Source of the DNA: Erythrobacteraceae bacterium
GTDB lineage: Bacteria; Pseudomonadota; Alphaproteobacteria; Sphingomonadales; Sphingomonadaceae
Assembly: GCA_027489095.1 (NCBI GenBank)
Contig: JAIYAL010000042.1
Location: forward strand, 8,153-72,152
Direction of reading: 5' to 3'
DNA: 64,000 bases
Shown here: positions 1-64,000 of the stretch, in pieces
Position numbering within the stretch: the stretch's first letter is position 1
Layout: every line of letters begins with the position of its first letter
Position numbers and translations under genes: made by a program
Notes under the pieces: generated by a model
Seen by the model: only the letters and a program-made list of their open reading frames with translations
Databases searched by the model: none
What the model was told of the DNA's origin: nothing

Positions 1-405
1 AAGCGGCTGGAACTGCTCCTTGGTGCCGCATTGTGCGAGGCCGGCGATCACCACGTCATAGGGGTTGAGGAACACCTCGCGCTGCTCGAAGCTGACCACG
101 CCGCTGGCGACATACTTGCTCTTGAGGGGCTCCTTGCCGGTCTTCGCAAAGTCCGCGCAGTGCGAACAGGTGTGCGAGGCATATTCGACAAGCTTGAGCG
201 GCGCGTCGGGGTTGCCGACCCGGTAGCCGCCCTCGGGGGTGACGGTGACGGTATCGGCCCAGCTCGCGCCCGCCGGTGCGGCGATCGCAGGGAGCGCTTC
301 TCCCTTGGCGACGCTGCCGTCCGGCGTGGCTTCATCGCCGCAGGCCACGAGCAGCAGCGGGGCGAGCGCGATCAGGGGAAGCGAGAGCAGGCGAGTCGCG
401 GTCAT
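1..405 (-). CDS. DsbA-family (thioredoxin-fold) lipoprotein, 3' end runs off the window
   Basis: Read manually because it is absent from the ORF track: MTATRLLSLPLIALAPLLLVACGD (lipobox) ... GNPDAPLKLVEYASHTCSHCADF (CxxC). Open to position 1. Confidence 0.85.
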   Translation of the reverse strand, partial: MTATRLLSLPLIALAPLLLVACGDEATPDGSVAKGEALPAIAAPAGASWADTVTVTPEGGYRVGNPDAPLKLVEYASHTCSHCADFAKTGKEPLKSKYVASGVVSFEQREVFLNPYDVVIAGLAQCGTKEQFQPL

Positions 406-502
406 CGGGTCATCATCCTCGGGAATTGGGAGCGTAGGAGATAGCCGCTCGCGGTGCCTTGCAGCAAGCGCGCGCACGCGGGGCTGTGAAAAACTCAGGC
501 AA

Positions 503-1267
503 TCAGCCTTTCGCCTCGGTAAAGCGGGCGGAGAGCACCGGGTAAAGTGTTTCCCAGCCATGGACATTCTCTATCAGCTTGCCGTCGAGCGCGAAGCTGG
601 GGGTGCTGGCGATGCCGAACTCGGATAAGTCGGCCTTGGCGATGTCGCGCAGCTTCCTTGCGGCGCCTTCGTTTGCAAGGCAGGCGTCAAGTTCGGAGCG
701 CGACTGGCCGCGGCTTGTCAGCATCGCGGTAAGGCCAAGCGCGCTCGCGGCGTTCATCCGCGCAGGCCGGTCGGCGCGCTCCCAGATCGCCCTCTGGCTC
801 GCCGGAGCCGCGCGCGCCTTGCCGAGCCACTGGCCTTGCGCGAGCATCAGCGCCTGATGGCGGGACTTGAACCCGGCCGGATCGCCGCACTGGGCAAGAA
901 GGGTCACTGTGACGTCGAGCCCATTGCGGATCTGCGGGCGCACCTCAAGGTTCATGGTGCCGGGCGCCAGCAGCACAAGATCGAGCGCCGGTTCGCCGCG
1001 CGTGGCGAATTCGGCGCAATGCGGGCAGGTGTAGCTGATGAATTCGATCAGCCGCGCCTTGGCTTCAGGATTGCCGATCAGGTGGCCGCGCGCGGTGCGG
1101 GTGATGGTGGCCTGCCACTTGCCCGGCTTGCCTTGCGGGCCGAAGGTGCTGCCGGGGCGCGAAAGATCCTCGGCGGGCTTCTGTTGCTGCTGCTTCGGCT
1201 GAGCGGTGGCGGCGCCGGTCGCAAGGGCGAACGCGGCGGCCGCCAGCAGGAGCGGCCTCAGCGTCAC
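503..1267 (-). CDS. DsbA-family thioredoxin-domain protein
   Basis: Signal peptide, then GNPEAKARLIEFISYTCPHC and a TPSF cis-Pro loop. The GTG start overlaps the upstream stop (GTGA). Confidence 0.85.
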   Translation of the reverse strand: MTLRPLLLAAAAFALATGAATAQPKQQQQKPAEDLSRPGSTFGPQGKPGKWQATITRTARGHLIGNPEAKARLIEFISYTCPHCAEFATRGEPALDLVLLAPGTMNLEVRPQIRNGLDVTVTLLAQCGDPAGFKSRHQALMLAQGQWLGKARAAPASQRAIWERADRPARMNAASALGLTAMLTSRGQSRSELDACLANEGAARKLRDIAKADLSEFGIASTPSFALDGKLIENVHGWETLYPVLSARFTEAKG

Positions 1268-1836
1268 TGTTCGTCGTCCGATCCGGGCGGCGTCTCGTTC
1301 GCCGTCAGGCTGCGCGCAAGGGATTCGAGCACGGTACGCAATTCGGGATCGCCGATATCGCGCAAGCTGTCGCCCAGTTCGAGCGGGATCGGCCTCAGCG
1401 AGGGCGGAGGCTTGGCCGGCTTGTCGACAACTGGCGGCGTGACCGCGCCCTGCCGCAGCTTCACCCGGGCGACCGCGCGGTAGCCGAAGAAGCGGTTCAC
1501 CCGATCGATGATTTCGGGGATCACCTGTTCGATCAGCGGGGCATGGGCGGGGAGGACCACCAGCTGGAGAATCCCCTCGGCCTTTTCGCCCGGCGGGAAG
1601 CGGATCGCCTCTGGGCTGCACACGCGGGCATGGGTCGCACCGACGATCTCGGGCCAGCGGGTGACGACCGAGCTTTGCACGAAGCCGAAGCGGCGGAAGG
1701 CGGTGCGGCCAATTTCGGGCATGAGATCGCCGATCGCGCGGGCGCCTTTACCACGCGGGCGGGTATAGGGTTTGGGAGCGCCCTTGCGGCCAACCGCTGC
1801 GCTGCTTGGGGCCGGAGGTTTCTTGTCGCTTCCCAT
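1264..1836 (-). CDS. dciA: DUF721/DciA-family protein (putative replicative helicase loader)
   Basis: RFGFVQSSVVTRWPEIVG and IIDRVNRFFGYRAVARVKLRQG; occupies the usual position between mutY and dsbA in alphaproteobacteria. Confidence 0.75.
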   Translation of the reverse strand: MGSDKKPPAPSSAAVGRKGAPKPYTRPRGKGARAIGDLMPEIGRTAFRRFGFVQSSVVTRWPEIVGATHARVCSPEAIRFPPGEKAEGILQLVVLPAHAPLIEQVIPEIIDRVNRFFGYRAVARVKLRQGAVTPPVVDKPAKPPPSLRPIPLELGDSLRDIGDPELRTVLESLARSLTANETPPGSDDEQ

Positions 1837-1865
1837 GTGTCCGCTCGCCATGCCATAGGCCGCCC

Positions 1866-2918
1866 GTGACCGCCAGCATCTCCGCCTCGCTGCTCGCATG
1901 GTATGACAGGCACGCGCGCGACCTGCCGTGGCGCGCGGCGCCCGCAAGCGCGCTGCCGGACGATCCTGAATGGCCCTACCGCGTGTGGCTGTCCGAGGTG
2001 ATGCTCCAGCAGACCACGGTGGCGGCGGTGAAACCCTACTTTGCCAAGTTCACCGCGCTGTGGCCGAGCGTCGCCGCGCTGGCCGCCGCGAGCGATGACG
2101 ACGTCATGGCGGCATGGGCGGGGCTGGGCTACTATTCGCGCGCCCGCAACCTCGTGAAATGCGCGCGCGCGGTGGCGGCAAGGGGCGGCTTTCCCGATAG
2201 CGAGGCGGAGCTGCGGGGGCTCCCCGGCCTTGGCGACTACACCGCCGCCGCCGTCGCCGCGATCGCCTTTGGTCAGCGCGCCGTGGTGGTCGATGCCAAT
2301 GTCGAGCGGGTGGTGGCGCGGCTGTTCGCGATTGCCGAGCCGCTGCCGCAGGCGAGGAAAGCAATCCGCGCTGCCGCCGATACGATCACGCCCGACGCGC
2401 GCTCAGGCGACTTTGCGCAGGCGATGATGGATCTGGGCTCGCATATCTGCATCACCCGGAGCCCGCGCTGCCTGCTCTGCCCGCTCTCCGAGGCCTGCGA
2501 AGGACGCAAGTCGGGCGAGCCTGAACGCCTGCCGGTCAAGCCGCCCAAGAAGGCGGTGCCTGAGAGGCGCGGCACGGCTTTCTGGATCACCCGCGCCAAT
2601 GCCAAGGGGCGCGGGGCCGAGGTGTGGCTTGTTACCCGTCCCGGCGAGGGGATGCTCGGCGGGATGCGCGCGCTGCCAGACGATGGCTGGACGGCGCGTG
2701 CCGATGGGTCGGGCGAAGCGCCATTCACAGGCGCATGGCGCAGCTGCGGCGCGGTGCGGCACGGCTTTACCCATGCCCATCTGACGCTGGAAGTGCGGGC
2801 GATCGAAACCGATGTGCAGCCCGAAGGCGCGGGTGCATGGTGGCCGGTGGCGCGGATCGGCGAGGCGGGCCTTGCGACGCTTTTCGCCAAGGCCGCCAGT
2901 CTGGTGCTCGCAGCTTAG
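1866..2918 (+). CDS. mutY: A/G-specific adenine glycosylase
   Basis: YRVWLSEVMLQQT, GLGYYSRARNL, HhH LPGLGDYTA, and the Fe-S motif CITRSPRCLLCPLSEAC. Confidence 0.97.
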   Translation: MTASISASLLAWYDRHARDLPWRAAPASALPDDPEWPYRVWLSEVMLQQTTVAAVKPYFAKFTALWPSVAALAAASDDDVMAAWAGLGYYSRARNLVKCARAVAARGGFPDSEAELRGLPGLGDYTAAAVAAIAFGQRAVVVDANVERVVARLFAIAEPLPQARKAIRAAADTITPDARSGDFAQAMMDLGSHICITRSPRCLLCPLSEACEGRKSGEPERLPVKPPKKAVPERRGTAFWITRANAKGRGAEVWLVTRPGEGMLGGMRALPDDGWTARADGSGEAPFTGAWRSCGAVRHGFTHAHLTLEVRAIETDVQPEGAGAWWPVARIGEAGLATLFAKAASLVLAA

Positions 2919-3136
2919 AAGATGCCGCCGCCCAGCGTCAGCCTTACGCCCGCGATCAGCAGCACGATCAGGCAGAAGTTGCGCCCCCCGTCCTTCGACG
3001 ACAGCGCGCCGAGGATGATGCCGACGACAATCAGCGGCAGAGCGATCCAGTTGGCCCAGCCGAGCAGCGGGATCTGCGCCGGGATGACGATGACGAGGCT
3101 GATGAGGCCGACGAGATAGGCAAGGGCGTTGAGCAT
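2915..3136 (-). CDS. Small hydrophobic membrane protein (73 aa)
   Basis: MLNALAYLVGLISLVIVIPAQIPLLGWANW...; about 3 hydrophobic segments, convergent on mutY. Confidence 0.7.
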   Translation of the reverse strand: MLNALAYLVGLISLVIVIPAQIPLLGWANWIALPLIVVGIILGALSSKDGGRNFCLIVLLIAGVRLTLGGGIF

Positions 3137-3266
3137 GTGTCCTATATAAGTAACACACCCGCGCCATGCAAGATGCCTTGCGCCCGCATGATTGACCCAC
3201 CCAATTGACCAGAGGGGCGGCCTGCCGCAGACATGGCCGCGCACACCGACCGGAGATTCTTCCCCC

Positions 3267-4601
3267 ATGCCTTTCGAGCTGCCTTTCGAAACCCTCGCCT
3301 CGCCTGCCCTTTCGCGTCGTTCGCTGCTGCGCGGCAGCGCGCTGCTCGCTGGCGGCGCGGCGCTGAGCGGCCTCCCGTTCGGCCGCGCGGTCTTCGCCCA
3401 TGACGTTGCCGAGAGCTGGCCCGCGGCGGCGGCGATGGCCGACAAGTACGTTTCGAGCCGCAAGCTTGCCAACCTGCTGCTGACCTTCGGCTGGGGGCAG
3501 GACGACATGGCCCATACCGTCGGCGGCGGGACGCTGTCGCTCGCCAAGCCCACCCCGGTCGACGAGAACTCGCTCTACCGTATCTACTCAATGACAAAGC
3601 CGATCACCGGCATGGCGACGATGATCCTGATCGACGAGGGCAAGCTCGGCCTCGACCAGCCGGTTCACGAGATCCTGCCTGCCTTCCGCAACATGCGGGT
3701 GCTGATTAATCCCGAAGGCCCGCTGGACGAGACGGTGCCGGCCAACCAGCCGATCACCATCCGCCAGCTGCTCACCCACACCGCGGGCATTGGCTACCAG
3801 ATCGTCAGCAAGGGGCCGCTGCTGAAGGCCTATAATGATGCAGGGATTGTCGGCGGACGGGTGAGCCGGATGCCGATCCCCGGATTCCCGCCGGTCACGC
3901 CTGCACCCAGCCTCGCGGAATGGGCCGATCGTCTGGCAGAACTGCCGCTGATGTACCAGCCGGCGACGAAGTGGAGCTATTCGGCCTCGATCGACCTTCT
4001 CGGCCGGGTGATCGAAGTGGTGAGCGGAATGGGCTTTGAGGCCTTCCTCAAGAAGCGCATCTTCGACCCCTGCGGCATGACCAGCACCTGGATGCAGGTC
4101 CCCGCCAGCGAGGCCTATCGCCTCACCGACAACTACGGCATCGTCAAGGGCAACGCCTTCCCGCTCGATCCGGGGGCAAACTCGATCTATCTCGACGCCC
4201 CCGAAGTGCCCTCGGGCGGCGGCGGGCTGGTGTCGAGCCCCAAGGATTACGACCGCTTCCTCAGGATGCTGCTCGGCTATGGTCGGATCGACGGCAAGTT
4301 CGTGATGAGCGAGGAGGCCGTCAGGGTCGGCACGTCCAACCTCATGCCCGCCACGGTCGATACCAAGGGCAGCTGGATTGCGGGCGAGGGCCACGGCGCG
4401 GGCGGCCGCTCCAAGGGCGCGACCTTTGGCTGGGGCGGCGCGGCAGGCACGCTCGGCGCGGTCGATTTCGATCTGAAACTGCGCACCGGGCTGTGGACCC
4501 AGTACATGCCTTCGGAAGCCTACCTGATCCGCGATGAATTCCTCGCCGCGCTGGACAGTGACCTTGCCACGATGCGCGCTGCAAAGAAGAAGGCGGCCTG
4601 A
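3267..4601 (+). CDS. Serine hydrolase, beta-lactamase/esterase family, Tat-exported
   Basis: Twin-arginine signal SRRSLL, SxxK motif (YSMTK), LLTHTAG and WSYS. Confidence 0.9.
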   Translation: MPFELPFETLASPALSRRSLLRGSALLAGGAALSGLPFGRAVFAHDVAESWPAAAAMADKYVSSRKLANLLLTFGWGQDDMAHTVGGGTLSLAKPTPVDENSLYRIYSMTKPITGMATMILIDEGKLGLDQPVHEILPAFRNMRVLINPEGPLDETVPANQPITIRQLLTHTAGIGYQIVSKGPLLKAYNDAGIVGGRVSRMPIPGFPPVTPAPSLAEWADRLAELPLMYQPATKWSYSASIDLLGRVIEVVSGMGFEAFLKKRIFDPCGMTSTWMQVPASEAYRLTDNYGIVKGNAFPLDPGANSIYLDAPEVPSGGGGLVSSPKDYDRFLRMLLGYGRIDGKFVMSEEAVRVGTSNLMPATVDTKGSWIAGEGHGAGGRSKGATFGWGGAAGTLGAVDFDLKLRTGLWTQYMPSEAYLIRDEFLAALDSDLATMRAAKKKAA

Positions 4602-5497
4602 TGCACGCGCCTGCGGCATCCGCCCCGCCGATGGCCTTTGCGGGCTCGCCGCTCGACCGGGCCGACCATATCCGCACCGACGATGCGGCGCTGGCCGGCC
4701 TGATGAACTGGCGCGCGAAGGTGCTGCTGCTCGACGGGCTGTTGCCGGGAGTGGACGAGCAGGGCGGACTGGTCTGGGGGAGCCTTGCCGATGTGCCCGA
4801 GACCGCCGAGCTGGTGTTCCTCGGGATGATCGACGGCAAAGCGCATTTTGCACCCGTGCCGGGGGAAGGCGCCGAAGGCCCGGCCTATGCCATGCCGAGG
4901 GCGTGGCAGCTGATGACCCAGCTCTCTCCGCCTGATCTCGCGATCTATGGCGGGGCGCGCAGCCTTGCCGACTGGCACGCACGCCACCGCTTCTGCGCGC
5001 GTTGCGGCGGGGCGACGAAACTCGTCAAGGGCGGCTGGCAGCGGCATTGCGATGCTTGCGGCGCAGACCACTTCCCGCGCACCGATCCGGTGACGATCAT
5101 GCTGGTCGAGCATGAGGACAAGCTGCTGCTCGGCCGCCAGCCGCGCTTCCCGCCCAAGATGTATTCGGCGCTCGCCGGTTTCGTTGAACCGGGCGAGACC
5201 ATCGAGGAAGCGGTCGCGCGCGAAATCCACGAGGAAGCGGGCGTGCACGTGCGCGATGTGAAGTACATCGCCAGCCAGCCCTGGCCCTTCCCGAGCCAGC
5301 TGATGATCGGCTGCACATCGGTTGCGGATGATCCCGAACTCACCATCGACACCACCGAATTGGAAGACGCGCGCTGGTTCACCCGCGCCGAACTGGAAGA
5401 GGCACGCGCGGCGGGCGAGGCGGGGACCGACCTCCTCTACTTCCCGCGCCCCTTCGCGATTGCGCATCACCTCGTGGCATGGTGGCTCGACAAATGA
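4601..5497 (+). CDS. nudC: NAD(+) diphosphatase (Nudix)
   Basis: Zn finger CARCG...CDACG, Nudix box GFVEPGETIEEAVAREIHEEAG, and SQPWPFPS. Confidence 0.95.
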   Translation: MHAPAASAPPMAFAGSPLDRADHIRTDDAALAGLMNWRAKVLLLDGLLPGVDEQGGLVWGSLADVPETAELVFLGMIDGKAHFAPVPGEGAEGPAYAMPRAWQLMTQLSPPDLAIYGGARSLADWHARHRFCARCGGATKLVKGGWQRHCDACGADHFPRTDPVTIMLVEHEDKLLLGRQPRFPPKMYSALAGFVEPGETIEEAVAREIHEEAGVHVRDVKYIASQPWPFPSQLMIGCTSVADDPELTIDTTELEDARWFTRAELEEARAAGEAGTDLLYFPRPFAIAHHLVAWWLDK

Positions 5498-6183
5498 CCC
5501 AGGCTCTTACCATCGACATCTATTCCGATGTCATGTGCCCGTGGTGCCTGATCGGCTATGGTCAGCTGACCAAGGCGCTGGCGCAGCTTGAAGGCGAGAT
5601 CGCGGCGGAGATCCGCTGGCGGCCGTTCGAGCTGAACCCCGACATGCCTGCGCAAGGTGAGGAGCAGGAGGCGCATCTCCAGCGCAAATACCGCCGCCCC
5701 GCCGAAGAAGGCGCTGCCTTGCGCGGGCAGATGAAGGCCATCGCGGAAGGCGCGGGCGTGTCGCTCTCCTACGAGGGAGAGGGCGAGGCCCCGCCGGCGA
5801 TGATGTGGAACACCCGCGACTGCCACAAGCTGCTGACCTTCGCGCTCGAACAGGCCGGGCCAAAGGCGCAGACCGCGCTGAAACTCGCGCTGTTCCGCGC
5901 CCATTTCAACGAGCGCCGGAACCTTTCCGATCAGGGCGTGCTGCTCGACATCGCGGCCTCGGTCGGCCTTCACCGCGCGGCGGCGAAAGCGGCGCTGGAC
6001 GATCCTGACATCGAAGCCCGCGTCCTCGCCGAAGAGGCACAGGCATGGGACATGAACATCTCGGGCGTGCCTGCGATGATCGTTGAAGGCAAGTTCCTGA
6101 TCCCCGGCGCACAGGCCCCCGAGGTTTATGTCAACGCCCTGCGCCGCGTGGCCGAGAAGACGCGGGCGGCGGCGTCGGGGTAG
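5494..6183 (+). CDS. DsbA/FrnE-family oxidoreductase
   Basis: IDIYSDVMCPWC, WRPFELNP and ISGVP; ATGA overlap with nudC. Confidence 0.9.
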   Translation: MTQALTIDIYSDVMCPWCLIGYGQLTKALAQLEGEIAAEIRWRPFELNPDMPAQGEEQEAHLQRKYRRPAEEGAALRGQMKAIAEGAGVSLSYEGEGEAPPAMMWNTRDCHKLLTFALEQAGPKAQTALKLALFRAHFNERRNLSDQGVLLDIAASVGLHRAAAKAALDDPDIEARVLAEEAQAWDMNISGVPAMIVEGKFLIPGAQAPEVYVNALRRVAEKTRAAASG

Positions 6184-6187
6184 GGCG

Positions 6188-6580
6188 CTAAACCAGCCCC
6201 AACCGCTCCAGCTTCATGGCGAGCTTGCCGGGCAGCGCATCGCCGATATCCTCGCCGTCCGCCACATCCTTGGGGGCTTTCTCGTCCGTGAGATAGCGCC
6301 AGCCCTGGTGTGCGCGCTTGGGGATCTGGTGGACGCGGATCAGCTTGGGTTCGAGCACGATGTCCCAGCGCCCGTCCTCGGTTTTCTCGAAGCCGAGGAT
6401 CGCCGAGCGCGCAACGATCGCGTGGTTGATGATCCAGAACAGCGATCCGCCGATGCATTCCGCGTGCCGCGTTGGCCGGTTGCGGGTGGTGAGGCAGATG
6501 CCCCCGCGCCCTTCATACCATCCGGCCAATTGGTCATAGGTCTTCGCCCCGAAGGCGATCTTGGTCAGGTGAAGCGGCAT
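6188..6580 (-). CDS. DUF1489-family protein
   Basis: MPLHLTKIAFG, GGSLFWII and PKRAHQGWRYL. Confidence 0.85.
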   Translation of the reverse strand: MPLHLTKIAFGAKTYDQLAGWYEGRGGICLTTRNRPTRHAECIGGSLFWIINHAIVARSAILGFEKTEDGRWDIVLEPKLIRVHQIPKRAHQGWRYLTDEKAPKDVADGEDIGDALPGKLAMKLERLGLV

Positions 6581-6611
6581 GGGGATGCTGTCCCGCGCCG
6601 CGCTCGGCAAG

Positions 6612-7982
6612 TCAACGGCTGAGATACTCGTCGAGCGTCAGGTGGAGCTGCCGGATGCGCGCTTCCTGATAATTGCCGAGTGTCTGGGCCCCTTTGCGCG
6701 AAGCCTTGGCCCCGTCGCGCTGCAATTTCAGGTTCTCGGTATCCTGATCGAGGATTTCCGCCAGCGCGAAGCCGGGGACGGTGGTGTAGCTGTCCTCCAC
6801 CCCGAGCCGGATCGGGGTGGCGGGGGCGGGGCGCTCTCCGCTGGCAGGCAGAGGTTGCAGCACGAGGATTTCGTGCAGGCACTCGTCCGGCCCCAGCGGG
6901 CGGAAGCGGTAGCACAGGCGGATGTTGATGCCGGGGAAGAAGAAGGCGTTGGGGAAGAGGAAGTACTCGATGGAGTCCATCATCTCGGTGGTCGAAACGC
7001 CCGAAAGATCCGTGCCGAAGGCGCTGCCCAGTTCCTCGCGCAGCAGCCGCGCGTGTTCGGCGCGGGCGCTGGCGCCTTCGGGCAGGTCGGCGGGCTCGCG
7101 GCCGAGCTTGGCGAACAAGGTGGCCTCGCTCACCTCCTGCCGAAGGTGCGGGCTGGGCACGCCGACCGCGTGGATAAAGCGCGACACGTGGGCACCGAAG
7201 ATGTCGTATTGCGCGTTGGCGTCGGCGGCGGTGTAGACCGCCTGCGCGTGGGTTTCGAGCACGTGCCAAGCCTCAAGAAAGGCCTCCATCGCCATCTTCC
7301 AGTTGGCGGGCAGCACCTTTTCGGTGTGGAGCGCCACGTAACGATCGTGCATCGGCCAGAGCTTGAAATGCTCCGGCATGACTTCAAGCTGATCGGCCAG
7401 CGGCGGGGGGTTTTCGCCCATGTGGATGAAGACAAACCCGCCCCACGTGTCACAGGCGACTTCGTCGAGGCCGAAATTCTCCTCGCTCACGTGAGGGAAG
7501 TCCCAGCGGCAGGGCACTTCGCGCAAAGTCCCGTCGAGGTTCCAGCTCATCCCGTGGAAGGGGCAACGGATGTTCGCGCGCAGCACGCCCCTTGAGCCTT
7601 CCGAGGCAAACTTCATCCCCCGGTGCGGGCAGGAATTGACGAAGGCGCGGATCTGATGGTCGGCGCCGCGCACCACCAGCACGGAATGATGGCCGACGTC
7701 ATAGACATAGCGATCACCGGGATCGGGGATATGCTCCTCGCGGCAGGCCCATTGCCACACGTTGGGCCACAGGCGCTCCATCTCCAGATCGTGAAACGCC
7801 GGATCGGTGTAGCGCGCGAAGGGCAGGTCTGCATCGCCGAGGAAGCTATAGGCCTGTGTCCGCATCGCGGCGGGGGGATTGTCCCCGTCCGCATCGAGGA
7901 TGTCCTGCATCGACGGCCCCGGGCAACGTGCCTCTCCGGGGGCGAGGGCCGGGTCGGAGGGGGCGGTGAGATCGGGTTTCAT
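6612..7982 (-). CDS. Rieske aromatic ring-hydroxylating oxygenase, alpha subunit
   Basis: Rieske ligands CPHRG...CPFHGM, and NWKMAMEAFLEAWHVLETH (mononuclear Fe site). Confidence 0.92.
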   Translation of the reverse strand: MKPDLTAPSDPALAPGEARCPGPSMQDILDADGDNPPAAMRTQAYSFLGDADLPFARYTDPAFHDLEMERLWPNVWQWACREEHIPDPGDRYVYDVGHHSVLVVRGADHQIRAFVNSCPHRGMKFASEGSRGVLRANIRCPFHGMSWNLDGTLREVPCRWDFPHVSEENFGLDEVACDTWGGFVFIHMGENPPPLADQLEVMPEHFKLWPMHDRYVALHTEKVLPANWKMAMEAFLEAWHVLETHAQAVYTAADANAQYDIFGAHVSRFIHAVGVPSPHLRQEVSEATLFAKLGREPADLPEGASARAEHARLLREELGSAFGTDLSGVSTTEMMDSIEYFLFPNAFFFPGINIRLCYRFRPLGPDECLHEILVLQPLPASGERPAPATPIRLGVEDSYTTVPGFALAEILDQDTENLKLQRDGAKASRKGAQTLGNYQEARIRQLHLTLDEYLSR

Positions 7983-8491
7983 GGTGTGGCTCCCATCGCT
8001 GCGCGGTCATAGAGCGGATCGGCAGGCTTCCTCGCGCCGATGATAAAGGGCGCAGCTCCCAGCATCGCATCCGATGCCGGATCGTCGCGCAGCCAATCGA
8101 CCAGTTCGGAGCGGTAGGCGATCTTCCACACATCGCCGCGCCGCTCGTAGCGGTCGACATAGCGGCCCGCGATGAACAGGTCGCGCGGGGCGCCGCTCTC
8201 GTCCGGCACGCGGTGGTAGGCCTGGTAGTAGACCTCGCCATAGGCCTCGTCCTGCGAGGTAAAGTCGATCAGGTGCTGGCCGAGCATGTGGTGGTTGCGC
8301 ACGTGATCCTTCAGCGCCGCCATGCAGAACGCCGCAAACGCCTCAGGGCTGCCGCTGAAGATCCCGTATTCGCAACGGGCATCGGGCCAGAACTGCGCGG
8401 CGAGCAGATCGCCGTCGAGCCGGTCGAGCCCGCGCATATAATGTGCCGCGAGGTCGATAATCGCGAAGCGGTCGTCGGCGCGCGCCGTCAT
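7979..8491 (-). CDS. NTF2/SnoaL-like family protein
   Basis: AIIDLAAHYMRGLDRLD, HHMLG and GRYVDRYERRGDVWKIAYR; ATGA-coupled to both neighbours. Confidence 0.85.
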   Translation of the reverse strand: MTARADDRFAIIDLAAHYMRGLDRLDGDLLAAQFWPDARCEYGIFSGSPEAFAAFCMAALKDHVRNHHMLGQHLIDFTSQDEAYGEVYYQAYHRVPDESGAPRDLFIAGRYVDRYERRGDVWKIAYRSELVDWLRDDPASDAMLGAAPFIIGARKPADPLYDRAAMGATP

Positions 8492-9246
8492 GCGATGCTG
8501 AGGCCGCCGTCGACGATGAACGGCGCGCCGGTGGCGAACTTGCTCTCGTCGCTGGCGAGATAGACCACGAGGTGCGCGATATCGTCGACTTCGCCCATCC
8601 GCCCGATCGGCTGGGCGACGCTGAACGCCGCGCGGGTGGCTTCGGGATCGGGGGTGCCGGCGATGACGCTTTCCACGTTGGGGGTGAGGATCGTACCGGG
8701 CTGCACCGAATTGACCCGCACGCCGTTCTTCTCCCGCGCGCAGTAGAGCGCGATGCTCTTTGTCAGCGTCACCACCGCCGCCTTGGCGCTGTTGTAGGCG
8801 GCAAGGTCGGGTGAGACCTTGTTGCCTGCCGCGGACGAGAAGTTGACGATGGAGCCGCCGCCGGACTTCGCGATCAACGGGATCGCCGCCTTGCAGCCCA
8901 TGAAGATGGAATCGACATCGACCGTGTAGCAGCGCTTGAAATCCTCCGGCGAGATGTCCGCGATCGATCCGAACACGGTGATCGCGGCATTGTTGACCAG
9001 CACGTCGAGCCGGCCGTGCGACGCCTCGACCTCGGCGATCACTTCCTGCCAGCGCGCCCAATCGGTCACGTCCTGCGGCAAATAGCCGCAGCCCAGCTCG
9101 GCGGCCGTGGCGCGCCCTGCGGCCTCGTCGATATCGGTGATGATCACGGTCGCGCCCTCGGCCATCAGGGCCTTGGTCGCCGCCTTGCCCAGACCCATCG
9201 CGCCGCCTGTCAGCAGCACAACCTTGCCTGCCACACGTCCTGCCAT
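8488..9246 (-). CDS. SDR-family oxidoreductase
   Basis: TGGAMGLG, NNAA and YNSAK (YxxxK). Confidence 0.93.
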   Translation of the reverse strand: MAGRVAGKVVLLTGGAMGLGKAATKALMAEGATVIITDIDEAAGRATAAELGCGYLPQDVTDWARWQEVIAEVEASHGRLDVLVNNAAITVFGSIADISPEDFKRCYTVDVDSIFMGCKAAIPLIAKSGGGSIVNFSSAAGNKVSPDLAAYNSAKAAVVTLTKSIALYCAREKNGVRVNSVQPGTILTPNVESVIAGTPDPEATRAAFSVAQPIGRMGEVDDIAHLVVYLASDESKFATGAPFIVDGGLSIA

Positions 9247-9280
9247 CACTCTCTCCCATTATCGTTGGGGAGAGGAGCTA

Positions 9281-10726
9281 TCAGCCGGCCAGACCCATCG
9301 CCACTGCCAAACCTAAGAAGGCAAAGAAGCCCATCGAATCGGTGATCATGGTGACAAACACGCTGGAGGCCACCGCCGGGTCCTGACCCAGCCGCTCGAA
9401 GATCACCGGCACCAGCACCCCGGCAAGGCCCGCCACCGCGATGTTGATCACGATCGCCATCGCAATGACCACGCCCATCATCGGCGAGAACAATATGCCC
9501 GCAGCAAGCCCGATCAGCAGTGCGATGGTGCCGCCGTTCAGCAGCGCCACGCGAAATTCGCGCCACAGGATGCGCTTGGTGTTCGAACGGGTCAGCTGAT
9601 TGGTCGCAATCGCGCGCACCGCCACCGCCATCGTCTGCGTGCCCGCATTGCCGCCGATGCTGGCGACAATCGGCATGAGGATCGCGAGCGCCACCAGCTG
9701 TTCGATCGCCGCGCCGAAGAAGGCGATGATCGAGGAGGCGATCACCGCAGTGCCCAGGTTGGCGATCAGCCAGCGTACCCGCGCGGCATAGGCTTCGCGG
9801 ATCGGCTCGTTAATGTCCCCGTCGCCCGCGCCAGACAGCAGCAGCGCGTCCTCGCCCGCTTCCTCGGAGATGATGTGGACGATATCGTCGACCGTCATCT
9901 GGCCCACAAGGCGCCCGCTATCATCCACCACCGCGGCCGAGATCAGCGCGTATTTCTGGAACATCAGCGCCGCTTCTTCCTGATCCATCGTCACCGGGAT
10001 CAGGGTCTGATCGCGCTTCATCACATCGGTGAGGCGCACATTGCGGGGCGTCGTCAGGATCCACGACAGCGCGCAGGTGCCGACCGGATGGTGGCGCTCG
10101 TCGATCACGAAGACCTCGAAGAAATCATGGTCGAGATCGCCATCCTCGCGCAGGAAATCGATCAGATTGCCGACGGTGAGATGTTCGGGCACCGCCACGA
10201 AGTGACGGCTCATCAACCGCCCGGCGGTCTCTTCCGGGTAGGCGAGCGCGCTGGAGACCGCCTCGCGGGTTTCGGGCTCCAGCTCGGCCATCACCGCGCG
10301 CTGATCGGCTTCGTCCAAATCCTCGATCAGCTGCACCGCATCGTCGGTGTCGAGCTGTTCGGCGATGGTCGCGACGGCCTGCGCGGACAGCGTGTCCATC
10401 AGGTCTTCGCGGACGTAATCGTTGAGTTCGGCGACCACCTCGCCGGTCATCAGATCGCTGATCGTGGAGGCGAGCTGCGCGCGCTCGCGCGGTTCGAGCA
10501 GCTCGATCAGGTCAGCGATGTCGGCGGCGTGGAGCGGCTCGACCAGATCATAGACCGCGCCCTTGTCACCCGCCGCCAGCGCATCGTGGACTTTGCTGAC
10601 ATAGGCTGGCTTGAGGCGGTTCTCCTCATCGTGCCGCTCATCATCGACACGGTCGTCCGGGCGCACTTCGGCCTCGCCCGTATCGGCGATCATGAGATCG
10701 TCTTCGAGGATGCGATCTTCGGCCAT
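9281..10726 (-). CDS. mgtE: Magnesium transporter MgtE
   Basis: Acidic N-domain, CBS pair, PIVASIGGNAGTQT and PAVASSVFVTMITD. Confidence 0.96.
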   Translation of the reverse strand: MAEDRILEDDLMIADTGEAEVRPDDRVDDERHDEENRLKPAYVSKVHDALAAGDKGAVYDLVEPLHAADIADLIELLEPRERAQLASTISDLMTGEVVAELNDYVREDLMDTLSAQAVATIAEQLDTDDAVQLIEDLDEADQRAVMAELEPETREAVSSALAYPEETAGRLMSRHFVAVPEHLTVGNLIDFLREDGDLDHDFFEVFVIDERHHPVGTCALSWILTTPRNVRLTDVMKRDQTLIPVTMDQEEAALMFQKYALISAAVVDDSGRLVGQMTVDDIVHIISEEAGEDALLLSGAGDGDINEPIREAYAARVRWLIANLGTAVIASSIIAFFGAAIEQLVALAILMPIVASIGGNAGTQTMAVAVRAIATNQLTRSNTKRILWREFRVALLNGGTIALLIGLAAGILFSPMMGVVIAMAIVINIAVAGLAGVLVPVIFERLGQDPAVASSVFVTMITDSMGFFAFLGLAVAMGLAG

Positions 10727-10826
10727 ACGAGGCGTTTAGGCGGGGAAGGTCGAAAAGCAAGGCTGGAGGGTGACAGGCGGGTTTTGCCTGCTAAAAGCGC
10801 GGGCAAATTCCCCCAGGAGACATATC

Positions 10827-11288
10827 ATGGCCGAGACCCTTACCTTCACCCTCGACACCGGCGACGGCGAAGCCCGCGACGTCGTCATCAAGCTGCGCCC
10901 CGATCTGGCCCCCGGCCACGTCGCGCGCATCGCCGAGCTGGCGAGCGAAGGCTTCTATGATGGCGTGATCTTCCACCGCGTGATCGGCGGCTTCATGGCG
11001 CAGGGCGGCGATCCGACCGGCACCGGCATGGGCGGCAGCGACAAGCCTGATCTGGCGGCGGAATTCAACGCCGAACCGCACATCGAAGGCGTATGCTCGA
11101 TGGCGCGTTCGCAGAACCCCAACAGCGCCAATTCGCAGTTCTTCATCTGCCTTGATGACGCGCGCTTCCTCGACAAGCAGTACACCGTGTGGGGCCAGGT
11201 CACGAGCGGCATGGAACACGTCCACGCGCTGCCCAAGGGCGAACCGCCGCGTGCGCCCGGCAAGATCGTCAAGGCGACGGTGGCCTGA
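10827..11288 (+). CDS. Cyclophilin-type peptidyl-prolyl isomerase
   Basis: FYDGVIFHRVIGGFMAQGGDPTGTG and SMARSQNPNSANSQFFI; AGGAG RBS. Confidence 0.95.
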   Translation: MAETLTFTLDTGDGEARDVVIKLRPDLAPGHVARIAELASEGFYDGVIFHRVIGGFMAQGGDPTGTGMGGSDKPDLAAEFNAEPHIEGVCSMARSQNPNSANSQFFICLDDARFLDKQYTVWGQVTSGMEHVHALPKGEPPRAPGKIVKATVA

Positions 11289-11296
11289 TCGCCTTC

Positions 11297-11322
11297 TCCC
11301 CCTCCTCTTGCGAGGAGGGGGA
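11297..11322. repeat. REP-like palindrome / possible terminator hairpin
   Basis: Perfect 11-bp stem TCCCCCTCCTC-TTGC-GAGGAGGGGGA; a related palindrome lies at 53957-53981. Confidence 0.55.
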
Positions 11323-11414
11323 TGCGCGATTGACCCCGTCACCGGCGGGCCTACAGCGTTGTCACTCATGGCATCCTGCGCGCGCCCACAGACCTTCGCC
11401 GATTGCGGCTTACC

Positions 11415-12401
11415 GTGCGCCTGACCCTGCGCCCGCTCGTTCTGCTGCTCGGCCTCGCGCTTTCGGGCTGCGTCACCTTCCCCGATATCTCGCAATCGCG
11501 CTCGCCCTGCCAGCTTGAGCCGGGCGGATGGTGCGGCTTCCTGCGCGAGGCGGCGGTCGATGCCTTCCCCTATGCGCTGGCCTCGACCAATGCCTACACG
11601 GGCGACGAGGATCTGTTCGCAAAGCCGGGCCGCGTGTTGCAGCGCGTGGCCCATCTCCCCATTGCCGAGGCCGATGCCGACAAGGGCTTCGACTACCAGA
11701 TCTTCAACCAGTACGAGAGCGGCAAGGGCGCCGCTGCCGACCGCAAGCCCGTGGCGCGCATTCTCGCCTTTCGCGGCACGGACATGAAGAGCCTCGCCGA
11801 TATCTTCTACGGCACGCTGCGCGGTGATCAGATCGAATTGGCGCTGCGCTATTTCGAGGCGGAAAAGGCGCGGCTGGGGACGGATGTGCCGTGGATTGTC
11901 ACCGGCCATTCGCTGGGCGGCGCGCTGGCGACCGAGGTGTCGGTGGCTCATCCCGATGTGCGGGCCTATATGTTCAACACCTCGCCCTTCTACCGCAGCG
12001 AAGTGCGCGACAATGCGCTGCGGCGCACCGTCTTCAACGAGCGGGGCGAGCTTCTGCGCCGTTTCGCGCGGTTTGATGAGCCGCCCGCGGCGAATGTCTT
12101 CACGATCAATTGTGAACCGCGCAAAGGTGCCATCACCAAGCACAAGGTGCGCCCGCTGGCGGACTGCATCACCTGGATCGCCGCCTATGCGAGCGAAGAT
12201 GCGCTCCAGATCGTGAAGGCGAACGGCATACCTAAGCCTTTCGTCGAATGCGGGCCCGAAGACATGGTCCATCCCGGCCCCGGTTATCGCCCGACCGCGC
12301 CCTGCATCCAGAATGGCCTGCGCCGCGAAGCGAAGCCAAAAGGCAAGGACGACCAGAAGGGCAAGAGCAAGGACAGGGACGCGGACAGGAACGGGGGCTG
12401 A
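11415..12401 (+). CDS. Alpha/beta-hydrolase (class 3 lipase-like) lipoprotein
   Basis: Lipobox LALSGC, LAFRGT and nucleophile elbow GHSLGG. Start could be TTG 11403 or GTG 11415. Confidence 0.75.
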   Translation: MRLTLRPLVLLLGLALSGCVTFPDISQSRSPCQLEPGGWCGFLREAAVDAFPYALASTNAYTGDEDLFAKPGRVLQRVAHLPIAEADADKGFDYQIFNQYESGKGAAADRKPVARILAFRGTDMKSLADIFYGTLRGDQIELALRYFEAEKARLGTDVPWIVTGHSLGGALATEVSVAHPDVRAYMFNTSPFYRSEVRDNALRRTVFNERGELLRRFARFDEPPAANVFTINCEPRKGAITKHKVRPLADCITWIAAYASEDALQIVKANGIPKPFVECGPEDMVHPGPGYRPTAPCIQNGLRREAKPKGKDDQKGKSKDRDADRNGG

Positions 12402-12416
12402 CAGCGGGCTGCGTGT

Positions 12417-12504
12417 TTGACCCCGGCTCAGATCGCGCAGACCCCCACCTTGACCCCCTCTAGACCCCCCTTAGACCCCCTTTAGGGTCACTTCAGACCC
12501 TGCC
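12417..12504 (+). repeat. 11-bp-periodic GACCCC direct-repeat array, copy 1 (G-quadruplex motif on minus strand)
   Basis: Units TTGACCCCCTC/TAGACCCCCCT/TAGACCCCCTT/TAGGGTCACTT/CAGACCCTGCC at 12450-12504, plus looser units near 12417 and 12438. Confidence 0.9.
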
Positions 12505-12512
12505 AGATCCGA

Positions 12513-12528
12513 TGTTTCATGTGAAACA
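12513..12528. other. parS: parS-type centromere palindrome
   Basis: TGTTTCATGTGAAACA, one mismatch to the widespread chromosomal consensus TGTTTCACGTGAAACA; intergenic. Confidence 0.8.
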
Positions 12529-12584
12529 CTGGCATTCCGCAGCGATTGAACCGGGCTGCCATCGGCGCTACAGGCGCAGCCCTC

Positions 12585-13922
12585 ATGAAACCCGTCGCGC
12601 CTCCCCAGACCTACAGGGTCAAGAGCTTCGGCTGCCAGATGAACGTCTATGACGGCGAGCGGATGGCCGAGCTGCTGGGCGCGCGCGGGATCGTGCCCGC
12701 TCCCGAGGGAGAGGACGCCGATCTGGTCATCCTCAACACCTGCCATATCCGTGAAAAGGCAGCGGAAAAGGTCTATTCCGACATCGGCCGGCTGGTCTTT
12801 GCGGGCAAGCAGGCGGGCAAGCCGCCGCTGATCGCGGTGGCAGGCTGCGTCGCCCAGGCCGAGGGCGAGGAGATCATGAAGCGCGCCCCTGCGGTCAGCA
12901 TCGTGGTGGGCCCGCAGGCCTATCATCGCCTGCCGGAAATGCTTGAAAAGGCGGCAAAAGGTGAGCGTGCGACCGATACCGAGATGCCCGCGATCGCCAA
13001 GTTCGATGCGCTGCCAGCAAGGGCCAAACGCGGGCCCACCGCCTTCCTCACGGTGCAGGAAGGCTGCGACAAGTTCTGCACCTATTGCGTGGTGCCCTAT
13101 ACCCGCGGCGCGGAAATTGCGCGGCCTTTCAAAGGCCTGATCGCCGAAGCGGAGCGGCTGGTGGAGGCCGGCGCGAAGGAGATCATGCTGCTCGGCCAGA
13201 ACGTCAACGCCTGGGCCGGCGAGGACGACAAGGGCCGCCGGGTTGGACTGGCGGGCCTGATCCATACACTGGCGAAGATCGACGGGCTGGAGCGCATTCG
13301 CTACACCACCAGCCACCCCAATGACATGGAAGACGCCCTGATTGCCGCGCATGGCGAGGTGGACAAGCTGATGCCCTATCTGCACCTCCCCGTGCAGAGC
13401 GGCAGCGACCGGGTGCTGAAGGCCATGAACCGTCAGCACACCGCAGACAGCTATCTGAAAATCATCGAAAAATTCCGAGCCGTGCGGCCCGACATCGCGA
13501 TCGCAGGAGACTTCATCGTCGGCTTCCCGGGCGAGACCGAGGCCGAATTCGAGGACACGCTCAGGATCGTCGACGAAGTCCGCTACGCCGCGTGCTTCAG
13601 CTTCAAATATTCCCCTCGCCCCGGCACGCCCGCCGCGACGATGGAAAACCAGATCGCGCCCGAGGAGATGGCGAACCGTCTCCAACGGCTCCAGTCCCGC
13701 CTCGCCGAACAGCAGTATGCCTTCAATCAGGCGAGCGTGGGCAAGACCTGCAAGGTGCTGGTCGAACGCACCGGGCGGGACCCGGGCCAATGGCTCGGCA
13801 AGTCGCCGTGGCTCCAGAGCGTCCACTTCGAGGGCGACCATGCCATCGGCGATCTGGTCGAAGTGACCCTCGCCGAGGCGGGGCCGGTCTCGCTAAGGGG
13901 CGTGGTTCCCGCGCCCGTCTGA
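12585..13922 (+). CDS. miaB: tRNA-i(6)A37 methylthiotransferase
   Basis: SFGCQMNVYD, LNTCHIREKA, radical SAM CDKFCTYC, and a TRAM domain. Confidence 0.97.
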   Translation: MKPVAPPQTYRVKSFGCQMNVYDGERMAELLGARGIVPAPEGEDADLVILNTCHIREKAAEKVYSDIGRLVFAGKQAGKPPLIAVAGCVAQAEGEEIMKRAPAVSIVVGPQAYHRLPEMLEKAAKGERATDTEMPAIAKFDALPARAKRGPTAFLTVQEGCDKFCTYCVVPYTRGAEIARPFKGLIAEAERLVEAGAKEIMLLGQNVNAWAGEDDKGRRVGLAGLIHTLAKIDGLERIRYTTSHPNDMEDALIAAHGEVDKLMPYLHLPVQSGSDRVLKAMNRQHTADSYLKIIEKFRAVRPDIAIAGDFIVGFPGETEAEFEDTLRIVDEVRYAACFSFKYSPRPGTPAATMENQIAPEEMANRLQRLQSRLAEQQYAFNQASVGKTCKVLVERTGRDPGQWLGKSPWLQSVHFEGDHAIGDLVEVTLAEAGPVSLRGVVPAPV

Positions 13923-14789
13923 CCGCTCCGCCGCCACCGCCGCGCGGGCGATGTCGTTGTAGACCCGGCGCGCGCTCGCATTGTACGAGGCATCGTAGAG
14001 TTCGCGCACCAGCGCCTTGTCGAAGTCGGTCAGCCCGGCGGGCGGGGCGGGATCGGCGAACAGGGTGAGGATGGTCGGGGCGGGGGCATCGCCCTCCACC
14101 GGGCCAGTGCCGAGCAGCGCGCGCAAGGTCGCGTAATCAGCGAGTTGGCCCAGGGTAAAGCCGTTCGCCGCCTCCCGAGAAATGAGCACGGCAGCGCCGG
14201 TGATCTCGGTGGTGACGAGGGGGTCCGAGGTGCTCAGCGGCTGGATTTCCGTGTATGTCGGGAACCTCTGTTGGTCGCCAAGCTGCGGCCGGAAGGCGTT
14301 GCCCAGCGCATCGCGCACCGCGACCTTGTGCCAAGCCCTGACCGGCCCCGTCTCGCCCAGCACGCGTTCGCGCTGATAGCCCGCCAGGTGGGCAAGCTGC
14401 GGCGATTCCGAACTGAGCCACCCCTCTGCGGGCCCTGCCGCCGGAGCCATGAAGGCGACCCGCACCGTCGGCGCGCAATCGGGCGCGCGATCCACGCCCA
14501 CCCCCAGCGCCTCGGCATTCTCGCGGATTCGCTCGGCGATGACCGCTGTGTCCTCCAGCGTGAGGCCAAGCACCGTGACGCACACCGGAAAGGCGAACTT
14601 GGCCACCGGCTGGTTCATGCGCGGCGGGCGGATCACCTCGCGGGTGAATTCGCGCAATTGCTTGTGCCGCTCGGCCTCGGACGGGGGCGGGCGCACGATG
14701 ATCTCGGGCGCAGGGCGGGCCGGGGCATCCTGCGCGGCAGCGGGCGCGGCGATCAGCAGCGCTGTCAGGATGCCTGCAAATCTGCGCAT
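13893..14789 (-). CDS. Secreted hypothetical protein
   Basis: Signal peptide MRRFAGILTALLIAAPAAAQD; GC-typical coding frame; overlaps the miaB 3' end by 30 nt convergently. Confidence 0.75.
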   Translation of the reverse strand: MRRFAGILTALLIAAPAAAQDAPARPAPEIIVRPPPSEAERHKQLREFTREVIRPPRMNQPVAKFAFPVCVTVLGLTLEDTAVIAERIRENAEALGVGVDRAPDCAPTVRVAFMAPAAGPAEGWLSSESPQLAHLAGYQRERVLGETGPVRAWHKVAVRDALGNAFRPQLGDQQRFPTYTEIQPLSTSDPLVTTEITGAAVLISREAANGFTLGQLADYATLRALLGTGPVEGDAPAPTILTLFADPAPPAGLTDFDKALVRELYDASYNASARRVYNDIARAAVAAERSDGRGNHAP

Positions 14790-14968
14790 AAACATCAACC
14801 GTTCAACAAGTTGGCCGCCGGACTTTACCACACAACGGCCGCGTATGTGAAGCATCCGTGACTTTCCCCCACCATCTCACCCCGCCCGGCTTGCTATCCC
14901 GCCAGCCCCGCTTAGGCTCGCGACTCAAGGGCCGAGGGATCGTCCTTCTGCCGCAGCCAAAGGACCTT

Positions 14969-16012
14969 ATGGGCCGACGACCCTCCCGTGCCGGGCACCC
15001 GGCGCTCTCGCCTGATCCGCGCGGCATTCCAGCCCAGCGGCGCGCCCGCGTCGACCTGACCTTCGAGAACCAGGCCCTGCTGGGGCCATTGTTCGGGCAG
15101 TTCGATGCCAATCTGGTGCAGGTCGAAAACCGGCTCGGGGTGTTCATCCACGCGCGCGGCCATCAGGTGGTGATCGAGGGCCCAGAGGATGACGTCGGCC
15201 GCGCCCGCGAGACGCTCAAGACCATGTACGACCGGCTCGCTCGCGGCGAGGCGCTCGACAGTGGGGCCATCGAATCGATGATCGCCATGTCCGCCGAACC
15301 GACGCTCGAAGGGATCATCTCGGGCGACGAGGGCGCCCCGCCGATCATGATCCGCACGCGCAAGAAGACGATCGTGCCCCGCTCGGCGACGCAGATCGAG
15401 TATATGCGCAGCCTCGCTCGGGACGACATCATCTTCGCGCTCGGCCCGGCGGGGACGGGCAAGACCTATGTCGCGGTGGCGCAGGCGGTGAGCCAGCTCA
15501 TTACCGGCAGTGTGCAGCGCCTGATCCTCTCGCGCCCGGCGGTCGAGGCAGGGGAGAAACTCGGCTTCCTCCCTGGCGACATGAAGGAGAAGGTCGATCC
15601 CTATCTGCGCCCGCTCTATGACGCCTTGAACGACTGTATGCCGCCCGAACAGGTCGAGCGGCGGCTCGCCAACGGCGAGATCGAGATCGCGCCGATCGCC
15701 TTCATGCGCGGGCGCACGCTGGCCGACAGCTTCATCATCCTCGACGAAGCGCAGAACACCACCAAGGAACAGATGAAGATGTTCCTCACCCGCTTCGGCC
15801 AGAACAGCCGGATGGTGATCTGCGGCGATCCGCGGCAGGTTGACATCCCCGGCGGTCCGCGGATGAGCGGGCTGAATGATGCGGTCGAAAAGCTCGAGGG
15901 TATCGAGGGTTTCGGCACCACGCGCTTCACCGCCGCCGACGTGGTCCGCCACCCGATCGTGGGGCGGATTGTCGAGGCCTATGAGGGGAACGGTGAGGGC
16001 GAGGGCGTGTGA
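14969..16012 (+). CDS. phoH: PhoH-family ATPase
   Basis: GPAGTGKT, LSRPAVEAGEKLGFLPGD, FMRGRTL and DEAQN. Confidence 0.96.
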   Translation: MGRRPSRAGHPALSPDPRGIPAQRRARVDLTFENQALLGPLFGQFDANLVQVENRLGVFIHARGHQVVIEGPEDDVGRARETLKTMYDRLARGEALDSGAIESMIAMSAEPTLEGIISGDEGAPPIMIRTRKKTIVPRSATQIEYMRSLARDDIIFALGPAGTGKTYVAVAQAVSQLITGSVQRLILSRPAVEAGEKLGFLPGDMKEKVDPYLRPLYDALNDCMPPEQVERRLANGEIEIAPIAFMRGRTLADSFIILDEAQNTTKEQMKMFLTRFGQNSRMVICGDPRQVDIPGGPRMSGLNDAVEKLEGIEGFGTTRFTAADVVRHPIVGRIVEAYEGNGEGEGV

Positions 16013-17841
16013 GGCGCTTGCGATCGAAATTCTTCGGTTTTCTGCTCTTGGCACTGTTGCTGGGAAGCCCGGTTGCTGCCCAGGGCCAAACGGACCCAGG
16101 CGCGAACAAAGCTTCCGGCCAAAGCAGCGTTAAGGTTGATGAACTCGCCGAAGCCCGCACCCGTGCGCAGGAATTGGCTCAGCGCAACGCGATCCTGGAG
16201 GCCAAGGCCGAATTGTCGGATGCGGCCTATTCGCGGCTGGAGACTTTGATCGGGGCGTTTGGGGCGGTGATCACCGTTGTTGTGCTGTTCTTCGCCCTTC
16301 GCACCAAGAACGAAGCCATCGCAGAAGCCCGTAATGCTGCGGCCGAAGTCGCCAAGGCAGATGCCAAAACAGCGATCGATGCCGCGCAAACCCAGTTCGC
16401 GGCCTTGCTTGCGCAGGAACGCAGCAATGTCGCGGAAATCGAAGCGAAGCTGGAGGAGGCCCGACAATTTGTCGCTGCCATTTCCGGCCTGCAAGCCGAT
16501 GCCCTGAAAGGCAAGGAGGCGATTGAGGCCGATGCGAACCGGCTCGCTGAGCTGACAGCCCGGTTGGCGCAGGAGGCCAAGGAGGGCGGCAAGCCCGACT
16601 TGTCCGAAGACGACCGCGTGGTGCTCGAAAAGGCGAGCGAAGCCGCCAAGGATACGGCGCAGAACCAATGGACTGCCAGCCAGTTTCGCGCAGCGATCAG
16701 CAAGGCTCGGTTCGTCGATGAAGATTGGCCGCGCGTTTCGGAATTGGCCGAAGATATGGCGCGGGTGCATGGCGAGAACGACGAAGATTTCGCCTACGCC
16801 ATGAATTTATTGGGTGATGCCGCGCTGGAGCGGGGTGCCGTAGTCGAAGCAGAAACAGCCTATCGCCATGCGATTGATCGGTTGAAAGAGGCTGATTCTG
16901 CTGAACTTCGCCGCCTTCTCTTCTGGGCTCTGCATCATGCTGGCTACGCGCAAAGGAATGCTGGGCATCCGGATCTTGCCGAACCACTGTTGATTCAAGC
17001 GCGCGACCTTGCCGGCGATCTCTATGGCCCTGAAGCATCGAACACGCTGGTCACCCGCCATGAACTAGCCCGTGCGATGCGCGATCACGGTCGCGCCCCT
17101 GAGGCGGAGGCGGAATTGCGCGCGGTCCTGCCGCTCAGGGAAAAGGTCGATGGCCCTGAAGCATCACACACGCTGGTCATTCGCCACGATCTCGCCCGTG
17201 CGATGCTCGATCAAGGGCGCGCTGCTGAAGCAGAGGCAGAATTCCGCGCGATCCTGCCGCTAACAGAGAAAGTCGATGGCTCCGAGGCATCGGGCACGCT
17301 GAGCACCCGCCACGAATTGGCCCGCACCGTGCTCGATCAGGGGCGCGCTGCTGAGGCGGAGTCCGAACTGCGCACAATCCTGCCGCTCACGGAGGAGGTC
17401 GATGGCCCTGAAGCATCGGGCACGCTGAGCACCCGCCACGTACTGGCGTGCGCCATACTCGATCAGGAGCGCGCTGCTGAGGCGGAGGCAGAACTGCGTT
17501 TGATCCTGCCCCTGACGGAAAAGGTCGATGGCCCCGAAGCATCTGGCACACAAGTCACGCGCTATATGCTCGCCCTCGCGGTGCTCGAGAATGGCGATCC
17601 GGCTGGCGCGCAGGCTTTGCTGGAGGTCATCCCTGACCTGTCTGCACGTCCGGACTGGATACCGCGCCATGCTGCCCGTCTGGCCTACGTGCGCGGCAAG
17701 GTTGCTGATGCGCTAAGCCAGCGCAAGGCAGCCACCGCACACCTCATCGAAGCGCGGCGGATCTTTTCTGATTGTTTTCCAGAGGATCATCTCCATCGCC
17801 GCCAGCTGGAAGACTACATTATCCAGCGCGGCGGGCTGTAA
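16009..17841 (+). CDS. Membrane-anchored coiled-coil and 42-aa TPR-repeat protein
   Basis: Signal peptide, TM helix LIGAFGAVITVVVLFFAL, Ala/Glu-rich coiled coil, then five 42-aa repeats GPEASxTLxTRHxLA... Confidence 0.85.
   Translation: MRRLRSKFFGFLLLALLLGSPVAAQGQTDPGANKASGQSSVKVDELAEARTRAQELAQRNAILEAKAELSDAAYSRLETLIGAFGAVITVVVLFFALRTKNEAIAEARNAAAEVAKADAKTAIDAAQTQFAALLAQERSNVAEIEAKLEEARQFVAAISGLQADALKGKEAIEADANRLAELTARLAQEAKEGGKPDLSEDDRVVLEKASEAAKDTAQNQWTASQFRAAISKARFVDEDWPRVSELAEDMARVHGENDEDFAYAMNLLGDAALERGAVVEAETAYRHAIDRLKEADSAELRRLLFWALHHAGYAQRNAGHPDLAEPLLIQARDLAGDLYGPEASNTLVTRHELARAMRDHGRAPEAEAELRAVLPLREKVDGPEASHTLVIRHDLARAMLDQGRAAEAEAEFRAILPLTEKVDGSEASGTLSTRHELARTVLDQGRAAEAESELRTILPLTEEVDGPEASGTLSTRHVLACAILDQERAAEAEAELRLILPLTEKVDGPEASGTQVTRYMLALAVLENGDPAGAQALLEVIPDLSARPDWIPRHAARLAYVRGKVADALSQRKAATAHLIEARRIFSDCFPEDHLHRRQLEDYIIQRGGL
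17026..17580 (+). repeat. 126-bp intragenic tandem repeat encoding TPR units
   Basis: GGC(C/T)C(T/C)GA(A/G)GCATC unit starts at 17026, 17152, 17278, 17404 and 17530, an exact 126-bp period. Confidence 0.92.
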
Positions 17842-17843
17842 GC

Positions 17844-18323
17844 ATGGAACTCGACATCGACATCGAAGATTGGCCTGCCGCCGCGTGGGAGGCGCTTGCC
17901 GAACGCGCCGCGCAGGCCGCAGGCGAGGGCGAACCGCTGCTCGCCAACCCGCGCCTTATGGTCAGCCTGCTGTTCACCTCCGACGCGGAAGTTCACACCC
18001 TCAACCGCGAATGGCGCGAGCGGGACAAGCCGACCAATGTCCTCTCCTTCCCGATGCTCGAGCGCGAGGAACTCGAGGCGCTCGCCCCGGATGGCCCGCC
18101 AGAAATGCTCGGCGACATCGCGCTCGCCTATGAGACCTGCGCGAGCGAAGCGCAGGAGAAGGACGTCAGCCTTGAAGCCCACGCGACCCATCTGATCGTC
18201 CACGGACTGCTCCACCTTGCCGGTCACGACCATGTCGACAGCGACGAACAGGCCGAGGCGATGGAGGCGCTGGAAACCCGCATACTTGCCAAACTGGGCA
18301 TCGCTGACCCATATGGCGACTGA
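17844..18323 (+). CDS. ybeY: rRNA maturation endoribonuclease YbeY
   Basis: LNREWRERDKPTNVLSFP and HGLLHLAGHDH. Confidence 0.96.
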   Translation: MELDIDIEDWPAAAWEALAERAAQAAGEGEPLLANPRLMVSLLFTSDAEVHTLNREWRERDKPTNVLSFPMLEREELEALAPDGPPEMLGDIALAYETCASEAQEKDVSLEAHATHLIVHGLLHLAGHDHVDSDEQAEAMEALETRILAKLGIADPYGD

Positions 18324-18349
18324 AACCATCAGGAGCTGTTTCGAAGGCC

Positions 18350-19279
18350 ATGGCCGATTCCCATTCGCCCGCGTCTCAAACGGGAGACGCGGACAGTAGC
18401 AGCGGGCTCTGGCCTGCCTTGCGCAAGATCCTCGGACTTGAAGGCGCGCGTTCGTTGCGCGAGCAGCTCGAGGAAGCGATCGACGAGCACGAGGACGTGA
18501 ACGGCTCGGCCGGGTCGGACGGCAGCGGCCATGCCGGGGGCGACCTGTCGCGCGTCGAGCGGCAGATGCTGCGCAACCTCCTCCACTTCTCCGAACACGA
18601 TGCCGATGACGTCGCCGTGCCACGCGGCGAGATCATCGCGGTTGACGCCTCGATCAGCTGGGAGGCAATGGTCGCCGCCTTTTCAGAGCACGGCCATTCG
18701 CGCATGCCGGTCTATCGCGAGACGCTCGACCGGGTGATCGGGATGATCCACATCAAGGACGTCTTCCCCTTCCTCGCCAACGCCGCCCCGCCGCCCGCTG
18801 ACTGGACGACGCTGATGCGCCAACCGCTCTACGTGCCGCAGGCGCGCGGTGCGCTCGACGTGCTCGCCGACATGCGCACCAATCGCGTCCACCTTGCAAT
18901 CGTGCTCGACGAGTTTTCGGGCACCGATGGTCTCATCACCATCGAGGACCTGGTCGAGGAAATCGTCGGCGAGATCGAGGACGAGCATGACGAGACCCCG
19001 GAAGAACTGATCACTCCGATCGGGGAGGGAATGTGGGACTGCGACGCGCGCGCTGAGCTCGACGACATCGCCAAGCTGATCGATCCGCGCCTTGCCGAAG
19101 TCGAGGAGGCGGTCGACACGCTGGGCGGCCTTGCTTTCGTACTCGCCGAGGCGGTGCCTCCGGTCGGCACGGTGCTGGAACATCCGAGCGGCTGGCGGAT
19201 TGAGGTAACAGCGGGCGACGAGACCCACGTCACCCGGCTGCGGCTGCATCCCCCGCTCTCCGAGAATGACGTGCAGTAG
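18350..19279 (+). CDS. HlyC/CorC-family CBS-domain protein
   Basis: HSRMPVY, HLAIVLDEFSGTDGLITIEDLVEEIVGEIEDEHD, and a C-terminal CorC domain. Confidence 0.92.
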   Translation: MADSHSPASQTGDADSSSGLWPALRKILGLEGARSLREQLEEAIDEHEDVNGSAGSDGSGHAGGDLSRVERQMLRNLLHFSEHDADDVAVPRGEIIAVDASISWEAMVAAFSEHGHSRMPVYRETLDRVIGMIHIKDVFPFLANAAPPPADWTTLMRQPLYVPQARGALDVLADMRTNRVHLAIVLDEFSGTDGLITIEDLVEEIVGEIEDEHDETPEELITPIGEGMWDCDARAELDDIAKLIDPRLAEVEEAVDTLGGLAFVLAEAVPPVGTVLEHPSGWRIEVTAGDETHVTRLRLHPPLSENDVQ

Positions 19280-19372
19280 GCGCAACTTTTCGCCTTTCTT
19301 CGCATTTTTCCTTCGATTTTTTGCATCCTTTCGGCATCTGGAGCGTATCTGTCCTATCTTAGGAGAGAGTTC

Positions 19373-20257
19373 ATGCCTGCACGTCGTCTGCCCCCCCTGC
19401 GCGCGCTGGAAGCGTTCATGCGCACCGTGCGCCTCGGCTCCGCCCGGGCGGCGGCGGAGGAAATCGGGCTCAGCCCCTCGGCGCTGTCGCGGCGGATCAG
19501 CAATCTGGAAGAATTCGTCGGCAAGAAGCTGTTCACCCGCGCGCGCCAGTCAATGCAGCTCACCGACGAGGGCCAGGCCTTCTACGAGGCAGTGAACCCG
19601 CATATGGAGGCGCTGTCTCGAGCGGTGGAGAGCCAGTCGGACAATATCGCGCTGCTGCGCCTCAGGCTTGGCGTCTTGCCGATGTTCGGCAGCCAGCGCC
19701 TGTTCCCGCGACTGGGCGAGCTGCGCAAGCGCCACCCTCTGCTGCACATCGACATCGATACCGCGCCGCATCTTGAAGACCGGGTCGGCGACACGCTCGA
19801 TGCCGCGATCATCCTCTCGCGCGGGCCGGCGAGCGGGCTGCACGCGGTGAGGCTCGACCACAACCTCGTCCACGCGATCTGCTCCAAGGACACCGCACGC
19901 AACATCGGGCCGGACATCACGCCAGAGGTGATGACCAAGCAGACCTTCCTGATCCACAACGAACTGCCCGAAAGCTTCATGGCGTGGAAGAAGGCCAACG
20001 GGCTGGAGAGCATGGACCCGGCGGCGATCGATCACTATGATTCGGGCGCGCTGATGCTGGAGGCGGCAGCCCAAGGGCTCGGCATCGCGATCATGCACGA
20101 CGATCACCTGCGCCGCGCGAACGACAACCGCCTCATCAATTTGCCCGGAAAGCCGGTCGAGAGCCCCTATAGCTACTGGTTTGTCTGCAAGCCGGTCGCG
20201 CTGGAGAGCCGCCCGGTGCGGATCTTCCACGACTGGCTAGTGCGTGCGGGGCTTTAG
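19373..20257 (+). CDS. LysR-family transcriptional regulator (GcvA-like)
   Basis: LPPLRALEAF...AAEEIGLSPSALSRRISNLEEFVGKKLF. Confidence 0.93.
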   Translation: MPARRLPPLRALEAFMRTVRLGSARAAAEEIGLSPSALSRRISNLEEFVGKKLFTRARQSMQLTDEGQAFYEAVNPHMEALSRAVESQSDNIALLRLRLGVLPMFGSQRLFPRLGELRKRHPLLHIDIDTAPHLEDRVGDTLDAAIILSRGPASGLHAVRLDHNLVHAICSKDTARNIGPDITPEVMTKQTFLIHNELPESFMAWKKANGLESMDPAAIDHYDSGALMLEAAAQGLGIAIMHDDHLRRANDNRLINLPGKPVESPYSYWFVCKPVALESRPVRIFHDWLVRAGL

Positions 20258-21120
20258 CCCGCGCCTTGTTCCTCGCCCTTCGGCTCATATCGCACCGGGG
20301 GCACGGTGTGCGCGAAGGGGCGTAGTGGTTTGCCGATGATATCGGTCAAGGCATCTTCGATCCGGCGGCGCGCCTCGATGCTGATCGCCTTGCGGCCACG
20401 GAAATCTTCGGGACTGAAGGGTTCAAGGTAATGCAGCCTCACCTTGAAGGTGCCCTTGCGCGACAAGACCCGCTTGGCATTGTTGAGCCCGCCTTCGACG
20501 CCGATCCAGCCGATCCATTCTGCAACCGCGCCGTAGTCGACGATCACCGGCTGGACGAGCACGCCGGCCGGCGGGGGCTCCAGCACCGAAAGCATTGAGG
20601 TCTTGAAGGGCAGCAGCGACTGTCCGTCGGTGGTGGTCCCTTCCGGGAAGACTGTCACCGACCAGTTGTCGACGAGCGCCTCCTTCAGCGCATTGATCTG
20701 CTCGGCCACGCCCATGCGGTGCTCGCGCTTGACGAACACCGTGCGGTTGAGGCTCGCCAGCCAGCCGACCACCGGCGCTTCGGCGAGCTCCGCCTTGGCG
20801 ACGAAAGCCGTCCCGCTTGCGCCGGCCAGGGCAAGAATGTCGAGCCACGAAACGTGGTTGGCGACGAAGAACACGTCGCGCTTAAGGTGCGTGCCGATCA
20901 CCTCGACCCGCGCTCCGCAGACCCGCGCGGCATAGCGCAGGAACAGCATCGGGAAGGGCGAACCGTAAGAGATCACCCGGTAGAGGTAGTGGAGCGGCAC
21001 GAACACCAGGATCAGGCCTATCAGCCCGGCAGTGCGCATAGCGATCCGCTTCCGTCCCGCGAGCGAGACCGGCGTCGTCTCGCCCCGTGCGGCGGCCTGG
21101 CGCAGTTCCCAGTCAGTCAT
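20254..21120 (-). CDS. plsC: Lysophospholipid acyltransferase (PlsC family)
   Basis: NHVSWLD, FVAKAE and VFPEGTTTDG. Confidence 0.88.
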   Translation of the reverse strand: MTDWELRQAAARGETTPVSLAGRKRIAMRTAGLIGLILVFVPLHYLYRVISYGSPFPMLFLRYAARVCGARVEVIGTHLKRDVFFVANHVSWLDILALAGASGTAFVAKAELAEAPVVGWLASLNRTVFVKREHRMGVAEQINALKEALVDNWSVTVFPEGTTTDGQSLLPFKTSMLSVLEPPPAGVLVQPVIVDYGAVAEWIGWIGVEGGLNNAKRVLSRKGTFKVRLHYLEPFSPEDFRGRKAISIEARRRIEDALTDIIGKPLRPFAHTVPPVRYEPKGEEQGAG

Positions 21121-21547
21121 TACGCGACAGGCGCACGCCGTAGAGTTCCATCCGGTGATCGACGAGGCGGTAGCCCAGCCGCTCGGCGATCTGGCGCTGC
21201 AGCGCTTCGACTTCCGGGTCGACGAATTCGACAACCTTGCCGGTCTCGACATCGATCAGGTGATCGTGGTGCGCCTCGGGCACCGGCTCGTAGCGCGAGC
21301 GCCCGTCGCCGAAATCGTGGCGGTCGAGGATGCCCGCTTCCTCGAACAGGCGGACAGTCCGGTACACGGTGGCGATCGAGATGCGCGGGTCGACCGCGGC
21401 GGCGCGGCTGTGGAGCAGCTCCACATCGGGATGGTCGTCGCTCTCCGACAGGACCTTGGCGATCACCCGGCGCTGCTCGGTGATGCGCAGGCCCTTCTCG
21501 GCGCACAATTGTTCGAGATCGATTTTCTGGGTCAAGGAAGGCTCCAT
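21113..21547 (-). CDS. fur: Fur/Mur-family transcriptional regulator
   Basis: GLRITEQRRVI, ISIATVYRTVRLFEEAG and HHDHLID. Confidence 0.93.
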   Translation of the reverse strand: MEPSLTQKIDLEQLCAEKGLRITEQRRVIAKVLSESDDHPDVELLHSRAAAVDPRISIATVYRTVRLFEEAGILDRHDFGDGRSRYEPVPEAHHDHLIDVETGKVVEFVDPEVEALQRQIAERLGYRLVDHRMELYGVRLSRND

Positions 21548-21678
21548 CGCCAGGCACGGACGTTTCTCTGCAAGAATACGCCCGCCCAAAAGCATCAGCA
21601 GCCCCATCCCTACAGGGACGAGGCTGCTTGCTCAAGCTGGCTCGCCGTCGTTTGAACAGCGGCGAGAAAGTGGTGCGA

Positions 21679-22131
21679 TTAGGCGGTCTTCTTGGCGCGA
21701 CGCGGCTTGGGCGCGACGACGGTGCCGGGCTTGCGGCCGAGACCGATCTTCTTGGCGAGATCGCGGCGCTTTTCGGCATAGTTGGGCGCGACCATCGGAT
21801 AGTCGGCCGGCAGGCCCCAGCGCGCGCGGTAATCTTCGGGCGACATGCTGAAATTGGTGCGAAGATAGCGCTTGAGCATCTTCAGCTTCTTGCCGTCTTC
21901 AAGACACACGATGTAATCCGGCTTGACCGAATTGCGTATCGCCACGGCGGGCTGCGGCTTGGCTTCTTCGACGACCGCCACTTCGCCAAGGTTGGCGAGC
22001 GCGTTGTAGACGTTGGTGATGAGCGAAGGCAGGTCACCCACGGCGACATCATTGTTGCTGACGTGCGCAGCGACGATATCGCTGGTCAGCGTGATAAGCG
22101 TTTCTTTCACATCGATTTCCAGATCTTGCAT
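21679..22131 (-). CDS. mucR: Ros/MucR-family regulator
   Basis: LTSDIVAAHVSNN, CLEDGKKLKMLKRYL and WGLPADYPMVAPNYA. Confidence 0.93.
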   Translation of the reverse strand: MQDLEIDVKETLITLTSDIVAAHVSNNDVAVGDLPSLITNVYNALANLGEVAVVEEAKPQPAVAIRNSVKPDYIVCLEDGKKLKMLKRYLRTNFSMSPEDYRARWGLPADYPMVAPNYAEKRRDLAKKIGLGRKPGTVVAPKPRRAKKTA

Positions 22132-22244
22132 GAGTACCTCACAGGCGTCGTTCAACTTGCGCCCATCTGGGCCCCATGGCGGACTATTGCTATCTTGGCA
22201 ACAGGGTTGCTTTGCGTACTCGCAACTTTGCGATGAAGCGCAAT

Positions 22245-22736
22245 TTACGCAATTGAGCGCGCGAAAGTAATTGCGTCGAGGCGCTCGCCATTAGCCATCA
22301 AGTAATAGTTACGCCGCTCTCCGATCGGCTCGAAACCGAACTTGCGATAGAGGTGGATGGCGGGATTGCCGCGACGCATTTCGAGGAAGATGCGCGCCGT
22401 GCCGCGGGTGCTGGCGGCCACGAAGAGCTGCTCGATCAGCGCCGCGCCGACCCCGCGCCGCCGCGCCTCAGGAGCGACGGCGATCAGCAGCAGTTCCTCC
22501 TCGTCGAGAACGTGGCGGGTGAGGACGAAGCCGACAGGGGCGGCGGCAGAAACCGCGTCAGCTGCGATGACCTCGCCTTGCGCATCCACGACCAGCGCAT
22601 GGGTGTTGGCGAGCATCAGAGCCTCGCTCACCTGACGGCGGTTCCATGCCTCGCCAAAAGCCGGGTCGAAGGCGGCTTCCATCACCACCATGATCCTCTC
22701 GACGAGCGCGTTATCGAAGGAGGAGGGAGGGGTCAT
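22245..22736 (-). CDS. rimI: RimI-like GNAT N-acetyltransferase
   Basis: ELLLIAVAPEARRRGVG, FLEMRRGNPAIHLYRKFGF and GERRNYY; coupled to tsaB. Confidence 0.8.
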   Translation of the reverse strand: MTPPSSFDNALVERIMVVMEAAFDPAFGEAWNRRQVSEALMLANTHALVVDAQGEVIAADAVSAAAPVGFVLTRHVLDEEELLLIAVAPEARRRGVGAALIEQLFVAASTRGTARIFLEMRRGNPAIHLYRKFGFEPIGERRNYYLMANGERLDAITFARSIA

Positions 22737-23359
22737 GCCGGGGCGCGTTCTGCCATCGGAGTGGCATCGGGCCCGCGTCCGTAGATTGGCGCGAGCGTTG
22801 CGGTCAGCAGCGCGGGCGCAAGGAAGGGCACGGCGCGTGCATCGGGAAGGCTGTCGATCACCTGCCGTTCGCCGCCCAGCAATGCGGCGAATTCGCACGC
22901 CCGGTTGCCGACGATCAGCCGCTGCGCCCCCACTGCGGCGGCCATCGCGGGAGTAAGCGAGCGCAAGTCGCCGAGCGGGCTTGCGTTGGCAAAGTCCTGC
23001 ACGAACCATTCGCCGTGCCCGCCGTTCATGCATACGGTGAGCGGTTCGCCCGGATGCGCGTTCTGCGCCTCGGCGGCGACCAGCGCGAGGGTCGGGTAGC
23101 CCAGCACCTCGGCGCCCCAGGCAAAGCCGAGCGCGCGCGCGGTGGCCAGGCCGATCCGCACCCCGGTGAAGCTGCCCGGGCCAAGACTGACGCAAATGCG
23201 CTGCGCACGCCCCTTGCCGGGCAGCGCGCCGATCATCGGCACCAGCGCCTCGGCATGGCCGCGCCCGATCGTGCGGTGGTCATGCGCGATTCCCGCGCCG
23301 CCCTCGAACAGGGCGACCGAGCACGCTTCGGAGGCGGTTTCTATGGCGAGCATCCGCAT
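22733..23359 (-). CDS. tsaB: t6A biosynthesis protein TsaB
   Basis: LAIETASEACSVAL, GRGHAEAL and GPGSFTGVRIG. Confidence 0.95.
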   Translation of the reverse strand: MRMLAIETASEACSVALFEGGAGIAHDHRTIGRGHAEALVPMIGALPGKGRAQRICVSLGPGSFTGVRIGLATARALGFAWGAEVLGYPTLALVAAEAQNAHPGEPLTVCMNGGHGEWFVQDFANASPLGDLRSLTPAMAAAVGAQRLIVGNRACEFAALLGGERQVIDSLPDARAVPFLAPALLTATLAPIYGRGPDATPMAERAPA

Positions 23360-23413
23360 GGCCCCCCGCCGATGCCTCAGGGCGCGCGGGCGTGCAAGCG
23401 GGAGATGCGCGGA

Positions 23414-24022
23414 TCAAGCCAGACGATTGAACCGCTCGAATTCGGGGCGCGGGCTGCGATCAAAGATGCTCGCAGGATCGCCGTATCCAACCGAGCAGAT
23501 GAAATTGACCCGGTGGCGGGGTTCATCGGCGAAGAAAGCGGCGTTGACAGCGGCCGGATCAAAACCCGACATCGGCCCGCAATCGAGCCCCAGTGCGCGG
23601 GCTGCGAGCATGAGATATGCGCCCTGCAGCGCGGAATTGCGGAACGCCCCTTCCTCGCGCCCCGCCTCGTTGCCTTCGAACCAGCTCTTGGCGTCGGTGT
23701 GGGGAAACAGCCAGGGCAGTTCCTCGTGAAAGTCGATGTCATAGCCGATGACAGCGGTCACCGGCGCGGCGAGCACTTTGGCCTTGTTGCCCTCCATCAC
23801 GCAGTCGGCAAGCCTCGCCTTGGCCTCTGGTGACTTGACCCACACGATCCGCGCGGGCTGCATGTTGGCGGACGTCGGCGCCATCTTCACCAGGTCCCAG
23901 ATCGCGTGGAGCTGTTCGACGCTGATCGGCTTGTCCAGCCAGCCGTTGTAGCTGCGCGCCTCGGTGAACAGCTGAGCCAGCGCCTCGGCGCTCAGCTGCT
24001 GGTCATGGAACTGCATCGTCAT
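23414..24022 (-). CDS. Nitroreductase family, RutE-like malonic semialdehyde reductase
   Basis: LFTEARSYNGW, PTSANMQP, LQGAYLMLAARALGLDCGPMSGFD. Confidence 0.85.
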   Translation of the reverse strand: MTMQFHDQQLSAEALAQLFTEARSYNGWLDKPISVEQLHAIWDLVKMAPTSANMQPARIVWVKSPEAKARLADCVMEGNKAKVLAAPVTAVIGYDIDFHEELPWLFPHTDAKSWFEGNEAGREEGAFRNSALQGAYLMLAARALGLDCGPMSGFDPAAVNAAFFADEPRHRVNFICSVGYGDPASIFDRSPRPEFERFNRLA

Positions 24023-24600
24023 GCCGCGCGCACTTCGACCACTTCGGGGACGTAATGCTTCAGCAGGCCTTCGATCCCGTGCTTCAATGTCGCGGTGCTC
24101 GACGGGCAGCCCGAGCAAGAGCCTTGCAGGGTGAGGTAGACCACGCCGTCGCGGAAACCCCGATAGGCGATGTCGCCGCCGTCACCCGCCACCGCCGGGC
24201 GCACGCGGGTTTCGAGAAGTTCGTTGATCGCAGCAATAACCTCGGCGTCCTCGGGGCGTTCCTCGATCACCATCTCGTCTTCGGGCGGGGGAACCGCGAT
24301 GCCATTGCCGGTGCCGCCTGCGAACAGCGGTGCCTCGGACACGAAGTGATCGAGCAGGATCGCGATTACCTGCGGCTTCAATGCGCTCCAGTCGGCGCCC
24401 GGCGCGGCGGTGACTGAGACAAAGTCCGCGCCGAAGAACACGTTCACCACCTCGCCCGTATCGAAGATCGCCTGCGCGAGCGGGCTTGCTTCGGCGGCCT
24501 CGGGGGTGGCGAACTCGCGGCTGCCGCTCGCCATGACCGGCTGGCCGGGAAGGAACTTGAGCGCGGAGGGGTTGGGGGTGGTTTCGGTTTCTATGAACAT
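24019..24600 (-). CDS. NifU/NfuA-type Fe-S cluster carrier
   Basis: MFIETETTPNPSALKF, VRPAVAGDGGDI and GSCSGCPSS. Confidence 0.93.
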   Translation of the reverse strand: MFIETETTPNPSALKFLPGQPVMASGSREFATPEAAEASPLAQAIFDTGEVVNVFFGADFVSVTAAPGADWSALKPQVIAILLDHFVSEAPLFAGGTGNGIAVPPPEDEMVIEERPEDAEVIAAINELLETRVRPAVAGDGGDIAYRGFRDGVVYLTLQGSCSGCPSSTATLKHGIEGLLKHYVPEVVEVRAA

Positions 24601-24722
24601 GGAATTCAATCTAGGGCCCCTCAGGGCGGGCGACAAGGTGCCTTGGCATTAAGGTTGTATGGCGGGGCGACGGGCCCAAGCATTCACTATCGCTTCACAT
24701 TTTGCCGCCCTATATGCCGGGC

Positions 24723-27700
24723 ATGACGTTGTCTCCCCGCGCGGCCCGCGCCTTCACCCTCCTGCTTGCCCCCATCGTGGCCTTCCAGCCGCTGCTTGCA
24801 GAGCAGGTGCAGCCGAATGCCGCGCCGAAGCATGGTCCCGCACACCAGCAGACGGATGCTTCCGCAGCACCGGCAGTTCCCGCTCCGCGTTTCGTCCAGT
24901 CCGAAGGTGAGACGTGGCTCTACAAGGGCTCGGACATCCCGCCTGATACGCAGTGGCTGTTCGGCCAGATGCCCAATGGCCTGCGCTATGCCGTGCGCCG
25001 CAACGGGGTGCCGCCGCGCCAGGTCTCGATCCGGGTGCGGATCGACGCAGGCTCGCTCTACGAGACCGACAGCGAGCGGGGCTATGCGCACCTGCTGGAG
25101 CACCTGTTGTTCCGCGAGAGCAAATATCTGGGGCAGGCCGAGGCGATCTCCGCCTGGCAGCGCCTCGGCGCGACCTTCGGCAGCGACGCCAATGCCGAGA
25201 CGTCGCCGACCCACACCGCCTACAAGCTCGACATCCCCAACATCGACCAGGCGAAGCTTTCGGAGAGTTTCAAGCTGCTTTCCGGCATGATCCGCGAACC
25301 GGTGCTCAACGACGCCAATGTCGCAGCCGAGCGCCCGATCGTGCTCGCCGAGAAGCGCGAGCAGGGCGGAGCGGGCCTGCGCATGGCTGAACTCACGCGG
25401 CAGACCTTCTTCGCCGGCCAGCGCTTGTCGGTGCGCAACCCGATCGGCACCGACGCGACCCTCAAGGGCGCGACGGGCAAGGCGGTCAAGGCCTTCTACG
25501 AGCGCTACTACCGCCCCGAGAACGCCGTGATCGTGGTGGCGGGCGATGCCGATCCGCTGGTGCTGGCGGGGCTCGTCGAGCAGTGGTTCGGCGAGTGGAA
25601 GGGCAAGGGCAAGCCCGGCACAGCGCCCGCTTTCGGCGACCCGGTGGCGCCTGCCGGGGCCAAGGATCCGGCCGGGCCGGCAACGCCGATCGGCGAGCTT
25701 GCGGTCGGGGTCGAGGCCGATCTGCCGCGTAGCCTCACCTACGCGATCATGCGCCCCTGGCGTCAGGTGACGGACACCATCGTGTATAACGAGGGCCTGC
25801 TGACCGATGCCGTGGCGCAGGCGATCATAAACCGTCGGCTCGAGAGCCGAGCGCGGGGCGGCGGCAGCTTCCTTTATGCGCAGGTCCAGCAGGACGACGT
25901 CTCGCGCTCGACCGATGCGACGTTCGTGACCTTCGCCCCGCTCAGTGCCGACTGGCAGGCCGCGCTCGCCGATGTGCGCAGCGTAATCGCCGACGCGCTG
26001 GTCAACCCGCCGACCCAGGAGGAGATCGACCGCGAGGTCGCTCAGTTCGACGTGGTCTTCGCCAACGAGGTCGAGCAGGAGAGCGTCAAGTCGGGATCAA
26101 GCCTCGCCGACAATCTCGTCAACGCGGTCGATATCCGCGAGACTGTCGCTGCGCCCAAGGTGGTGCTCGGCGTGTTCCGCGACATGAAGCCGCGCCTCAC
26201 GCCCGAGGTGGTGTTCAAGCGCACGCAAGCCCTTTTCGAGGGCACCGTGACGCGCGGGGTTTATGTAACGCCGACCGCCGGTGAGGCCGATGAGACGGCG
26301 CTGCGCACGGCGCTCGCCAGCGAGGCCAAGGTCGACTCCACCGCGAGACTCGCCGCGCAGACCATTGCCTTTGCCGACCTGCCCCCGGTGGGCGCCCCCG
26401 GCACGATCACCACGCAAGCGCCGATCGGTGCGCTCGAGATCGAGCAGGTCGCCTTCGCCAACGGGGTCAAGGTGCTGCTCTGGGCCAATGACGCCGAGCC
26501 CGGCCGGGTCACCGTGCGGGTGCGCTTCGGCGCGGGCTGGCGGGCCTTCGACAAGGACAGCGCGGTCTATGCCGCGCTCGGCCAGCAGGCGCTGGTCGGC
26601 TCGGGGCTGGGCGAACTTGGCCAGAACGAGATCGACCGGCTGGCAACCGGCCGCAAGCTCGGCTTCGATTTCGACATCGACGATGCGGTCTTCACGCTCA
26701 CCGCGCAGACCCGCTCGGAGGACGTGAACGACCAGCTCTACCTGTTCGCCGCCAAGCTCGGGATGCCGCGCTGGGACAAGGAGCCGGTGATCCGCGCCAA
26801 GGCGGCGTCCGAGCTCGCCTACAACACCTTTGCCACAAGCCCCGGGGGCGTGCTCAACCGCGATCTGGAATTTCTCGTGACCGGCGGCGACCCGCGCTTT
26901 GCAACGCCCGATCCGGCGGCGCTCAAGGCAGCGAACCCCGAGGCCTTTCGGAAGGTATGGGAACCGCTCCTGAAGCAGGGGCCGATCGAGGTCTTGGTGT
27001 TCGGTGAGTTCGACCAGGCCAAGGTGGTTGAGCAGCTGCGCCTGACCTTCGGCGCGCTCGCCCCGCGCGAAGCCATCGCGCCCGAAGTCGCCGCGCGCGT
27101 CCCCGGTTTTGCCGCTGCATCGAACACGCCAACGGTCGTCACCCACCGCGGGGATGCCAACCAGGCCGCTGCCATGGTCGCCTGGGCGAGCGGGGGCGGG
27201 ACTGCGAACTTGCGCGAAAGCCGCCAGCTCGAGATCCTCACCCAGCTGTTCAGCAACCGCCTGCTAGACGCGCTGCGCGAACGGGCCGGGGCGAGCTATT
27301 CGCCGCAGGCCTTCTCAACCTGGCCGGCGGATCTCGCCAGCGGCGGGCGGATCGCAGCGCTTGCCCAGCTCGAACCCGCCTTCGTGCCGGTGTTCTTTGC
27401 CGAGGCCGACCGGATCGCCAAGGACCTCGTCGCCAATCCGCCGAGCGCGGATGAGCTCGCGCGGGTCACTGAGCCCTTGGGCCAGCTGATCCGCCGCGCC
27501 TCGACCGGCAATCAGTTCTGGCTCTACAACCTCGAGGGCGCGACCCAGGATCCGTTGCGCGTGGCGAGCTTGCGCACCCTGTTGCAGGACTATTCGCAGA
27601 CCACCCCTGCGGCCATGCAGGTTCTGGCTGATCGCTACCTTGCCAAGGGAAGCCCGTTCCGCCTCGCGATCATCCCCGAGGGCCAGACCCTTGCCGAGGC

Positions 27701-27755
27701 GCCGGCAGGTGGTGCGGGAACGAAAACTGCGCGGCCCGTCATCACGGGGCGCTGA
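24723..27755 (+). CDS. M16-family (PqqL-like) periplasmic zinc peptidase
   Basis: Signal peptide, inverted zincin HLLEH, GSDANAET, and two-lobed repeated domains. Confidence 0.9.
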   Translation: MTLSPRAARAFTLLLAPIVAFQPLLAEQVQPNAAPKHGPAHQQTDASAAPAVPAPRFVQSEGETWLYKGSDIPPDTQWLFGQMPNGLRYAVRRNGVPPRQVSIRVRIDAGSLYETDSERGYAHLLEHLLFRESKYLGQAEAISAWQRLGATFGSDANAETSPTHTAYKLDIPNIDQAKLSESFKLLSGMIREPVLNDANVAAERPIVLAEKREQGGAGLRMAELTRQTFFAGQRLSVRNPIGTDATLKGATGKAVKAFYERYYRPENAVIVVAGDADPLVLAGLVEQWFGEWKGKGKPGTAPAFGDPVAPAGAKDPAGPATPIGELAVGVEADLPRSLTYAIMRPWRQVTDTIVYNEGLLTDAVAQAIINRRLESRARGGGSFLYAQVQQDDVSRSTDATFVTFAPLSADWQAALADVRSVIADALVNPPTQEEIDREVAQFDVVFANEVEQESVKSGSSLADNLVNAVDIRETVAAPKVVLGVFRDMKPRLTPEVVFKRTQALFEGTVTRGVYVTPTAGEADETALRTALASEAKVDSTARLAAQTIAFADLPPVGAPGTITTQAPIGALEIEQVAFANGVKVLLWANDAEPGRVTVRVRFGAGWRAFDKDSAVYAALGQQALVGSGLGELGQNEIDRLATGRKLGFDFDIDDAVFTLTAQTRSEDVNDQLYLFAAKLGMPRWDKEPVIRAKAASELAYNTFATSPGGVLNRDLEFLVTGGDPRFATPDPAALKAANPEAFRKVWEPLLKQGPIEVLVFGEFDQAKVVEQLRLTFGALAPREAIAPEVAARVPGFAAASNTPTVVTHRGDANQAAAMVAWASGGGTANLRESRQLEILTQLFSNRLLDALRERAGASYSPQAFSTWPADLASGGRIAALAQLEPAFVPVFFAEADRIAKDLVANPPSADELARVTEPLGQLIRRASTGNQFWLYNLEGATQDPLRVASLRTLLQDYSQTTPAAMQVLADRYLAKGSPFRLAIIPEGQTLAEAPAGGAGTKTARPVITGR

Positions 27756-27890
27756 TCGGTGCTGAAACTGACTGCGTCCGAGTAATAAAGTTGTCCAAGG
27801 CGGCATTGCGCCTTTACAATTCGTGCCACACTCCTGTAGCGGCGGCCCCCGCGCGCAACGCCAGCGCCTTGACAAGAAAGAGTTCGTAAC

Positions 27891-29276
27891 GTGCCCGAGA
27901 CCTGGACCCCGGAGAGCTGGAAGGCCCACGAAGCGCGCCACCTGCCGCATTACGAGGATGCAGCGGAGCTTGCCGAGGCGGAAAAGACCCTCTCGTCCTA
28001 TCCCCCGCTGGTGTTCGCTGGCGAGGCGCGTGCGCTCAAGGCCGATCTGGCGCAGGTCGCGGGCGGCCACGGCTTCCTGCTGCAAGGCGGGGACTGCGCC
28101 GAAAGCTTTGCCGAGTTCCACCCCAACAACATCCGCGACACCTTCCGCGCGATCCTGCAGATGGCGGTGGTGATGACCTTCGCCAGCAAGCGTCCGGTGG
28201 TGAAGGTCGGGCGGATGGCGGGCCAGTTCGCCAAGCCGCGCTCCTCGCCGACCGAGACGATCGATGGCGTCACCCTGCCGAGCTACCTCGGCGACAATAT
28301 CAACGGGATCGAGTTCGACCCCGTCAGCCGCCGCAACGATCCGGCCCGCATGGTGCGCGCCTATTCGCAGGCGGCAGCCACGCTCAACCTGCTGCGTGCC
28401 TTTGCGGGCGGCGGCTATGCCAACCTGCGCCAAGTCCACCAGTGGACGCTCGACTTCATGGGCCGCACGCCGTGGACCGAGAAGTTCAGCGAGATGGCCG
28501 ACCGGATCGGCGAGGCGCTCGATTTCATGGAGGCCTGCGGGGTCGACCCCGCCACGGTGCCGCAATTGAAGGGCACCAGCTTCTACACCAGCCATGAGGC
28601 GCTGCTGCTGCCTTACGAGCAGGCCATGACCCGGCAGGATTCGCTGACCGGTGACTGGTATGCGACGAGCGCGCATATGCTGTGGATTGGCGATCGGACG
28701 CGTTTCCCGGGCTCTGCGCATATCGAATTCGCGCGCGGGATCGGCAATCCGCTCGGCATGAAGTGCGGGCCCTCGCTCGAACCGGACGCGCTCATCCGCC
28801 TGCTCGATGAACTGAACCCTGGCCGCGAGGCGGGGCGTATCACGCTGATCAGCCGCTTCGGTCACGACAAGGTCGAGGAGGGTCTGCCCAGGCTGATCCG
28901 CGCGGTGATGCGCGAAGGCCACCCGGTGCTGTGGTCGTGCGACCCCATGCACGGCAATGTCGTCAAGTCGGACACTGGCTTCAAGACCCGCCCGTTTGAC
29001 CGTATCCTGAGGGAGGTGAAGGGCTTCTTCGCCGTGCACCGCGCCGAAGGCTCGCATCCGGGCGGCATCCATATCGAGATGACCGGGCAGGACGTCACCG
29101 AATGCGTCGGCGGCGCGGTGGCGATCACTGAAGAGCGGCTGGGTGATCGCTACCACACCCACTGCGACCCGCGCCTCAACGCCGAACAATCGCTCGAACT
29201 TGCCTTCCTCGTTGCCGAGATGCTCAACGAGGCGGTGGGAACCCGCGATGCCGAGATCAGCGCCCACGCAGCGTAA
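27891..29276 (+). CDS. Class II DAHP synthase
   Basis: [39 protein letters not shown] and CDPRLN. Confidence 0.96.
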
Positions 29277-29339
29277 CAATTGCCGGACCTTGCGTCCGGA
29301 AACTTGATGGGTGTGATGATTTTACGATAGCCTCGCGGC

Positions 29340-29414
29340 TACCAAGCGTCTTTCCTGTGTAACCGCAGGCGAACATTGTCCGAATGATCGGCCAAGACGC
29401 AAGGGAGGGCCTGC
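29340..29414 (+). promoter_or_regulatory. Candidate structured cis-regulatory RNA leader of egtBD
   Basis: Manual fold: P1 29346-52/29394-400, P2 29354-59/29364-69, P3 29380-83/29388-91. The SD GGGAGG lies just 3' of P1. Confidence 0.4.
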
Positions 29415-30695
29415 GTGCACCAAAGCGAGCGACTTACTGCCATCCCCGGTTCCGCTGAAGCGACCGATCTGGCCCCTGGCTTCCGCCATGTACGCGCGCT
29501 GACCGAGGCGCTGGTCGTTCCGCTCAGCGATGCCGATGCCTCGCTCCAGTCGATGGAGGATGCGAGCCCCGCCAAGTGGCACCTCGCCCACACCACTTGG
29601 TTCTGGGAAACCTTCCTGCTGCGCGAGCACGCGCCCGGATACCAGCTCCATGACGAGCGCTGGCCATATCTGTTCAATTCCTATTACGAGGCGCAAGGGC
29701 CGCGGATCTCGCGTGCCGCACGCGGGCTCCTGTCGCGCCCCAGCTTGCCCGAGGTGCTGGAATGGCGCGCGGTGGTCACCCAGGCGATGGAGCCGCTGCT
29801 GGGCGATCCGGCGCTCGCCGATCTGATTGCCTTGGGCATCGCGCACGAAGAGCAGCACATCGAGCTCCTCCTCACCGACATCAAGCACGCGCTGTTCCAG
29901 AACCCGCTGGGCCCGGCGATGTGGGAGCAAGCGGACGGGGTGGCGTCTGCCGCCGGGCGCGCAGGCCCGCTTGGCTGGCATAGGCACCCCGGCGGAATTG
30001 CGCTGGTCGGGCATCAGGCAGATGGCTTCGCCTTCGACAACGAGGGGCCGCGGCACCGCGTGTTGCTAGAGCCCTTCGCGCTCGCCGACCGGCTGGTTAC
30101 CAATGCCGAGTGGGAGGCCTTCATCGCCGACGGCGGCTATGCCGCGCCGCGTCTGTGGCTCGCGGACGGCTGGGCTTGGGTCCAGCGCGAGGGCATCGCC
30201 GCGCCGCTCTATTGGCGCGATGCCGAACACTTTACCCACCAAGGCTGGCGCCTTCGCGATCCCCATGCGCCCGTGACGCACATCTCGTTCTACGAGGCCG
30301 ATGCCTACGCCACCTGGGCAGGTGCGCGGCTGCCGACCGAGTTCGAATGGGAGGCGATCGCGCGCGGGCAGGACGGCGCCTCGCCTTGCCCCGCGCATGA
30401 TCCGCGCGGCGGCAACCAGCTCACTTGCGCAGGGCCGGTGCTGCCGATGGGATCGTCCGGGCTGTTCGGCGATTGCTGGCAATTCACCCGCTCGTCCTAT
30501 CTCCCCTATCCCGGCTTCCGCCCGGCAGCCGGCGCGGTGGGCGAGTACAATGGCAAGTTCATGAGCGGCCAGGTGGTGCTGCGCGGGGCATCCTGCGCAA
30601 CGGTGCGCGGGCACTCGCGCGCTTCGTACCGTAACTTCTTCTACCCCCATCAGCGCTGGCAGTTCACCGGGCTGCGCCTTGCCAAGGATTGTTGA
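29415..30695 (+). CDS. egtB: Ergothioneine sulfoxide synthase
   Basis: SPAKWHLAHTTWFWE, HEEQHIELL, FGE-sulfatase domain, and YNGKFM...YRNFFYPHQRWQFTGLRLA. Confidence 0.94.
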   Translation: MHQSERLTAIPGSAEATDLAPGFRHVRALTEALVVPLSDADASLQSMEDASPAKWHLAHTTWFWETFLLREHAPGYQLHDERWPYLFNSYYEAQGPRISRAARGLLSRPSLPEVLEWRAVVTQAMEPLLGDPALADLIALGIAHEEQHIELLLTDIKHALFQNPLGPAMWEQADGVASAAGRAGPLGWHRHPGGIALVGHQADGFAFDNEGPRHRVLLEPFALADRLVTNAEWEAFIADGGYAAPRLWLADGWAWVQREGIAAPLYWRDAEHFTHQGWRLRDPHAPVTHISFYEADAYATWAGARLPTEFEWEAIARGQDGASPCPAHDPRGGNQLTCAGPVLPMGSSGLFGDCWQFTRSSYLPYPGFRPAAGAVGEYNGKFMSGQVVLRGASCATVRGHSRASYRNFFYPHQRWQFTGLRLAKDC

Positions 30696-30696
30696 C

Positions 30697-31683
30697 ATGG
30701 CATTGACCAAGGGTCTGAAGCTGGTCCAGCGCGATGCGGGCGGCGTTGACCTTGCCTTCCGGGGCGACGTGCTCGCCGGGCTCGCCGAACCGCAGAAGGC
30801 GATCCCCGCGCGCTGGTTCTACGACGATGCGGGCTCGGCCCTGTTTGAGGATATCACCCAGCTCCCCGAATATTACCCGACCCGCGCCGAGACCGAGATC
30901 CTGAGCAGCCACTCGGGCGAAATCGCCGAGCTGATCGGCAAGGGGTGGGCGGTTGTCGAGTTCGGCTCGGGCTCCTCGGTCAAGACCCCGCTGTTGCTCT
31001 CGGCATGTCAGCCGAGTGCCTATGTCCCGCTCGACATCGCGGGGGACTTCCTGCGCGCCTCCTCGGCGACGCTGGCGGCGAAGTTTCCGGGCCTTCCCGT
31101 CTATCCGGTCGAGGCCGATTTCATGCGCCGGGTCGAGCTTCCCGGCGAGGTGGCCGATTTTCCCAAGCTCGGCTTCTTCCCCGGTTCGACGATCGGCAAC
31201 ATGATCGCCCGCACCGCGACCGACCTGTTGCGCTCGATGCGCGCGACATTGGGCGAGGGCGCGTTACTCTTGATCGGCATGGATCTCGTGAAGGACGAGG
31301 AGGTGCTGCTCGCCGCCTATGACGATGCGGCCGGGGTGACCGCGCGGTTCAACCTCAATCTTGCCTTGCGGATCAACCGCGAGCTTGCCGGCGACATCCC
31401 GCTCGAGAAACTGCGCCACGAGGCGCGCTGGAACGACATCTTCGCGCGCATCGAAATGCACCTCGTGGCCACCGACAACATCGCCTTCACCGTCAGCGGC
31501 ACGAATTTCGTGATGCGCAAGGGCGAGAGCATCCACACCGAAAACAGCCACAAGTTTACCAAGCGCTCCTCGCAGCTGCTGCTCGCCGCGGGCGGGTGGG
31601 AACCACGCGCGCGCTGGACCGACGAGGCCCGGCAATTCTCGCTGGTGCTGGCCGAGGCCGCGCGGCCGCGCTCGGCGCCCTGA
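30697..31683 (+). CDS. egtD: L-histidine N-alpha-methyltransferase
   Basis: WFYDDAGSALFEDITQLPEYYPTRAE, EFGSGSSVKT, FPGSTIGN and IHTENSHKF. Confidence 0.95.
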   Translation: MALTKGLKLVQRDAGGVDLAFRGDVLAGLAEPQKAIPARWFYDDAGSALFEDITQLPEYYPTRAETEILSSHSGEIAELIGKGWAVVEFGSGSSVKTPLLLSACQPSAYVPLDIAGDFLRASSATLAAKFPGLPVYPVEADFMRRVELPGEVADFPKLGFFPGSTIGNMIARTATDLLRSMRATLGEGALLLIGMDLVKDEEVLLAAYDDAAGVTARFNLNLALRINRELAGDIPLEKLRHEARWNDIFARIEMHLVATDNIAFTVSGTNFVMRKGESIHTENSHKFTKRSSQLLLAAGGWEPRARWTDEARQFSLVLAEAARPRSAP

Positions 31684-31715
31684 AACCAGCTGCCCCTTCC
31701 GGGCGTTGGCAGGAG

Positions 31716-32681
31716 ATGGACGGACATTACGATATCGGCATCATCGGCGGCGGCATGGCGGGGCTCTCCGCTGCCACTGCTCTTGCCACAACAGCCCAAC
31801 GCATCATCGTGCTAGACAAGGGCCGCGGCCCCGGAGGACGGATGGCGGCGCGGCGGGTCGAGATCGGCGGCGAGCAAGTGAGCTTCGACCACGGCGCGCA
31901 ATACTTCACCGCGCGCGATCCCGCCTTCCGCGAGACGGTTGCGGCATGGGAAGCGGCCGGAGTTGCGGCGCGCTGGCCGGCGGCGGGTGATGATGCCTGG
32001 GTCGGAACGCCGGGCATGAACGCCTGCGTCAAGCACATGGCGGCAAACCTCGACGTGCGCTGGAACGTGCGCACGGAGCGGCTTTGCCGTGACGGCGCGC
32101 TCTGGCGGATCGAGGCGGGGGGCGAGGTGTTCGTTGCGGGCACCGTCCTTGTCGCCGTCCCTGCCGAACAGGCGGCAGTGCTGCTCGCCGAAGCTGCACC
32201 GGACTTTGCCGCGCGCGCCGCCAGCATCGCCTCCGCGCCGTGCTGGGCGGTGATGGCGGCATTCGCGGTGCCCCTGCCGCTCGCCGACATCTTCCGCTCG
32301 GACACCGGCCCGGTCAGCTGGGCTGCGCGCAATTCCGCCAAGCCGGGGCGCAGCGGCGCGGAGACCTGGGTGATCCACGCCGGCCCCGCGCGCAGCCGCG
32401 AACTCATCGACCTGCCGAAGGACGAAGTCGCGGGCATTCTGCTGGCCGATTTCTTCGCCGCCACTGGCGCATCGCCCACTGCGCCCGTCCATCTCGATGC
32501 GCATCGCTGGCTCTACGCCCAGCCCGAGGCCCGCAAGGGTAAGGGCCCGCTTTTCGATGCCGGATTGCAGCTAGGGATCGCGGGTGACTGGCTGCACAGC
32601 CCGCGGGTTGAGGGCGCGTGGCTCTCAGGCCGGATGCTCGCGCAGGCGGTGCTTCAGGAGCGGCTGGCCAGCACGTCATAG
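31716..32681 (+). CDS. FAD-dependent oxidoreductase (renalase-like)
   Basis: IIGGGMAGL, DKGRGPGGRM, FDHGAQYFT, HRWLYA and GDWLHSPRVEGAWLSG. Confidence 0.9.
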   Translation: MDGHYDIGIIGGGMAGLSAATALATTAQRIIVLDKGRGPGGRMAARRVEIGGEQVSFDHGAQYFTARDPAFRETVAAWEAAGVAARWPAAGDDAWVGTPGMNACVKHMAANLDVRWNVRTERLCRDGALWRIEAGGEVFVAGTVLVAVPAEQAAVLLAEAAPDFAARAASIASAPCWAVMAAFAVPLPLADIFRSDTGPVSWAARNSAKPGRSGAETWVIHAGPARSRELIDLPKDEVAGILLADFFAATGASPTAPVHLDAHRWLYAQPEARKGKGPLFDAGLQLGIAGDWLHSPRVEGAWLSGRMLAQAVLQERLASTS

Positions 32682-33430
32682 TGGTGGCCGCGCCCGTATT
32701 TGGCAAAGCGCGTGAAACCGGCGGCGCGCAAGCGTGCCTCAATCTCGCCCGCGCTCGCCCAGCGGTCATCGACCTCATAGAAGATCGCCTGAACCCGCGC
32801 GAAAGCATCGGTCTTGGCGAGTTCGGCGATCACCACCGCTTCCAGCCCCTCGACGTCGATCTTGACGAACATCGGCAGATCGCCCGCCAGCAATGGATCG
32901 AGCAGCGGGGCATCGATCGTCTCGATCGTGATGCCGCCGCCGCCCGAGCCACCCTCGCGCCCGGCGAGGGTCGCGGTGCCGGTGTGATCGGGCGCGACAT
33001 CGATCGTCACTTCGCCCGCGCTGTCGGCAATCGCGACCAAGTGGAGCACGGTCCGCGCCGCGCCGCCATTAAGCGCCACGTTCGCAGCGAGGCGCGCGTG
33101 GGTGGTGGGCACTGGCTCGAAGGCGATGATCTTTTCGCAAGCCGGGTTCTGCGCCGCGATCAGCGAATAGAGCCCCTGATTGGCGCCGATGTCGACGAAC
33201 ACGAAGTCTTCCCGCTGGCCCAGCAGCAGGTCGGACAGATCGCGGCCATAGGTGCCGAAGATGCAATAACGGAAGGTGGTGTCCTGCCAGTTGGGCACCA
33301 TCAGCACGCCATAGGCGGAACGCACGGCAGGCTCACCCCGCGCCGCCATCAGCGGGGAAAGCGCGGCGGCGCGCAGTTTGCGCAGCGTCTTCACCACGCC
33401 GTATCGCCAGAATGCTGCAACACTAGCCAC
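32654..33430 (-). CDS. FkbM-family methyltransferase
   Basis: FVDIGANQG, AFEP and FVKIDVEGLE. The GTG start is inferred from overlap with the upstream stop. Confidence 0.88.
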   Translation of the reverse strand: MASVAAFWRYGVVKTLRKLRAAALSPLMAARGEPAVRSAYGVLMVPNWQDTTFRYCIFGTYGRDLSDLLLGQREDFVFVDIGANQGLYSLIAAQNPACEKIIAFEPVPTTHARLAANVALNGGAARTVLHLVAIADSAGEVTIDVAPDHTGTATLAGREGGSGGGGITIETIDAPLLDPLLAGDLPMFVKIDVEGLEAVVIAELAKTDAFARVQAIFYEVDDRWASAGEIEARLRAAGFTRFAKYGRGHHYDVLASRS

Positions 33431-34595
33431 GCGCGGGTATCCCTTCGAGAAAAGCGGTGATCGCATCCGCCGCCCGCTCGGCCGAGGGACGCTCGGACAA
33501 GGAGAAGGTCGCATCGATCATCCTCTGTTGCACCGGCGCATAGGCGGGATGCGAGGCGAGAGCATCATCTATCGCATCGAGCAGCCCCTCGGCGCTCTCC
33601 AGCACCGGCCCGGCTTGCCAGTGGAGGTAATTGGGATCGCCGCGCCAGTCCACGCCATGCGCATTGAGGAACAGGCAGGGGCGGGGCGCGCGCAGGAATT
33701 CATAAACCTGGCTGCTGACATCGCCGAGGTAGATATCGGCGCGGTTGGTATAGGACATGTCGCTGCTCGCCGCGCTGCCGATGTCGATATGGATGCGGGG
33801 CTCGCGCGCGTAATCGGGGCTGGGTGGCGCCACGCGGGCGAGGCTGGGCGGGTCGAGTGTCACCACCCATTTGCGTTCGAACAGCATCACGTGCGGGGCG
33901 AAGATCAGGTTGTAGCGATCCTGCCCGCGAAACGCCTCCAGCACCTGTGCGCCTTGCCTGAACCAGCTCGACAGCCTGGGCGAGGGGTGCGGGTTGTAGA
34001 TCACCGTGGGCCGCTCGGGCGCGGGGAAGTGGTCGGCGAAGCGGTTATCCGCGCACAGATCGAACTTGGGGTAGCCGACCAGCGCGGTTTGCTCCGGCGC
34101 AAGGCCAGCCTCGGCGATCAGCCGGTCGCGGATCTTGGGGCCGGAAACCAGTACCAGATCGAAGCCCGCGCTGGTCCGGTTGAACCCAATCGCCCGGTCG
34201 CCCGCGCCGTGGCGGGTGTGGATCAGCTTGAGATCGCCGAGGCCGTAGCGGGTCTTGAGCAGCAGCGTGGTCTTCTCCGAGACCACCACGGCATCGAAGC
34301 TGCGGAAGAAATCGAGATTGTCGCGGTAGAGGAGCAGCTTGGTCGCCGGCACCAGTCTCTCCAGCGCCCCCGCCAGCACCTGCGAGCCGCCGCGTTTCAG
34401 CCCGAGCTGCACCAGATCGAGCTTCGCCAGCAGCGCCGGATCGGCCTGCCGCTCGATCTCGGCGCGGATCGCGGGCTTGGCGAAGGCGAGCGTGATGCGG
34501 TGCTCGCCGCGCGCTGCCAGCGCCAGCGCGATCGGGAGCGAATGCGCCAGCTGGTGGGTCTGGTCGTGGTTGAACAGGAAACAGATGCGCTTCAT
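33423..34595 (-). CDS. CDP-glycerol glycerophosphotransferase-like (GT-B) protein
   Basis: HGAGDR, DLVLVSG, VGYPKFD, IYNPH and DIYLGDVSSQVYEF...PCLF resemble the TagB/TagF-type motif order. Confidence 0.6.
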   Translation of the reverse strand: MKRICFLFNHDQTHQLAHSLPIALALAARGEHRITLAFAKPAIRAEIERQADPALLAKLDLVQLGLKRGGSQVLAGALERLVPATKLLLYRDNLDFFRSFDAVVVSEKTTLLLKTRYGLGDLKLIHTRHGAGDRAIGFNRTSAGFDLVLVSGPKIRDRLIAEAGLAPEQTALVGYPKFDLCADNRFADHFPAPERPTVIYNPHPSPRLSSWFRQGAQVLEAFRGQDRYNLIFAPHVMLFERKWVVTLDPPSLARVAPPSPDYAREPRIHIDIGSAASSDMSYTNRADIYLGDVSSQVYEFLRAPRPCLFLNAHGVDWRGDPNYLHWQAGPVLESAEGLLDAIDDALASHPAYAPVQQRMIDATFSLSERPSAERAADAITAFLEGIPARG

Positions 34596-35260
34596 CCCGC
34601 CTCCCCGCTCCAATCCACCTGCGCCCAGCCGCGCTCGGGCTTGGCATAGCGGCCCACCAGCACGCCCGCATCGGCGAAGTCGAGGATCGGCGCGTCGCTG
34701 GCATGGTCGGTATAGGCGGTGAGGTGGCAGTCGGCGCGGGCGAGGCCCTCGGCGGCGAGCCATTCTTCCACCCGCGCGACTTTCTCGGCCCCGTAGTTAT
34801 TGGCGCCATCGATCAGCGCCAGCAGGTTGCCCGCCGCATCGCGCAGATGGCGGGTGGCGATGCAGGCGTCGAAGCCGAGCGCTGCGGCGATCTGCACGGC
34901 GTAGATTTCGGGCGCGGCGGTCACCAGCGCCAGCCGCACCCCCGCCGCGCGGTCAGCCGCGATCTGCGCGCGCGCGCCGGGCTGGATGTTGCGCGCAAGC
35001 TGGCGCTGGACGAAGGCATCGATCCGGGGCTGAAGCGCGGGGCTCCGCACCACCCGCCCCACCAGCAGCCGCAGGCCGAACTGTTTCAAGGGCTTTCTGC
35101 CATAGGCCTTCACCTTGTAGCCGAGCATCGCCAGCAGCCAGAATGGCACCGCCAGCAGCCGCAGCGGATTGCCGCTGGCCGCCATGTGGACGAGGAACGG
35201 CGTGAAGGTCGGCGCGCGGGTCACCGTGCGGTCGAGATCATAGAGGGCGATGGCCTGCAC
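34592..35260 (-). CDS. HAD-IB family phosphatase
   Basis: YDLDRT (DxD), LVTAA, GAEK and AYTDHASD. Confidence 0.88.
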   Translation of the reverse strand: MQAIALYDLDRTVTRAPTFTPFLVHMAASGNPLRLLAVPFWLLAMLGYKVKAYGRKPLKQFGLRLLVGRVVRSPALQPRIDAFVQRQLARNIQPGARAQIAADRAAGVRLALVTAAPEIYAVQIAAALGFDACIATRHLRDAAGNLLALIDGANNYGAEKVARVEEWLAAEGLARADCHLTAYTDHASDAPILDFADAGVLVGRYAKPERGWAQVDWSGEAG

Positions 35261-35261
35261 G

Positions 35262-36056
35262 TCAGATACCCGCCGACAGCAGCTTTTCGGCGAGCGCGTG
35301 ATCCTCGGGCTTGTCGACATCCACGCCCATGCGCCCGTCGGCCAGCACCACCGGCACGGCGCTCGCGCCAAGCTTGCCGCCCGCCGCCGCGAGCGCGCCG
35401 CGCAGGGGCATACGGCGCAGCAAGAGCTTCACCATCAGCACCGGCCCGAAATGCGCGGCGAGACGCAGCACCGATTTGCGGTCCGCCTCGACCGTCTCCC
35501 AGAAGGTGAGCGCGGCGAAAGCGCCGGGGCCGGTCAGCGCAAAAAGGTTCGCGCCGGTGAAGGCCCCGTCACGGAAGGTGAGCCAAGTGCGCCTGTTCGG
35601 GCCGACCGCGCGTTCCAGATTGCCGCGCTCGACGAAGGCTACGGCCACATCGCCCGTGCCCGCCCCGCGCAGGAATTCGGCGATGGTCGCCGGGGTCAGC
35701 ATGACATTATCGGCGGTCGTCACCAGCACGGGGAGGCCGATGGCCGGATCCTCTACCGCCGCGCGCACCGATCCGCTAATGGTGCGGCCCGATATGCGCG
35801 CTTCGATCCGCACGTCCGCCGCCGTCCACGCCAGCGCCGGGTCCGCGAGCAAGGCCGGGGCGTCCTGCGCCAGCACGATGATCCGCGCGAGGCCCGGTGT
35901 CTCCGCCAGCGCGCGCAGCACGCGGCTCAGCATCGCCTCGCCCGCGACCGGGATCAGCGCCTTGGCCTCACGCCCGAAATGCGCCGCCAGCCGGTCGATA
36001 CCCGGACGCTGGCCGGCCAGCACAAGCGCGGTCCAGCCGGGGGAAGCGTCAGTCAT
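35262..36056 (-). CDS. MobA-like NTP transferase (nucleotidyltransferase)
   Basis: ALVLAG, KALIPVAGEAML, LVTTADN and VDVDKPED. Confidence 0.85.
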   Translation of the reverse strand: MTDASPGWTALVLAGQRPGIDRLAAHFGREAKALIPVAGEAMLSRVLRALAETPGLARIIVLAQDAPALLADPALAWTAADVRIEARISGRTISGSVRAAVEDPAIGLPVLVTTADNVMLTPATIAEFLRGAGTGDVAVAFVERGNLERAVGPNRRTWLTFRDGAFTGANLFALTGPGAFAALTFWETVEADRKSVLRLAAHFGPVLMVKLLLRRMPLRGALAAAGGKLGASAVPVVLADGRMGVDVDKPEDHALAEKLLSAGI

Positions 36057-36158
36057 GGGCGAGGGCGAACCTTGGACAAGCGGGTTGGGGGCAAGCGGGT
36101 GGGCGGCCGGCGCTCCTTCCTTGCGCCGCCTGCGATTGTCAAGAAATCCGCCCGCGCC

Positions 36159-37670
36159 TCACGCCGCCATTGGTGCGGGGCAGTAGCGCGCGAGGTAATC
36201 GCCGTGTCCCGGCATGGCCTGCACGAGATAGCGGATCGACTTTTCCATCTCGTCGACCTCGCCGCGGGTCTTCGCCGGGTCGAGCGCATCGGCCATCGCG
36301 TTGTGGCCGCTCATGCTGATGCCCTGCCCCATCATCACCGCTGCCCAGCTTGTCTCGGTGAACAGTTCGTCCTCCTCGCGGAAGATCTGGCCGTTGGCCT
36401 TGAAGATCTCCACCTTCTCGGTGAGCGTGTCGGGCACGGGCATGGTACGCACGTAATTCCAGAAGTCGGAATCGGTGCGGCTCGTGGCGTTGTAGTGGAG
36501 CACGAGGAAGTCGCGGATGCGGGCATATTCGCGGCCCGTCAGCCGGTTGAAGGTGTCTTCCTGAACCTGCGTCACGCCGTCGAGCGAGAGCAGCGAGATC
36601 AGCTTGTCGATGCCGGTGTTGATGAGGTGGATCGAGGTGGACTCCAAGGGCTCCATGAAGCCCGCTGCCAGCCCCAGCGCCACCACGTTCTTGTTCCAGA
36701 ACTTCTTGCGCCGCCCGGTGGTGAAACGCAGCCAGTTGGGCTCGGCCTGCGGCTTACCCGCGATGTTGCCGAGCAAGATGTCGAGCGCCGCCTGATCCTC
36801 CATATAGGATGAGCAATAGACATGGCCGTTGCCGTTCCGGTGCTGGAGCGGCACCTGCCACTGCCAGCCGGCGCTGTGGGCGGTGGCGCGGGTGAAGGGC
36901 GGGGGCGGGCTGCCGTCCTCGCGCAGGCAGGGCAGGGCGACCGCGCGGTTGCAGGGGAGGTACTGGCTCCAGTCCTCGTAACCGGTATGGAGCGCCTGTT
37001 CGATCAGCAGGCCCCTGAAGCCCGAGCAATCGATGAACAGGTCGCCGGTGATCTGCCGCCCGTCATCAAGCGTCACGCCGGTTACGAAGCCGGTCTCCCC
37101 ATCGAGCGCGACATCGGCGATCCGGCCCTCCTGCCGCATCACGCCGCGGCTTTCCGCAAGGCGGCGCAGGAACGCGGCGTAGCGTCCGGCGTCAAGGTGA
37201 TAGGCGTAATTGACCGGCGGCAGATCGTCGTTCTTGAAATCTTCAGTGCGTGCAAACTTGCCAAAATAGGCGGCCATCGTTTCGAGGTTGAAGACCTGGA
37301 TCGGGCGCTTGTCGCCGCCTTCGGTCATGCGGTGCCAGACGTGGTGGAAGGAAATTCCGCCCATCGTGTAGCCATAGGCGCCAAAGGGATGGATGTAGCT
37401 ATCGCCGAGCTTGCCCCAGTTTTCGAACTGGATGCCAAGCTTGAAGGTGCCGCCTACCTGCGCGAGCATCTCGCGCTCGTCGATCCCGAGCAGCTGGTTG
37501 AAGCCGACAAAGGGCGGAATCGTCGCCTCGCCGACTCCGACCGTGCCGATCGCCTCGGATTCGATGAGGACGATATCCACAGCCCTTCCGGCCTTGAGAC
37601 GCGACAGGGCTGTGGCCGCCATCCACCCGGCCGTGCCGCCGCCGACGATGATAATGCGTTCTATTGCCAC
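36159..37670 (-). CDS. Flavin-dependent halogenase (tryptophan halogenase family)
   Basis: GGGTAGW, TVGVGEATIP, TFKLGI (catalytic Lys), WQWQVP and GFMEPLEST. Confidence 0.92.
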   Translation of the reverse strand: MAIERIIIVGGGTAGWMAATALSRLKAGRAVDIVLIESEAIGTVGVGEATIPPFVGFNQLLGIDEREMLAQVGGTFKLGIQFENWGKLGDSYIHPFGAYGYTMGGISFHHVWHRMTEGGDKRPIQVFNLETMAAYFGKFARTEDFKNDDLPPVNYAYHLDAGRYAAFLRRLAESRGVMRQEGRIADVALDGETGFVTGVTLDDGRQITGDLFIDCSGFRGLLIEQALHTGYEDWSQYLPCNRAVALPCLREDGSPPPPFTRATAHSAGWQWQVPLQHRNGNGHVYCSSYMEDQAALDILLGNIAGKPQAEPNWLRFTTGRRKKFWNKNVVALGLAAGFMEPLESTSIHLINTGIDKLISLLSLDGVTQVQEDTFNRLTGREYARIRDFLVLHYNATSRTDSDFWNYVRTMPVPDTLTEKVEIFKANGQIFREEDELFTETSWAAVMMGQGISMSGHNAMADALDPAKTRGEVDEMEKSIRYLVQAMPGHGDYLARYCPAPMAA

Positions 37671-37773
37671 GTGTTCCTCGATCCCCAGGGGCCTCTACCG
37701 ACCCCTTATAGAAGCGCAGCGCGCGCCCCGCCACCTGTTGCAAGAATGCAATATGAACCAGAGATTACAAGTC

Positions 37774-37789
37774 TTGAGAACGCTCTCAA
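37774..37789. promoter_or_regulatory. Putative LacI-family operator
   Basis: TTGAGAACGCTCTCAA is a near-palindrome with a central CG. It lies between the divergent halogenase and TBDR and matches 44510-44525 at 14/16. Confidence 0.75.
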
Positions 37790-37861
37790 AATGCGTTACC
37801 AATGCTACGACCGCAGCTTCAGGCACGAAACTGTCGCGCGGTAGGGGAGAGTTGAAACATT

Positions 37862-40800
37862 ATGAAAACCGCATCGCTCGCGCCGCGCCGGCGTCTGCTC
37901 GCACTTGGTACCGCCTCGGCGCTCGCCATCGTCGCCGCCAACCCTGCGCTGGCGCAGGATGCCCAGGCCGACGATCAGGACAAGGACGTCGCCGAAGCTC
38001 CGGCCGAGCCCGAAGGTGAACAGATCATCGTCACCGGCTACCGCGCCTCGCTAGAGAGTGCGCAGAGCATCAAGCGCAATGCGGATACGATCGTCGACGT
38101 GGTGACTGCCGAAGATATCGGCGCGCTTCCCGACCGGTCGATCGCCGAAACGCTCCAGCGTATCCCCGGCGTCAACATCGGACGCTTCGAGAAGACCTCG
38201 GACCCGACCCGCTTCTCCGTCGAAGGCACAGGCGTCATCATCCGCGGTCTGCCCTATGTCAGCTCGCAGCTTAACGGGCGCGATATCTTCTCGGCCAACG
38301 GCGGCCGTGCGCTGAGCTTCGAGGACGTTTCGCCCGAACTCGTTGGCCGCGTCGAAGTCTACAAGAACATCACCGCCGACCAGATCGAAGGCCACATTGC
38401 GGGTCTCGTCAATCTCGTCACCCGCAAGCCGCTCGACAAGCGCGGCTTCCACGTGGCCGGTTCGGTCGAAGCGAACTACGGCGATCTGCGTCAGGAATGG
38501 TCGCCGACCTACAACGTCCTTGCATCGGATACCTTCGAAACCGGGCAGGGCACCTTTGGCCTCCAGCTCAGCTATTCGAAGTCGGAGCTGAAAAGCCGCA
38601 CCGATTCTTCGCAGTTGGTCGATTACTGCTATCGCCCGGCGAACCTAAGCGGTGGTTGCGCGCGCATTTTCAACCTCAATTCGGGCGGGTTCGGCGATAC
38701 GCCCAACTTCACGCCCGCCAACTTCCCGCCGCCCAATTCGGTGATCGTGCCGCAGTTTGCCAACGTTCGTTCGACCACGCTCGATCGCGATCGCGAGGCG
38801 TTTTCGGCAGTCGGTCAGTTCGAAACGCTCGATGGCAACCTGTTGATGACGGTCGAATATCTGCGTTCGGAAACGTCGTTCGCCACGGAGGAGTTCGCGC
38901 TTCTGGGCCGCATCGACGACGGCGTGTCGACCAACCAGCCGCGGCCGGGCACGACCTACAAGTTCGACGAGAACGGCAATTTCGTGAGCGGCATTCTCAC
39001 GCAGAACGTCGGCAATGCCTACGCCAACCCCTTCGGCCGGGGCGGCATTCCGATGGATTCACTGCGCTTCGTGCGTGACACGACGTCTGTCACCGAAGAT
39101 CTCTCGTTCGATGCGAAGATGATCTTCACCGAGCGTTTCCGCGGCAAGATCGAGGTGCAGAGCCTCAATTCGAATCTGCGGCGCGATTCGGTCTTCGGTG
39201 CCATGAGCACCTGGGCTGATATCTCGATCGACCGCTCGCGTGGTGGTACGCCGGACATTCAGTTCCTCGCCCCGGTTGGCGCGCCTGCCGATTACTTCAC
39301 CAGCGGACGCAACAACTACTACTGGTTTGGCCTCGATAGCCGCGAGCAGAACGACGGCGAGCTGTTCAGCTTTGCCGGCAATCTGGAATACGACCTGAGC
39401 GATGACGGGTTCTTCCGCAGGGTAGAGGTCGGTGGTCGCTGGGCGGGGCGTGACCGTGTCAATCGCAACACCAACTTCAGCACCTGGGGCAATCTTTCGG
39501 CTCCTTGGGCAGGCCGCGCAGGCTGCGCGCCATGGAATGACGGGCCGGGCTGCGCCGCGACCGGCGGTTTCCAGCCGGGCCGCTTCTTCACCGGCTTGCC
39601 GGGTCAGGAATTCGCGATTGCAGGCGGTGCCTTCGCTGACGAATTCCCGAATGCCTCCGGATATCGCGCGCCGTTCGCCGACAATTTCCAGCGCGGCGAG
39701 GCAGGCACCCCGATCGCGGGTGGTGGTGCGTTCTTCTACGGCGGGGACGACTTCCTGAAGGAATACCTGGCTGGCGTGACCGATCAGCAGTGGGACGCAA
39801 TCAGCACTTTCGGCCAGTCGCCGGAACGCTTCAACCTCGGCGTCAATGGCCGCTCCCGCACCCTGCTCGATGGCACGGTCGTCCAGTGCGGTCCGTACTG
39901 CCCCTCGGAAATTTCTGACGTCAAGGAAGCCACCACGGCAGCCTACGCGCGCGTCGACTTCGGTGCCGACTTTGACGGCGGAGCATCGCTCGCGGGGAAC
40001 ATCGGTCTGCGTTACGTCCGCACCACTGTCAGCAACGATTCGCTGGTGGCGTTCCCTGACCCGGGACGGTTCGACGAGGTACCGACTGGCAATCGTGACG
40101 GCATCGTCCAGGTCTCGGAAATCACTTCCTCCTGTCTCGGAGCCGGTCCCGGTGTTCCGCAGCAGGCCTTCTGCCAGCTCACCGGCGCGCGTCTTGCCAG
40201 ATTTGCCGCCTTGCACACCAACGAGCTTATCCGCGATCAGCGCGACATCAATTTCGATCACTTCCTGCCGTCCTTCAACGTCCGCTACGACAATGGCAGC
40301 GGGATCGTTATTCGCGGGGCGGTGTCAAAGGGTATCAGTCGTCCTGATCTGAACCTGTTCAACGCAGGCGGCGTGCTCGGCTTCAGCGGGCGCGTTGCGG
40401 ATGGGCCGCTGCTGTCGATTGGGACCGGTAATCGTAACCTGCGGCCGACCGAATCGTGGAACTACGATCTCAGCGCGGAATGGTATTTCGCCAAGGTTGG
40501 CCAGCTGAGCGCCGCTCTGTTCGTAAAGGATATCAAGGGGATCGTTTCTTCGGGCACGGGCTTGGTCAATTACACCGCGCCCAGTGGCACCTCTGAGGAT
40601 GTGATCATCAATGGTCCGGCAAATGATATCTCGGGTAGGCTCAAAGGCTTCGAACTGGCCTATCAGCAGACCTATGATTTCCTTCCTGGGCTGCTGAGTG
40701 GGCTTGGTTCCTCGTTTACCTACACCTATGTCGATGGCAGCGATTTCCCCAACCCGAACATCTCGGGCATCGGTTCGCCGTCGGTCACCAGCGGGGCCGG

Positions 40801-41179
40801 TCGGCCGCTCAACAACGGCCCGTTTGCCGGTCAGCTGCCGCTCGCCGGGGTTTCCAAGCACACCATCAACGCTACCCTGTTCTACGACAAGGGGCCGCTG
40901 TCGTTGCGTGCTGCCTACAACTGGCGCAGCGACTTCCTCGTGACGCAGCGTGACGACCTGTTCCCGTTCTCGTCGATCTTCCAGGAAGCGGGCGGTCAGC
41001 TTGACGGCACGATCCTCTACAGCGTGACCGACAACATCAAGCTGGGCGTCCAGGGGGTCAACCTGCTTGACGAAACCACCAGGCTGTCGACTCTCATCGA
41101 CTATAACGGGACGCGCCCGATCAGTGCGGTATTCCGCAACGATCGCCGCTACACCTTTATCGCACGCTTCGGTTTCTAA
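37862..41179 (+). CDS. TonB-dependent receptor (likely glucan oligosaccharide uptake)
   Basis: Signal peptide, IIVTG TonB box, DIGALPDRSIAETLQRIPGV plug, and C-terminal ARFGF. Confidence 0.95.
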   Translation: MKTASLAPRRRLLALGTASALAIVAANPALAQDAQADDQDKDVAEAPAEPEGEQIIVTGYRASLESAQSIKRNADTIVDVVTAEDIGALPDRSIAETLQRIPGVNIGRFEKTSDPTRFSVEGTGVIIRGLPYVSSQLNGRDIFSANGGRALSFEDVSPELVGRVEVYKNITADQIEGHIAGLVNLVTRKPLDKRGFHVAGSVEANYGDLRQEWSPTYNVLASDTFETGQGTFGLQLSYSKSELKSRTDSSQLVDYCYRPANLSGGCARIFNLNSGGFGDTPNFTPANFPPPNSVIVPQFANVRSTTLDRDREAFSAVGQFETLDGNLLMTVEYLRSETSFATEEFALLGRIDDGVSTNQPRPGTTYKFDENGNFVSGILTQNVGNAYANPFGRGGIPMDSLRFVRDTTSVTEDLSFDAKMIFTERFRGKIEVQSLNSNLRRDSVFGAMSTWADISIDRSRGGTPDIQFLAPVGAPADYFTSGRNNYYWFGLDSREQNDGELFSFAGNLEYDLSDDGFFRRVEVGGRWAGRDRVNRNTNFSTWGNLSAPWAGRAGCAPWNDGPGCAATGGFQPGRFFTGLPGQEFAIAGGAFADEFPNASGYRAPFADNFQRGEAGTPIAGGGAFFYGGDDFLKEYLAGVTDQQWDAISTFGQSPERFNLGVNGRSRTLLDGTVVQCGPYCPSEISDVKEATTAAYARVDFGADFDGGASLAGNIGLRYVRTTVSNDSLVAFPDPGRFDEVPTGNRDGIVQVSEITSSCLGAGPGVPQQAFCQLTGARLARFAALHTNELIRDQRDINFDHFLPSFNVRYDNGSGIVIRGAVSKGISRPDLNLFNAGGVLGFSGRVADGPLLSIGTGNRNLRPTESWNYDLSAEWYFAKVGQLSAALFVKDIKGIVSSGTGLVNYTAPSGTSEDVIINGPANDISGRLKGFELAYQQTYDFLPGLLSGLGSSFTYTYVDGSDFPNPNISGIGSPSVTSGAGRPLNNGPFAGQLPLAGVSKHTINATLFYDKGPLSLRAAYNWRSDFLVTQRDDLFPFSSIFQEAGGQLDGTILYSVTDNIKLGVQGVNLLDETTRLSTLIDYNGTRPISAVFRNDRRYTFIARFGF

Positions 41180-41191
41180 GGGCGCAAATCC

Positions 41192-42166
41192 ATGATCAGG
41201 GCAGGGCTGCTGAAGGCTTCTATGCTGACGGCGGCCCTGCTGCTTTTGGGGGCCAAGCCGCCCGAGGCGCAACTGGTCGCCCCGCGCGAAGGTGCGGGCT
41301 GGGAGCTGGTCTGGGCCGACGAGTTCGACGGCAGTACGCTCGATCGGGCCAAGTGGGCTCCCGAGGTTTCGTGCTGGGGCGGCGGCAATGCGGAACGCCA
41401 GTGCTACACCGACCGGGCCGAGAATATCGCTGTCGAAGGCGGGGTGCTGCTTCTCAAGGCGAAGAAGGAGCGCTTCACCGGCCCCGCGCGCCCGCCCGAG
41501 ATTGCCGAAAAGCGCAATCCCGACATCCTGCAGTCCTACACATCGGGCAAGGTCCGCACCCGCGGCCTGCACGCCTGGCGCTATGGCCGGATCGAGGTGC
41601 GCGCCAAGGTGCCGCCTGGGCAGGGCACATGGCCTGCGGTCTGGATGATGCCGCAGGAGGATATCTACGGCCCTTGGCCGCTTTCGGGCGAGATCGACAT
41701 TCTCGAGGCGGTCAATATCGGCGCCAAGTGCAAGGTGTGCGAGGGCGGCAAGGGCGAAAACCGCACCATCAGCGCGCTGCATTTCGGCGATATGGCGCCG
41801 AAGAACCGCTTCGTCGACAACCGCACCGCGCGCCCCGATCTGGCGCTGCCTTCGGACGATTTCCACGTCTATGCGGTCGAATGGGGCGAGCGGCTGATCC
41901 GCTTCCTCGTGGACGACCGGGTGCATCTGACCGTGCCAGCTGAAAAGTGGAGCACCGCCTCGCCGCTTGCGCGCCGCAATCCGGCCGCGCCTTTCGACCG
42001 GCCGTTCTATATCATGGCCAACCTTGCCGTGGGCGGGCACTTGTCGGAAAAGAACAATGCAAAGGGGGTTGCGGCAGGGACTTTTCCCACGCAGTTCGCC
42101 ATCGATTGGGTGAGGGTCTATCGCTGTGCCCGCGATCCGGAAACGGGGCGCGCCTGCATCCGGTAG
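41192..42166 (+). CDS. GH16 beta-1,3-glucanase (laminarinase-type)
   Basis: WADEFDG, GTWPAVWMM, catalytic EIDILE and PFYIMANLAVGG. Confidence 0.92.
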   Translation: MIRAGLLKASMLTAALLLLGAKPPEAQLVAPREGAGWELVWADEFDGSTLDRAKWAPEVSCWGGGNAERQCYTDRAENIAVEGGVLLLKAKKERFTGPARPPEIAEKRNPDILQSYTSGKVRTRGLHAWRYGRIEVRAKVPPGQGTWPAVWMMPQEDIYGPWPLSGEIDILEAVNIGAKCKVCEGGKGENRTISALHFGDMAPKNRFVDNRTARPDLALPSDDFHVYAVEWGERLIRFLVDDRVHLTVPAEKWSTASPLARRNPAAPFDRPFYIMANLAVGGHLSEKNNAKGVAAGTFPTQFAIDWVRVYRCARDPETGRACIR

Positions 42167-42187
42167 GCGGATAGGGGTGCGAGCATA

Positions 42188-43258
42188 ATGGCGCGGGTGC
42201 GCAAGACAGTCACTATCAGAGACGTTGCCGAGGATGCGGACGTTTCGCTCCAGACGGTAAGCCGGGTGGTCAACGGCGGGCCCAACGTGCGCCCGCAATT
42301 GCGCGACAAGGTGCGCGCTTCGATTGAACGGCTGGGCTATGTCCCGAGCCTCGCGGCGCAGCGCATGAGCGGCTCGCGCTCCTACATCATCCTTGCCATC
42401 AACGACCGCGAGCGCACGCTGGCTGACTGGCGCGAGCGGCGGGGGACGGACTGGGTCGACCAGATGCTGCTGGGCGGGATCCTGACCTGCTCGAAACACG
42501 GCTACCGGATGATGGTCGAACTGATCGACACGCACTCCGACCATGTCGAACGCGAACTCGGCGCGGCGCTCTCGGCGCTCCAGCCGGACGGGGTTATCCT
42601 CACGCCGCCGCACTCGGAAAACCGGCTGATCACCGAACTCCTCTCGGCCCGCGCGATTCCTTTCGCGCGGATCGGCTCGGACGTGGCTGGCCCCGGCATT
42701 CCGATGACGATGGGTGACGAAGGTGCAGCGCACCTTGCGACCACGCGCCTTGCCGAGCTTGGCCACCGCCGTATCGCGATGATCGCCGGGCCTTCGCAAT
42801 ACAGCCTTTCCGGCTGGCGGATCGAAGGCTGGAAGCGTGCATTGGCTGAGGCTGGTCTGCCCCACGAGGGCCTGCTGGAAGCAGGCGACTTCGGCTACGA
42901 ATCCGGCACCCGTGCGGCGCGCGCGCTGCTGGCACGCAATCCCGATTGCACCGCGATCATCGCATCCTCCGACCAGATGGCGCTCGCCGCGCTCGAGGTC
43001 GCGCGCGACCGCGGGCTCGTGGTGCCGCGCGACCTGTCGCTGATTTCCTTCGACAATACTCCGATCGTGCGCTTCACGCAGCCCCCACTGACCGCCATCG
43101 ACCAGCCGATCGCCGAGACTGTCTCGCGCGCGGTCGAGCAGCTCATCGCGCGCGACGAAGGGGACAACGGGGGCCAGGTAATCGAGGTCGCCGCGGGCCT
43201 CGTCGAGCGTTCCTCGACCGCGCCGCCGCCGCCCGTTTCGGCCCCGGCGCGGGCTTGA
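42188..43258 (+). CDS. LacI-family transcriptional regulator
   Basis: TIRDVAEDADVSLQTVSRVVN HTH and a periplasmic-binding-protein-like effector domain. Confidence 0.95.
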   Translation: MARVRKTVTIRDVAEDADVSLQTVSRVVNGGPNVRPQLRDKVRASIERLGYVPSLAAQRMSGSRSYIILAINDRERTLADWRERRGTDWVDQMLLGGILTCSKHGYRMMVELIDTHSDHVERELGAALSALQPDGVILTPPHSENRLITELLSARAIPFARIGSDVAGPGIPMTMGDEGAAHLATTRLAELGHRRIAMIAGPSQYSLSGWRIEGWKRALAEAGLPHEGLLEAGDFGYESGTRAARALLARNPDCTAIIASSDQMALAALEVARDRGLVVPRDLSLISFDNTPIVRFTQPPLTAIDQPIAETVSRAVEQLIARDEGDNGGQVIEVAAGLVERSSTAPPPPVSAPARA

Positions 43259-44451
43259 CCCCGCCTGACCCCGCCGATCCGCCGGAGCGCCAGCCCGGCT
43301 GGTTCCTAGCCCTCTTCGCGCTTGCCGCAGCCGGGGGCGCGGTCGCCTTTGTGCCGCTGCTCACCGTGCTGCTCCCGCAGCGCATCGCCGACCTGCAGGG
43401 GAGCGAGGATGTTGCCGCGCTCGCCCAGGTGACCTTTCTCGGCGCGATGATGGCGAGCCTTGCCAATATCGCAGTAGGCGCGCTGAGCGACCGCAGCCGA
43501 ACCCGGCGGCCGTGGATCGTCGCAGGGCTGATCTTCTCGAATTTCTGGCTGCTCCAGATCGGCAATGCCTCGTCGATTTCCGAGATCGTGCTGCTGGTGA
43601 TGTTGTGGCAGGTCGCGCTCAACCTGATGCTCGCGCCGCTGATGGCTTGGGCGGGCGATTGCTTTCCTGATGCGCAAAAGGGGATGCTCGGCGGCGCGCT
43701 GGCGCTGGCACCGGCGCTTGGCGCTGTGGCAGGGTCGCTGGTCACATATGTGGGGCTGGTCGACCCCGGCGCGCGGCTTTGGGTGGTGGCGGGGCTGGTG
43801 AGCGCGCTGGTGCTGCCTGCGGTCGTGTTCGGCGGTGGCAGAGTGCGTGCAGAACTGATCGCCCCTGCCTTTATCGAGCGCACGGCCCGGCCCCGGTGCG
43901 GCGGCGTCGTCGCGCGGATGTGGACCGCGCGGCTGCTGGTGCAGGTTGCCGAAGGGGGCATGTTTGCCTTCCTCCTTTACTGGCTGCGTTCGATCGCGCC
44001 GGGTTTCCCCGAGAACGCGGCGGCCAATGTCTTCAGCATCGTGCTGATCAGCGCGGTGCCACTGTCCTTGTGGCTCGGCCGCTGGATCGATGCCCACGCG
44101 CGCCCGGTGCGCCCGCTCGCGGGGAGCGCGGTGCTGTGCGCCGGTGGCATGCTGATCATGGCGACGGCGCAGACGCTCGTCCAGGCGATCACGGGCTACG
44201 TGCTGTTCGGGTTGTCCGCAGCGATCTTCCTTTCGCTCCACGCGAGCCACACGCTGCGCGTGCTGCCCGCCCCCCAGCATCGCGGACGCGATCTCGGGTT
44301 GTTCAACCTCACCAACACCGTGCCCGGAATGGTGATGCCGTGGCTGACCGTTTTGCTGGTGCCGCAGTTCGGCTATGGGGCGCTGTTCGTGCTGTTCGCG
44401 GGGCTCTCGCTGGCGAGTGCGGGGCTGCTTGCCGGGACCTTGCGAAGGTGA
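43255..44451 (+). CDS. MFS sugar transporter
   Basis: About 12 hydrophobic segments, GALSDRSRTRRPW and RGRDLGLFNL; TTG start overlaps the LacI stop. Confidence 0.85.
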   Translation: MTPPDPADPPERQPGWFLALFALAAAGGAVAFVPLLTVLLPQRIADLQGSEDVAALAQVTFLGAMMASLANIAVGALSDRSRTRRPWIVAGLIFSNFWLLQIGNASSISEIVLLVMLWQVALNLMLAPLMAWAGDCFPDAQKGMLGGALALAPALGAVAGSLVTYVGLVDPGARLWVVAGLVSALVLPAVVFGGGRVRAELIAPAFIERTARPRCGGVVARMWTARLLVQVAEGGMFAFLLYWLRSIAPGFPENAAANVFSIVLISAVPLSLWLGRWIDAHARPVRPLAGSAVLCAGGMLIMATAQTLVQAITGYVLFGLSAAIFLSLHASHTLRVLPAPQHRGRDLGLFNLTNTVPGMVMPWLTVLLVPQFGYGALFVLFAGLSLASAGLLAGTLRR

Positions 44452-44509
44452 CGGATCGAGGCGGCGCGCGCGCTTCGCCCTTGCCAAAAGCGAGCGGCGG
44501 CGGCATAGA

Positions 44510-44525
44510 TTGATAACGTTCTCAA
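44510..44525. promoter_or_regulatory. Putative LacI-family operator
   Basis: TTGATAACGTTCTCAA, about 30 nt upstream of the GH3 start. Confidence 0.75.
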
Positions 44526-44557
44526 AAAAATGAGCGAATGGGTAAGGGTCGGACTTG

Positions 44558-46927
44558 ATGGTGCGAGGCGGAGTGGGTCGGCTGGTATTGGGAGCCGCGG
44601 TTGGTGCGCTTGCGGCGCTGCTTGCCGGGTGCAGCATGTTCGAGGGTGCGACGCAGGATAGCACCCCTGAAGCGCTGCTCGCGCGGATGAGCCTTGAGCA
44701 CAAGGTCGCGCAGATCATCATGCCCGACATCGGCTCGATCACGCCTGCGGACGTCAAGCAATACCGCTTCGGCACGATCCTCAACGGCGGCAATTCCGGC
44801 CCCTATGGCAATGACAAGGCGCCTGCGGCCGACTGGCTCAAGCTTGCCGACGAATATTGGGAGGCCTCCTCCGCGCCGCTGCCGGACGGCGAACCGGTGA
44901 TCCCGGCGATCTGGGCGACCGACGCGGTGCACGGTCATGCCAACGTGATCGGCGCGACCGTTTTTCCGCACAATATCGGGCTGGGCGCAGCGGGCGATGC
45001 CGATCTCGTGCGCCGTATCGGCGCGGCCACCGCGGTGGAGATCGAAGTGACCGGCCTCGACTGGACCTTCGCCCCCACCATCGCGGTCGCGCGCGATGAT
45101 CGCTGGGGCCGCACCTACGAAAGCTATTCCGAAGACCCCGCGCGCGTCACCCGATTGGGCGCAGCGATGGTAGAGGGGCTTCAGGGCCGCGCGGGCGAAC
45201 CGGGCTTTCTCGGCGAGGGCAAGGTTGCGGCCACCGCCAAGCATTATTTCGGCGATGGCGGCACCACGCAGGGTGTCGATCAGGGCGAAGTCACCGGCGA
45301 TCTCGATGCGCTGATGGTGATCCACGAGGCACCCTATCCTGCCGCGATCAATGCAGGCGTAGCCAGTGTCATGGCGAGCTTCAATTCGATCAATGGCATC
45401 AAGATGCACGGCAACAAGGCGCTGCTTACCGATGAGCTGCGCGGGAAGCTGGGCTTCGAGGGGCTGGTGGTCGGAGACTGGAATGGGCACGGCCAGATCA
45501 AGGGCTGCACCAACACAGTTTGCCCGCAGGCGCTGATGGCGGGGCTTGACGTCTACATGGTGCCCGAGGACTGGAAAGGCCTCCACGCCAGTCTGGTGGC
45601 GCAGGTCAAGGATTGCACGATCCCGATGAGCCGGCTTGACGAGGCGGTGCTGCGGGTGCTGCGGCTGAAGCAACAGCTCGGGATCCTCGATGGCGAGGTC
45701 AAGCCCTCGGAGCGCGCCAATGCGGGCCGCTGGGAGCTGCTCGGGTCGCCCGAGCACCGCGCGCTTGCCCGTGAGGCGGTGGCCAAGTCGCAGGTGATCC
45801 TCAAGAACAGCGGGGTCTTGCCATTGAAGCCCGGTGCGCGGATCGAGGTGGCGGGGGCCGCTGCTGACAATATCCCGCAGCAGGTCGGTGGCTGGTCTGT
45901 GACATGGCAGGGTGGCAGCGAGCTGACTGCGGCCGATTTTCCCGGTGCGACCTCGATCTGGGCCGGCATTGCCGCGGCGGCCAAGGCGGCTGGCGGCGAA
46001 GCGGTGTTGACGCCCAAGGGCAGCGCGCCAGGTGCGTCCGGGAGCAAGCCCGACGCCGCGATCGTGGTGTTCGGCGAGCAGCCCTATGCCGAGTTCGTGG
46101 GCGACCGCAAGGATCTCGCCTTCCGCGACGAGGAGGGGCTGACGCTGCTCAAATCCTATCGCGCGCGCGGCATCCCGACCGTCGCGGTGTTCCTTTCGGG
46201 CCGGCCGCTGTGGGTCAACCGCGAACTCAATGCCGCTGATGCCTTCGTGGCCGCGTGGCTCCCCGGCAGCGAAGGGGCAGGGGTGGCCGACGTGTTGTTT
46301 GGCAAGCGCGCGCCCACAGGGCGGCTGTCCTTCAGCTGGCCCAAGACCTGCGAGGGCGCGCCGCTCAATGATGCCAAGGGTGCGCTCTTCCCGGTCGGCC
46401 ACGGCCTCGACTACGCGAGCGCCTCGGTTGTCCCGCAACTCAACGAGACCTGCGCCGCGCTTGTCCATGATGCGGCCGCGGTGTGGTTCGACAACGGCAA
46501 GCTTGGGCCCAAGGTGACCGCGCGCGCCGACAATGTGGCACTGCCCGATCTGCGCGGGGCCAAGGGCGGGATCGTCGCCACCGGGATCGACCGCCGCGCG
46601 CAGGAAGACGCACGCCGGATCGCTTTTGCACCCGGTGCGCGGCTCTCCCTGACCGGGCCGATCAGCAGCGCAGGCTGGCGGATCACGTATCGCGTCGCCA
46701 GCCGCCCGCCCGGCCCGGTGACGGTGGCGGCGGGCGGAAAACCGCTCGACATCACCCAGGGGCTTGGCGTGGCCGAGGGCAAGGGCTGGCGCGAGATGGT
46801 GCTCACCCCGGCCTGTCTCGGCGGGGCGGGCGGCAAGCTGACCTTCGCTTCGAAGGCGCGGTTCGCCTTGGAGATCGGCGCGATCACCCGCGACGAAAGC
46901 GCGACTTCCGCAGAGTGTTCGTTCTAG
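44558..46927 (+). CDS. GH3 beta-glucosidase / exo-glucanase lipoprotein
   Basis: Lipobox LLAGC, TDAVHGH, KHYFGDGG and nucleophile VGDWNGH. Confidence 0.93.
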   Translation: MVRGGVGRLVLGAAVGALAALLAGCSMFEGATQDSTPEALLARMSLEHKVAQIIMPDIGSITPADVKQYRFGTILNGGNSGPYGNDKAPAADWLKLADEYWEASSAPLPDGEPVIPAIWATDAVHGHANVIGATVFPHNIGLGAAGDADLVRRIGAATAVEIEVTGLDWTFAPTIAVARDDRWGRTYESYSEDPARVTRLGAAMVEGLQGRAGEPGFLGEGKVAATAKHYFGDGGTTQGVDQGEVTGDLDALMVIHEAPYPAAINAGVASVMASFNSINGIKMHGNKALLTDELRGKLGFEGLVVGDWNGHGQIKGCTNTVCPQALMAGLDVYMVPEDWKGLHASLVAQVKDCTIPMSRLDEAVLRVLRLKQQLGILDGEVKPSERANAGRWELLGSPEHRALAREAVAKSQVILKNSGVLPLKPGARIEVAGAAADNIPQQVGGWSVTWQGGSELTAADFPGATSIWAGIAAAAKAAGGEAVLTPKGSAPGASGSKPDAAIVVFGEQPYAEFVGDRKDLAFRDEEGLTLLKSYRARGIPTVAVFLSGRPLWVNRELNAADAFVAAWLPGSEGAGVADVLFGKRAPTGRLSFSWPKTCEGAPLNDAKGALFPVGHGLDYASASVVPQLNETCAALVHDAAAVWFDNGKLGPKVTARADNVALPDLRGAKGGIVATGIDRRAQEDARRIAFAPGARLSLTGPISSAGWRITYRVASRPPGPVTVAAGGKPLDITQGLGVAEGKGWREMVLTPACLGGAGGKLTFASKARFALEIGAITRDESATSAECSF

Positions 46928-46937
46928 CGCGCTTGCG

Positions 46938-48908
46938 TCAGGGCGTGACGATGTCGAAGCCGTGCGGCATCGGATCGAGGCTGTCTATCAGCGATTGAAG
47001 CGCGGCTTTGTCGCCTTCGATGGTCACGCCTTCCATGCCGCTCACCACGCTCACCGGCATCTTGACGAACAGCAGCGCGAGCAGCGCGCGCCGAGGCCCG
47101 CGCAAGGTCACGTCTGCCTTCGCTGAAAGCGCGCCGACCCGGCCGATGATCGCCTGTTCGCCGACTTCGACAACCGCCTGCTCCTTGCGATCAGTGAGGT
47201 CGATCGCGACCGTGTAATTGCGACGACCGGGCCGCTCGGGCGCAAACAGGGTCGCGGCGGAATCCAGCAGTTCCTGCGTCGAAAGCGCGGCGATCAGGTC
47301 ATTGCTCTGCGCCGCGTTGCGATCCACCCGCCCGCTCCTCAGCTCGCTCGCCGCGGCGATGAACTGGTTGCGCCAGATCGCGCTTTCGGACTGGTAGCCC
47401 TGTTGTTCGTAACTGCCCGCAAGCATCGCCTTGGCTTTGGCATTGGTGGGATCGGCGAAGACGAGGTTCTGGAGCAAGTCCGACGACCAGCGATAGTCGC
47501 CCGCCGCCATCGCATTCTCGGCCAGCGCCAGCGTCCGGTCTGCGCCGCCCAGCGCGTCGATCAGCTTCACGGCGCGCTCGACAGGCGGGTAGGGGTGAAG
47601 GTTGGCCGGGACCGCATCATACCAGCCCAGATAGAACTGGTAGATCGCCTTCGCGTTGTGACTGATCGTGCCGTAATAGCCGCGCGTCGACCACTCCTTG
47701 GCGTTGCCCGGCGGGGGCGATTTCTCGAGCGCCTCGGCAATCTCGACCATCGTCTCGCCGCGGTTCATCCGGCGCACGGTCTGATCGTGGAGCCAGCGGT
47801 AATTGTCGCGCTGCGCGGAAAGCCACGCAGTCCCTTCGGCCCGCCCGAACACCGGCCAGCAATGGCTCGAGATCACCGCATTGCTCTCGGGCGCATAGCG
47901 GGTCGCCGCTTCGTCGAGATAGCGCGCCCATGCCCGCGCATCGCGCACCTTGGCGCCGCGCGGCGTGAGGATGTTGTGCAGGCTGCAGGTCGCGATCTCG
48001 GCGGCGAGGAAGGTTTTTTCCGGCTTCACGAAGACGTTGAATTCCGCCGGGGCCTCGGTGCCCGAGACGATCTGGAATTCAAGCGTGACGCCATCGACCA
48101 CGCGGGTATCGCCGGTTTTGGCGACCGTGTCGGTCGGCGGGATCAGCGACAGCGTGCCCGCCGAAATACCCATGCCGATGCCGCTGCCCATCTGGCCCTT
48201 GGCGCCGGGCGAAAGGCCGGTGCCAAACTGGTAGGCCGCGCGCCGCAACATCGCGCCCCCGGCCATCACGTTCTCCGAGGTGGCTTCCTCCATGAAGCCC
48301 GCCGGGGCGATGATCGCGACTGTCCCGGCCTTGACCGCCGCTTCGTCCACGACGCCCTTGACCCCGCCGAAATGGTCGCCGTGGCTGTGCGAATAGATCA
48401 CCGCACTCACCGGGCGCGTGCCGAGGGTGGCGTTGACCAGCTCCATCGCCGCCTTGGCCGTTTCGGTGCCGGTCAGCGGGTCAATCACGATCCAGCCGCT
48501 TGTGCCGCGGATGATTGTCATGTTGGAGACATCGAAGCCGCGGACCTGCCACACGTTCGGCGTGACCTTGAAGAGGCCGTGGTGCTTGAGGTGGCTCATG
48601 TGGCGCCACAGGCTGGGGTTTACCGTAAGGGGCGCCGCGCCGGTGACGAAGGCATAGGCGTCGAGGTTCCACACGGGCTTGCCTGCCGCATTGAGGATCA
48701 CCGGATCCTTCCTCGTGGCGAGGAAGCCGCGCTGCGAGTCCGCCGCATCGCGGGTGCCTTCGGGCGGAAGCTCCTTGATGATCGCCGCTTGCTCGGCGCG
48801 GGTGAAGCCGCTCGCACTGCCCTGATCTTGCGCCCGCACGTTGCTGGCAGCGCCCAGCATAGCGATAAGCCCGAGCGCCGCGCTCGCCCGCAATCCAGCC
48901 TTTGTCAT
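46938..48908 (-). CDS. Alkyl/aryl sulfatase (SdsA-type MBL fold)
   Basis: WQVRGFDVSNM, YSHSHGDHFGG, LHNILTPRGAKVRD, and an SCP2-like C-terminus. Confidence 0.9.
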   Translation of the reverse strand: MTKAGLRASAALGLIAMLGAASNVRAQDQGSASGFTRAEQAAIIKELPPEGTRDAADSQRGFLATRKDPVILNAAGKPVWNLDAYAFVTGAAPLTVNPSLWRHMSHLKHHGLFKVTPNVWQVRGFDVSNMTIIRGTSGWIVIDPLTGTETAKAAMELVNATLGTRPVSAVIYSHSHGDHFGGVKGVVDEAAVKAGTVAIIAPAGFMEEATSENVMAGGAMLRRAAYQFGTGLSPGAKGQMGSGIGMGISAGTLSLIPPTDTVAKTGDTRVVDGVTLEFQIVSGTEAPAEFNVFVKPEKTFLAAEIATCSLHNILTPRGAKVRDARAWARYLDEAATRYAPESNAVISSHCWPVFGRAEGTAWLSAQRDNYRWLHDQTVRRMNRGETMVEIAEALEKSPPPGNAKEWSTRGYYGTISHNAKAIYQFYLGWYDAVPANLHPYPPVERAVKLIDALGGADRTLALAENAMAAGDYRWSSDLLQNLVFADPTNAKAKAMLAGSYEQQGYQSESAIWRNQFIAAASELRSGRVDRNAAQSNDLIAALSTQELLDSAATLFAPERPGRRNYTVAIDLTDRKEQAVVEVGEQAIIGRVGALSAKADVTLRGPRRALLALLFVKMPVSVVSGMEGVTIEGDKAALQSLIDSLDPMPHGFDIVTP

Positions 48909-48992
48909 GTTTATGATCCCCTCTTCTCCCGCATCGGGTGATGCCCTGATGCCGGTTGCAATTCAAGACCGTGGCGGGGCAGGGCTTGGTTC

Positions 48993-49012
48993 AATCTGCA
49001 TACATTCAGATT
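48993..49012. promoter_or_regulatory. Inverted repeat, candidate operator
   Basis: AATCTG-N8-CAGATT in the AT-rich divergent region between the sulfatase and the IDH-like/ArsR pair. Confidence 0.35.
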
Positions 49013-49116
49013 ATGGAACGTTTGCGAGGAAAGATTGAATTATTCCGATGGCCGCCTTGCAGCTAACAGGCCGCCACCCGCTTCCCTTCCGCAGCGCCAA
49101 AGGGGCCTTCATCGTC

Positions 49117-50292
49117 ATGGACCAGAGCAGCGAACGACCTGGCCCGGTGCCGTCCGATGGCACCCGCGCTGCCCGCGTCCCGCGCGCGCCGGGGTTGGCG
49201 GTGGTGAGCGATCCCCTGCGGCTGGACAAAGGCGGCGATCCTATGCGGCAATCATGGAGCGCTTCGCTCGCCGACTTGCAAGGATGGCTAGGCATCGACA
49301 GCGCCTTCGTCCGCGCGTCTGACGCGGTCGCCCCGGTTTTCACGCCCTGGGCTGGTTGGAGCCCGGCCGCCTTCCAGAACGGCGGCTGCGCGGGGCTTCC
49401 CGAGGCGCAGTTCGTCGCCAGTTACTGCATTGACCACGCCCGCGGCGGCGGGAGCGATGTCATGCTGATCTCGCCGCACCCGATCACTTGCGCTGCCGGG
49501 CCGGACGATGTCGAGGGCGAGGGCGAGCGCGGGCGCGAGCTGGGCGGACTGCCGCGCACGGACGTGCTGGCGGCGATGATCCGTGCAGCAGCGGGCGAGG
49601 GTCGCAAGCGTCTCGCGATCATCGTCCATGCCCGTCACCGCGCCGCGCTCGTCGGCCTGCAACTCGCCGAGGACACGCGGCTCTGCCCGCCGGGGACTGC
49701 GCTCGACATTCTCGGCATCGAGGACGCGCTGCCGCAATTGATGCGCGCACAGCCAGCGTGGGACGCGGTCATCGCTCTGCCGGACCTGCGCGGCATTGTT
49801 TTCACCCTGCTGGCCGAGACCACCGGGGTGCGCGGGCCCTGGCCGATGCTGTGGTACGGCCGCGGGCGGGCTGGTCAGGCTGCGGGCAGGCTCCTGCGAG
49901 TGACCTGCGAAACGGACGGCAAGCTTGGGGGCGGTTCAGGCGGCACCCTGCCGCTCGACGCGCAGGCGCTTGTCCTAGCGCTGGCGCTGAGCTTGCGTGT
50001 GACTGGCCTGGAGACGGGCCTGGAAACTGGCGAACTGCGCGCGGCAGGGCGGCTCCAGACGGGCTGGGCGCGGCTGCGCGACCGCGGCGTCACCACCGCG
50101 CGCCGCGGGAGCGATGCGCCCTATGCGTGCGAGGTGCCGGAGGCCGAGTTCATCGCCCTGCTGTGCCGCGATGCTGCCGTCAGCCAGCGCCCGCATCACC
50201 CGGAGAGGCCGCTGGAAAACAGCCAAAAATCAGTTTATGCAAATCAAACCCCTGTCTTGCGGCTTGTATCTTCAAATCGCGCTGACCTTTGA
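49117..50292 (+). CDS. Degenerate isocitrate/isopropylmalate dehydrogenase-fold protein
   Basis: GRKRLAIIVH, IEDALPQLMRAQPAWDAVIALPDLRG, AQALVLALALSL and LQTGWARLRDRGVTT follow the IDH/IMDH C-terminal motif order, but catalytic residues are replaced. Confidence 0.6.
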   Translation: MDQSSERPGPVPSDGTRAARVPRAPGLAVVSDPLRLDKGGDPMRQSWSASLADLQGWLGIDSAFVRASDAVAPVFTPWAGWSPAAFQNGGCAGLPEAQFVASYCIDHARGGGSDVMLISPHPITCAAGPDDVEGEGERGRELGGLPRTDVLAAMIRAAAGEGRKRLAIIVHARHRAALVGLQLAEDTRLCPPGTALDILGIEDALPQLMRAQPAWDAVIALPDLRGIVFTLLAETTGVRGPWPMLWYGRGRAGQAAGRLLRVTCETDGKLGGGSGGTLPLDAQALVLALALSLRVTGLETGLETGELRAAGRLQTGWARLRDRGVTTARRGSDAPYACEVPEAEFIALLCRDAAVSQRPHHPERPLENSQKSVYANQTPVLRLVSSNRADL

Positions 50293-50310
50293 CATTAAAG
50301 AGGTATCTCA

Positions 50311-50679
50311 ATGCCGAGCCGCAAGATTGTTGCGAGTGAATTGGCGCACGTGCTGCGGCAGATATCCCATCCCGACCGCATCCGCCTGCTCCTGAAGCTT
50401 CAGTCGGGCGAGCAGACCGTCAACGAATTGGGCGACATCCTCGAAATCTCGCCGACCCGCGTCTCGCAGCATCTGGGCGTACTGCGCGCAGTGGCACTGG
50501 TCGAGACGACCACCCACGGGCAGAAGCGGGTCTATCGCCTTGCCCAGCCCGAGCTCGCGGTATGGCTGATCGAGGGGATCGACTTCATCGCCCATCGCCT
50601 GAGCCGCGCCACACCTGCCGATATCGAGCATGCCAAGCAGCTGTGGGAGGCCGAGGCGGCCGAACCGGTCGAAACCTGA
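50311..50679 (+). CDS. ArsR/SmtB-family regulator (no Cys)
   Basis: LRQISHPDRIRLL, VNEL and VSQHLGVLR...VYRL winged HTH. Confidence 0.9.
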   Translation: MPSRKIVASELAHVLRQISHPDRIRLLLKLQSGEQTVNELGDILEISPTRVSQHLGVLRAVALVETTTHGQKRVYRLAQPELAVWLIEGIDFIAHRLSRATPADIEHAKQLWEAEAAEPVET

Positions 50680-50701
50680 CGGCAAGCCGCGCGATGCTGC
50701 C

Positions 50702-51367
50702 TCAGCAGGCGTGCGCGGTGAGCATCTGGGAAGCGACTTCGGCGGCGTAGCGTTCTTCGACCGGCACCCAGCTTTGCGCTGCCTCGTCATAGGCGGAAAC
50801 CCCGCCGGTCTTGATGTCATAGACCCAGCCGTGCAGCTCAAGCGCCTTCTGCGCCAGCGCGACCGCCACCGTCGGGTGGGTCTTCAAATGCTGCAATTGC
50901 AGGATCACGTTCTGCTCCAGCAGCATCTTCATCTTGTTCTCGGGATCAAGATGCCCGCCCAGCGCCTCGGTGATGTCGACCGCGCCTTGCGCATAGCCGA
51001 GCCACTCGCGCACGTGCGGCAGGCTGGTCAGCGCGGCGCGGTTCATCGCCCCCTTCATCGCTCCGCATTGGGTATGACCGCAGATCACGATATTGGGGAT
51101 CTTGAGCGCGCCGATCGCGAATTCGATCGAGGCGGTCATGCCGCCGGTCTGATTGGTGTGCGGGGGGACAATATTGCCCGCGTTGCGGCAGATGAACAGC
51201 TCGCCCGGATCGGTCTGGGTCAGCATCGCGGTCTCGATCCGGCTGTCCGAGCAGGTGATGAACAGCGCCTCGGGGCTCTGCCCGGTGCTGAGCCGCTCGA
51301 ACAAGGCCTGCTTTTCGGGGAACACCTCGCGCTGGAACTTGACCACGCCTTCGGCGAAACGGGACAT
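50702..51367 (-). CDS. Beta-class carbonic anhydrase
   Basis: FITCSDSRI, RNAGN, ICGHTQCGAM and LHGWVYDI. Confidence 0.96.
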   Translation of the reverse strand: MSRFAEGVVKFQREVFPEKQALFERLSTGQSPEALFITCSDSRIETAMLTQTDPGELFICRNAGNIVPPHTNQTGGMTASIEFAIGALKIPNIVICGHTQCGAMKGAMNRAALTSLPHVREWLGYAQGAVDITEALGGHLDPENKMKMLLEQNVILQLQHLKTHPTVAVALAQKALELHGWVYDIKTGGVSAYDEAAQSWVPVEERYAAEVASQMLTAHAC

Positions 51368-51554
51368 GGGATGGGGTCCTTTCGATCGGCACTTGGCGTG
51401 TAAGACCTGCAAATCCACGCAGGTTATCAGGCTTGAAGGTATGGAAGGTGAGGCGCAGCGTCAAGCCGCGCCAGAGTGTTGCGCAAGGTCGCAGTGATTT
51501 GTCACACCTGCCGGCATCATGTACTTCGGTCGGCAGGGATGTGGGGGATTTGCG

Positions 51555-52676
51555 ATGAAGGTGATGATTTCGCTGGCGGCTGCTGTCTTGGCGGCGGGTG
51601 TTCCGATGCAGGCAGCGTCGGCACATGAATCGCCAGAACACGCGCTTGAGGAAGCCCGTGTTGCGGCCATGCGCGAGACGACGCTCGCCTTTCTCGCAAG
51701 TCTCGATGATGCCGGACGCGCCGCCGTGCAGGCGCGCCTGGATGACAACGAACGCCGCACCGCGTGGTCGAACCTGCCCGCCAATGCGGCGCCGCGATCA
51801 GGATTGACCGTGGCCGAGATGGACGCCGGGCAGCGTCAGGCGCTCCACGCGATGCTGGCGGCGGCCTTTTCCAGTCAGGGCTACCTGAAAACCGTAACCT
51901 CGATGTGGCACGAAGATGTGCTGCACGAGCTGACAGCCAAGGCACTGGGCGCCCTGCCTGACGGCGATCCGCGCAAGGTGCGGGGCATGGCTTTCCTCCC
52001 GAATTACGATAGCGAGAAGTTCTATCTGACGGTGTTCGGCGACCCCAAGGGCGCGAACTGGGGCTGGATGATGACCGGCCACCACTATGCCGCAAACTTC
52101 ACCGTGGCGGACGGACGGATTGCCTTCACGCCGCTGTTCCTCGGCGCCAATCCGCAGACCGTGACCGAAGGCCGGTACGCCGGCTGGCGGATCCTCCAGC
52201 ACGAGGCCGACCGTGCCTTGGCGCTGCTGGCCGCATTGAACCCGGCTCAGGCAAAGCAGGCCGTGGTGGCGGGCGAAGTCGACAATTCGGTGTTTGTGGG
52301 CAAGGGGCAGCAGGATCGCATCGGGGCCACGCCCAGGGGAATCGCCGCCTCCGCGCTCGATCCCGTGCAGCGCCAGCTGCTGCTCGCCGTGATCGACGAA
52401 TATCTCGGCGATGCTTCGGACGAGGCCGCAGCCCGCCAGCGCGCGGCGATTACCAAGGACGGGCCGGACAAGCTCTATTTCGCCTGGTGGGGGCCGACGA
52501 ACGATCCCAAGGCCCGCTATATGTTCCGCGTGGCTGGGCCCTCGATCATCATCGATTACGTGCGCGAAAGTTCGCCTGATGGGGGCTTCAATCACGTCCA
52601 TTCGATCGCCCGCGATCCCACAAACGATTACGGCGCGGGCTGGCTCGGTCAGCATTACAAGGAAGCGCACCAGTAA
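51555..52676 (+). CDS. Secreted DUF3500-family protein
   Basis: Signal peptide, WGWMMTGHHYAAN, YFAW and NHVHSIARDPTNDYG. Confidence 0.8.
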   Translation: MKVMISLAAAVLAAGVPMQAASAHESPEHALEEARVAAMRETTLAFLASLDDAGRAAVQARLDDNERRTAWSNLPANAAPRSGLTVAEMDAGQRQALHAMLAAAFSSQGYLKTVTSMWHEDVLHELTAKALGALPDGDPRKVRGMAFLPNYDSEKFYLTVFGDPKGANWGWMMTGHHYAANFTVADGRIAFTPLFLGANPQTVTEGRYAGWRILQHEADRALALLAALNPAQAKQAVVAGEVDNSVFVGKGQQDRIGATPRGIAASALDPVQRQLLLAVIDEYLGDASDEAAARQRAAITKDGPDKLYFAWWGPTNDPKARYMFRVAGPSIIIDYVRESSPDGGFNHVHSIARDPTNDYGAGWLGQHYKEAHQ

Positions 52677-52779
52677 GGGCTCAAAATCCCGCGCCCCCTC
52701 AATCTGCGCGGGTGACAGCTTGCCTATTGTGTGGTGTCAGGGGCCGCAATCACCCACCATGGACAGGGACGAGAGAGAC

Positions 52780-53946
52780 ATGAATTTCGAGCTCGATCAC
52801 GAACACCAGATGCTCAAGGAGCTGGTCGGCAAGTTCGTGCGCGATCAGCTGATGCCTTACGAGGCGGCCGTCATGGCCCGCGAGAACATCGGGCAGGGCA
52901 CCTATCTGACCCCCGAGGAAACCGCCAAGGTTGACGCCGTCAGCCGCGAACTGGGCCTGTGGGGCCTCGATGCGCCCGAGGAAGTGGGCGGCATGAACCT
53001 CCCCATGGTGGCGATGGTGGGGGTGAGCGAAGAGCTCGGCAAGACGGTGGTGCCTTACTACCTGCCGCCCGACAGCCCGAACCTGCGGATGCTGATGGTC
53101 GCAGCGGATGAACGCCAGCGCGAGGCTTACCTTGAACCCTATGTGCGCGGCGAAACCATCTCGGCGATCGGCATCTCGGAGCCGGGTGCTGGCGCGGACC
53201 CGCAGGGGATGCGCACCACCGCGGTCGAGGACGGGGACGACTGGATCATCAACGGCCGCAAGATCTGGATCACCAAGGGCGCCGAGGCCGATTTCACGAT
53301 CCTGATGGCGGTGACAGACAAGAACCCCAATGGCCGCAACGGGATGTCGGCCTTCCTTGTCGATCGTGACACCCCCGGCTTCAACGTGCTGCGCAAGATC
53401 CCGATGATCGATGGGACGGCGACTTACGAGATCGCGCTCGACGATTGCCGGGTGCCGGGCTGGAAGCTGCTGGGCAAGCGCGGGCAGGGCTTTGCGCCGA
53501 TGCAGGTGCGGCTTGGCACGCGGCGGATCGAGATGGCGTCCTGGTCAATCGGCATGGCGCAGCGCGCGCTGGAGATGATGATCGACTACGCCCCCCAGCG
53601 CACCACCTTCGGCAAGCCCCTGTCATCACGCCAGACGGTGCAGAACTGGATCGCGGACGCCGCCACCAAGATCCACGCGATGCGGTTGATGACCTATGAC
53701 TGCGCATGGAAGATCGACGAAGGCCGCGACACCCGCTCGGAAATCTCGATGATCAAGAGCTTCTGCACCGAGAGCGCCTACGAGATCGTCGATCACGCGA
53801 TGCAGCTGTTCGGCGGGATGGGCATGACCCGCGAACTGCCGCTTTACCTGATGAGCAACAAGCTGCGCACCATGCGCATCTATGACGGCCCGAGCGAGAT
53901 CCACAACTGGGTGGTCGCCCGCGCGCTGCTGGGGACTTACGAGTAA
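52780..53946 (+). CDS. Acyl-CoA dehydrogenase
   Basis: ISEPGAGAD, INGRKIWIT, FGKPLSSRQ, FGGMG and RIYDGPSEIH. Confidence 0.93.
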   Translation: MNFELDHEHQMLKELVGKFVRDQLMPYEAAVMARENIGQGTYLTPEETAKVDAVSRELGLWGLDAPEEVGGMNLPMVAMVGVSEELGKTVVPYYLPPDSPNLRMLMVAADERQREAYLEPYVRGETISAIGISEPGAGADPQGMRTTAVEDGDDWIINGRKIWITKGAEADFTILMAVTDKNPNGRNGMSAFLVDRDTPGFNVLRKIPMIDGTATYEIALDDCRVPGWKLLGKRGQGFAPMQVRLGTRRIEMASWSIGMAQRALEMMIDYAPQRTTFGKPLSSRQTVQNWIADAATKIHAMRLMTYDCAWKIDEGRDTRSEISMIKSFCTESAYEIVDHAMQLFGGMGMTRELPLYLMSNKLRTMRIYDGPSEIHNWVVARALLGTYE

Positions 53947-53956
53947 GGCTCCCCAG

Positions 53957-53981
53957 TCCCCCTCTCGCAGGCGGGAGGGGA
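53957..53981. repeat. REP-like palindrome
   Basis: TCCCCCTCTCGC-AG-GCGGGAGGGGA, similar to 11297-11322. Confidence 0.45.
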
Positions 53982-54010
53982 GCGACTGTCACTGCCCCCC
54001 GTATCTCCAC

Positions 54011-54053
54011 AAAAAGAAAAGGCCCGGCCACGCACAATGCGGGCCGGGCCTTT
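54011..54053 (-). terminator. Intrinsic terminator of the minus-strand TBDR
   Basis: 12-bp stem AAAGGCCCGGCC/GGCCGGGCCTTT followed on the minus strand by a T-rich run. Confidence 0.8.
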
Positions 54054-54076
54054 CTGCTTTGGGTCTGACCGTGTGA

Positions 54077-57000
54077 TCAGAAGCTTGCGGTTACCCCGAG
54101 GAAGAAGCTCCGGCCCATGCCCGAGACCGGATAAGCCGAGCTCGACAGGTAAGGAATCTCGTTGGTCACGTTGTTGATGCCCCCATAAATGGTGAAATCT
54201 TCAGTGGCATCGAGGTTGAAGGCGAGGTTGTGGATCCAGTAGTCCGGCGCGAAACCGGCCGGGCCGAATTCGAAGTTGATGCGCTCGATCTGGATCACCG
54301 AAGCGACTGCGGTCGATTCGATGTACTGCACGCCGTAGTTGAGGGTGAAGTCGCCGCGGTTCCACGTGGCGCTGCCGAAGCCCGTGAATTCCGGCGCTCC
54401 GGTTTCGCGCAGACCGGGGTTGGCAACATCCGGGCGGAGCGGATCGAAGAAGCGGTTGAGCCGCTCCGTCCAGTTGCCATTGACCGACAGGTTGAAGTTG
54501 TTCTGTCCGAAGCTGAAGGCGTAGTTCACCTGGGCATCGATACCGCGTGTATCGAGGCGGGCGAAGTTGATCGACGACTGCCGCAGGAAGTTGAAACCGA
54601 GGAAAGTCGGCGATCCCGCCGTCCGGTTACGGGTGAACAGGCCGCAGAAGCTGTTCGGGAAGGTCGGCAGATCGTAGCAGTTGTTGACGATGTCCTGCGC
54701 GGCCACGGCAGCAATCGCGTCTTCGATCTTGATCGAGTAGTAGTCCGCCGAAAGCGTCAGGCCCCGAATGAAGCGAGGCTGAATCACGCCGCCGACCGTG
54801 AAGGTGGTCGCGGTTTCTTCCTTGAGGTTCGGGTTGCCCCCCGCGAGCCCGGCGAAGCGTGCCGTCAGCGGGTCTTCGTAGCCCACCGGGATACCGTCGG
54901 CCCGGCAGTTGGCGAGCCGGTTCTGTGCGTTCGGATCGTTGTTGGCGATCAGCGAGTTGATCGAAGACTGGCTGCACGGGTCGGCCGGGCGGAAGAACGC
55001 CGTCGATTCCGGGGCGAACAGTTCGGAGATGTTGGGCGCGCGGATCGCCACGGAATAGGTGCCGCGGAAGCGGATGTCCGGGATCGGCGCCCAGACGCCG
55101 TTGGCGTTCCAGGTGAAAGCGCCCCCGACGGTCGAATAGTCGGCATAGCGGCCCGCGGCCCCCACGCTCAGCTCGTGGAAGAACGGCGTGTCGCTGAGGA
55201 TCGGCAGCATCACTTCGCCGAACACTTCGACCACATCAAACTGACCGCCCGCGTTCAGGTTGCGGGTCGCATCGAAGATCAGCGACTGGTTGGGCGAGAT
55301 GTTGCCGATGAAGGTGCCTGCCGGACCGGCGGGCGAGCCGGCCGGCAAGAGGCCGAGGACCAGCGGGTCAAGTTCGGTCTGCGACTTTTCCTTGCGGTAT
55401 TCCGCGCCGAGCGAGAACTGCACCGCGCCGCCCGGCAGGTTGAAGAACCCGCCGGTGTCGCCGCTGAGCAGGCCGGTGAAGACCAGCTGTTCGAGCCGTG
55501 CGCGGCTGGTGGTCGGGGTGGTGATCCACGCCGCTGCTTGCGGGCTCACCGAATTGGCGCCGCGGAACAGGTTGGCCGGTACGCAGCCGCTGTTGGCACC
55601 GGGCGTGAAGGTGAAGAAGCCGGACGCGATAACCGGGAAGGCATCCGAGCCCGGGGGGACTGCGCCAGGCGTGATGTTGGAACGGCAGGTCGGGCCGTTC
55701 GGGCCCTGCACCACATCAAGCGCGGCGAACAGGCGGTCATAGCGCACCGAGTTGCCGGTCGTGGTCTGATTGTCCGTCCGGCCATAGTTGCCGACCAGTT
55801 CGTAGCGCAGGTTCGGGGTGATTTCCCCGTCGACACCGCCGACGATGCGGTAGGTTTCGCGCTTGGACTTGGAGATGTTCGGCCCGAGATCGGAGAAGTC
55901 ACGGCTCACCAGCAGGCCGCCTGCCGCGTTCGCATCATTTTGCAGCACGGCGGGGATGAAAGGGTTCTGCGGCGAAATGAACAGCGTGTCGTAGAACGTA
56001 TTGTAGGCATTGCGGGTGGTGGTGTCGTTGCGGGCGTACTTTGCATCGACCCACACGCGCGCTGCGGTGGAGAACTCAAAGCTGGTGCGCAGGTTGCCGT
56101 AGATACGCTCTGAACCGGGGATCAGAGAGGCCTCGTTGACGCGCTCAACCGCGCCGTCACCACCGAACTGGTTGGCGGTACCGGCGATCAGGCCGTCATT
56201 GAACACCTTCACGTTGCCGTTGGCATCGGTGGTGTAGCACCCGCCGCCGCCGAACACGACGCGGCCGATATAGCTCTCGTTGCAATCCGCCGTGCCGTTG
56301 GTGTTGATGTCGAGCCCGGGGAAGCGGCTGAAGTCTGCACGGTAGATCACGCCCGACATGGACGAGATCGCGAAGCGCGCGTCAGGCCTGATCACGAAGA
56401 GCGGCGCGTTGGCTGCACGGTCCACCAGCGCCTGTTCGGCCGCAGTGATGCCGCCGGGGAACAGGGTGGCGATGTCCGCCGGGGTCGGGATGACCCCACC
56501 ATAGGGGAAGCGCCCGCTCGCCGGGGCGGAGCCGCCGATGCGGAAGCGGTTGGCGAAGTTGGGCATGGTCGATGCGTTGATGTCGCCGCGCTGGAAGCGC
56601 CGCAGCGGGTTCTGGTAGGTCGCCGAGTTGTTGCCGCGACCATTGTCACGCGTGAACTCGCGATCGCCGAACAGGAGTTCCTGGTCCTTGGTGTAGCCGG
56701 CCGCGAAGGTCACATTGCCGCGCCCGTCGGCAAAATTCTTGCCGTAGACGCCTTCGATCCGGGCCGACTGACCGTCACCCTGCGAAGAGATGCCCATTTG
56801 CCCGTTGAGGGTCAGGCCTTCGAAATCGCGCTTGAGGACGTAGTTGACCACGCCCGTCACCGCGTCCGCACCATAGACCGCCGAGGCGCCCCCGGTCAGC
56901 ACTTCGACCCGCTCGATCAGCGCGTTGGGAATGGTCGAGACGTCAACCGTCTGCGAGCCGGCAACGCCTGAAACATGGCGCCAGCCATCGATAAGCACCA

Positions 57001-57379
57001 GCGTGCGGTTCGAGCCGAGCTGACGCAGGTTGAGCGTTGCCTGACCGGCCCCGCCCGCGCCGCGCTCGATCGAGTCGGCGACGGTGCCCGAGGAAATCAG
57101 CGCGGGGATCTGCCGCAGTGCAGCGGTCGGATCGGTGCCGCCGAAATTCTGGATCGCTTCCGCATCGACGGTGCTGATCGGCAGCGGCGCGGTTGCATTG
57201 GGATCGCGGGCAATGCGCGAACCGGTCACGATGATCGGCGTTTCATCTTCCGCGGCAGCGTCGTCATCGGCGATGCTGTCCTGCGCGATGGCGGGCGCGG
57301 CGGCGAAGCCGGCGACGATCATCGCCGCGGCGAGCGCCGGGAGCGAGGTCATGTGGAGTGTCGAATTCTTGATACGCAT
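54077..57379 (-). CDS. TonB-dependent receptor
   Basis: Signal peptide, IIVTGSRI, LNLRQLGSNRTLVLIDG, VLTGGASAVYGADAVTGVVN and C-terminal GVTASF. Confidence 0.95.
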   Translation of the reverse strand: MRIKNSTLHMTSLPALAAAMIVAGFAAAPAIAQDSIADDDAAAEDETPIIVTGSRIARDPNATAPLPISTVDAEAIQNFGGTDPTAALRQIPALISSGTVADSIERGAGGAGQATLNLRQLGSNRTLVLIDGWRHVSGVAGSQTVDVSTIPNALIERVEVLTGGASAVYGADAVTGVVNYVLKRDFEGLTLNGQMGISSQGDGQSARIEGVYGKNFADGRGNVTFAAGYTKDQELLFGDREFTRDNGRGNNSATYQNPLRRFQRGDINASTMPNFANRFRIGGSAPASGRFPYGGVIPTPADIATLFPGGITAAEQALVDRAANAPLFVIRPDARFAISSMSGVIYRADFSRFPGLDINTNGTADCNESYIGRVVFGGGGCYTTDANGNVKVFNDGLIAGTANQFGGDGAVERVNEASLIPGSERIYGNLRTSFEFSTAARVWVDAKYARNDTTTRNAYNTFYDTLFISPQNPFIPAVLQNDANAAGGLLVSRDFSDLGPNISKSKRETYRIVGGVDGEITPNLRYELVGNYGRTDNQTTTGNSVRYDRLFAALDVVQGPNGPTCRSNITPGAVPPGSDAFPVIASGFFTFTPGANSGCVPANLFRGANSVSPQAAAWITTPTTSRARLEQLVFTGLLSGDTGGFFNLPGGAVQFSLGAEYRKEKSQTELDPLVLGLLPAGSPAGPAGTFIGNISPNQSLIFDATRNLNAGGQFDVVEVFGEVMLPILSDTPFFHELSVGAAGRYADYSTVGGAFTWNANGVWAPIPDIRFRGTYSVAIRAPNISELFAPESTAFFRPADPCSQSSINSLIANNDPNAQNRLANCRADGIPVGYEDPLTARFAGLAGGNPNLKEETATTFTVGGVIQPRFIRGLTLSADYYSIKIEDAIAAVAAQDIVNNCYDLPTFPNSFCGLFTRNRTAGSPTFLGFNFLRQSSINFARLDTRGIDAQVNYAFSFGQNNFNLSVNGNWTERLNRFFDPLRPDVANPGLRETGAPEFTGFGSATWNRGDFTLNYGVQYIESTAVASVIQIERINFEFGPAGFAPDYWIHNLAFNLDATEDFTIYGGINNVTNEIPYLSSSAYPVSGMGRSFFLGVTASF

Positions 57380-57766
57380 GATGATTTCCTCGCGAGAAAC
57401 AGGCCAATGAGCGGTGCAAGACCGCCTGCTGCAACAGGTCGTCCATCGTCAGGTATGCCGCCGCCGGAAAGCCAGATGGCTTGCCTCGGGCGGACCCTGC
57501 CGGTCCTTCCTGCGCGAGTTTCGGTCAGCCCGGGCTGTTCGCCCTGTGTCTGCCGCCCCCCAAAACGCTCCTCAAAAGAGGTGCGCGTTCCCGGTATTAC
57601 CTTTCACGTCCGGCGTGGTAAGGGGGAAACATAGGTTCAAGGCAGGGTTGCGGGCTTTTGGCGGGGGAGTGTCACCCGGAAGCAACAATGCCCTGAACTG
57701 GCATGCAAACCTTCATGTATTTGAAGGGTTCGCGTAGCCGCTCCCGCTCTGCTAGCACGCCTCTCC

Positions 57767-59455
57767 ATGAGCGAACGGCCAAGCAACGAATGGATCATCA
57801 CGGCGCGTGAATGCCTGACGGCGGCGCGCGATTACCAGGAAAGCGTGCGGGCGGCGACCTTGCGCGCCGTGGCCCCCGGCGGCGCGCCCGATCCTGCGCT
57901 GCTCACCCGCGAACAACACCGCGTCCACGGCTTTGCCTGGGTCGCAGCCAGCATCGCTGCGCTTGAGGCGACGCTGGATTGGGCGGTGCGTGCCGAAAAG
58001 GCGGGCCGCTTTACCGAGATCGAGGCGCTCTGCTTGCGGATCGGCTTTGGCGAATATTGCGCGCAGATCGCCTCGGGCCTGCCGATGAGCGCGCACGAGA
58101 TCGTCCGTCCCGCCGCGCTCGGCGCTGCTGAGGCGGCGCGCGTCTTTGCTGCGCATCCGGCGACCGCGCACCTGCTCGCCGAGGGGAGCACGCCCGATAC
58201 CCGCGCCGCCTTTGCCGCGCTGCTCGCAGACGGCGTGCGCCCTGACGAGGGGCTGGGGGCCGCCGATGGCGATGGGGCGCTCGATCTGGTGCGCGATCAG
58301 ATGCGCGCCTTCACCGCGCAGGCGATCACGCCCCACGCGCACCAGTGGCACCTTGCCGATGCGCTGATCCCCGACAGCGTCATCGCCGAAATGGCCGCGC
58401 TCGGCGTGTTCGGCGTGTGCATTCCCGAAGCGCATGGCGGCCTTGGCCTTGGCAAGCTGGCGATGGCGGTGGTCTCGGAGGAACTCTCGCGCGGGTGGAT
58501 CTGCGCCGGGAGCCTCGGCACCCGCTCGGAAATCGCCGGCGAGCTGATCGCCGAGAACGGCACGCCGGAACAGAAGGCGCGGTGGCTGCCGCGCATCGCC
58601 GACGGATCATGCCTGCCGACCGCTGTGTTCACCGAGCCCGACACCGGCTCCGATCTTGCCGCAGTACGCACCCGCGCCGCGCGTCAGGCCGACGGGAGTT
58701 GGCAGGTGACGGGCGCAAAGACATGGATCACCCACGCCGCGCGCGCTGATCTCATGACCATGCTGGTGCGCACCGACGCAGGCGTGCCGGGTTATGCGGG
58801 CCTGTCGATGCTGCTCGCCGAAAAGACCCGCGGCACTGACGGCGCGCCGTTCCCCGATGAAGGCATTGATGGCAGCGAGATCGCCGTGCTGGGCTACCGG
58901 GGCATGAAGGAATATGCGCTGGGGCTGGATGGCTTCGCGGTCGCGCCGGAGGGCTTGCTGGGCGGCAGCGAGGGGCAGGGCTTCAAGCAGCTGATGCGCA
59001 CCTTCGAGGGCGCGCGCATCCAGACTGCGGCGCGCGCGGTGGGGGTGGCGTGGAACGCCTTCGACCTTGCCATCGACTATGCTCTGGGCCGCAAGCAGTT
59101 TGGCGCGGCGCTGACACAGTTCCCGAGGGTCGCGGATAAACTGTCGCTTATGGCCGCCGAGATCGTGATGGCGCGCGAGCTCACCTATGCCGCCGCCCGC
59201 GCCAAGGACGCGCGCGCGCGCTGCGATATCGAAGCGGGCATGGCGAAACTGCTCGCCGCCCGCGCGGCGTGGAGTGCGGCGGACAACGCGGTGCAGATCC
59301 ACGGCGGCAACGGCTATGCGCTCGAATATCCGATCAGCCGCGTGCTGTGCGATGCGCGCATCCTCAACATCTTCGAAGGCGCCGCAGAGATTCAGGCGCA
59401 GGTGATCGGGCGCGGGCTGCTGGCCGGGCAGGCCCGGGCTGCCGCAGCCGCTTAA
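57767..59455 (+). CDS. mcd: (2S)-methylsuccinyl-CoA dehydrogenase-like acyl-CoA dehydrogenase
   Basis: 562 aa with the Mcd-type N-terminal extension (HGFAW...GFGEYCAQIASGLPMS), SLGTRSEIAGELI and CDARILNIFEGAAEIQA. Confidence 0.7.
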   Translation: MSERPSNEWIITARECLTAARDYQESVRAATLRAVAPGGAPDPALLTREQHRVHGFAWVAASIAALEATLDWAVRAEKAGRFTEIEALCLRIGFGEYCAQIASGLPMSAHEIVRPAALGAAEAARVFAAHPATAHLLAEGSTPDTRAAFAALLADGVRPDEGLGAADGDGALDLVRDQMRAFTAQAITPHAHQWHLADALIPDSVIAEMAALGVFGVCIPEAHGGLGLGKLAMAVVSEELSRGWICAGSLGTRSEIAGELIAENGTPEQKARWLPRIADGSCLPTAVFTEPDTGSDLAAVRTRAARQADGSWQVTGAKTWITHAARADLMTMLVRTDAGVPGYAGLSMLLAEKTRGTDGAPFPDEGIDGSEIAVLGYRGMKEYALGLDGFAVAPEGLLGGSEGQGFKQLMRTFEGARIQTAARAVGVAWNAFDLAIDYALGRKQFGAALTQFPRVADKLSLMAAEIVMARELTYAAARAKDARARCDIEAGMAKLLAARAAWSAADNAVQIHGGNGYALEYPISRVLCDARILNIFEGAAEIQAQVIGRGLLAGQARAAAAA

Positions 59456-59913
59456 AGCACCCGGCGCCAGGACTGCGCGGGAAGCTGCGCGCGCATCGGA
59501 TCGGGGACCACGGCGTCCTTGAGGTCGACATGGCGGGGGCGGTCACCGCGCAAGCGAATCTGGCGGTTCACCCGGCGCACCAGATCAAACGGATCGAACG
59601 GCTTGGAGAGGAAATCCTGCGCCCCGGCATAGATCGCCTGCGCCTTGTCCTCATCGCCGTGCATCGCGGTGAACATCATCACCGGCAGGTCATACAGCGC
59701 GGGCGAGCGGCGCAGGCGGCGCAGCAGGGTGGTGCCGGATTCGCCGGGCATCGACTGATCGAGCAGCAGCAGATCGGGGCGCTTCCTTTGCACAGCTGTC
59801 CACGCGGCCGCCGCGCTGGTCACCCAGCCGCAGGCGTGCCCTGCGTCGATCAGCACCTCGCTCGCCAGTTCAGCGATCAGCTCGTCGTCATCGGCAATCA
59901 GGATCCGGGCCAT
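59452..59913 (-). CDS. Single-domain response regulator
   Basis: ILIADDD, DLLLLD (phosphoacceptor), FTA and SKPF. Confidence 0.9.
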   Translation of the reverse strand: MARILIADDDELIAELASEVLIDAGHACGWVTSAAAAWTAVQRKRPDLLLLDQSMPGESGTTLLRRLRRSPALYDLPVMMFTAMHGDEDKAQAIYAGAQDFLSKPFDPFDLVRRVNRQIRLRGDRPRHVDLKDAVVPDPMRAQLPAQSWRRVL

Positions 59914-60064
59914 GGGGGGTCTGCCACGCTGGGGTGATGGGAAATGCCGGATTAACCACGCGCAGGTTGGGGCCTGCCTGCCGTACCCCCTCGCAATAGG
60001 CCCTAAGGGCTTGTCCCGAGCTCCCCCTAGACCCTGTTCTGAGGGGCTGTATGGGTCATGCAAT

Positions 60065-60880
60065 ATGACCAGCGATTCTCAGACAGGCGCCTCACAAAGC
60101 GCTCGCATCGGCCCGTTCTATGTAACGCAAGGCATTCACAACCTTCGCGATTATGGCGGCTATGCCGTCACGGGCGGAGGGCGGGTGCGCAGCGGGGTGC
60201 TGTTTCGCTCGGGCCAGCACATGGAAGCCTCGGGCGAGGATCTGGCGCTGGTCCACGCGCTCGATATCCGCACCGTGATCGATCTGCGCGGCACCAGCGA
60301 GCGCGCGGGCTTCCCCTGCCGGCGCCATCCGGACTTTGCCGCCGAGGTCATCGCCTATGATGGCGAGACCAGCAATTCGCCGCCGCACGAAGGCGGGGGC
60401 GGCGCGGTGGTGATGACCCCTGCCAAGGCGCGCGAGCGGATGCTGGCGGTCTACACGCGGATGCCGGTCAACCCGGCGATGATCTGGGTGTTCCAGCAAT
60501 ATTTCAACGCGTTGGATGCCAACGAAGGCGGAAGCCTCGTGCATTGCTTTGCCGGCAAAGACCGCACCGGCATCGCTGCGAGCCTGTTGCTCCACGTGCT
60601 CGGCGTCCACCACGATGACATCACGCACGAATTCCTGCTGACCAATGATGCGCCCACCCGCGCCATCCTCGAGCGCCAGTCGCTCCCCCGGATGGAGGCG
60701 CATTATGGCAGGATCGAGCCTGAGGCGCTCCACAATCTGATGGGCGTTCTGCCTGAATATCTAGAGACTTACATCAAGGAGGTGACCCGCGATCACGGCT
60801 CGCTCGATACCTATCTCGCTGCAATCTTAGGTGTGGATGGCCCAAGAAAAGAGCGCCTGCGCGCCAAGCTCGTGGCGTGA
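60065..60880 (+). CDS. Tyrosine/dual-specificity phosphatase (MptpB-like)
   Basis: NLRDYGG, VIDLRG and P-loop HCFAGKDRTG. Confidence 0.9.
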   Translation: MTSDSQTGASQSARIGPFYVTQGIHNLRDYGGYAVTGGGRVRSGVLFRSGQHMEASGEDLALVHALDIRTVIDLRGTSERAGFPCRRHPDFAAEVIAYDGETSNSPPHEGGGGAVVMTPAKARERMLAVYTRMPVNPAMIWVFQQYFNALDANEGGSLVHCFAGKDRTGIAASLLLHVLGVHHDDITHEFLLTNDAPTRAILERQSLPRMEAHYGRIEPEALHNLMGVLPEYLETYIKEVTRDHGSLDTYLAAILGVDGPRKERLRAKLVA

Positions 60881-60940
60881 CAATCGCCCGCTGCCGCCCC
60901 ATATCGCTTCCCTGAAATCTCACCCGAGGCACCGCTACCC

Positions 60941-61912
60941 ATGGCCACCCACACCACCAAGATGCTCATCATCGGCTCCGGCCCGGCCGGATACTCTGCG
61001 GCCATCTACGCCGCGCGCGCAATGCTGGAACCGATTGTCGTGCAGGGCCTCCAGCCCGGCGGCCAGCTCACCATCACCACCGATGTCGAGAATTACCCCG
61101 GCTTCCGCGACGTGGTGCAGGGCCCGTGGCTGATGGAGGAAATGCGCAGCCAAGCCGAACATGTCGGCACGCGGATGATCTGGGACACGATTGTCTCCGT
61201 CGATCTCGAAAGCGGCTCGCCGTTCCGCGCGCTGGGTGACAGCGGGGACGAGTATATCGCCGATTGCCTCGTCATCTGCACCGGCGCGCAGGCCAAGTGG
61301 CTGGGCGCTCCGGGCGAAATGGCGCTCGGCGGCAAGGGCGTTTCGGCCTGCGCGACCTGCGACGGGTTCTTCTACCGCGGCAAGCGGGTCGCGGTGATCG
61401 GCGGCGGCAATACTGCGGTGGAAGAGGCGCTCTATCTCACCAATCATTCGGACAACGTCACGCTGATCCACCGGCGCGATAGCCTGCGGGCCGAGAAGAT
61501 CCTGCAGGAGCGCCTGTTCGCCAATCCCAAGATCACCGTGCTGTGGAACAAGGGTGTAGGCAGTTTCGAGGCGGGCGAGAACGGCATGCTCCACCATCTC
61601 GCGCTGACCGACACGGTGACGGGCGAAGCCTCCACGCTGGAAGTTGACGGGGCGTTCGTCGCCATCGGCCACGCGCCTGCGACCGAGCTGTTCAAGGGCA
61701 AGCTGCCGATGGACGAAAGCGGTTATCTGCTCACCGAGCCCGGCACCCCCAAGACCGCAATCCCCGGCGTGTTCGCGGCCGGCGACGTGACCGATCACGT
61801 CTATCGCCAGGCGGTGACGGCGGCAGGCATGGGCTGCATGGCCGCGCTGGACGGCGAGCGTTACCTCGCCGCGCGCGCCCACGCGGTGCAGGAAGCTGAA
61901 GCGGCGGAGTAA
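60941..61912 (+). CDS. trxB: Thioredoxin reductase
   Basis: IIGSGPAG, GGQLTITTDVENYPGF, SACATCDG and AAGDV. Confidence 0.97.
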   Translation: MATHTTKMLIIGSGPAGYSAAIYAARAMLEPIVVQGLQPGGQLTITTDVENYPGFRDVVQGPWLMEEMRSQAEHVGTRMIWDTIVSVDLESGSPFRALGDSGDEYIADCLVICTGAQAKWLGAPGEMALGGKGVSACATCDGFFYRGKRVAVIGGGNTAVEEALYLTNHSDNVTLIHRRDSLRAEKILQERLFANPKITVLWNKGVGSFEAGENGMLHHLALTDTVTGEASTLEVDGAFVAIGHAPATELFKGKLPMDESGYLLTEPGTPKTAIPGVFAAGDVTDHVYRQAVTAAGMGCMAALDGERYLAARAHAVQEAEAAE

Positions 61913-61989
61913 GCAGGGCCCACCCCCGGCCCCGATACCCGCCCCGGCGAAGGCCGGGGGCAGGCGGGAGGGGTTAGGGGTGGACTTCG

Positions 61990-62424
61990 TTACCCGTGGA
62001 ACACCCCAATCCCGGCGTGCAGGATCAGCGCCATCAGCGCCAGCGATGACAGCGCGAACAGCGCAAACCGCACCGCCACCTTGTTGACCGTGGCCTGCAG
62101 GATCGAATGCGCGATCCGCAAACCCACATAGGCCCAGGCGAGGATCGTGTTGAACCCGTCGCCCTGGCCGATGATCGCCAGCACGATCGCGACCGCATAA
62201 AACAGCGTCGGTGCCTCGTGGAGGTGGTTGTAGTTATCGGCCTTCCAGCTGACGCTATCGGGAAGCTGCGCGCGCAGGGACGCGCCGGTCGAGCCGACCA
62301 TCCCCTTGGCATCCAGCCCCGCCTTCAGCATCGCCGGGATGCGGGTTGCGTACATCCACACCCACATCACCATCGTCCACGCCAGCAGCGCGACGACGGG
62401 TTGAAGAATATCCATTCCGATCAT
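61990..62424 (-). CDS. MAPEG-family membrane protein
   Basis: NYNHLHEAPTLFY and AWAYVGLRIAHS. Confidence 0.85.
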   Translation of the reverse strand: MIGMDILQPVVALLAWTMVMWVWMYATRIPAMLKAGLDAKGMVGSTGASLRAQLPDSVSWKADNYNHLHEAPTLFYAVAIVLAIIGQGDGFNTILAWAYVGLRIAHSILQATVNKVAVRFALFALSSLALMALILHAGIGVFHG

Positions 62425-62437
62425 TTCGTGTTCCCCT

Positions 62438-62887
62438 TCAAACAGGCAGAGCCGACGGGTCAGCCAGCAGCGTCGCCATCACCGCGCGGATCGCCAGCGC
62501 CACCAGCGCGATGCTGGAAACAAGGAACAACAAGAAGCGCACCGGCACCTTGTTCACCGTCGCCTGCCAGACCGAATGCACGATGCGAAGCACCACATAG
62601 GCCCACGCCAGCGCCACATCCACCGCGCCTGCTCCCATGATCGCGAGGATCACGACGGTGGGGTAGAAGATCGTCGGCTGCTCCATGAGGTGGCTGTAAT
62701 TGTGCGCAGGCCAGTTGAGGCGCGGATCGAGCTGTCCTTCGAGATCCTGGCCCCGGCCGCCCGGACGCGCGCCGAGGTCGATCCCCGCCTTCTTCAACGC
62801 CGGAAGCCGGACGCCCGCCATCCAGAACAGCATGATCAGCGTCCACACCACCAGCACGGCGGCGGGCGCGAGAATTTGCGCTTGCAT
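62438..62887 (-). CDS. MAPEG-family membrane protein (tandem paralog)
   Basis: NYSHLMEQPTIFY and AWAYVVLRIVHS. Confidence 0.85.
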   Translation of the reverse strand: MQAQILAPAAVLVVWTLIMLFWMAGVRLPALKKAGIDLGARPGGRGQDLEGQLDPRLNWPAHNYSHLMEQPTIFYPTVVILAIMGAGAVDVALAWAYVVLRIVHSVWQATVNKVPVRFLLFLVSSIALVALAIRAVMATLLADPSALPV

Positions 62888-62980
62888 CGATTGATCCCCT
62901 TGGAGTGCCTCTCTCGGGGGACTAGCTGCAAGAGCCGACATGGATTGTCAAATGCAACCTATCTTGGGTAGCATGTCGCC

Positions 62981-63352
62981 ATGCACCTCGCCCACGATCC
63001 CGCCGCGCCGCCTGCCGAGGCGATCACCTTCGACGACTTCTTAATGGTCGACATCCGGGCCGGGCGGATCATCCGTGCCGAGCCCTTTCCCGAAGCGCGC
63101 AAGCCCTCGCTCAAGCTCACCATCGATTTTGGCCCCGGCGTGGGGGTGAAGCGTTCCTCGGCGCAGATCGCGGAACTCTACGCGCCGGACGAGCTGGCGG
63201 GCCGGATGGTGGCGGCGGTGGTCAACTTCCCCCCGCGCCAGATCGGCACGTTCATGTCCGAGGTGCTGACGCTGGGCTTTCCCGATGATGCGGGGAGGGT
63301 GGTGCTGTTTGCGCCCGACAGCGCGGTGCCGCTTGGCGCAAGGCTGTTCTGA
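62981..63352 (+). CDS. csaA: tRNA-binding OB-fold protein CsaA
   Basis: VDIRAGRI, FPEARKPS and VNFPPRQIGTFMSEVLTLG. Confidence 0.92.
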   Translation: MHLAHDPAAPPAEAITFDDFLMVDIRAGRIIRAEPFPEARKPSLKLTIDFGPGVGVKRSSAQIAELYAPDELAGRMVAAVVNFPPRQIGTFMSEVLTLGFPDDAGRVVLFAPDSAVPLGARLF

Positions 63353-63392
63353 ACAGACGAGGCCCGCGCGGCTGGTTGGCGGTCGCTGCGGG

Positions 63393-63458
63393 TTGTCCCC
63401 GCTTTGACCCCCTCCAGACCCCCCTTAGACCCCTGTTAGGCCCTCCCTAGACCCTCTC
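63393..63458 (+). repeat. 11-bp-periodic GACCCC direct-repeat array, copy 2 (G-quadruplex motif on minus strand)
   Basis: Six units at an exact 11-bp period: TTGTCCCCGCT/TTGACCCCCTC/CAGACCCCCCT/TAGACCCCTGT/TAGGCCCTCCC/TAGACCCTCTC. Confidence 0.92.
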
Positions 63459-63476
63459 TGGCGCGGCAAATTGCGA

Positions 63477-63492
63477 TGTTTCCCGTGAAACA
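63477..63492. other. parS: parS-type centromere palindrome
   Basis: TGTTTCCCGTGAAACA, one mismatch to TGTTTCACGTGAAACA; abuts the stop codon at 63493. Confidence 0.8.
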
Positions 63493-64000
63493 TTACGCCG
63501 CCGCCGGGATCGCCGGAACCGTGATCGTCCGTTCCCCGCCGAACTCCTCGCGCACCACGATCCGCCCCAACCGTTCCAGGTGGTCGAGCAACCGCCGCAC
63601 CCGGCTGGGGGAAGCGCTGCCGTAGAGGCGGCCCAGCTCCTCCTCGCCGGGCATGGGGCGGCCCATGTGAGCGGCGATGAGGATCGCGAGATAGGGGGCG
63701 AGCAGGTCCTCCTCGATGCCATCGGCGGCGGCGGCGATGGCGCTGCAAGAAGCCTCATCGATGCAGTCCAAACCACTGATGGAAAAGGCGAAAAGCCGCC
63801 GGAACCGGGCGAGGTCAACATGGGCGGAAGGGATGCCGCGCTGGCGGCAGAGCACCGCAAAGTCGCGGAACAGCGCGGCGGCGGGGCGGAAGGTGGCCCC
63901 CTCTGCCAGCCCAAGTTCACGCACCACGCCCTCAAGGTCGCCTGATGCGCCGGACGCAGCCGGAACGGGCGGCGCGGGCGGGGCGGGCGGGGCGGGAGGA
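63493..64000 (-). CDS. C-terminal part of a larger protein, probably a DUF87/HerA-like ATP-binding protein with winged-helix tail (5' end outside the window)
   Basis: Frame open to the window edge; Pro-rich linker, then YGSASPSRVRRLLDHLERLGRIVVR. The family assignment is from recall of this tail only. Confidence 0.55.
   Translation of the reverse strand, partial: PPAPPAPPAPPVPAASGASGDLEGVVRELGLAEGATFRPAAALFRDFAVLCRQRGIPSAHVDLARFRRLFAFSISGLDCIDEASCSAIAAAADGIEEDLLAPYLAILIAAHMGRPMPGEEELGRLYGSASPSRVRRLLDHLERLGRIVVREEFGGERTITVPAIPAAA

Follow-up and report, generated by a model that had tools for sequence, protein, structure and literature searches.

A parS-like palindrome coupled to a one-sided, helically phased 11-bp array: a candidate directional centromere element of the Erythrobacter/Porphyrobacter lineage

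In chromosomes of the Erythrobacter/Porphyrobacter lineage, we find parS-like palindromes joined on one side to a tandem array of 11-bp units that keeps a constant helical register with the palindrome. The window (the whole stretch of 64,000 nucleotides that we analysed) includes two of these composite elements, and the family to which they belong comprises at least 118 elements at 59 or more distinct chromosomal positions in about 20 Erythrobacter/Porphyrobacter genomes. Judged by its sequence and distribution, the element appears to be a directional form of the bacterial centromere that is particular to this lineage. We consider it probable that array and parS form a coupled cis-element with a function, and are neither a chance pairing nor junk. 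Our preferred reading of what it does, for which we see about even prospects, is a composite ParB-loading site, in which parS is combined with a one-sided array that would serve as a cooperative protein-binding iteron platform and would make the site directional. The original prediction knew of no bipartite chromosomal parS, and we found no description of one with a phased array in the full-text literature either.

The two palindromes are the only parS-like sites in the window at up to three mismatches to the consensus TGTTTCACGTGAAACA, where 0.05 are expected and none of 100 shuffles reaches two; the site at 63477 is indeed the only companion of the first, as the original prediction had it. 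The coordinates of both elements and of their neighbours are collected in Table 1. The pattern GACCCC-N5-GACCCC (at most one mismatch) has five matches in the window for 0.6 expected, and AGAC-N7-AGAC-N7-AGAC has four for 0.13 expected. All of these matches fall within the two parS loci, and neither pattern scan finds an array of 11-bp units anywhere else in the window. The five units first described in copy 1, at 12450-12504, are the best five of eight that share one register, the seventh of which is inverted or deviant. The gap between array and parS in copy 1 had been given as 11 nt; counted from the end of the last unit it is 8-9 nt, the earlier boundary having evidently been placed slightly differently. 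The two copies lie on the same strand and align from the array through the last base of parS, where the similarity ends, and their core units share about 43 of 52 positions by our own count on the alignment. On this alignment the deviant unit occupies the same slot in both (TTAGGGTCACT versus GTTAGGCCCTC), and the spacer of copy 2 has a 10-nt insertion, so that parS follows the last GACCCC at an offset of 39 in copy 1 and of 49 in copy 2, the difference of about one helical turn that had been proposed. Since the arrays are confined to the two parS loci, the copies align and the deviant unit sits in the same slot, the earlier observation of a homologous array in the same orientation before the second parS holds.

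Table 1. The two composite elements of the window and their neighbouring features.
Feature	Positions	Strand	Description
Gene upstream of copy 1	11403-12401	+	Probable lipoprotein; stop codon at 12399-12401
Copy 1 array	12416-12503	+	Eight 11-bp units in a single register, core AGACCCC; in order TTTGACCCCGG, CTCAGATCGCG, CAGACCCCCAC, CTTGACCCCCT, CTAGACCCCCC, TTAGACCCCCT, TTAGGGTCACT, TCAGACCCTGC
Copy 1 terminal partial unit/spacer	12504-12512	+	CAGATCCGA; 9 nt, abuts parS
Copy 1 parS-like palindrome	12513-12528	.	TGTTTCATGTGAAACA; 15/16 to consensus
Promoter-like TTGAAC-N17-GCTANA upstream of miaB	12543-12575		
Copy 2 array	63391-63456	+	Six 11-bp units; in order GGTTGTCCCCG, CTTTGACCCCC, TCCAGACCCCC, CTTAGACCCCT, GTTAGGCCCTC, CCTAGACCCTC
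Copy 2 spacer	63457-63476	+	20 nt, 10 nt longer than that of copy 1; unit pattern lost
Copy 2 parS-like palindrome	63477-63492	.	TGTTTCCCGTGAAACA; 15/16 to consensus
ORF downstream of copy 2	63493-63927	-	144 aa; stop codon directly adjoins copy 2 parS

Copy 1 lies between the stop codon of a lipoprotein-like ORF and the miaB promoter region. The promoter-like motif upstream of miaB is also present at 2968-3000 in locus L001 and at about 2995-3030 in L002 and L003, and it is kept even in relatives that have no composite; from this conservation we conclude that copy 1 sits between the stop codon of the upstream gene and an intact miaB promoter. The product of the upstream gene has a LALSGC lipobox-like signal, a GHSLGG serine-hydrolase-like motif and a Lys/Asp-rich tail, and no Pfam family matches it. 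Copy 2 lies between a gene for a tRNA-binding domain and the 3' end of a convergent ORF, whose product likewise has no match in Pfam.

Scans that make no reference to parS recover the same association across genomes. An array-only scan of 185,579 species genomes for three GACCCC at 11-bp spacing picks out a distinct subclass with variable YY spacers, for which the matches listed all come from Erythrobacter/Porphyrobacter-type genomes; 12 of the 17 listed arrays of this subclass are followed, 12-55 nt further on, by a parS (at most one mismatch), and the side never changes. In a stricter array-only scan, for AGACCCC three times, we tallied the matches of Erythrobacteraceae type: 49 of the 65 arrays listed have parS 12-60 nt away, again always on the same side, and 16 have none. 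A composite scan, admitting any gap of 6-36 nt between array and parS, returns at least 112 loci, all but one chance match from the Erythrobacter/Porphyrobacter lineage. The suggestion that array and parS form a coupled unit, with the array on one constant side, thus stands: about 75% of parS-blind arrays carry a parS, and the side is the same in every composite. This is not the pattern of a generic REP or MITE, the alternative that the original prediction had asked to be checked through arrays lacking any enrichment of parS. The predicted co-occurrence is incomplete, as about a quarter of the arrays with three perfect units have no parS. Several of these solo arrays resemble composites with a decayed palindrome. 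Because some are conserved at orthologous sites, the array may have a parS-independent role as well. Nor does every parS in the clade have an array: both sites in the window do, and a perfect TGTTTCACGTGAAACA at L213:7690-7705 lies inside a coding sequence, whose minus strand encodes ...VFHVKHY..., with no clear array beside it.

As an example of a solo array, we present the one found at the same position in three genomes (L105, L329 and L332), which ends about 60 nt before an ATG. The gene that follows, with a product starting MTSTNEIRRSFLDYF, we take to be that of alanyl-tRNA synthetase (alaS). The array is followed by TTTTTCGCGCTCCATTGCGAAATCC, which resembles a parS split by a 7-nt insertion. 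The sequence suggests a decayed composite, or else an array kept for another reason.

What was described as a two-copy element is really a dispersed family, with at least 8-14 copies per individual genome on different contigs, several of them large. E. colymbi has at least eight elements on four contigs totalling 2.5 Mb, and in the MAG CAVXXQ one contig of 917 kb has copies at about 216, 712 and 896 kb, a span of 680 kb. The element is confined to the Erythrobacter/Porphyrobacter lineage and is not a feature of Sphingomonadales in general: among 80 miaB loci from Sphingomonadales and other Alphaproteobacteria, parS lies upstream of miaB only in the closest relative, the MAG 'La3' (87% MiaB identity), where five perfect units precede it. 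No empty orthologous site upstream of miaB was found among these 80 loci. The genome sample includes many MAGs, and the sequencing runs that contain the region are of metagenomic DNA only.

The logo of 110 elements gives the unit consensus Y-Y-A-G-A-C-C-C-C-C-T, which we also write YYAGACCCCCY, and arrays have 3-9 units of 11 bp. The A preceding GACCCC is 91% conserved, and it was not imposed by the search pattern. For the third unit back, which was not selected for, the conservation is A66 G77 A69 C79 C86 C88 C81 (percent). In unselected units the C-runs are the most conserved positions, followed closely by AGA, and the C-runs appear at fixed coordinates relative to parS even without alignment of the units. 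Distal units often keep AGAC with the C-run replaced (AGACGCGTT). The last, partial unit, with family consensus CCAGAACGA / CCAAAACGA, abuts parS. Between elements, the similarity extends to the last base of parS and no further in one direction, and in the other it is lost gradually over degenerate units. Inspecting the logo, we rejected a CtrA array (TTAA-N7-TTAA), for which unit positions 1-2 are only 53-65% conserved, position 4 is G and the best match is TTAG; a DnaA-box array (TTATCCACA), which the unit matches at 4-5 of 9 positions, and the alphaproteobacterial LexA (GTTC-N7-GTTC) and MetJ metbox sites, both poor matches, were discarded by inspection as well.

The palindrome is a perfect 16-mer in 62 of 113 elements and has one mismatch in another 48 (consensus TGTTNCACGTGNAACA). 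Its variation is asymmetric: of 76 sites, 11 depart from T1, the base on the array side, and none from A16; A12G is common while the mirror change T5C is rare, although the search pattern introduces some bias into the contrast between positions 5 and 12. At 33 orthologous positions the palindrome is retained while the flanking intergenic DNA diverges. Palindrome and phase are both under visible constraint.

The phase is seen in the offset between the last perfect GACCCC (counted at its G) and parS (counted at its first base), which is quantised at 17, 28 or 39 nt, give or take one. The search pattern admitted all offsets from 12 to 42; we find 31 elements at 16-19 nt, 52 at 26-29 nt, 27 at 38-41 nt and three at other offsets. 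Of 113 elements, 106 have an offset that leaves 5, 6 or 7 modulo 11, and when one element is taken per position this remainder lies within one of 6 for 58 of 59 independent positions. This spacing in 11-bp steps agrees with the claim that the array is held on one face of the DNA relative to parS. Orthologues have offsets that differ by 0-2, 9-12 or 20-22 nt. The spread around each class is about 0.75 nt to either side and is equal for the 17, 28 and 39 classes; being constant over distance, it indicates that one-base slips do not accumulate. A register can by itself be preserved when units are gained or lost through slippage, and the conservation of phase could partly reflect how arrays evolve and not selection. 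Selection on the phase is argued for by the non-accumulating spread together with a register that is held through spacers which are no longer unit-like, as in L126 and L185. Geometry at 10.5 bp per turn would place the AGAC cores within about 1-2.5 bp of the major groove facing the side contacted by ParB.

The array could also act through the shape of the DNA, without any dedicated protein. Phased C-tracts and CTAG steps would then give a curved or unusually stiff (A-like) arm, or a G-quadruplex or i-motif, which would fix the geometry of parS or impede the sliding of the ParB clamp on one side. A calculation with wedge parameters, to be treated with caution, gives one consensus unit a total twist of 362 degrees, by which the 11-bp period would equal the local helical repeat; the same parameters predict a bend of about 35 degrees per 88 bp versus 18-22 degrees for shuffled or flanking DNA. 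Both estimates are suggestive only. The high conservation of the C-runs in unselected units would suit such an arm, but AGA is nearly as conserved, and a distal AGAC that has lost its C-run is not something a pure structure requires. The predicted curvature is modest, and a four-run G4/i-motif pattern (runs of at least three G or C, loops of at most 7 nt) is present in only 61 of the 118 elements. A purely structural arm seems unlikely to us.

Clustering the 118 elements by similarity of their flanks gives 59 positional groups, of which 33 are common to two or more genomes, always with the same orientation relative to the flanks. Window copy 1 has orthologues in the La3 MAG, in E. colymbi JCM 18338 (L200) and in an Erythrobacter MAG (L243); the last has the same inverted unit TTTAGGGTC and the same parS variant, T at position 8, as copy 1. 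Orthologous positions are occupied in all genomes sampled, a sample not drawn specifically for empty sites. Beside elements at different positions there is no recurrent protein family and there are no adaptor or motor genes of parR/parM or parG/parF type; the neighbours are unrelated housekeeping genes. No terminal inverted repeats or target duplications are evident at the element borders, and no transposase lies nearby. Plasmids give no match and viral contigs one. On this sequence evidence the element is best read as vertically inherited and not mobile.

Where both flanking genes can be called, the context is convergent for 26 elements (59%), tandem for 16 (10 of them +/+ and 6 -/-) and divergent for 2. 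The element avoids promoters, and its orientation relative to transcription is not significant (10 versus 6 in tandem contexts). The downstream gene at many convergent loci stops 8-23 nt short of parS, which leaves hardly any intergenic space outside the element. These contexts bear on an RNA-level alternative, in which the 3' UTR of the upstream gene would contain the array as a Rho-utilisation (rut) site, which would halt RNA polymerase before it meets a ParB-parS complex. In most loci the array starts 18-90 nt past the stop codon of a co-directional gene, in keeping with such an insulator, and it offers 55-90 nt of C-rich, G-poor sequence with no intrinsic terminator nearby. The apparent orientation bias with respect to the upstream gene, however, comes from the preference for convergent intergenic regions, and the tandem contexts that would reveal it fall short of significance. 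Rho, moreover, has no need of AGAC or of a palindrome further down the DNA at exact 11-nt register, and the element, like the rest of the window, has no match in Rfam. We find this alternative very doubtful. Neither window element has a sigma-70 promoter or intrinsic terminator consensus. We also discarded the idea that parS and the AAAA of the partial unit form an intrinsic terminator for the convergent gene, as conservation of the spacer positions is too weak for it.

Composites on the same contig point the same way. In all nine contigs with more than one, including the window, they are co-oriented (22 elements, 13 of 13 comparisons, p ~1e-4), at spacings of 24-496 kb. The co-oriented sets are L194/L244/L262, L126/L200/L300, L222/L224/L266, L215/L229/L241, L181/L291, L246/L261, L219/L223, L218/L239 and the two window copies. 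In the window (1-64000) the KOPS-like motif GGGNAGGG occurs 14 times on the plus strand versus 2 on the minus strand, and GGGCGGGG has a ratio of 11:2. The 14:2 skew places the whole window on one replichore, with the plus strand probably leading and the arrays on the origin side of parS. At other loci the orientation of the element agrees with the GGGNAGGG skew in 24 cases and opposes it in 20, which makes a simple origin-to-terminus directional model awkward. Whether an element agrees with the skew or opposes it is specific to its position and conserved among orthologues; by genome, E. colymbi elements all agree, those of CAVXXQ, NE805 and VAR25 mostly oppose, and D8 is mixed. There may be a chromosome-wide polarity rule, one that is not simply origin-to-terminus. 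The GC skew of the flanks, which we tried as a measure of replichore polarity, gives a weak signal (67 versus 50).

The same observations can be set against the view that the element is a selfish repeat, similar to a REP or MITE, that carries parS by chance or hitch-hikes on ParB, has an array with no centromere role and survives only at harmless intergenic spots. Copy numbers of at least 8-14 per genome over many contigs, the preference for convergent over tandem and divergent contexts (26, 16 and 2), solo arrays that resemble decayed composites and the limitation of the array to one lineage are all what such a repeat might produce. Occupancy and orientation, though, are conserved at orthologous positions across genera in the 33 shared groups, the borders lack the inverted repeats and duplications that insertion might leave, no transposase or recurrent neighbour gene accompanies the element, and it is absent from plasmids and essentially absent from viral contigs. 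Constraint on palindrome and phase is visible, and random insertions would not predict co-orientation within contigs. A selfish origin of this kind we regard as improbable. Compared directly, REP/BIME and MITE repeats share with the element the multiple copies, a length of about 100 bp, an internal palindrome and a preference for gene 3' ends; the element differs in having only tens of copies, in the conservation of position and orientation between genera, in a palindrome that is the exact parS consensus, and in showing none of the terminal inverted repeats, target duplications or transposases.

Known parS sites are bare palindromes, usually in origin-proximal clusters near parAB, and parS is regarded as a self-sufficient, symmetric loader of ParB-CTP clamps and, via them, of SMC. 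We infer that ParB binds the palindromes described here from their exact parS consensus, perfect at dozens of positions, taken together with what is established about parS. In our preferred reading, a canonical ParB-nucleation palindrome would be joined to 3-9 phased iterons that stay in register up to parS. The palindrome would be the loading point of ParB. A sequence-specific DNA-binding factor would assemble cooperatively on the array, contacting the AGAC(C) core at each turn on approximately the face used by ParB; this factor might be a small protein of its own, or ParB might make the contact through a second DNA-binding surface. Being one-sided, the array would render a symmetric site polar, with the possible effect that ParB is locked or stabilised at the site, or that the sliding of the ParB-CTP clamp, and so the loading of SMC, is blocked or biased to one side. 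A partner acting at the DNA level to make the site directional is argued for by the one-sided, in-register array with its base-specific core, by the orthologous conservation and by the chromosome-scale co-orientation. A further extension, rather improbable in our view, would give Erythrobacter/Porphyrobacter chromosomes 10-30 dispersed directional ParB-loading sites, each bound at its iterons by a putative factor. Being co-oriented over hundreds of kilobases, they would present ParB clamps and SMC loop extrusion with orientation-dependent barriers, or with loaders that work to one side. If true, this would amount to a bacterial equivalent of oriented CTCF sites and would reveal a new level of chromosome organisation.

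The palindromes could instead serve a ParB paralogue (Noc-like or KorB-like) or some other protein as genome-wide landmarks, with the array as a co-site. Elements are dispersed and not clustered, as landmarks would be: those of E. colymbi occupy at least four large contigs (about 2.5 Mb), and those on one CAVXXQ contig span 680 kb. The window and about 0.9 Mb of fetched loci have no ParB gene with the GERRxRA motif, and no parAB is found near any element. The palindrome, on the other hand, has the exact universal parS consensus, perfect in 62 of 113 cases, and the known paralogues Noc and KorB recognise diverged sites. We judge a paralogue quite improbable.

The closest analogies come from plasmid or origin systems and appear to differ from the element in defining features. 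Canonical chromosomal parS sites for ParB (Spo0J), reportedly the subject of Lin and Grossman (1998) and Livny et al. (2007), are the first comparison. The elements have the same 16-bp palindrome in several copies per chromosome, mostly intergenic; unlike canonical sites they carry a one-sided phased array and are spread over many large contigs, with no parAB seen nearby. Plasmid P1 parS is likewise a composite, asymmetric centromere with a second class of short motif, and helical phasing matters there too. It is an analogy only, as its heptamer (box A) and hexamer (box B) boxes surround an IHF bend site and are all bound by one ParB, and P1 parS is a single plasmid site with no 11-bp tandem array. 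R1 parC, with ten 11-bp iterons for the ribbon-helix-helix protein ParR, and the heptads of omega and ParG resemble the array in having five or more direct repeats of about one turn, which would suit cooperative wrapping by small dimers; these type II and type Ib plasmid centromeres adjoin parMR or parFG and, unlike the element, have no ParB-type palindrome. In RK2, the KorB operator (OB) is a site for a ParB-family CTP clamp, dispersed over the replicon, and a partner site at fixed distance, the KorA operator (OA), holds the clamp; the system is plasmid-borne, however, its partner site is a single palindrome and its role is transcriptional silencing. The low-affinity DnaA-box arrays of E. coli oriC (9-mers plus 2 bp) have a co-oriented 11-bp period and guide a filament from a strong anchor, whereas the unit here matches TTATCCACA poorly and the sites are not at an origin.

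A lineage-wide coupling of parS and array would imply an unrecognised partner of ParB or an unrecognised means of directional clamp loading. It would also provide a natural system for two questions, namely what follows from having many dispersed parS sites and what makes them share one orientation. E. colymbi JCM 18338, Porphyrobacter sp. AAP60 and Porphyrobacter sp. MBR-155 are culturable carriers in which direct tests can be made.

Finally, the scans return some matches with other labels. An assembly labelled Synechococcus sp. UW140 (CALRJK02) has composites of Erythrobacteraceae type at L105, L204, L218, L232, L239, L257, L287 and L301, on contigs of up to 970 kb, and it has positional groups in common with Porphyrobacter loci; this bin is probably mislabelled or contaminated. 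Tandem repeats of GACCCC 11-mers in Acidobacteriota, Actinomycetota and others are perfect repeats without parS, and we discarded them as unrelated. In Vicinamibacterales, Acidobacteriota and Gemmatimonadota, near-perfect tandem arrays of the 11-bp unit CTGACCCCGGT, often paired with an inverted array (GGGGTCAGACC), lie at gene boundaries (L081, L082, L088, L091, L095, L101, L113, L114, L136, L144 and others). They share the period, and their core is similar, but they belong to another repeat family.

Follow-up and report, generated by a model that had tools for sequence, protein, structure and literature searches.

A divergent protein of isocitrate dehydrogenase fold, predicted to be non-catalytic, is paired with a cysteine-free ArsR regulator at inorganic-carbon acquisition loci of Erythrobacter-type bacteria

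Introduction

Some proteins with the fold of isocitrate dehydrogenase (IDH) are retained for regulation or structure rather than for catalysis. They include the beta and gamma subunits of human IDH3, yeast IDH1, and ATPTB3, whose partner is a catalytic IDH subunit or a large complex. IDH3 beta and gamma still bind citrate/ADP and have kept most of the arginine and aspartate set. Among transcription factors, SrnR, an ArsR-family DNA-binding protein of Streptomyces griseus that lacks a sensing site of its own, forms a 1:1 complex with the co-encoded ligand-binding protein SrnQ (PMC7055735). SrnQ has no known fold relatives, senses nickel, and controls sodF.

Metabolite-reading control of bicarbonate and CO2 uptake is exerted by the LysR-type regulators CcmR/NdhR, CmpR, and CbbR, which carry the effector domain within the LysR protein and for which neither an ArsR partner nor a separate sensor derived from an enzyme has been described. 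Cyanobacterial CcmR, for example, controls carbon uptake by sensing 2-oxoglutarate along with NADP+ (PMC3401165), which are the product and the cofactor of IDH. The PII-like protein SbtB, as outlined in a preprint (bioRxiv 10.1101/2021.02.14.431189), is a small soluble protein that reads a ligand, has no catalytic activity, and is encoded next to the bicarbonate transporter SbtA; it differs from the protein studied here in having another fold, in acting on the transporter and, in that account, in having no transcription-factor partner. Little is described on the regulation of CO2 and bicarbonate uptake (DAB pumps, SulP-carbonic anhydrase) in non-autotrophic bacteria. Our literature search found no IDH-like or ArsR-type component in the regulation of these systems, and nothing on an IDH-like/ArsR pair in carbon-uptake regulation.

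Here, we analyse a locus within a window of 64,000 nucleotides from an Erythrobacteraceae bacterium (contig JAIYAL010000042.1). An initial annotation proposed that a 391-aa protein of IDH fold had lost its catalytic motifs and was retained as a sensor linked to metabolites or CO2, partnering an ArsR protein and possibly tuning a carbonic anhydrase (CA) gene. Like IDH3 beta/gamma, yeast IDH1, and ATPTB3 (6tdu_B), this protein would be a non-catalytic IDH fold, but its constant neighbours are a transcription factor and carbon-uptake genes. Like SrnR and SrnQ, the pair consists of an ArsR/SmtB protein and a separate co-encoded protein, here recognised by gene coupling, and the candidate partner differs from SrnQ in its IDH fold and its carbon-uptake context.

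Results

Gene layout and coordinates agreed in full with the initial annotation: an ArsR gene (ArsR1) begins 18 nt after the stop of the 391-aa ORF and a beta-CA gene converges on it (Table 1), the last two stop codons being 22 nt apart. The frame of the IDH-like gene is open from 49048 to 50292 on the forward strand and its ATG at 49117 gives 391 aa; homologues begin at the same N-terminus, MDQ(S/T)S, and 49117 is therefore the true start. Simple scans of the locus returned no sigma-70 match and no long inverted repeat, no Rfam family was found within 48700-51700, and the single match of the terminator scan lies inside the 391-aa ORF and was judged to be due to chance. The window sequence was matched only in freshwater metagenome DNA runs.

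Table 1. Features of the locus, with positions in the window
Feature	Coordinates	Strand	Evidence or content
Upstream element E1	49000..49022	+	ATACATTCAGATTATGGAACGTT; dyad TTC-N9-GAA / T-N11-A; aligned in 28 loci
Upstream element E2	49030..49050	+	AAAGATTGAATTATTCCGATG, core ATTGAATTTTTCC; once per locus, 5' of the IDH-like gene
IDH/IMDH-fold protein gene, 391 aa	49117..50292	+	Homologues, AlphaFold, Foldseek, profile links, omega
Spacer, 18 nt	50293..50310	+	Shine-Dalgarno AAAGAGG 7 nt before the ArsR1 ATG; read directly
ArsR/SmtB-family regulator (ArsR1), 122 aa, Cys-free	50311..50679	+	HTH_5 and NF033788 models
Beta-carbonic anhydrase, 221 aa, converging on ArsR1	50702..51367	-	Pro_CA PF00484, E 3.3e-47; zinc-site motifs CSDSR and HTQCG (Cys-Asp-Arg ... 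His-x-x-Cys) in the translation
Carbonic anhydrase promoter region	51405..51464	-	TTGACG 51459-51464; CATACCT 51437-51443; palindrome ACCTGC-N8-GCAGGT 51405-51424

The IDH-like ORF has 111 homologues, none of them named, and the ArsR1 family is equally narrow in its distribution (198 relatives). Neutral decay, which the initial annotation had set against its own proposal, is ruled out by values of omega well below 1 (0.10-0.45 overall; the closest pairs gave 0.10-0.19 and the window copy 0.37-0.45, and the neighbouring genes, for comparison, 0.06-0.24) and by the presence of 46 intact copies. The ORF is a real gene under purifying selection. Its product evolves at 3-4 times the rate of the neighbouring genes, and the window copy contains loop insertions.

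The AlphaFold model, Foldseek, and a chain of profiles agree on the IDH/IMDH scaffold that had been assigned from motifs. The model (pLDDT 83.7, pTM 0.82) has as its best 50 Foldseek matches only IDH3, IMDH, and IDH structures (probability 1.00, E 2e-10 to 2.5e-8), the best being IDH3 chains, in alignments of 359-414 columns with TM of 0.5-0.62. As modelled, the whole chain is a divergent member of the IDH/IMDH fold. With an E cut-off of 1, neither Pfam nor NCBIfam matched the window protein, and a PDB sequence search with the ORF alone or the close-family profile gave no real match; uL1 and LacI, the best matches of direct searches (E 0.3-0.6), are attributed to chance. The predicted homology to the PF00180 family is thus reached through profiles and distant relatives and not through a curated model. 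The family profile (A1) matches that of short relatives (A4) in hhalign (probability 99.3%, E 5e-20), and the short relative P0166 lies above the Pfam Iso_dh cut-off (34 bits vs 27) and matches PDB IDH at E 2e-9. A widened profile (A2) matches IMDH at E 2.5e-10, a further one (A3) matches LeuB/DmlA/Icd at E 2e-5, and ATPTB3 of the euglenozoan ATP synthase (6tdu_B) is among the profile matches of the family. The close family alone gave no significant hhalign result (LeuB, E 0.27; LeuB+DmlA+Icd, E 0.19), with a register that was nonetheless correct, and E. coli PdxA showed no similarity to the A1 profile (probability 0.07%, 17 columns). DabC, being a small membrane protein, was excluded as the identity of the IDH-like protein.

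Like LeuB (1cnz), human IDH3, and yeast IDH (PF00180), the protein has the fold over its whole length, with a recognisable register of strands and helices. It differs from them in the clasp strands of the IDH family, which are replaced by short helices in the AlphaFold model (residues 122-141), and in its two long disordered tails (residues 1-33 and 357-391), which carry the conserved short motifs PGLAVVS and PVLRLVSS.

The claim that key motifs had been replaced stood for the catalytic Lys, two of the three metal Asp, and the nucleotide loop, but its register was off by one, since profile alignments place RGIVFT, not GIVFTL, opposite GDILSD. In this register, LeuB D251 and D255 correspond to G226 (S36/G16) and T230 (T35/A17) in the family (n=52), and the third acidic ligand, D227', to E202, a Glu in 52/52. 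LeuB G250 corresponds to R225 (Arg in 52/52), so that an invariant Arg stands by the former metal site. LeuB K195 falls opposite H171 (hhalign) or H174 (HMMER), positions that are variable or Gln in the family, and residues 168-178 of the window protein contain no Lys in any register. Y145 of LeuB is opposite C125/A126 in a low-confidence stretch, and R99/R109/R138 are opposite A97, a gap, and S119 in an N-terminal alignment that is also of low confidence; the family has no conserved Arg within residues 87-125. The Tyr and the Arg triad appear to be missing in these low-confidence alignments. The nucleotide loops GDGIG(PE) and E-x-x-HGSAPD are absent from the family except for E265 (52/52), the retained Glu of the EP.HGSAP strand. 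The family sequence at this loop position is E-A-x-G-E-G..LPLDAP, and that of the window copy is ETDGKLGGGSGG. The FD(V/A) and P(K)W motifs of the IDH family are retained, and the invariant polar residues of the IDH-like family are Q87, S102, Y103, D114, S119, R163, E202, R225, E265, and Y336. Judging from these alignments, the whole family lacks the catalytic Lys, the NAD(P) loop, and two of the three metal Asp, and the product of the ORF is predicted to have lost the residues for oxidative decarboxylation.

ArsR1 scores above the cut-offs of PF01022 (HTH_5; E 3.5e-10, 40 bits vs 22) and NF033788 (68.6 bits vs 55), and all specific NCBIfam sensor models scored far under theirs. As initially described, the window copy has no Cys, and its orthologues are Cys-free in 41/42 loci. 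It has none of the known Cys-based ArsR/SmtB sensing sites (alpha3/alpha3N Cys, BigR Cys pair), since it contains zero Cys; the solved structures closest to it are those of BigR, an ArsR, and SrnR, and Cys42 of BigR is opposite a Leu. It presumably also lacks alpha5 His/Asp ligands, as we saw by eye no D-x-H...H-x-x-H/E opposite the alpha5 site of CzrA. Its conserved features include the N-terminus MPSRKIV and a C-terminal extension, W..EGIDF....AK.LW.

ArsR1 lies directly 3' of the IDH-like gene in 42/46 loci, with a spacer of 0-46 nt in 39 of these 42, often 0-1 nt, and the two genes are predicted to be co-transcribed as one operon. The pairing with an ArsR recurs among relatives of only ~20% identity, and three short distant relatives have a converging ArsR of the ArsR1 clade (44% identical, E 1e-34), which is the most constant neighbour of the IDH-like family. 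There is no ArsR1 at four paralogue loci (L034, L040, L042, and L043), where the IDH-like gene lies directly against SulP-CA.

The trio noted initially was less constant than this pair: a directly converging CA was found in only 8/46 loci and is a derived state. Orthologues of the beta-CA are 83-92% identical in 35 loci. Four interchangeable modules occur beside the IDH-like family: the beta-CA alone, as in the window, ArsR2-betaCA-SulP, ArsR2-iotaCA-SulP, and LysR-DabB-DabA, the ArsR2-CA-SulP operon being the commonest. SulP never occurs at these loci without a carbonic anhydrase partner; in three of the loci this partner is the iota-CA. Constraint on the IDH-like protein may be relaxed at loci without SulP/ArsR2, where the distance ratio is 4.0 vs 3.15, a small gap. 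IDH-like relatives that are ~20% identical adjoin DabAB, with an ArsR or a LysR, and distant relatives keep the association with carbon genes on contigs of differing G+C content. A LysR gene, of the family of CcmR/NdhR, CmpR, and CbbR, flanks the IDH-like gene in four lineages; it is divergent in Blastomonas, L054, and L055. The intermediate relatives P0150 and P0158 have a divergent LysR and no adjacent ArsR. Two relatives have no carbon genes nearby, P0133 on L056 and P0151 on the short contig L050. Most loci come from a single bacterial family, where synteny extends over the whole region. No catalytic IDH gene was found near the IDH-like gene.

The alkyl sulfatase, SulP, and a BigR-like ArsR might suggest a sulfur-related locus. 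This reading was rejected, because the sulfatase is missing from Blastomonas and the distant loci, SulP is tied to carbonic anhydrase, and DabAB takes the place of SulP at other loci. The connection to CO2/bicarbonate proved stronger than the single converging gene on which it was first based, as it includes beta-CA, iota-CA with SulP, and DabAB modules, and a dabB-like promoter. The IDH-like gene is, by position and common promoter elements, part of the inorganic-carbon acquisition loci of Erythrobacter/Porphyrobacter/Blastomonas-type bacteria, and the link of its product to ArsR and carbon uptake is well supported.

The promoter of the IDH-like gene is bipartite, E1 and E2 having a fixed offset of 30 nt in the 28 aligned loci, and this architecture is common to the IDH-like and dabB promoters. 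The GTTC-N9-GAAC dyad of E1, whose form would be compatible with a putative LysR-type recognition site, also occurs 5' of dabB in Blastomonas loci, and E2 is kept even 5' of relatives that are only ~20% identical. The expression TTG[AT]ATTT[TCA] has 46 matches in 805 kb, of which 35 precede IDH-like genes and 6 precede dabB. The promoter of the CA gene has another layout, which recurs 5' of CA genes in loci without ArsR2 and 5' of ArsR2-CA-SulP operons, where the palindrome is TCTGCA-N6-TGCAGA; this palindrome is a candidate ArsR operator. The CA/ArsR2 promoter contains neither E1 nor E2, and no TCTGCA palindrome occurs 5' of the IDH-like gene. An operator common to both operons was not found, and their control by a single operator is therefore not obvious.

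Discussion

The IDH-like protein appears to have lost its catalytic set, remains under selection, and belongs to carbon loci. We read it as a non-catalytic ligand-binding partner of ArsR1, a tentative reading that we hold at slightly less than even confidence. The remodelled cleft, as deduced from alignments, has invariant Glu residues and, next to the former metal site, an invariant Arg, and it would read a carbon-status signal; candidate ligands may be a TCA-cycle hydroxy- or oxo-acid, NAD(P)(H), or bicarbonate. The protein would then contact the ArsR dimer and alter its repression of carbon-uptake genes, of which the carbonic anhydrase gene, with a conserved palindrome in its promoter, could be an example. 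Such a role as ligand sensor acting on the ArsR is something that we only infer, and ArsR1 could itself sense a signal through its invariant N-terminus or its C-terminal extension. A more specific version, in which the dead enzyme is a dedicated carbon-status sensor that switches a ligand-blind ArsR repressor and so sets how strongly heterotrophic and photoheterotrophic alphaproteobacteria express their DAB and SulP-carbonic anhydrase systems, is unlikely to be right in full; its inputs would be bicarbonate/CO2 directly, or isocitrate, 2-oxoglutarate, or NADP(H). We count against the partner model the fast evolution of the protein and the loop insertions of the window copy, the two relatives in settings free of carbon genes (P0133 and P0151), and the lack of an operator common to the IDH-like and CA promoters.

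The protein might instead belong to the carbon-uptake regulon as one of its regulated working parts, with a new activity other than that of a dehydrogenase; it could, for example, catalyse a reaction that needs no metal on a substrate that is carboxylated or derived from bicarbonate, and the ArsR would only share its operon. The IDH/IMDH parent family handles CO2-releasing reactions, many polar residues of the protein are invariant, and the elements E1/E2 common to dabB suggest co-induction. The LysR genes divergent from the IDH-like gene are typical of LysR targets; this layout would suit a sensor and a target of carbon regulation equally well, and in its classic form, without adjacent ArsR at P0150 and P0158, it favours a regulated component over a sensor. 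Yet, the protein lacks the nucleotide loop and every known element of the catalytic machinery, such a fast rate is unusual for an enzyme, and the tight, often overlapping coupling to a transcription factor is more typical of protein partners. We regard a new activity as unlikely. It is rather improbable that the protein acts, in the manner of SbtB, as a post-translational regulator or adaptor of the uptake machinery (the STAS domain of SulP, carbonic anhydrase, or DabA) and not as a partner of ArsR. The constant adjacency of four kinds of transport/CA modules, the conserved short motifs in disordered tails, which are typical of docking peptides, and the paralogue loci directly against SulP-CA without ArsR1 would fit this role, but its partners (SulP, beta-CA, iota-CA, and DabAB) would be structurally unrelated and the ArsR clade is the more constant neighbour.

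The neighbourhood could also be no more than inherited synteny around a lineage-restricted conserved hypothetical protein, given that most loci come from one family with a syntenic region and that P0133 and P0151 lie in other contexts. This explanation fits poorly with the rearranged contexts: the association recurs in at least four gene orders, with non-homologous carbon modules, and among relatives that are ~20% identical and lie on contigs differing in G+C content, and the promoter architecture is common with dabB. We consider it very improbable. A very divergent but ordinary, active isocitrate/isopropylmalate-type dehydrogenase would agree with the fold over the whole length and with the acidic residues kept as E202 and E265; it is scarcely credible for a protein that has no Lys whatever the register, has lost two metal Asp, and contains neither GSAPD nor GDGIG motif, whose Arg triad and Tyr were not recovered, and which the Pfam Iso_dh model does not match.

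The IDH-like protein is a candidate for a new regulatory component of bacterial inorganic-carbon acquisition. An unnamed family of ~110 members without a Pfam/NCBIfam model and a matching ArsR clade give a handle on the regulation of carbon uptake, and two conserved promoter architectures track carbon-uptake modules across several arrangements of the genes and carbonic anhydrases of three kinds. If the protein and ArsR1 are indeed a sensor-regulator unit, they would provide a bacterial example of an IDH-fold pseudoenzyme in signalling, an undescribed type of CO2-responsive regulatory pair derived from a dead enzyme, and parts for the control of engineered carbon-uptake systems. Whatever the mechanism, the analysis allows over 100 'hypothetical proteins' to be annotated as apparently catalytically disabled proteins of IDH fold that are associated with carbon-uptake loci.

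Results

At 49117-51367 we recovered the layout described in the initial annotation, namely a 391-aa open reading frame (hereafter the IDH-like gene), a cysteine-free ArsR (ArsR1) starting 18 nt after its stop codon, and a beta-carbonic anhydrase (CA) converging on the pair. IDH-like homologues share the MDQ(S/T)S start, and AAGG(A/G) is conserved 8-12 nt 5' of the internal ATG, which is therefore the true start. ArsR1 is preceded by AAAGAGG, contains no cysteine, and its stop codon lies 22 nt from that of the CA gene. No known RNA family was found in the locus region. The window (G+C ~65%) recurs only in runs of freshwater metagenome DNA.

Features of the window and of related loci (L-numbers; loci carrying IDH-like genes)
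Feature	Location	Strand	Description
Halogenase and putative beta-glucan cluster	36159-46927		Tryptophan-halogenase family, PF04820, E 2.5e-184; TonB-dependent receptor, GH16, MFS transporter, GH3 beta-glucosidase
Alkyl sulfatase	46938-48908	-	Follows the putative cluster
E1	49000-49022		Upstream of IDH-like gene; dyad TTC-N9-GAA / T-N11-A
E2	49030-49050		Upstream of IDH-like gene; core ATTGAATTTTTCC
ORF with IDH-like gene	49048-50292	+	Internal ATG 49117, 391-aa protein
N-terminal tail motif	49189-49209		PGLAVVS, residues 25-31
Tandem peptide repeat	50002-50037		TGLE-TGLE-TGEL, residues 296-307
C-terminal tail motif	50251-50274		PVLRLVSS, residues 379-386
ArsR1	50311-50679	+	ArsR/SmtB family, 122 aa; HTH_5 E 3.5e-10; NF033788 68.6 bits vs 55-bit cut-off
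Beta-CA	50702-51367	-	Pro_CA E 3.3e-47; zinc motifs CSDSR, HTQCG
CA promoter	51405-51464		Palindrome ACCTGC-N8-GCAGGT
DUF3500 gene	51519-52676	+	PF12006, E 5e-79
Iota-CA	L032:10932-11543	-	NF047901 E 1.7e-62; HHSS motif
DUF6671 gene	L049:4838-5737	-	Between dabA and ArsR
SulP fragment	L028:9689-10420		61% identity; between ArsR1 and ArsR2

Neither the window protein nor its close-family profile matched anything in Pfam, NCBIfam or PDB sequences. The profile reaches a group of 300-340-aa proteins (hhalign probability 99.3%, E 5e-20, 229 columns), one of which, P0166, clears Pfam Iso_dh (34 bits against a 27-bit cut-off) and matches Thermus IDH in the PDB (E 2e-9). Once distant members were included, the profile matched 60 PDB sequences (best E 2.5e-10), all of them IMDH, IDH, homoisocitrate dehydrogenase or the IDH-fold ATPTB3. 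Without any Iso_dh-matching member, IMDH was still the top match (E 0.007) and hhalign against an alignment of E. coli LeuB, DmlA and Icd gave E 2e-5. PdxA, another family with this fold, showed no profile similarity. The structural route is independent of the profiles: an AlphaFold2 model from a 52-sequence alignment (pLDDT 83.7, pTM 0.82) matched human IDH3, plant and bacterial IMDH and yeast IDH with probability 1.00 (E 2e-10 to 2.5e-8, TM 0.5-0.62, 359-414 columns) over the whole chain, whereas sequence methods reach only its C-terminal half. The fold is IDH/IMDH-like, which bears out the relationship first proposed from motifs.

Residues were mapped onto the isopropylmalate dehydrogenase LeuB, using HMMER and hhalign registers that agree from residue 175 onward, and compared across 52 close-family sequences. 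LeuB D227 corresponds to E202 (Glu in 52/52), G250 to R225 (Arg in 52/52), D251 to G226 (Ser in 36, Gly in 16) and D255 to T230 (Thr in 35, Ala in 17). The catalytic Lys195 falls opposite H171 (hhalign) or H174 (HMMER), and window residues 168-178 contain no lysine; in the family this stretch has the consensus V-x-A-R-Q-R-N-A. Of the E-x-x-HGSAPD loop only an invariant E265 is left, followed by unrelated residues, and the N-terminal GDGIGPE loop is missing. The three motif substitutions noted initially were right in substance, but the GDILSD pair was one residue off, and the retained Glu and new invariant Arg had been overlooked. A low-confidence extension of the alignment places R138 at S119, in a motif SPHP where LeuB has RE.TEG, Y145 at C125/A126, and R99 at A97; the family has no conserved arginine in residues 87-125, and the AlphaFold2 model replaces the clasp strands by short helices (residues 122-141). 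The residues that line the former cleft (S119, P120, P122, R173, E202, R225 and E265) rank with the best conserved of the family, which suggests that the cleft may still be used, for something besides metal-dependent oxidative decarboxylation. The disordered tails carry similar motifs, P-x-L-x-(L/V)-V-(S/T), of which the C-terminal one persists in the 300-340-aa relatives (LRLVR, LKLVTA, MRVVG); both have the look of docking peptides, or else of swapped strands.

Searching 5.8 billion proteins returned 111 full-length relatives (37-56% identity), none named and none with a Pfam domain; only a few carry an organism label, and it is Erythrobacter. The family is small, since 1.84 billion cluster representatives, searched exhaustively with the profile, yielded just 67 clusters. 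We fetched 45 loci (46 with the window) from Erythrobacter, Porphyrobacter, Blastomonas and allied MAGs. Nei-Gojobori omega was 0.10-0.19 for the closest pairs, 0.36 in the median of 231 pairs, and 0.37-0.45 between the window copy and its nearest relatives; flanking genes had 0.06-0.24, and amino acids change 3-4 times faster in the IDH-like protein than in its neighbours. The gene is clearly under purifying selection, and values of 0.10-0.45 exclude neutral decay. Within its clade no copy diverges more than that of the window (identity at most 62%, against 82-96% for neighbouring genes), which has a tandem repeat in an interhelix loop, three further lineage-specific loop insertions, and Glu at residue 363, which is Trp in 50/52 relatives.

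An ArsR1 orthologue lies immediately 3' on the same strand in 42 of the 46 loci, window counted. In 39 of these the two genes are 0-46 nt apart, often 0-1 nt, which suggests translational coupling, and 41 of the 42 proteins lack cysteine. With 198 relatives at E <=1e-10, the ArsR1 clade is distributed as narrowly as the IDH-like family, and its MPSR.IV..EL N-terminus and W..(E/D)(G/A).(D/P)F...LW C-terminus are invariant. In the short distant group, an ArsR of this clade (44% identity to ArsR1, E 1e-34, unusual C-terminal extension included) converges on the IDH-like gene in 3/3 contigs. Among solved structures, ArsR1 comes closest to BigR, an uncharacterised ArsR and SrnR. BigR Cys42 lies opposite a Leu, and on our reading of the sequences against CzrA, ArsR1 appears to lack the alpha5-type Asp/His pattern.

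The loci without ArsR1 (L034, L040, L042, L043) each directly abut an operon of another ArsR (ArsR2), CA and SulP. At least two are second copies: L022 and L034 share Erythrobacter sp. WG, and L031 and L042 a MAG labelled Synechococcus sp. UW140. In both pairs one copy accompanies ArsR1 and the other, without it, immediately adjoins SulP-CA-ArsR2. Contamination or mislabelling probably explains the Erythrobacter-type loci in the 'Synechococcus' bin, and likewise the Blastomonas-like 'Acidovorax delafieldii' contig (L045).

In most Erythrobacter and Porphyrobacter loci the neighbouring module is a minus-strand ArsR2-betaCA-SulP operon. Eight loci, including the window, lack SulP and ArsR2 and keep the beta-CA alone, which accounts for the converging CA noted initially. 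In L032, L033 and L037 a 203-aa metal-independent iota-CA takes the place of the beta-CA between ArsR2 and SulP; over its first ~35 residues it is still similar to the N-terminus of the beta-CA, as though the new gene had been joined onto the old start. Five Blastomonas-type loci instead have LysR-DabB-DabA (DabA, PF10070 E 4e-256), divergent from the IDH-like gene. Distant relatives show the same association in other gene orders: P0163 has DabB-DabA-DUF6671-ArsR next to it and a divergent LysR, P0158 and P0150 adjoin DabB-DabA and a LysR divergent from the IDH-like gene, and P0148 is preceded by LysR. The module beside the pair thus differs in kind but not in function: that three unrelated types of CA (beta, iota, DabA) occupy one position argues for CO2/bicarbonate acquisition as the conserved function of the neighbourhood, and against sulfate or dicarboxylate transport. 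SulP scored under every cut-off of the DauA, SulP and BicA models. Exceptions to the carbon context are P0133 (HPP/CBS neighbour), P0151 (CHAT-domain neighbour, short contig) and L022, whose genome also carries L034.

The DUF6671 protein, from the operon of a distant lineage, may also have an accessory role in DAB loci. In L028 (Erythrobacter cryptus MAG) only a SulP fragment and no CA was detected between ArsR1 and ArsR2, and the uptake operon may be decaying. The window's DUF3500 gene, situated between CA and acyl-CoA dehydrogenase, looks like an insertion in its lineage, because only ~200 nt part these two genes in the related loci used for comparison (e.g. L001, L007, L031). The halogenase, the genes resembling a beta-glucan utilisation cluster and the alkyl sulfatase are absent from the Blastomonas and distant loci examined, and so appear untied to the IDH-like gene.

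E1 and E2 occur once per locus at a fixed offset of 30 nt, and E2 is still recognisable upstream of ~20%-identity relatives. A simple regex of its core had 46 matches in 805 kb of fetched loci: 35 directly 5' of IDH-like genes, six directly 5' of dabB and five elsewhere. The Blastomonas dabB promoter, GTTC-N9-GAAC-N14-ATTGAATTTTCC, has the architecture and spacing of the IDH-like promoter in the same loci. Copies before dabB, with ATTGAATTTTCC ~31 nt on, occur in L027, L029, L030, L035, L045 (~6790-6890, minus strand) and L049 (~9924). From this shared element, dabBA and the IDH-like gene appear to be under one common regulator. A putative pair of LysR recognition and activation sites would fit the dyad, its spacing and the LysR often found divergent; no LysR adjoins the window's IDH-like gene. 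The CA promoter is unlike E1/E2: 5' of ArsR2-CA-SulP operons it has TTGACG, CATACCT and the palindrome TCTGCA-N6-TGCAGA, which, lying just 3' of the -10 in an operon that starts with an ArsR gene, looks like an autoregulated ArsR operator. The window retains this promoter, with its own form of the palindrome, though ArsR2 is gone, and ArsR1 is the only ArsR of ArsR2's clade left nearby.

Discussion

Our results establish a conserved, selected and catalytically disabled IDH-fold protein, whose gene is in an operon with an ArsR devoid of a ligand site and belongs to carbon-uptake loci by position and promoter. The initial idea of a dead dehydrogenase linked to ArsR and CO2 is thereby backed by structural, evolutionary and comparative evidence. 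We found no published description of such a pair. Identity with DabC, the third DAB1 subunit, is ruled out, as this is an unrelated small membrane protein.

With two of three metal-binding Asp and the catalytic lysine replaced, an active dehydrogenase is hardly credible, and mere synteny is very improbable for a gene sharing its promoter element with dabB. The layout with a divergent LysR favours a regulated component with a new activity, a reading we consider rather unlikely in view of the operon with ArsR1. The conserved tail motifs and the paralogues without ArsR1 favour a post-translational regulator of the transport or CA machinery; given the 42 loci with ArsR1, this seems unlikelier still.

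The account we tentatively prefer, as a serious possibility, is that of a carbon-status sensor acting through ArsR. The remodelled cleft would bind a carbon-status signal, the IDH-like protein would pass it to ArsR by contact, and the contact would alter repression of uptake genes. Precedents make this reasonable: the ArsR-family DNA binder SrnR works only with the separately encoded ligand-binding SrnQ (PMC7055735), and in cyanobacteria carbon uptake is set by CcmR, which senses the IDH product 2-oxoglutarate and the IDH cofactor NADP+ (PMC3401165). The fold is known, but the family forms a new branch of it, unannotated and used in a new context, where, hypothetically, its members would be sensors tuning carbonic anhydrase.

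Follow-up and report, generated by a model that had tools for sequence, protein, structure and literature searches.

Chromosomal parS sites are treated as symmetric, free-standing and origin-near, and as recognised by ParB alone; the known sites reportedly cluster in the origin-proximal part of the chromosome (Lin & Grossman 1998; Livny et al. 2007). The element described here shares with the chromosomal parS/ParB (Spo0J) system a palindrome that is conserved across species and is identical to, or within one mismatch of, TGTTTCACGTGAAACA, the ParB-site consensus (identical in Caulobacter, with N at position 5 in B. subtilis). In the clade studied here, parS is conserved at orthologous positions in relatives. 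While known chromosomal sites are described as standing alone, those of the clade come with a one-sided phased array and lie up to at least 1.14 Mb apart on a 3.09-Mb chromosome.

Arrays of short repeats are familiar from plasmid centromeres. R1 parC consists of ten 11-bp iterons, and type Ib, II and III centromeres are short direct repeats, one per helical turn, on which a cooperative filament forms. The element resembles R1 parC (bound by ParR), TubR-tubC and the omega heptads in its array of ~11-bp direct repeats; in those systems, however, the array is the centromere itself, lies beside the par operon and comes without a parS, and the motif is unrelated. No par genes and no parMR promoter were found beside the elements, which are flanked by miaB, csaA, DUF87, GGDEF-EAL and other genes. 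P1 parS (box A, box B and IHF) and RK2 KorB-KorA (OB by OA) are similar in combining a ParB-family site with a second motif at a fixed spacing, but they use other motifs and are single plasmid loci, whereas the array of the clade counts 3-6 units or more; nothing resembling an IHF or KorA site was recognised at the clade elements.

In E. coli oriC, arrays of low-affinity DnaA sites (9-mer plus 2 bp) are nucleated from a strong box, and so offer a parallel of same-orientation sites with 11-bp spacing that extend from a strong anchor site (PMC4285127); unlike them, the clade elements are found at many loci and without an unwinding element. A DnaA-box cluster or W-box was rejected as an identity for the array, YYAGACCCC having no convincing match to TGATCCACA (the Caulobacter DnaA box) or to TCCCCA. 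ParB-family sites over much of the chromosome are also seen with Noc-NBS in Firmicutes and in P. aeruginosa, where ParB binds half-parS, 7-bp half sites (PMC5961200); in contrast to these half sites, and to Noc-NBS with its changed specificity, the clade sites are full canonical parS with an array. Finally, REP/BIME and BOX elements likewise occur in dozens of copies at gene 3' ends and in convergent gaps, and combine a palindrome with variable tandem modules. The clade palindrome, however, is the ParB consensus, the 11-bp modules are in register and the conservation points to selection; no link to a RAYT or transposase was seen for the clade elements. The one-sided phased 11-bp array (YYAGACCCC) beside parS is without a described equivalent in the searchable literature, in which we found no parS with phased flanking iterons and none on parS spread this widely; searches for parS in Sphingomonadales or Erythrobacter, for scattered parS and for the motif strings returned nothing relevant.

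Two copies of the element in the window

The window, by which we mean the whole 64-kb stretch of DNA that was analysed, has a GC content of 65-68% and includes several TonB-dependent receptors and egtBD among its genes; no dnaA, parAB or gid genes were found within it. As the preliminary description had stated, the same composite of array and parS occurs twice, at 12419-12528 (copy 1) and again close to the right end (copy 2). The two copies and their flanking genes are as follows.

11403-12401, plus strand: alpha/beta-hydrolase-like ORF, left flank of copy 1, with sub-threshold alpha/beta-hydrolase/lipase matches only
12419-12506, plus strand: copy 1 array, about eight units
12510-12528, plus strand: copy 1 CGA (12510-12512) and parS TGTTTCATGTGAAACA (12513-12528; C8>T)
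12585-13922, plus strand: miaB, right flank of copy 1, by Pfam, with a conserved leader between parS and ATG
62981-63352, plus strand: csaA-like tRNA-binding protein gene, left flank of copy 2, tRNA_bind by Pfam
63395-63460, plus strand: copy 2 array, six 11-bp units whose cores, 5'-AGACCCC-3', read towards parS
63461-63473, plus strand: copy 2 spacer, 13 nt, variable in sequence across the family and of a length that holds the array in register with parS
63474-63492, plus strand: copy 2 CGA (63474-63476) and 16-bp parS TGTTTCCCGTGAAACA (63477-63492)
63493-64000, minus strand: 3' end of a HerA/FtsK-superfamily (DUF87, PF01935) ATPase gene, right flank of copy 2

The units of copy 2 are, in order, GTCCCCGCTTT, GACCCCCTCCA, GACCCCCCTTA, GACCCCTGTTA, GGCCCTCCCTA and GACCCTCTCTG. 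Six units at an exact 11-bp period had been described for this array, and the G positions (63395, 63406, 63417, 63428, 63439 and 63450) agree with this, as does Tandem Repeats Finder (period 11, 5.3 copies, 63397-63454). Good units number just three, namely TTGACCCC (63404) and the two AGACCCC units that begin at 63416 and 63427; those at 63395, 63439 and 63450 are degenerate, and the phase of the array is +1 bp off the family mode. The distance from the end of the sixth unit to the CGA is 13 nt, not 21 nt as first described, and a CGA does stand immediately 5' of the palindrome in both copies. The parS of copy 2 has one mismatch (A7>C) against the consensus TGTTTCACGTGAAACA and directly abuts the stop codon of the minus-strand gene. 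Copy 1 has three perfect units (AGACCCC at 12439, 12462 and 12473) and an array in the canonical (modal) phase, with A at -18, -29, -40, -51 and -62. When aligned, the two copies share a ~52-bp near-identical core and are a 10-bp indel, about one unit, apart.

Both palindromes fit the 16-bp parS pattern TGTTNCACGTGAAACA with one mismatch each, and the only two parS sites of the window coincide with its only two arrays. Palindrome matches with up to three mismatches number 6 in the window against 0.18 expected from shuffles, and matches to a two-unit pattern number 8 against 1.8 expected, the exact ones all falling inside the two arrays; the composite of array and parS in the window far exceeds chance.

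The genes flanking the two copies are unrelated to each other, in line with what had been reported, and their names proved to be broadly right: miaB and the csaA-like gene were identified by Pfam and the HerA-like gene through orthologues (PF01935, DUF87), the 'lipase' alone being backed by sub-threshold matches only. The minus-strand ORF of the window shows 68% identity to the C-terminal end of a DUF87/HerA-FtsK-superfamily ATPase, 499 aa long, from Porphyrobacter sp. ULC335. The hydrolase-like ORF is not found at this position in other genera, and in both E. neustonensis and ULC335 a Pirin gene lies between the csaA-like gene and the element.

Extent and anatomy of the family

Genomes, one per species, were scanned with the pattern GACCCCNNNNAGACCCCNNNNAGACCCC, which matched at least 112 loci; parS was called at up to two mismatches. 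At least about 76 arrays belong to one clade of freshwater and marine bacteria, comprising Porphyrobacter, Erythrobacter (colymbi, dokdonensis, sp. WG, NE805) and Erythrobacteraceae/Sphingomonadales MAGs. Among the 115 pattern matches listed, 62 have a parS 39-93 bp downstream on the same strand, in 11-bp steps, and all of these are in the clade, while none of the about 39 listed matches outside it (other phyla) has one. Among the matches listed, parS is always 3' and never 5' of the array (62:0). Adding the two window copies, 64 of 64 parS carry an array, and by flank clustering these 64 composites fall at 42 or more different chromosomal sites, spread over at least 17 assemblies, with at least 11 composite sites in one MAG. 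The proposal that array and parS are kept together is borne out by the 62 of ~76 listed clade arrays that have parS in fixed orientation and phase. Thirteen of the clade arrays listed come without a parS, and a protein-anchored look-up revealed a sole exception of the opposite kind, the GGDEF-EAL site of Porphyrobacter sp. CACIAM 03H1, which has parS without an array; neither part thus strictly needs the other. A plasmid collection gave no match to the element, and the sequencing-run look-up for it yielded metagenomes only, no RNA.

Two assemblies of the scan deserve a comment. MAG La3_metabat2.028 (L002-L107) has contig coverages from 15x to 139x and may mix strains; its 11 composites are all at different loci. 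A MAG labelled Synechococcus sp. UW140 (CALRJK02; L030, L049, L084) has Porphyrobacter-type arrays with parS on contigs of up to 970 kb, and its CsaA is 86% identical to that of the window (P0038); this bin probably represents an Erythrobacteraceae genome that is either mislabelled or present as contamination. Similar arrays are sporadic outside the clade, as illustrated by a perfect (AGAGACCCCAG)x9 minisatellite in an unrelated alphaproteobacterial MAG (L008:2302-2395) and by five CAGACCCCG-type 11-bp units, without parS, in a Paracoccaceae MAG (L040:6814-6870).

The anatomy of the element was assessed on 42 non-orthologous arrays, each with 3-6 strong units. AGA precedes the C-run in 150 of 179 cases (84%) and is itself preceded by Y-Y, and unit spacing is exactly 11 in 108 of 137 (79%). 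All 166 of 166 AGACCC cores fall into three adjacent phases of 11 (chi-square p = 4e-26), and 25 of the 42 arrays have their nearest strong core at -29, give or take 1 bp; this fixed phase could partly reflect common descent together with whole-unit slippage. In a profile anchored on parS, AGACCCC peaks start at -51, -40 and -29, where C reaches 92-97%, and weaker units occupy -62 to -84 on the far side and -18 and -7 on the parS side. Since the cores are at -29, -40 and -51 (within 1 bp), the iterons lie on about one face of the helix and in register with the palindrome. The parS itself is often extended, in part, to CGA-parS-TCG, and the profile is flat past +18. Against TGTTTCACGTGAAACA, 32 of 64 parS in the family are perfect (16/16), the others having 1-2 mismatches.

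Most elements are located at gene 3' ends, often with a gene stop ~15 bp past parS; 25 are in convergent, 19 in tandem (11 co-directional, 8 antisense) and 3 in divergent context. No promoter or terminator was seen at the elements, and Rfam gave no match at gathering score in the whole window. Outside arrays, AGACCCC units standing singly show neither enrichment nor strand bias, and a KOPS-like dispersed word was rejected on these grounds. AGACC is also the EcoP1I type III restriction site; we judged this identity to be coincidental, as 9 of the 11 unit positions are constrained.

Conservation, polarity and chromosomal position

The preliminary description had proposed aligning the csaA-HerA and miaB-upstream regions across relatives. 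In 27 orthologous pairs of elements (ungapped identity), parS and cores are kept, and linkers, spacers and flanks are close to random: identity is 95% in parS, 76% in the cores, 43% in the linkers, 46% in the spacer and 38% downstream, compared to about 28-34% between unrelated copies. This pattern argues for purifying selection on both parts of the element. Homogenisation within arrays cannot account for a common core at 42 sites, because the linkers differ within arrays, and a sequence-specific reader would be the simplest explanation of the shared cores.

Close relatives have kept both copies of the window, so that the refuting condition named in the preliminary description, a lack of conservation in such relatives, does not apply. 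Copy 1 is at the same place in two of them (L004 and L070, syntenic at 77-92% DNA identity), one of which (L070) has the same parS variant as the window. Neither parS nor array was found at 80 miaB loci from other genera (541 kb, MiaB identity up to 87%); the conserved miaB leader identifies these as the same sites, empty. Two finished genomes, that of E. neustonensis (CP016033.1) and that of Porphyrobacter sp. ULC335 (CP078091.1), have copy 2 directly against the DUF87 stop codon, and the copy is absent from csaA loci without the DUF87 gene (E. oryzae, Erythromicrobium ramosum, Novosphingobium); this copy travels with the 3' end of DUF87 and not with csaA. A third site, at the 3' end of a GGDEF-EAL gene, has the composite in E. 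colymbi and E. neustonensis.

The interval between the PPIase gene and miaB (window 10770-12585, compared with L114, L115 and L113) is a variable spot in its own right. In other genera a terminator hairpin follows the PPIase gene and miaB comes directly after it; the lineage of the window has the hydrolase-like ORF and the element inserted, and L070 has a different gene there. At the GGDEF-EAL site, CACIAM 03H1 (CP021378.1) has kept its parS (L202:12206-12221) and the array is gone, a natural array-less allele that is useful experimentally; CACIAM 03H1, ULC335 and E. neustonensis DSM 9434 are all in culture and have finished genomes.

Substitutions within parS are unevenly distributed between its halves. 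Variants at positions 1, 7, 8 and 12 number 9, 6, 4 and 14, respectively, and those at the mirror positions 16, 10, 9 and 5 number 0, 0, 0 and 1; several are independent events within orthologous groups. Such asymmetry may be read as a sign of a trans-acting reader or a polar complex; it could instead come from gene conversion between copies. The copy 2 site of ULC335 provides a counter-example, as it carries a mirror variant: relative to the array, its palindrome (L194:11442-11457) is TGTTTCACGGGAAACA, the exact reverse complement of TGTTTCCCGTGAAACA in the window, and may owe its orientation to inversion or 'correction' through template switching. Units and parS also shift in concert within genomes. 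The base before AGACCC is C in 15 of 16 cases in E. colymbi and in 12 of 12 in Porphyrobacter bin-4, whereas four other genomes have T there. In parS, E. colymbi typically shows T1>C, and one MAG A12>G. These genome-wide concerted shifts, too, would be a sign of a trans-acting reader.

In terms of chromosomal position, the composites are not an origin cluster. It had been proposed that parS sites are dispersed around the origin region, but the two mapped composites of E. neustonensis (3,090,363 bp), at ~19 kb and ~1,970 kb, are in opposite orientation and 1.14 Mb apart the short way round the 3.09-Mb chromosome. Using ParB, ParA and DnaA sequences as queries, we found no parAB or dnaA in the window or at the ~76 listed element loci. 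The record CP016033.1 starts with glycosyltransferases, mfd, an Hsp70-family gene and folB; as it does not begin at dnaA, its coordinates are uninformative on oriC. In the long-read MAG MFD02832, six contigs carry arrays (five of them with parS, and one contig with two arrays), and the interior positions of these arrays force a span of at least 2.07 Mb, while the five copies of E. colymbi are split between two contigs of about 0.6-0.7 Mb.

The strand reading from array to parS may tend to be the G-rich one, both by raw GC skew (38:23 loci) and by a GC3-skew proxy (39:21), and 5 of 5 finished-genome loci are positive by skew; the proxy is very noisy, however, and changes sign from one 8-kb block of the window to another. 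Where a contig carries more than one copy, the copies always point the same way (5 contigs, about p = 0.016, one pair including an array-only locus), which is only suggestive as an orientation signal.

A proposed composite ParB site and alternative explanations

Our preferred reading, to which we give about an even chance, is that the element is a composite, polar ParB-binding site with an array bound by a sequence-specific factor. Such a site would be made up of a canonical 16-bp parS and, on one side only, 3-6 strong iterons of the form YYAGACCCC(C)nn, all reading towards parS. Host ParB would load at the palindrome, and the sequence-specific factor would line up head to tail along the iterons, which come once in each turn of the helix, in the way that ParR, phage O-type initiators and small terminases bind their own iterons. 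This factor could belong to the winged-helix or ribbon-helix-helix proteins, or ParB itself could provide an accessory surface for the purpose. We speculate that a one-sided filament beside ParB would break the symmetry of parS, and that it could hold or block ParB-CTP clamps, and cargo such as SMC, on one side; the result would be compact directional ParB complexes embedded between genes.

The clade keeps parS with a one-sided phased array far apart on the chromosome, and the halves of the palindrome evolve according to the side on which the array lies. If the array binds a partner, it would constitute a natural system in which the loading and sliding of ParB-CTP clamps, and SMC loading, are directional or confined; it would also help to explain what sets the limits of partition complexes, and would provide a case of ParB being used along the chromosome arms. 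As alphaproteobacteria couple the division-site regulator MipZ to ParB, the use of ParB along the arms would bear on division-site control.

A more far-reaching version of this composite site combines several claims: a lineage-specific factor reads oriented AGACCCC iterons, the sites are co-oriented per replichore, and together they form a wide set of polar loading sites. Taken jointly, we consider these claims to be quite improbable. The sites would then be polar loading sites for ParB (with SMC or a translocase), amounting to a KOPS-like orientation code built on parS in place of a single origin-proximal centromere, and one candidate for the factor would be the HerA/FtsK-superfamily ATPase whose gene abuts copy 2, since a hexamer would match the 3-6 strong units.

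The DUF87 gene abuts copy 2 in three genomes (window 63496-64000, minus strand; L193:11499-12998; L194:11458-12957). It encodes a soluble protein of 499 aa with a motor of ~260 aa, a Pro/Ala-rich linker of ~100 aa and a predicted C-terminal winged helix. The model of the C-terminal domain is of low confidence (pLDDT 60), and the top Foldseek matches, with E ~0.1, are all winged-helix DNA binders. The predicted layout would be FtsK-like, with a motor and a DNA-reading domain, and adjacency makes this ATPase a candidate array reader.

Turning to alternatives, the element might be a functionless repeat of modular, MITE-like build, either selfish or neutral and akin to BOX or REP, that carries parS by chance, spread through the ancestral genome and persists where it is harmless; we regard this as unlikely. 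It would accommodate the number of sites (at least 42), the restriction to one clade with orthologous sites empty elsewhere, the preference for convergent and 3'-end intergenic regions, the varying number of units and the existence of array-only and parS-only derivatives, and the co-orientation of same-contig copies is as in elements moved as single strands. What speaks against it is that half of the parS copies are perfect, that paralogous copies have only cores and parS in common, and that orthologues show the selection signature described above. Nor was any associated transposase seen: the parS-anchored profile, in which units decay gradually upstream and nothing is conserved past +18, gives no sign of terminal inverted repeats, and comparison of the element with empty orthologous sites, which is limited by divergence, gave no recognisable target duplication.

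A mobile origin is compatible with a composite ParB site, and it is only the claim of 'no function' that competes with it. The element is stable within the clade and absent in other genera, its copies being alike only in cores and parS. The dispersal of a ~100-bp non-autonomous unit, as proposed in the preliminary description, is plausible given the number of sites, their lineage restriction and the empty sites in other genera, although the copies are old and bear neither terminal inverted repeats nor target duplications. We believe that the family probably arose by a small modular repeat spreading in the clade ancestor, and that it was later held by selection.

Another possibility is that the array acts through DNA structure, with no dedicated protein: phased C/G tracts (A-form-like, ~11 bp per turn) would curve the DNA, or G-quadruplexes would fold, and either could shape ParB loading, SMC passage or replication near parS. 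A period of exactly 11 and a C-rich strand that is unstructured by itself would suit this idea. Both arrays are moreover among just four regions of the window with an absolute G4Hunter score of at least 1.5 (99.9th percentile), and their minus strands contain a canonical G-quadruplex motif (at least four G3+ runs, loops of 1-7 nt), which is a prediction only. We nonetheless give the idea little credence, as loop and linker positions should be free, whereas AGA precedes 84% of C-runs and is itself preceded by YY; the lineage-wide T/C shifts at one unit position, furthermore, resemble co-evolution with a reader.

The iterons might also derive from a phage machine, that is, the small terminase of a GTA or prophage (pac- or cosB-like) or a replication initiator, with parS as a passenger or modulator. 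In the lambda cosB-cosN region, a phased array on one side is separated by a gap from a site of two-fold symmetry, and the layout of the element is the same with the palindrome in place of cosN. In phage contigs matching the scan pattern, the iterons lie within genes for O-like or DnaD-like initiators or directly precede terS-terL; on three low-GC phage contigs, 11-bp arrays with a TAGACCCC core are located ~100 bp upstream of terS-terL. However, the viral arrays are heterogeneous and have only the imposed search pattern in common, and so represent analogy and not homology; a motif shared with them was rejected for the same heterogeneity. As no phage or GTA genes adjoin the chromosomal elements and the palindrome is exactly the ParB consensus, we find this origin very unlikely. 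The low-GC contigs (L203:3356-3384, L209:2791-2819 and L215:782-810; IMG/VR, 33-39% GC) have 3-5 TAGACCCC units in a divergent intergenic region, which may be a terminase recognition site (cos/pac) or a late-promoter array.

Lastly, a function in RNA, in which the C-rich, G-poor array would be a Rho utilisation (rut) site or a small RNA and shield parS from read-through, fits the composition (the array is unstructured over 45-70 nt, the hairpin of parS being the only fold in the element, and YC dimers recur at 11-nt intervals) and the usual position just after a gene end, but is extremely improbable and was rejected on orientation, which is unbiased in tandem context (11 co-directional vs 8 antisense) and antisense to transcription at the DUF87 site in finished genomes, there being also no Rfam match, promoter or terminator, and the register with parS and the conserved AGA being left unexplained.

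Two further features of the window were noted. An egtB-egtD pair for ergothioneine biosynthesis, with scores above the NCBIfam cut-offs, is located at 29415-31683. At 17024-17549 there is a 126-bp tandem repeat (4.2 copies, 81% identity) that sits in a TPR-like ORF of 610 aa (16009-17841; weak FxSxx_TPR match), the modules of which are duplicated at the DNA level.
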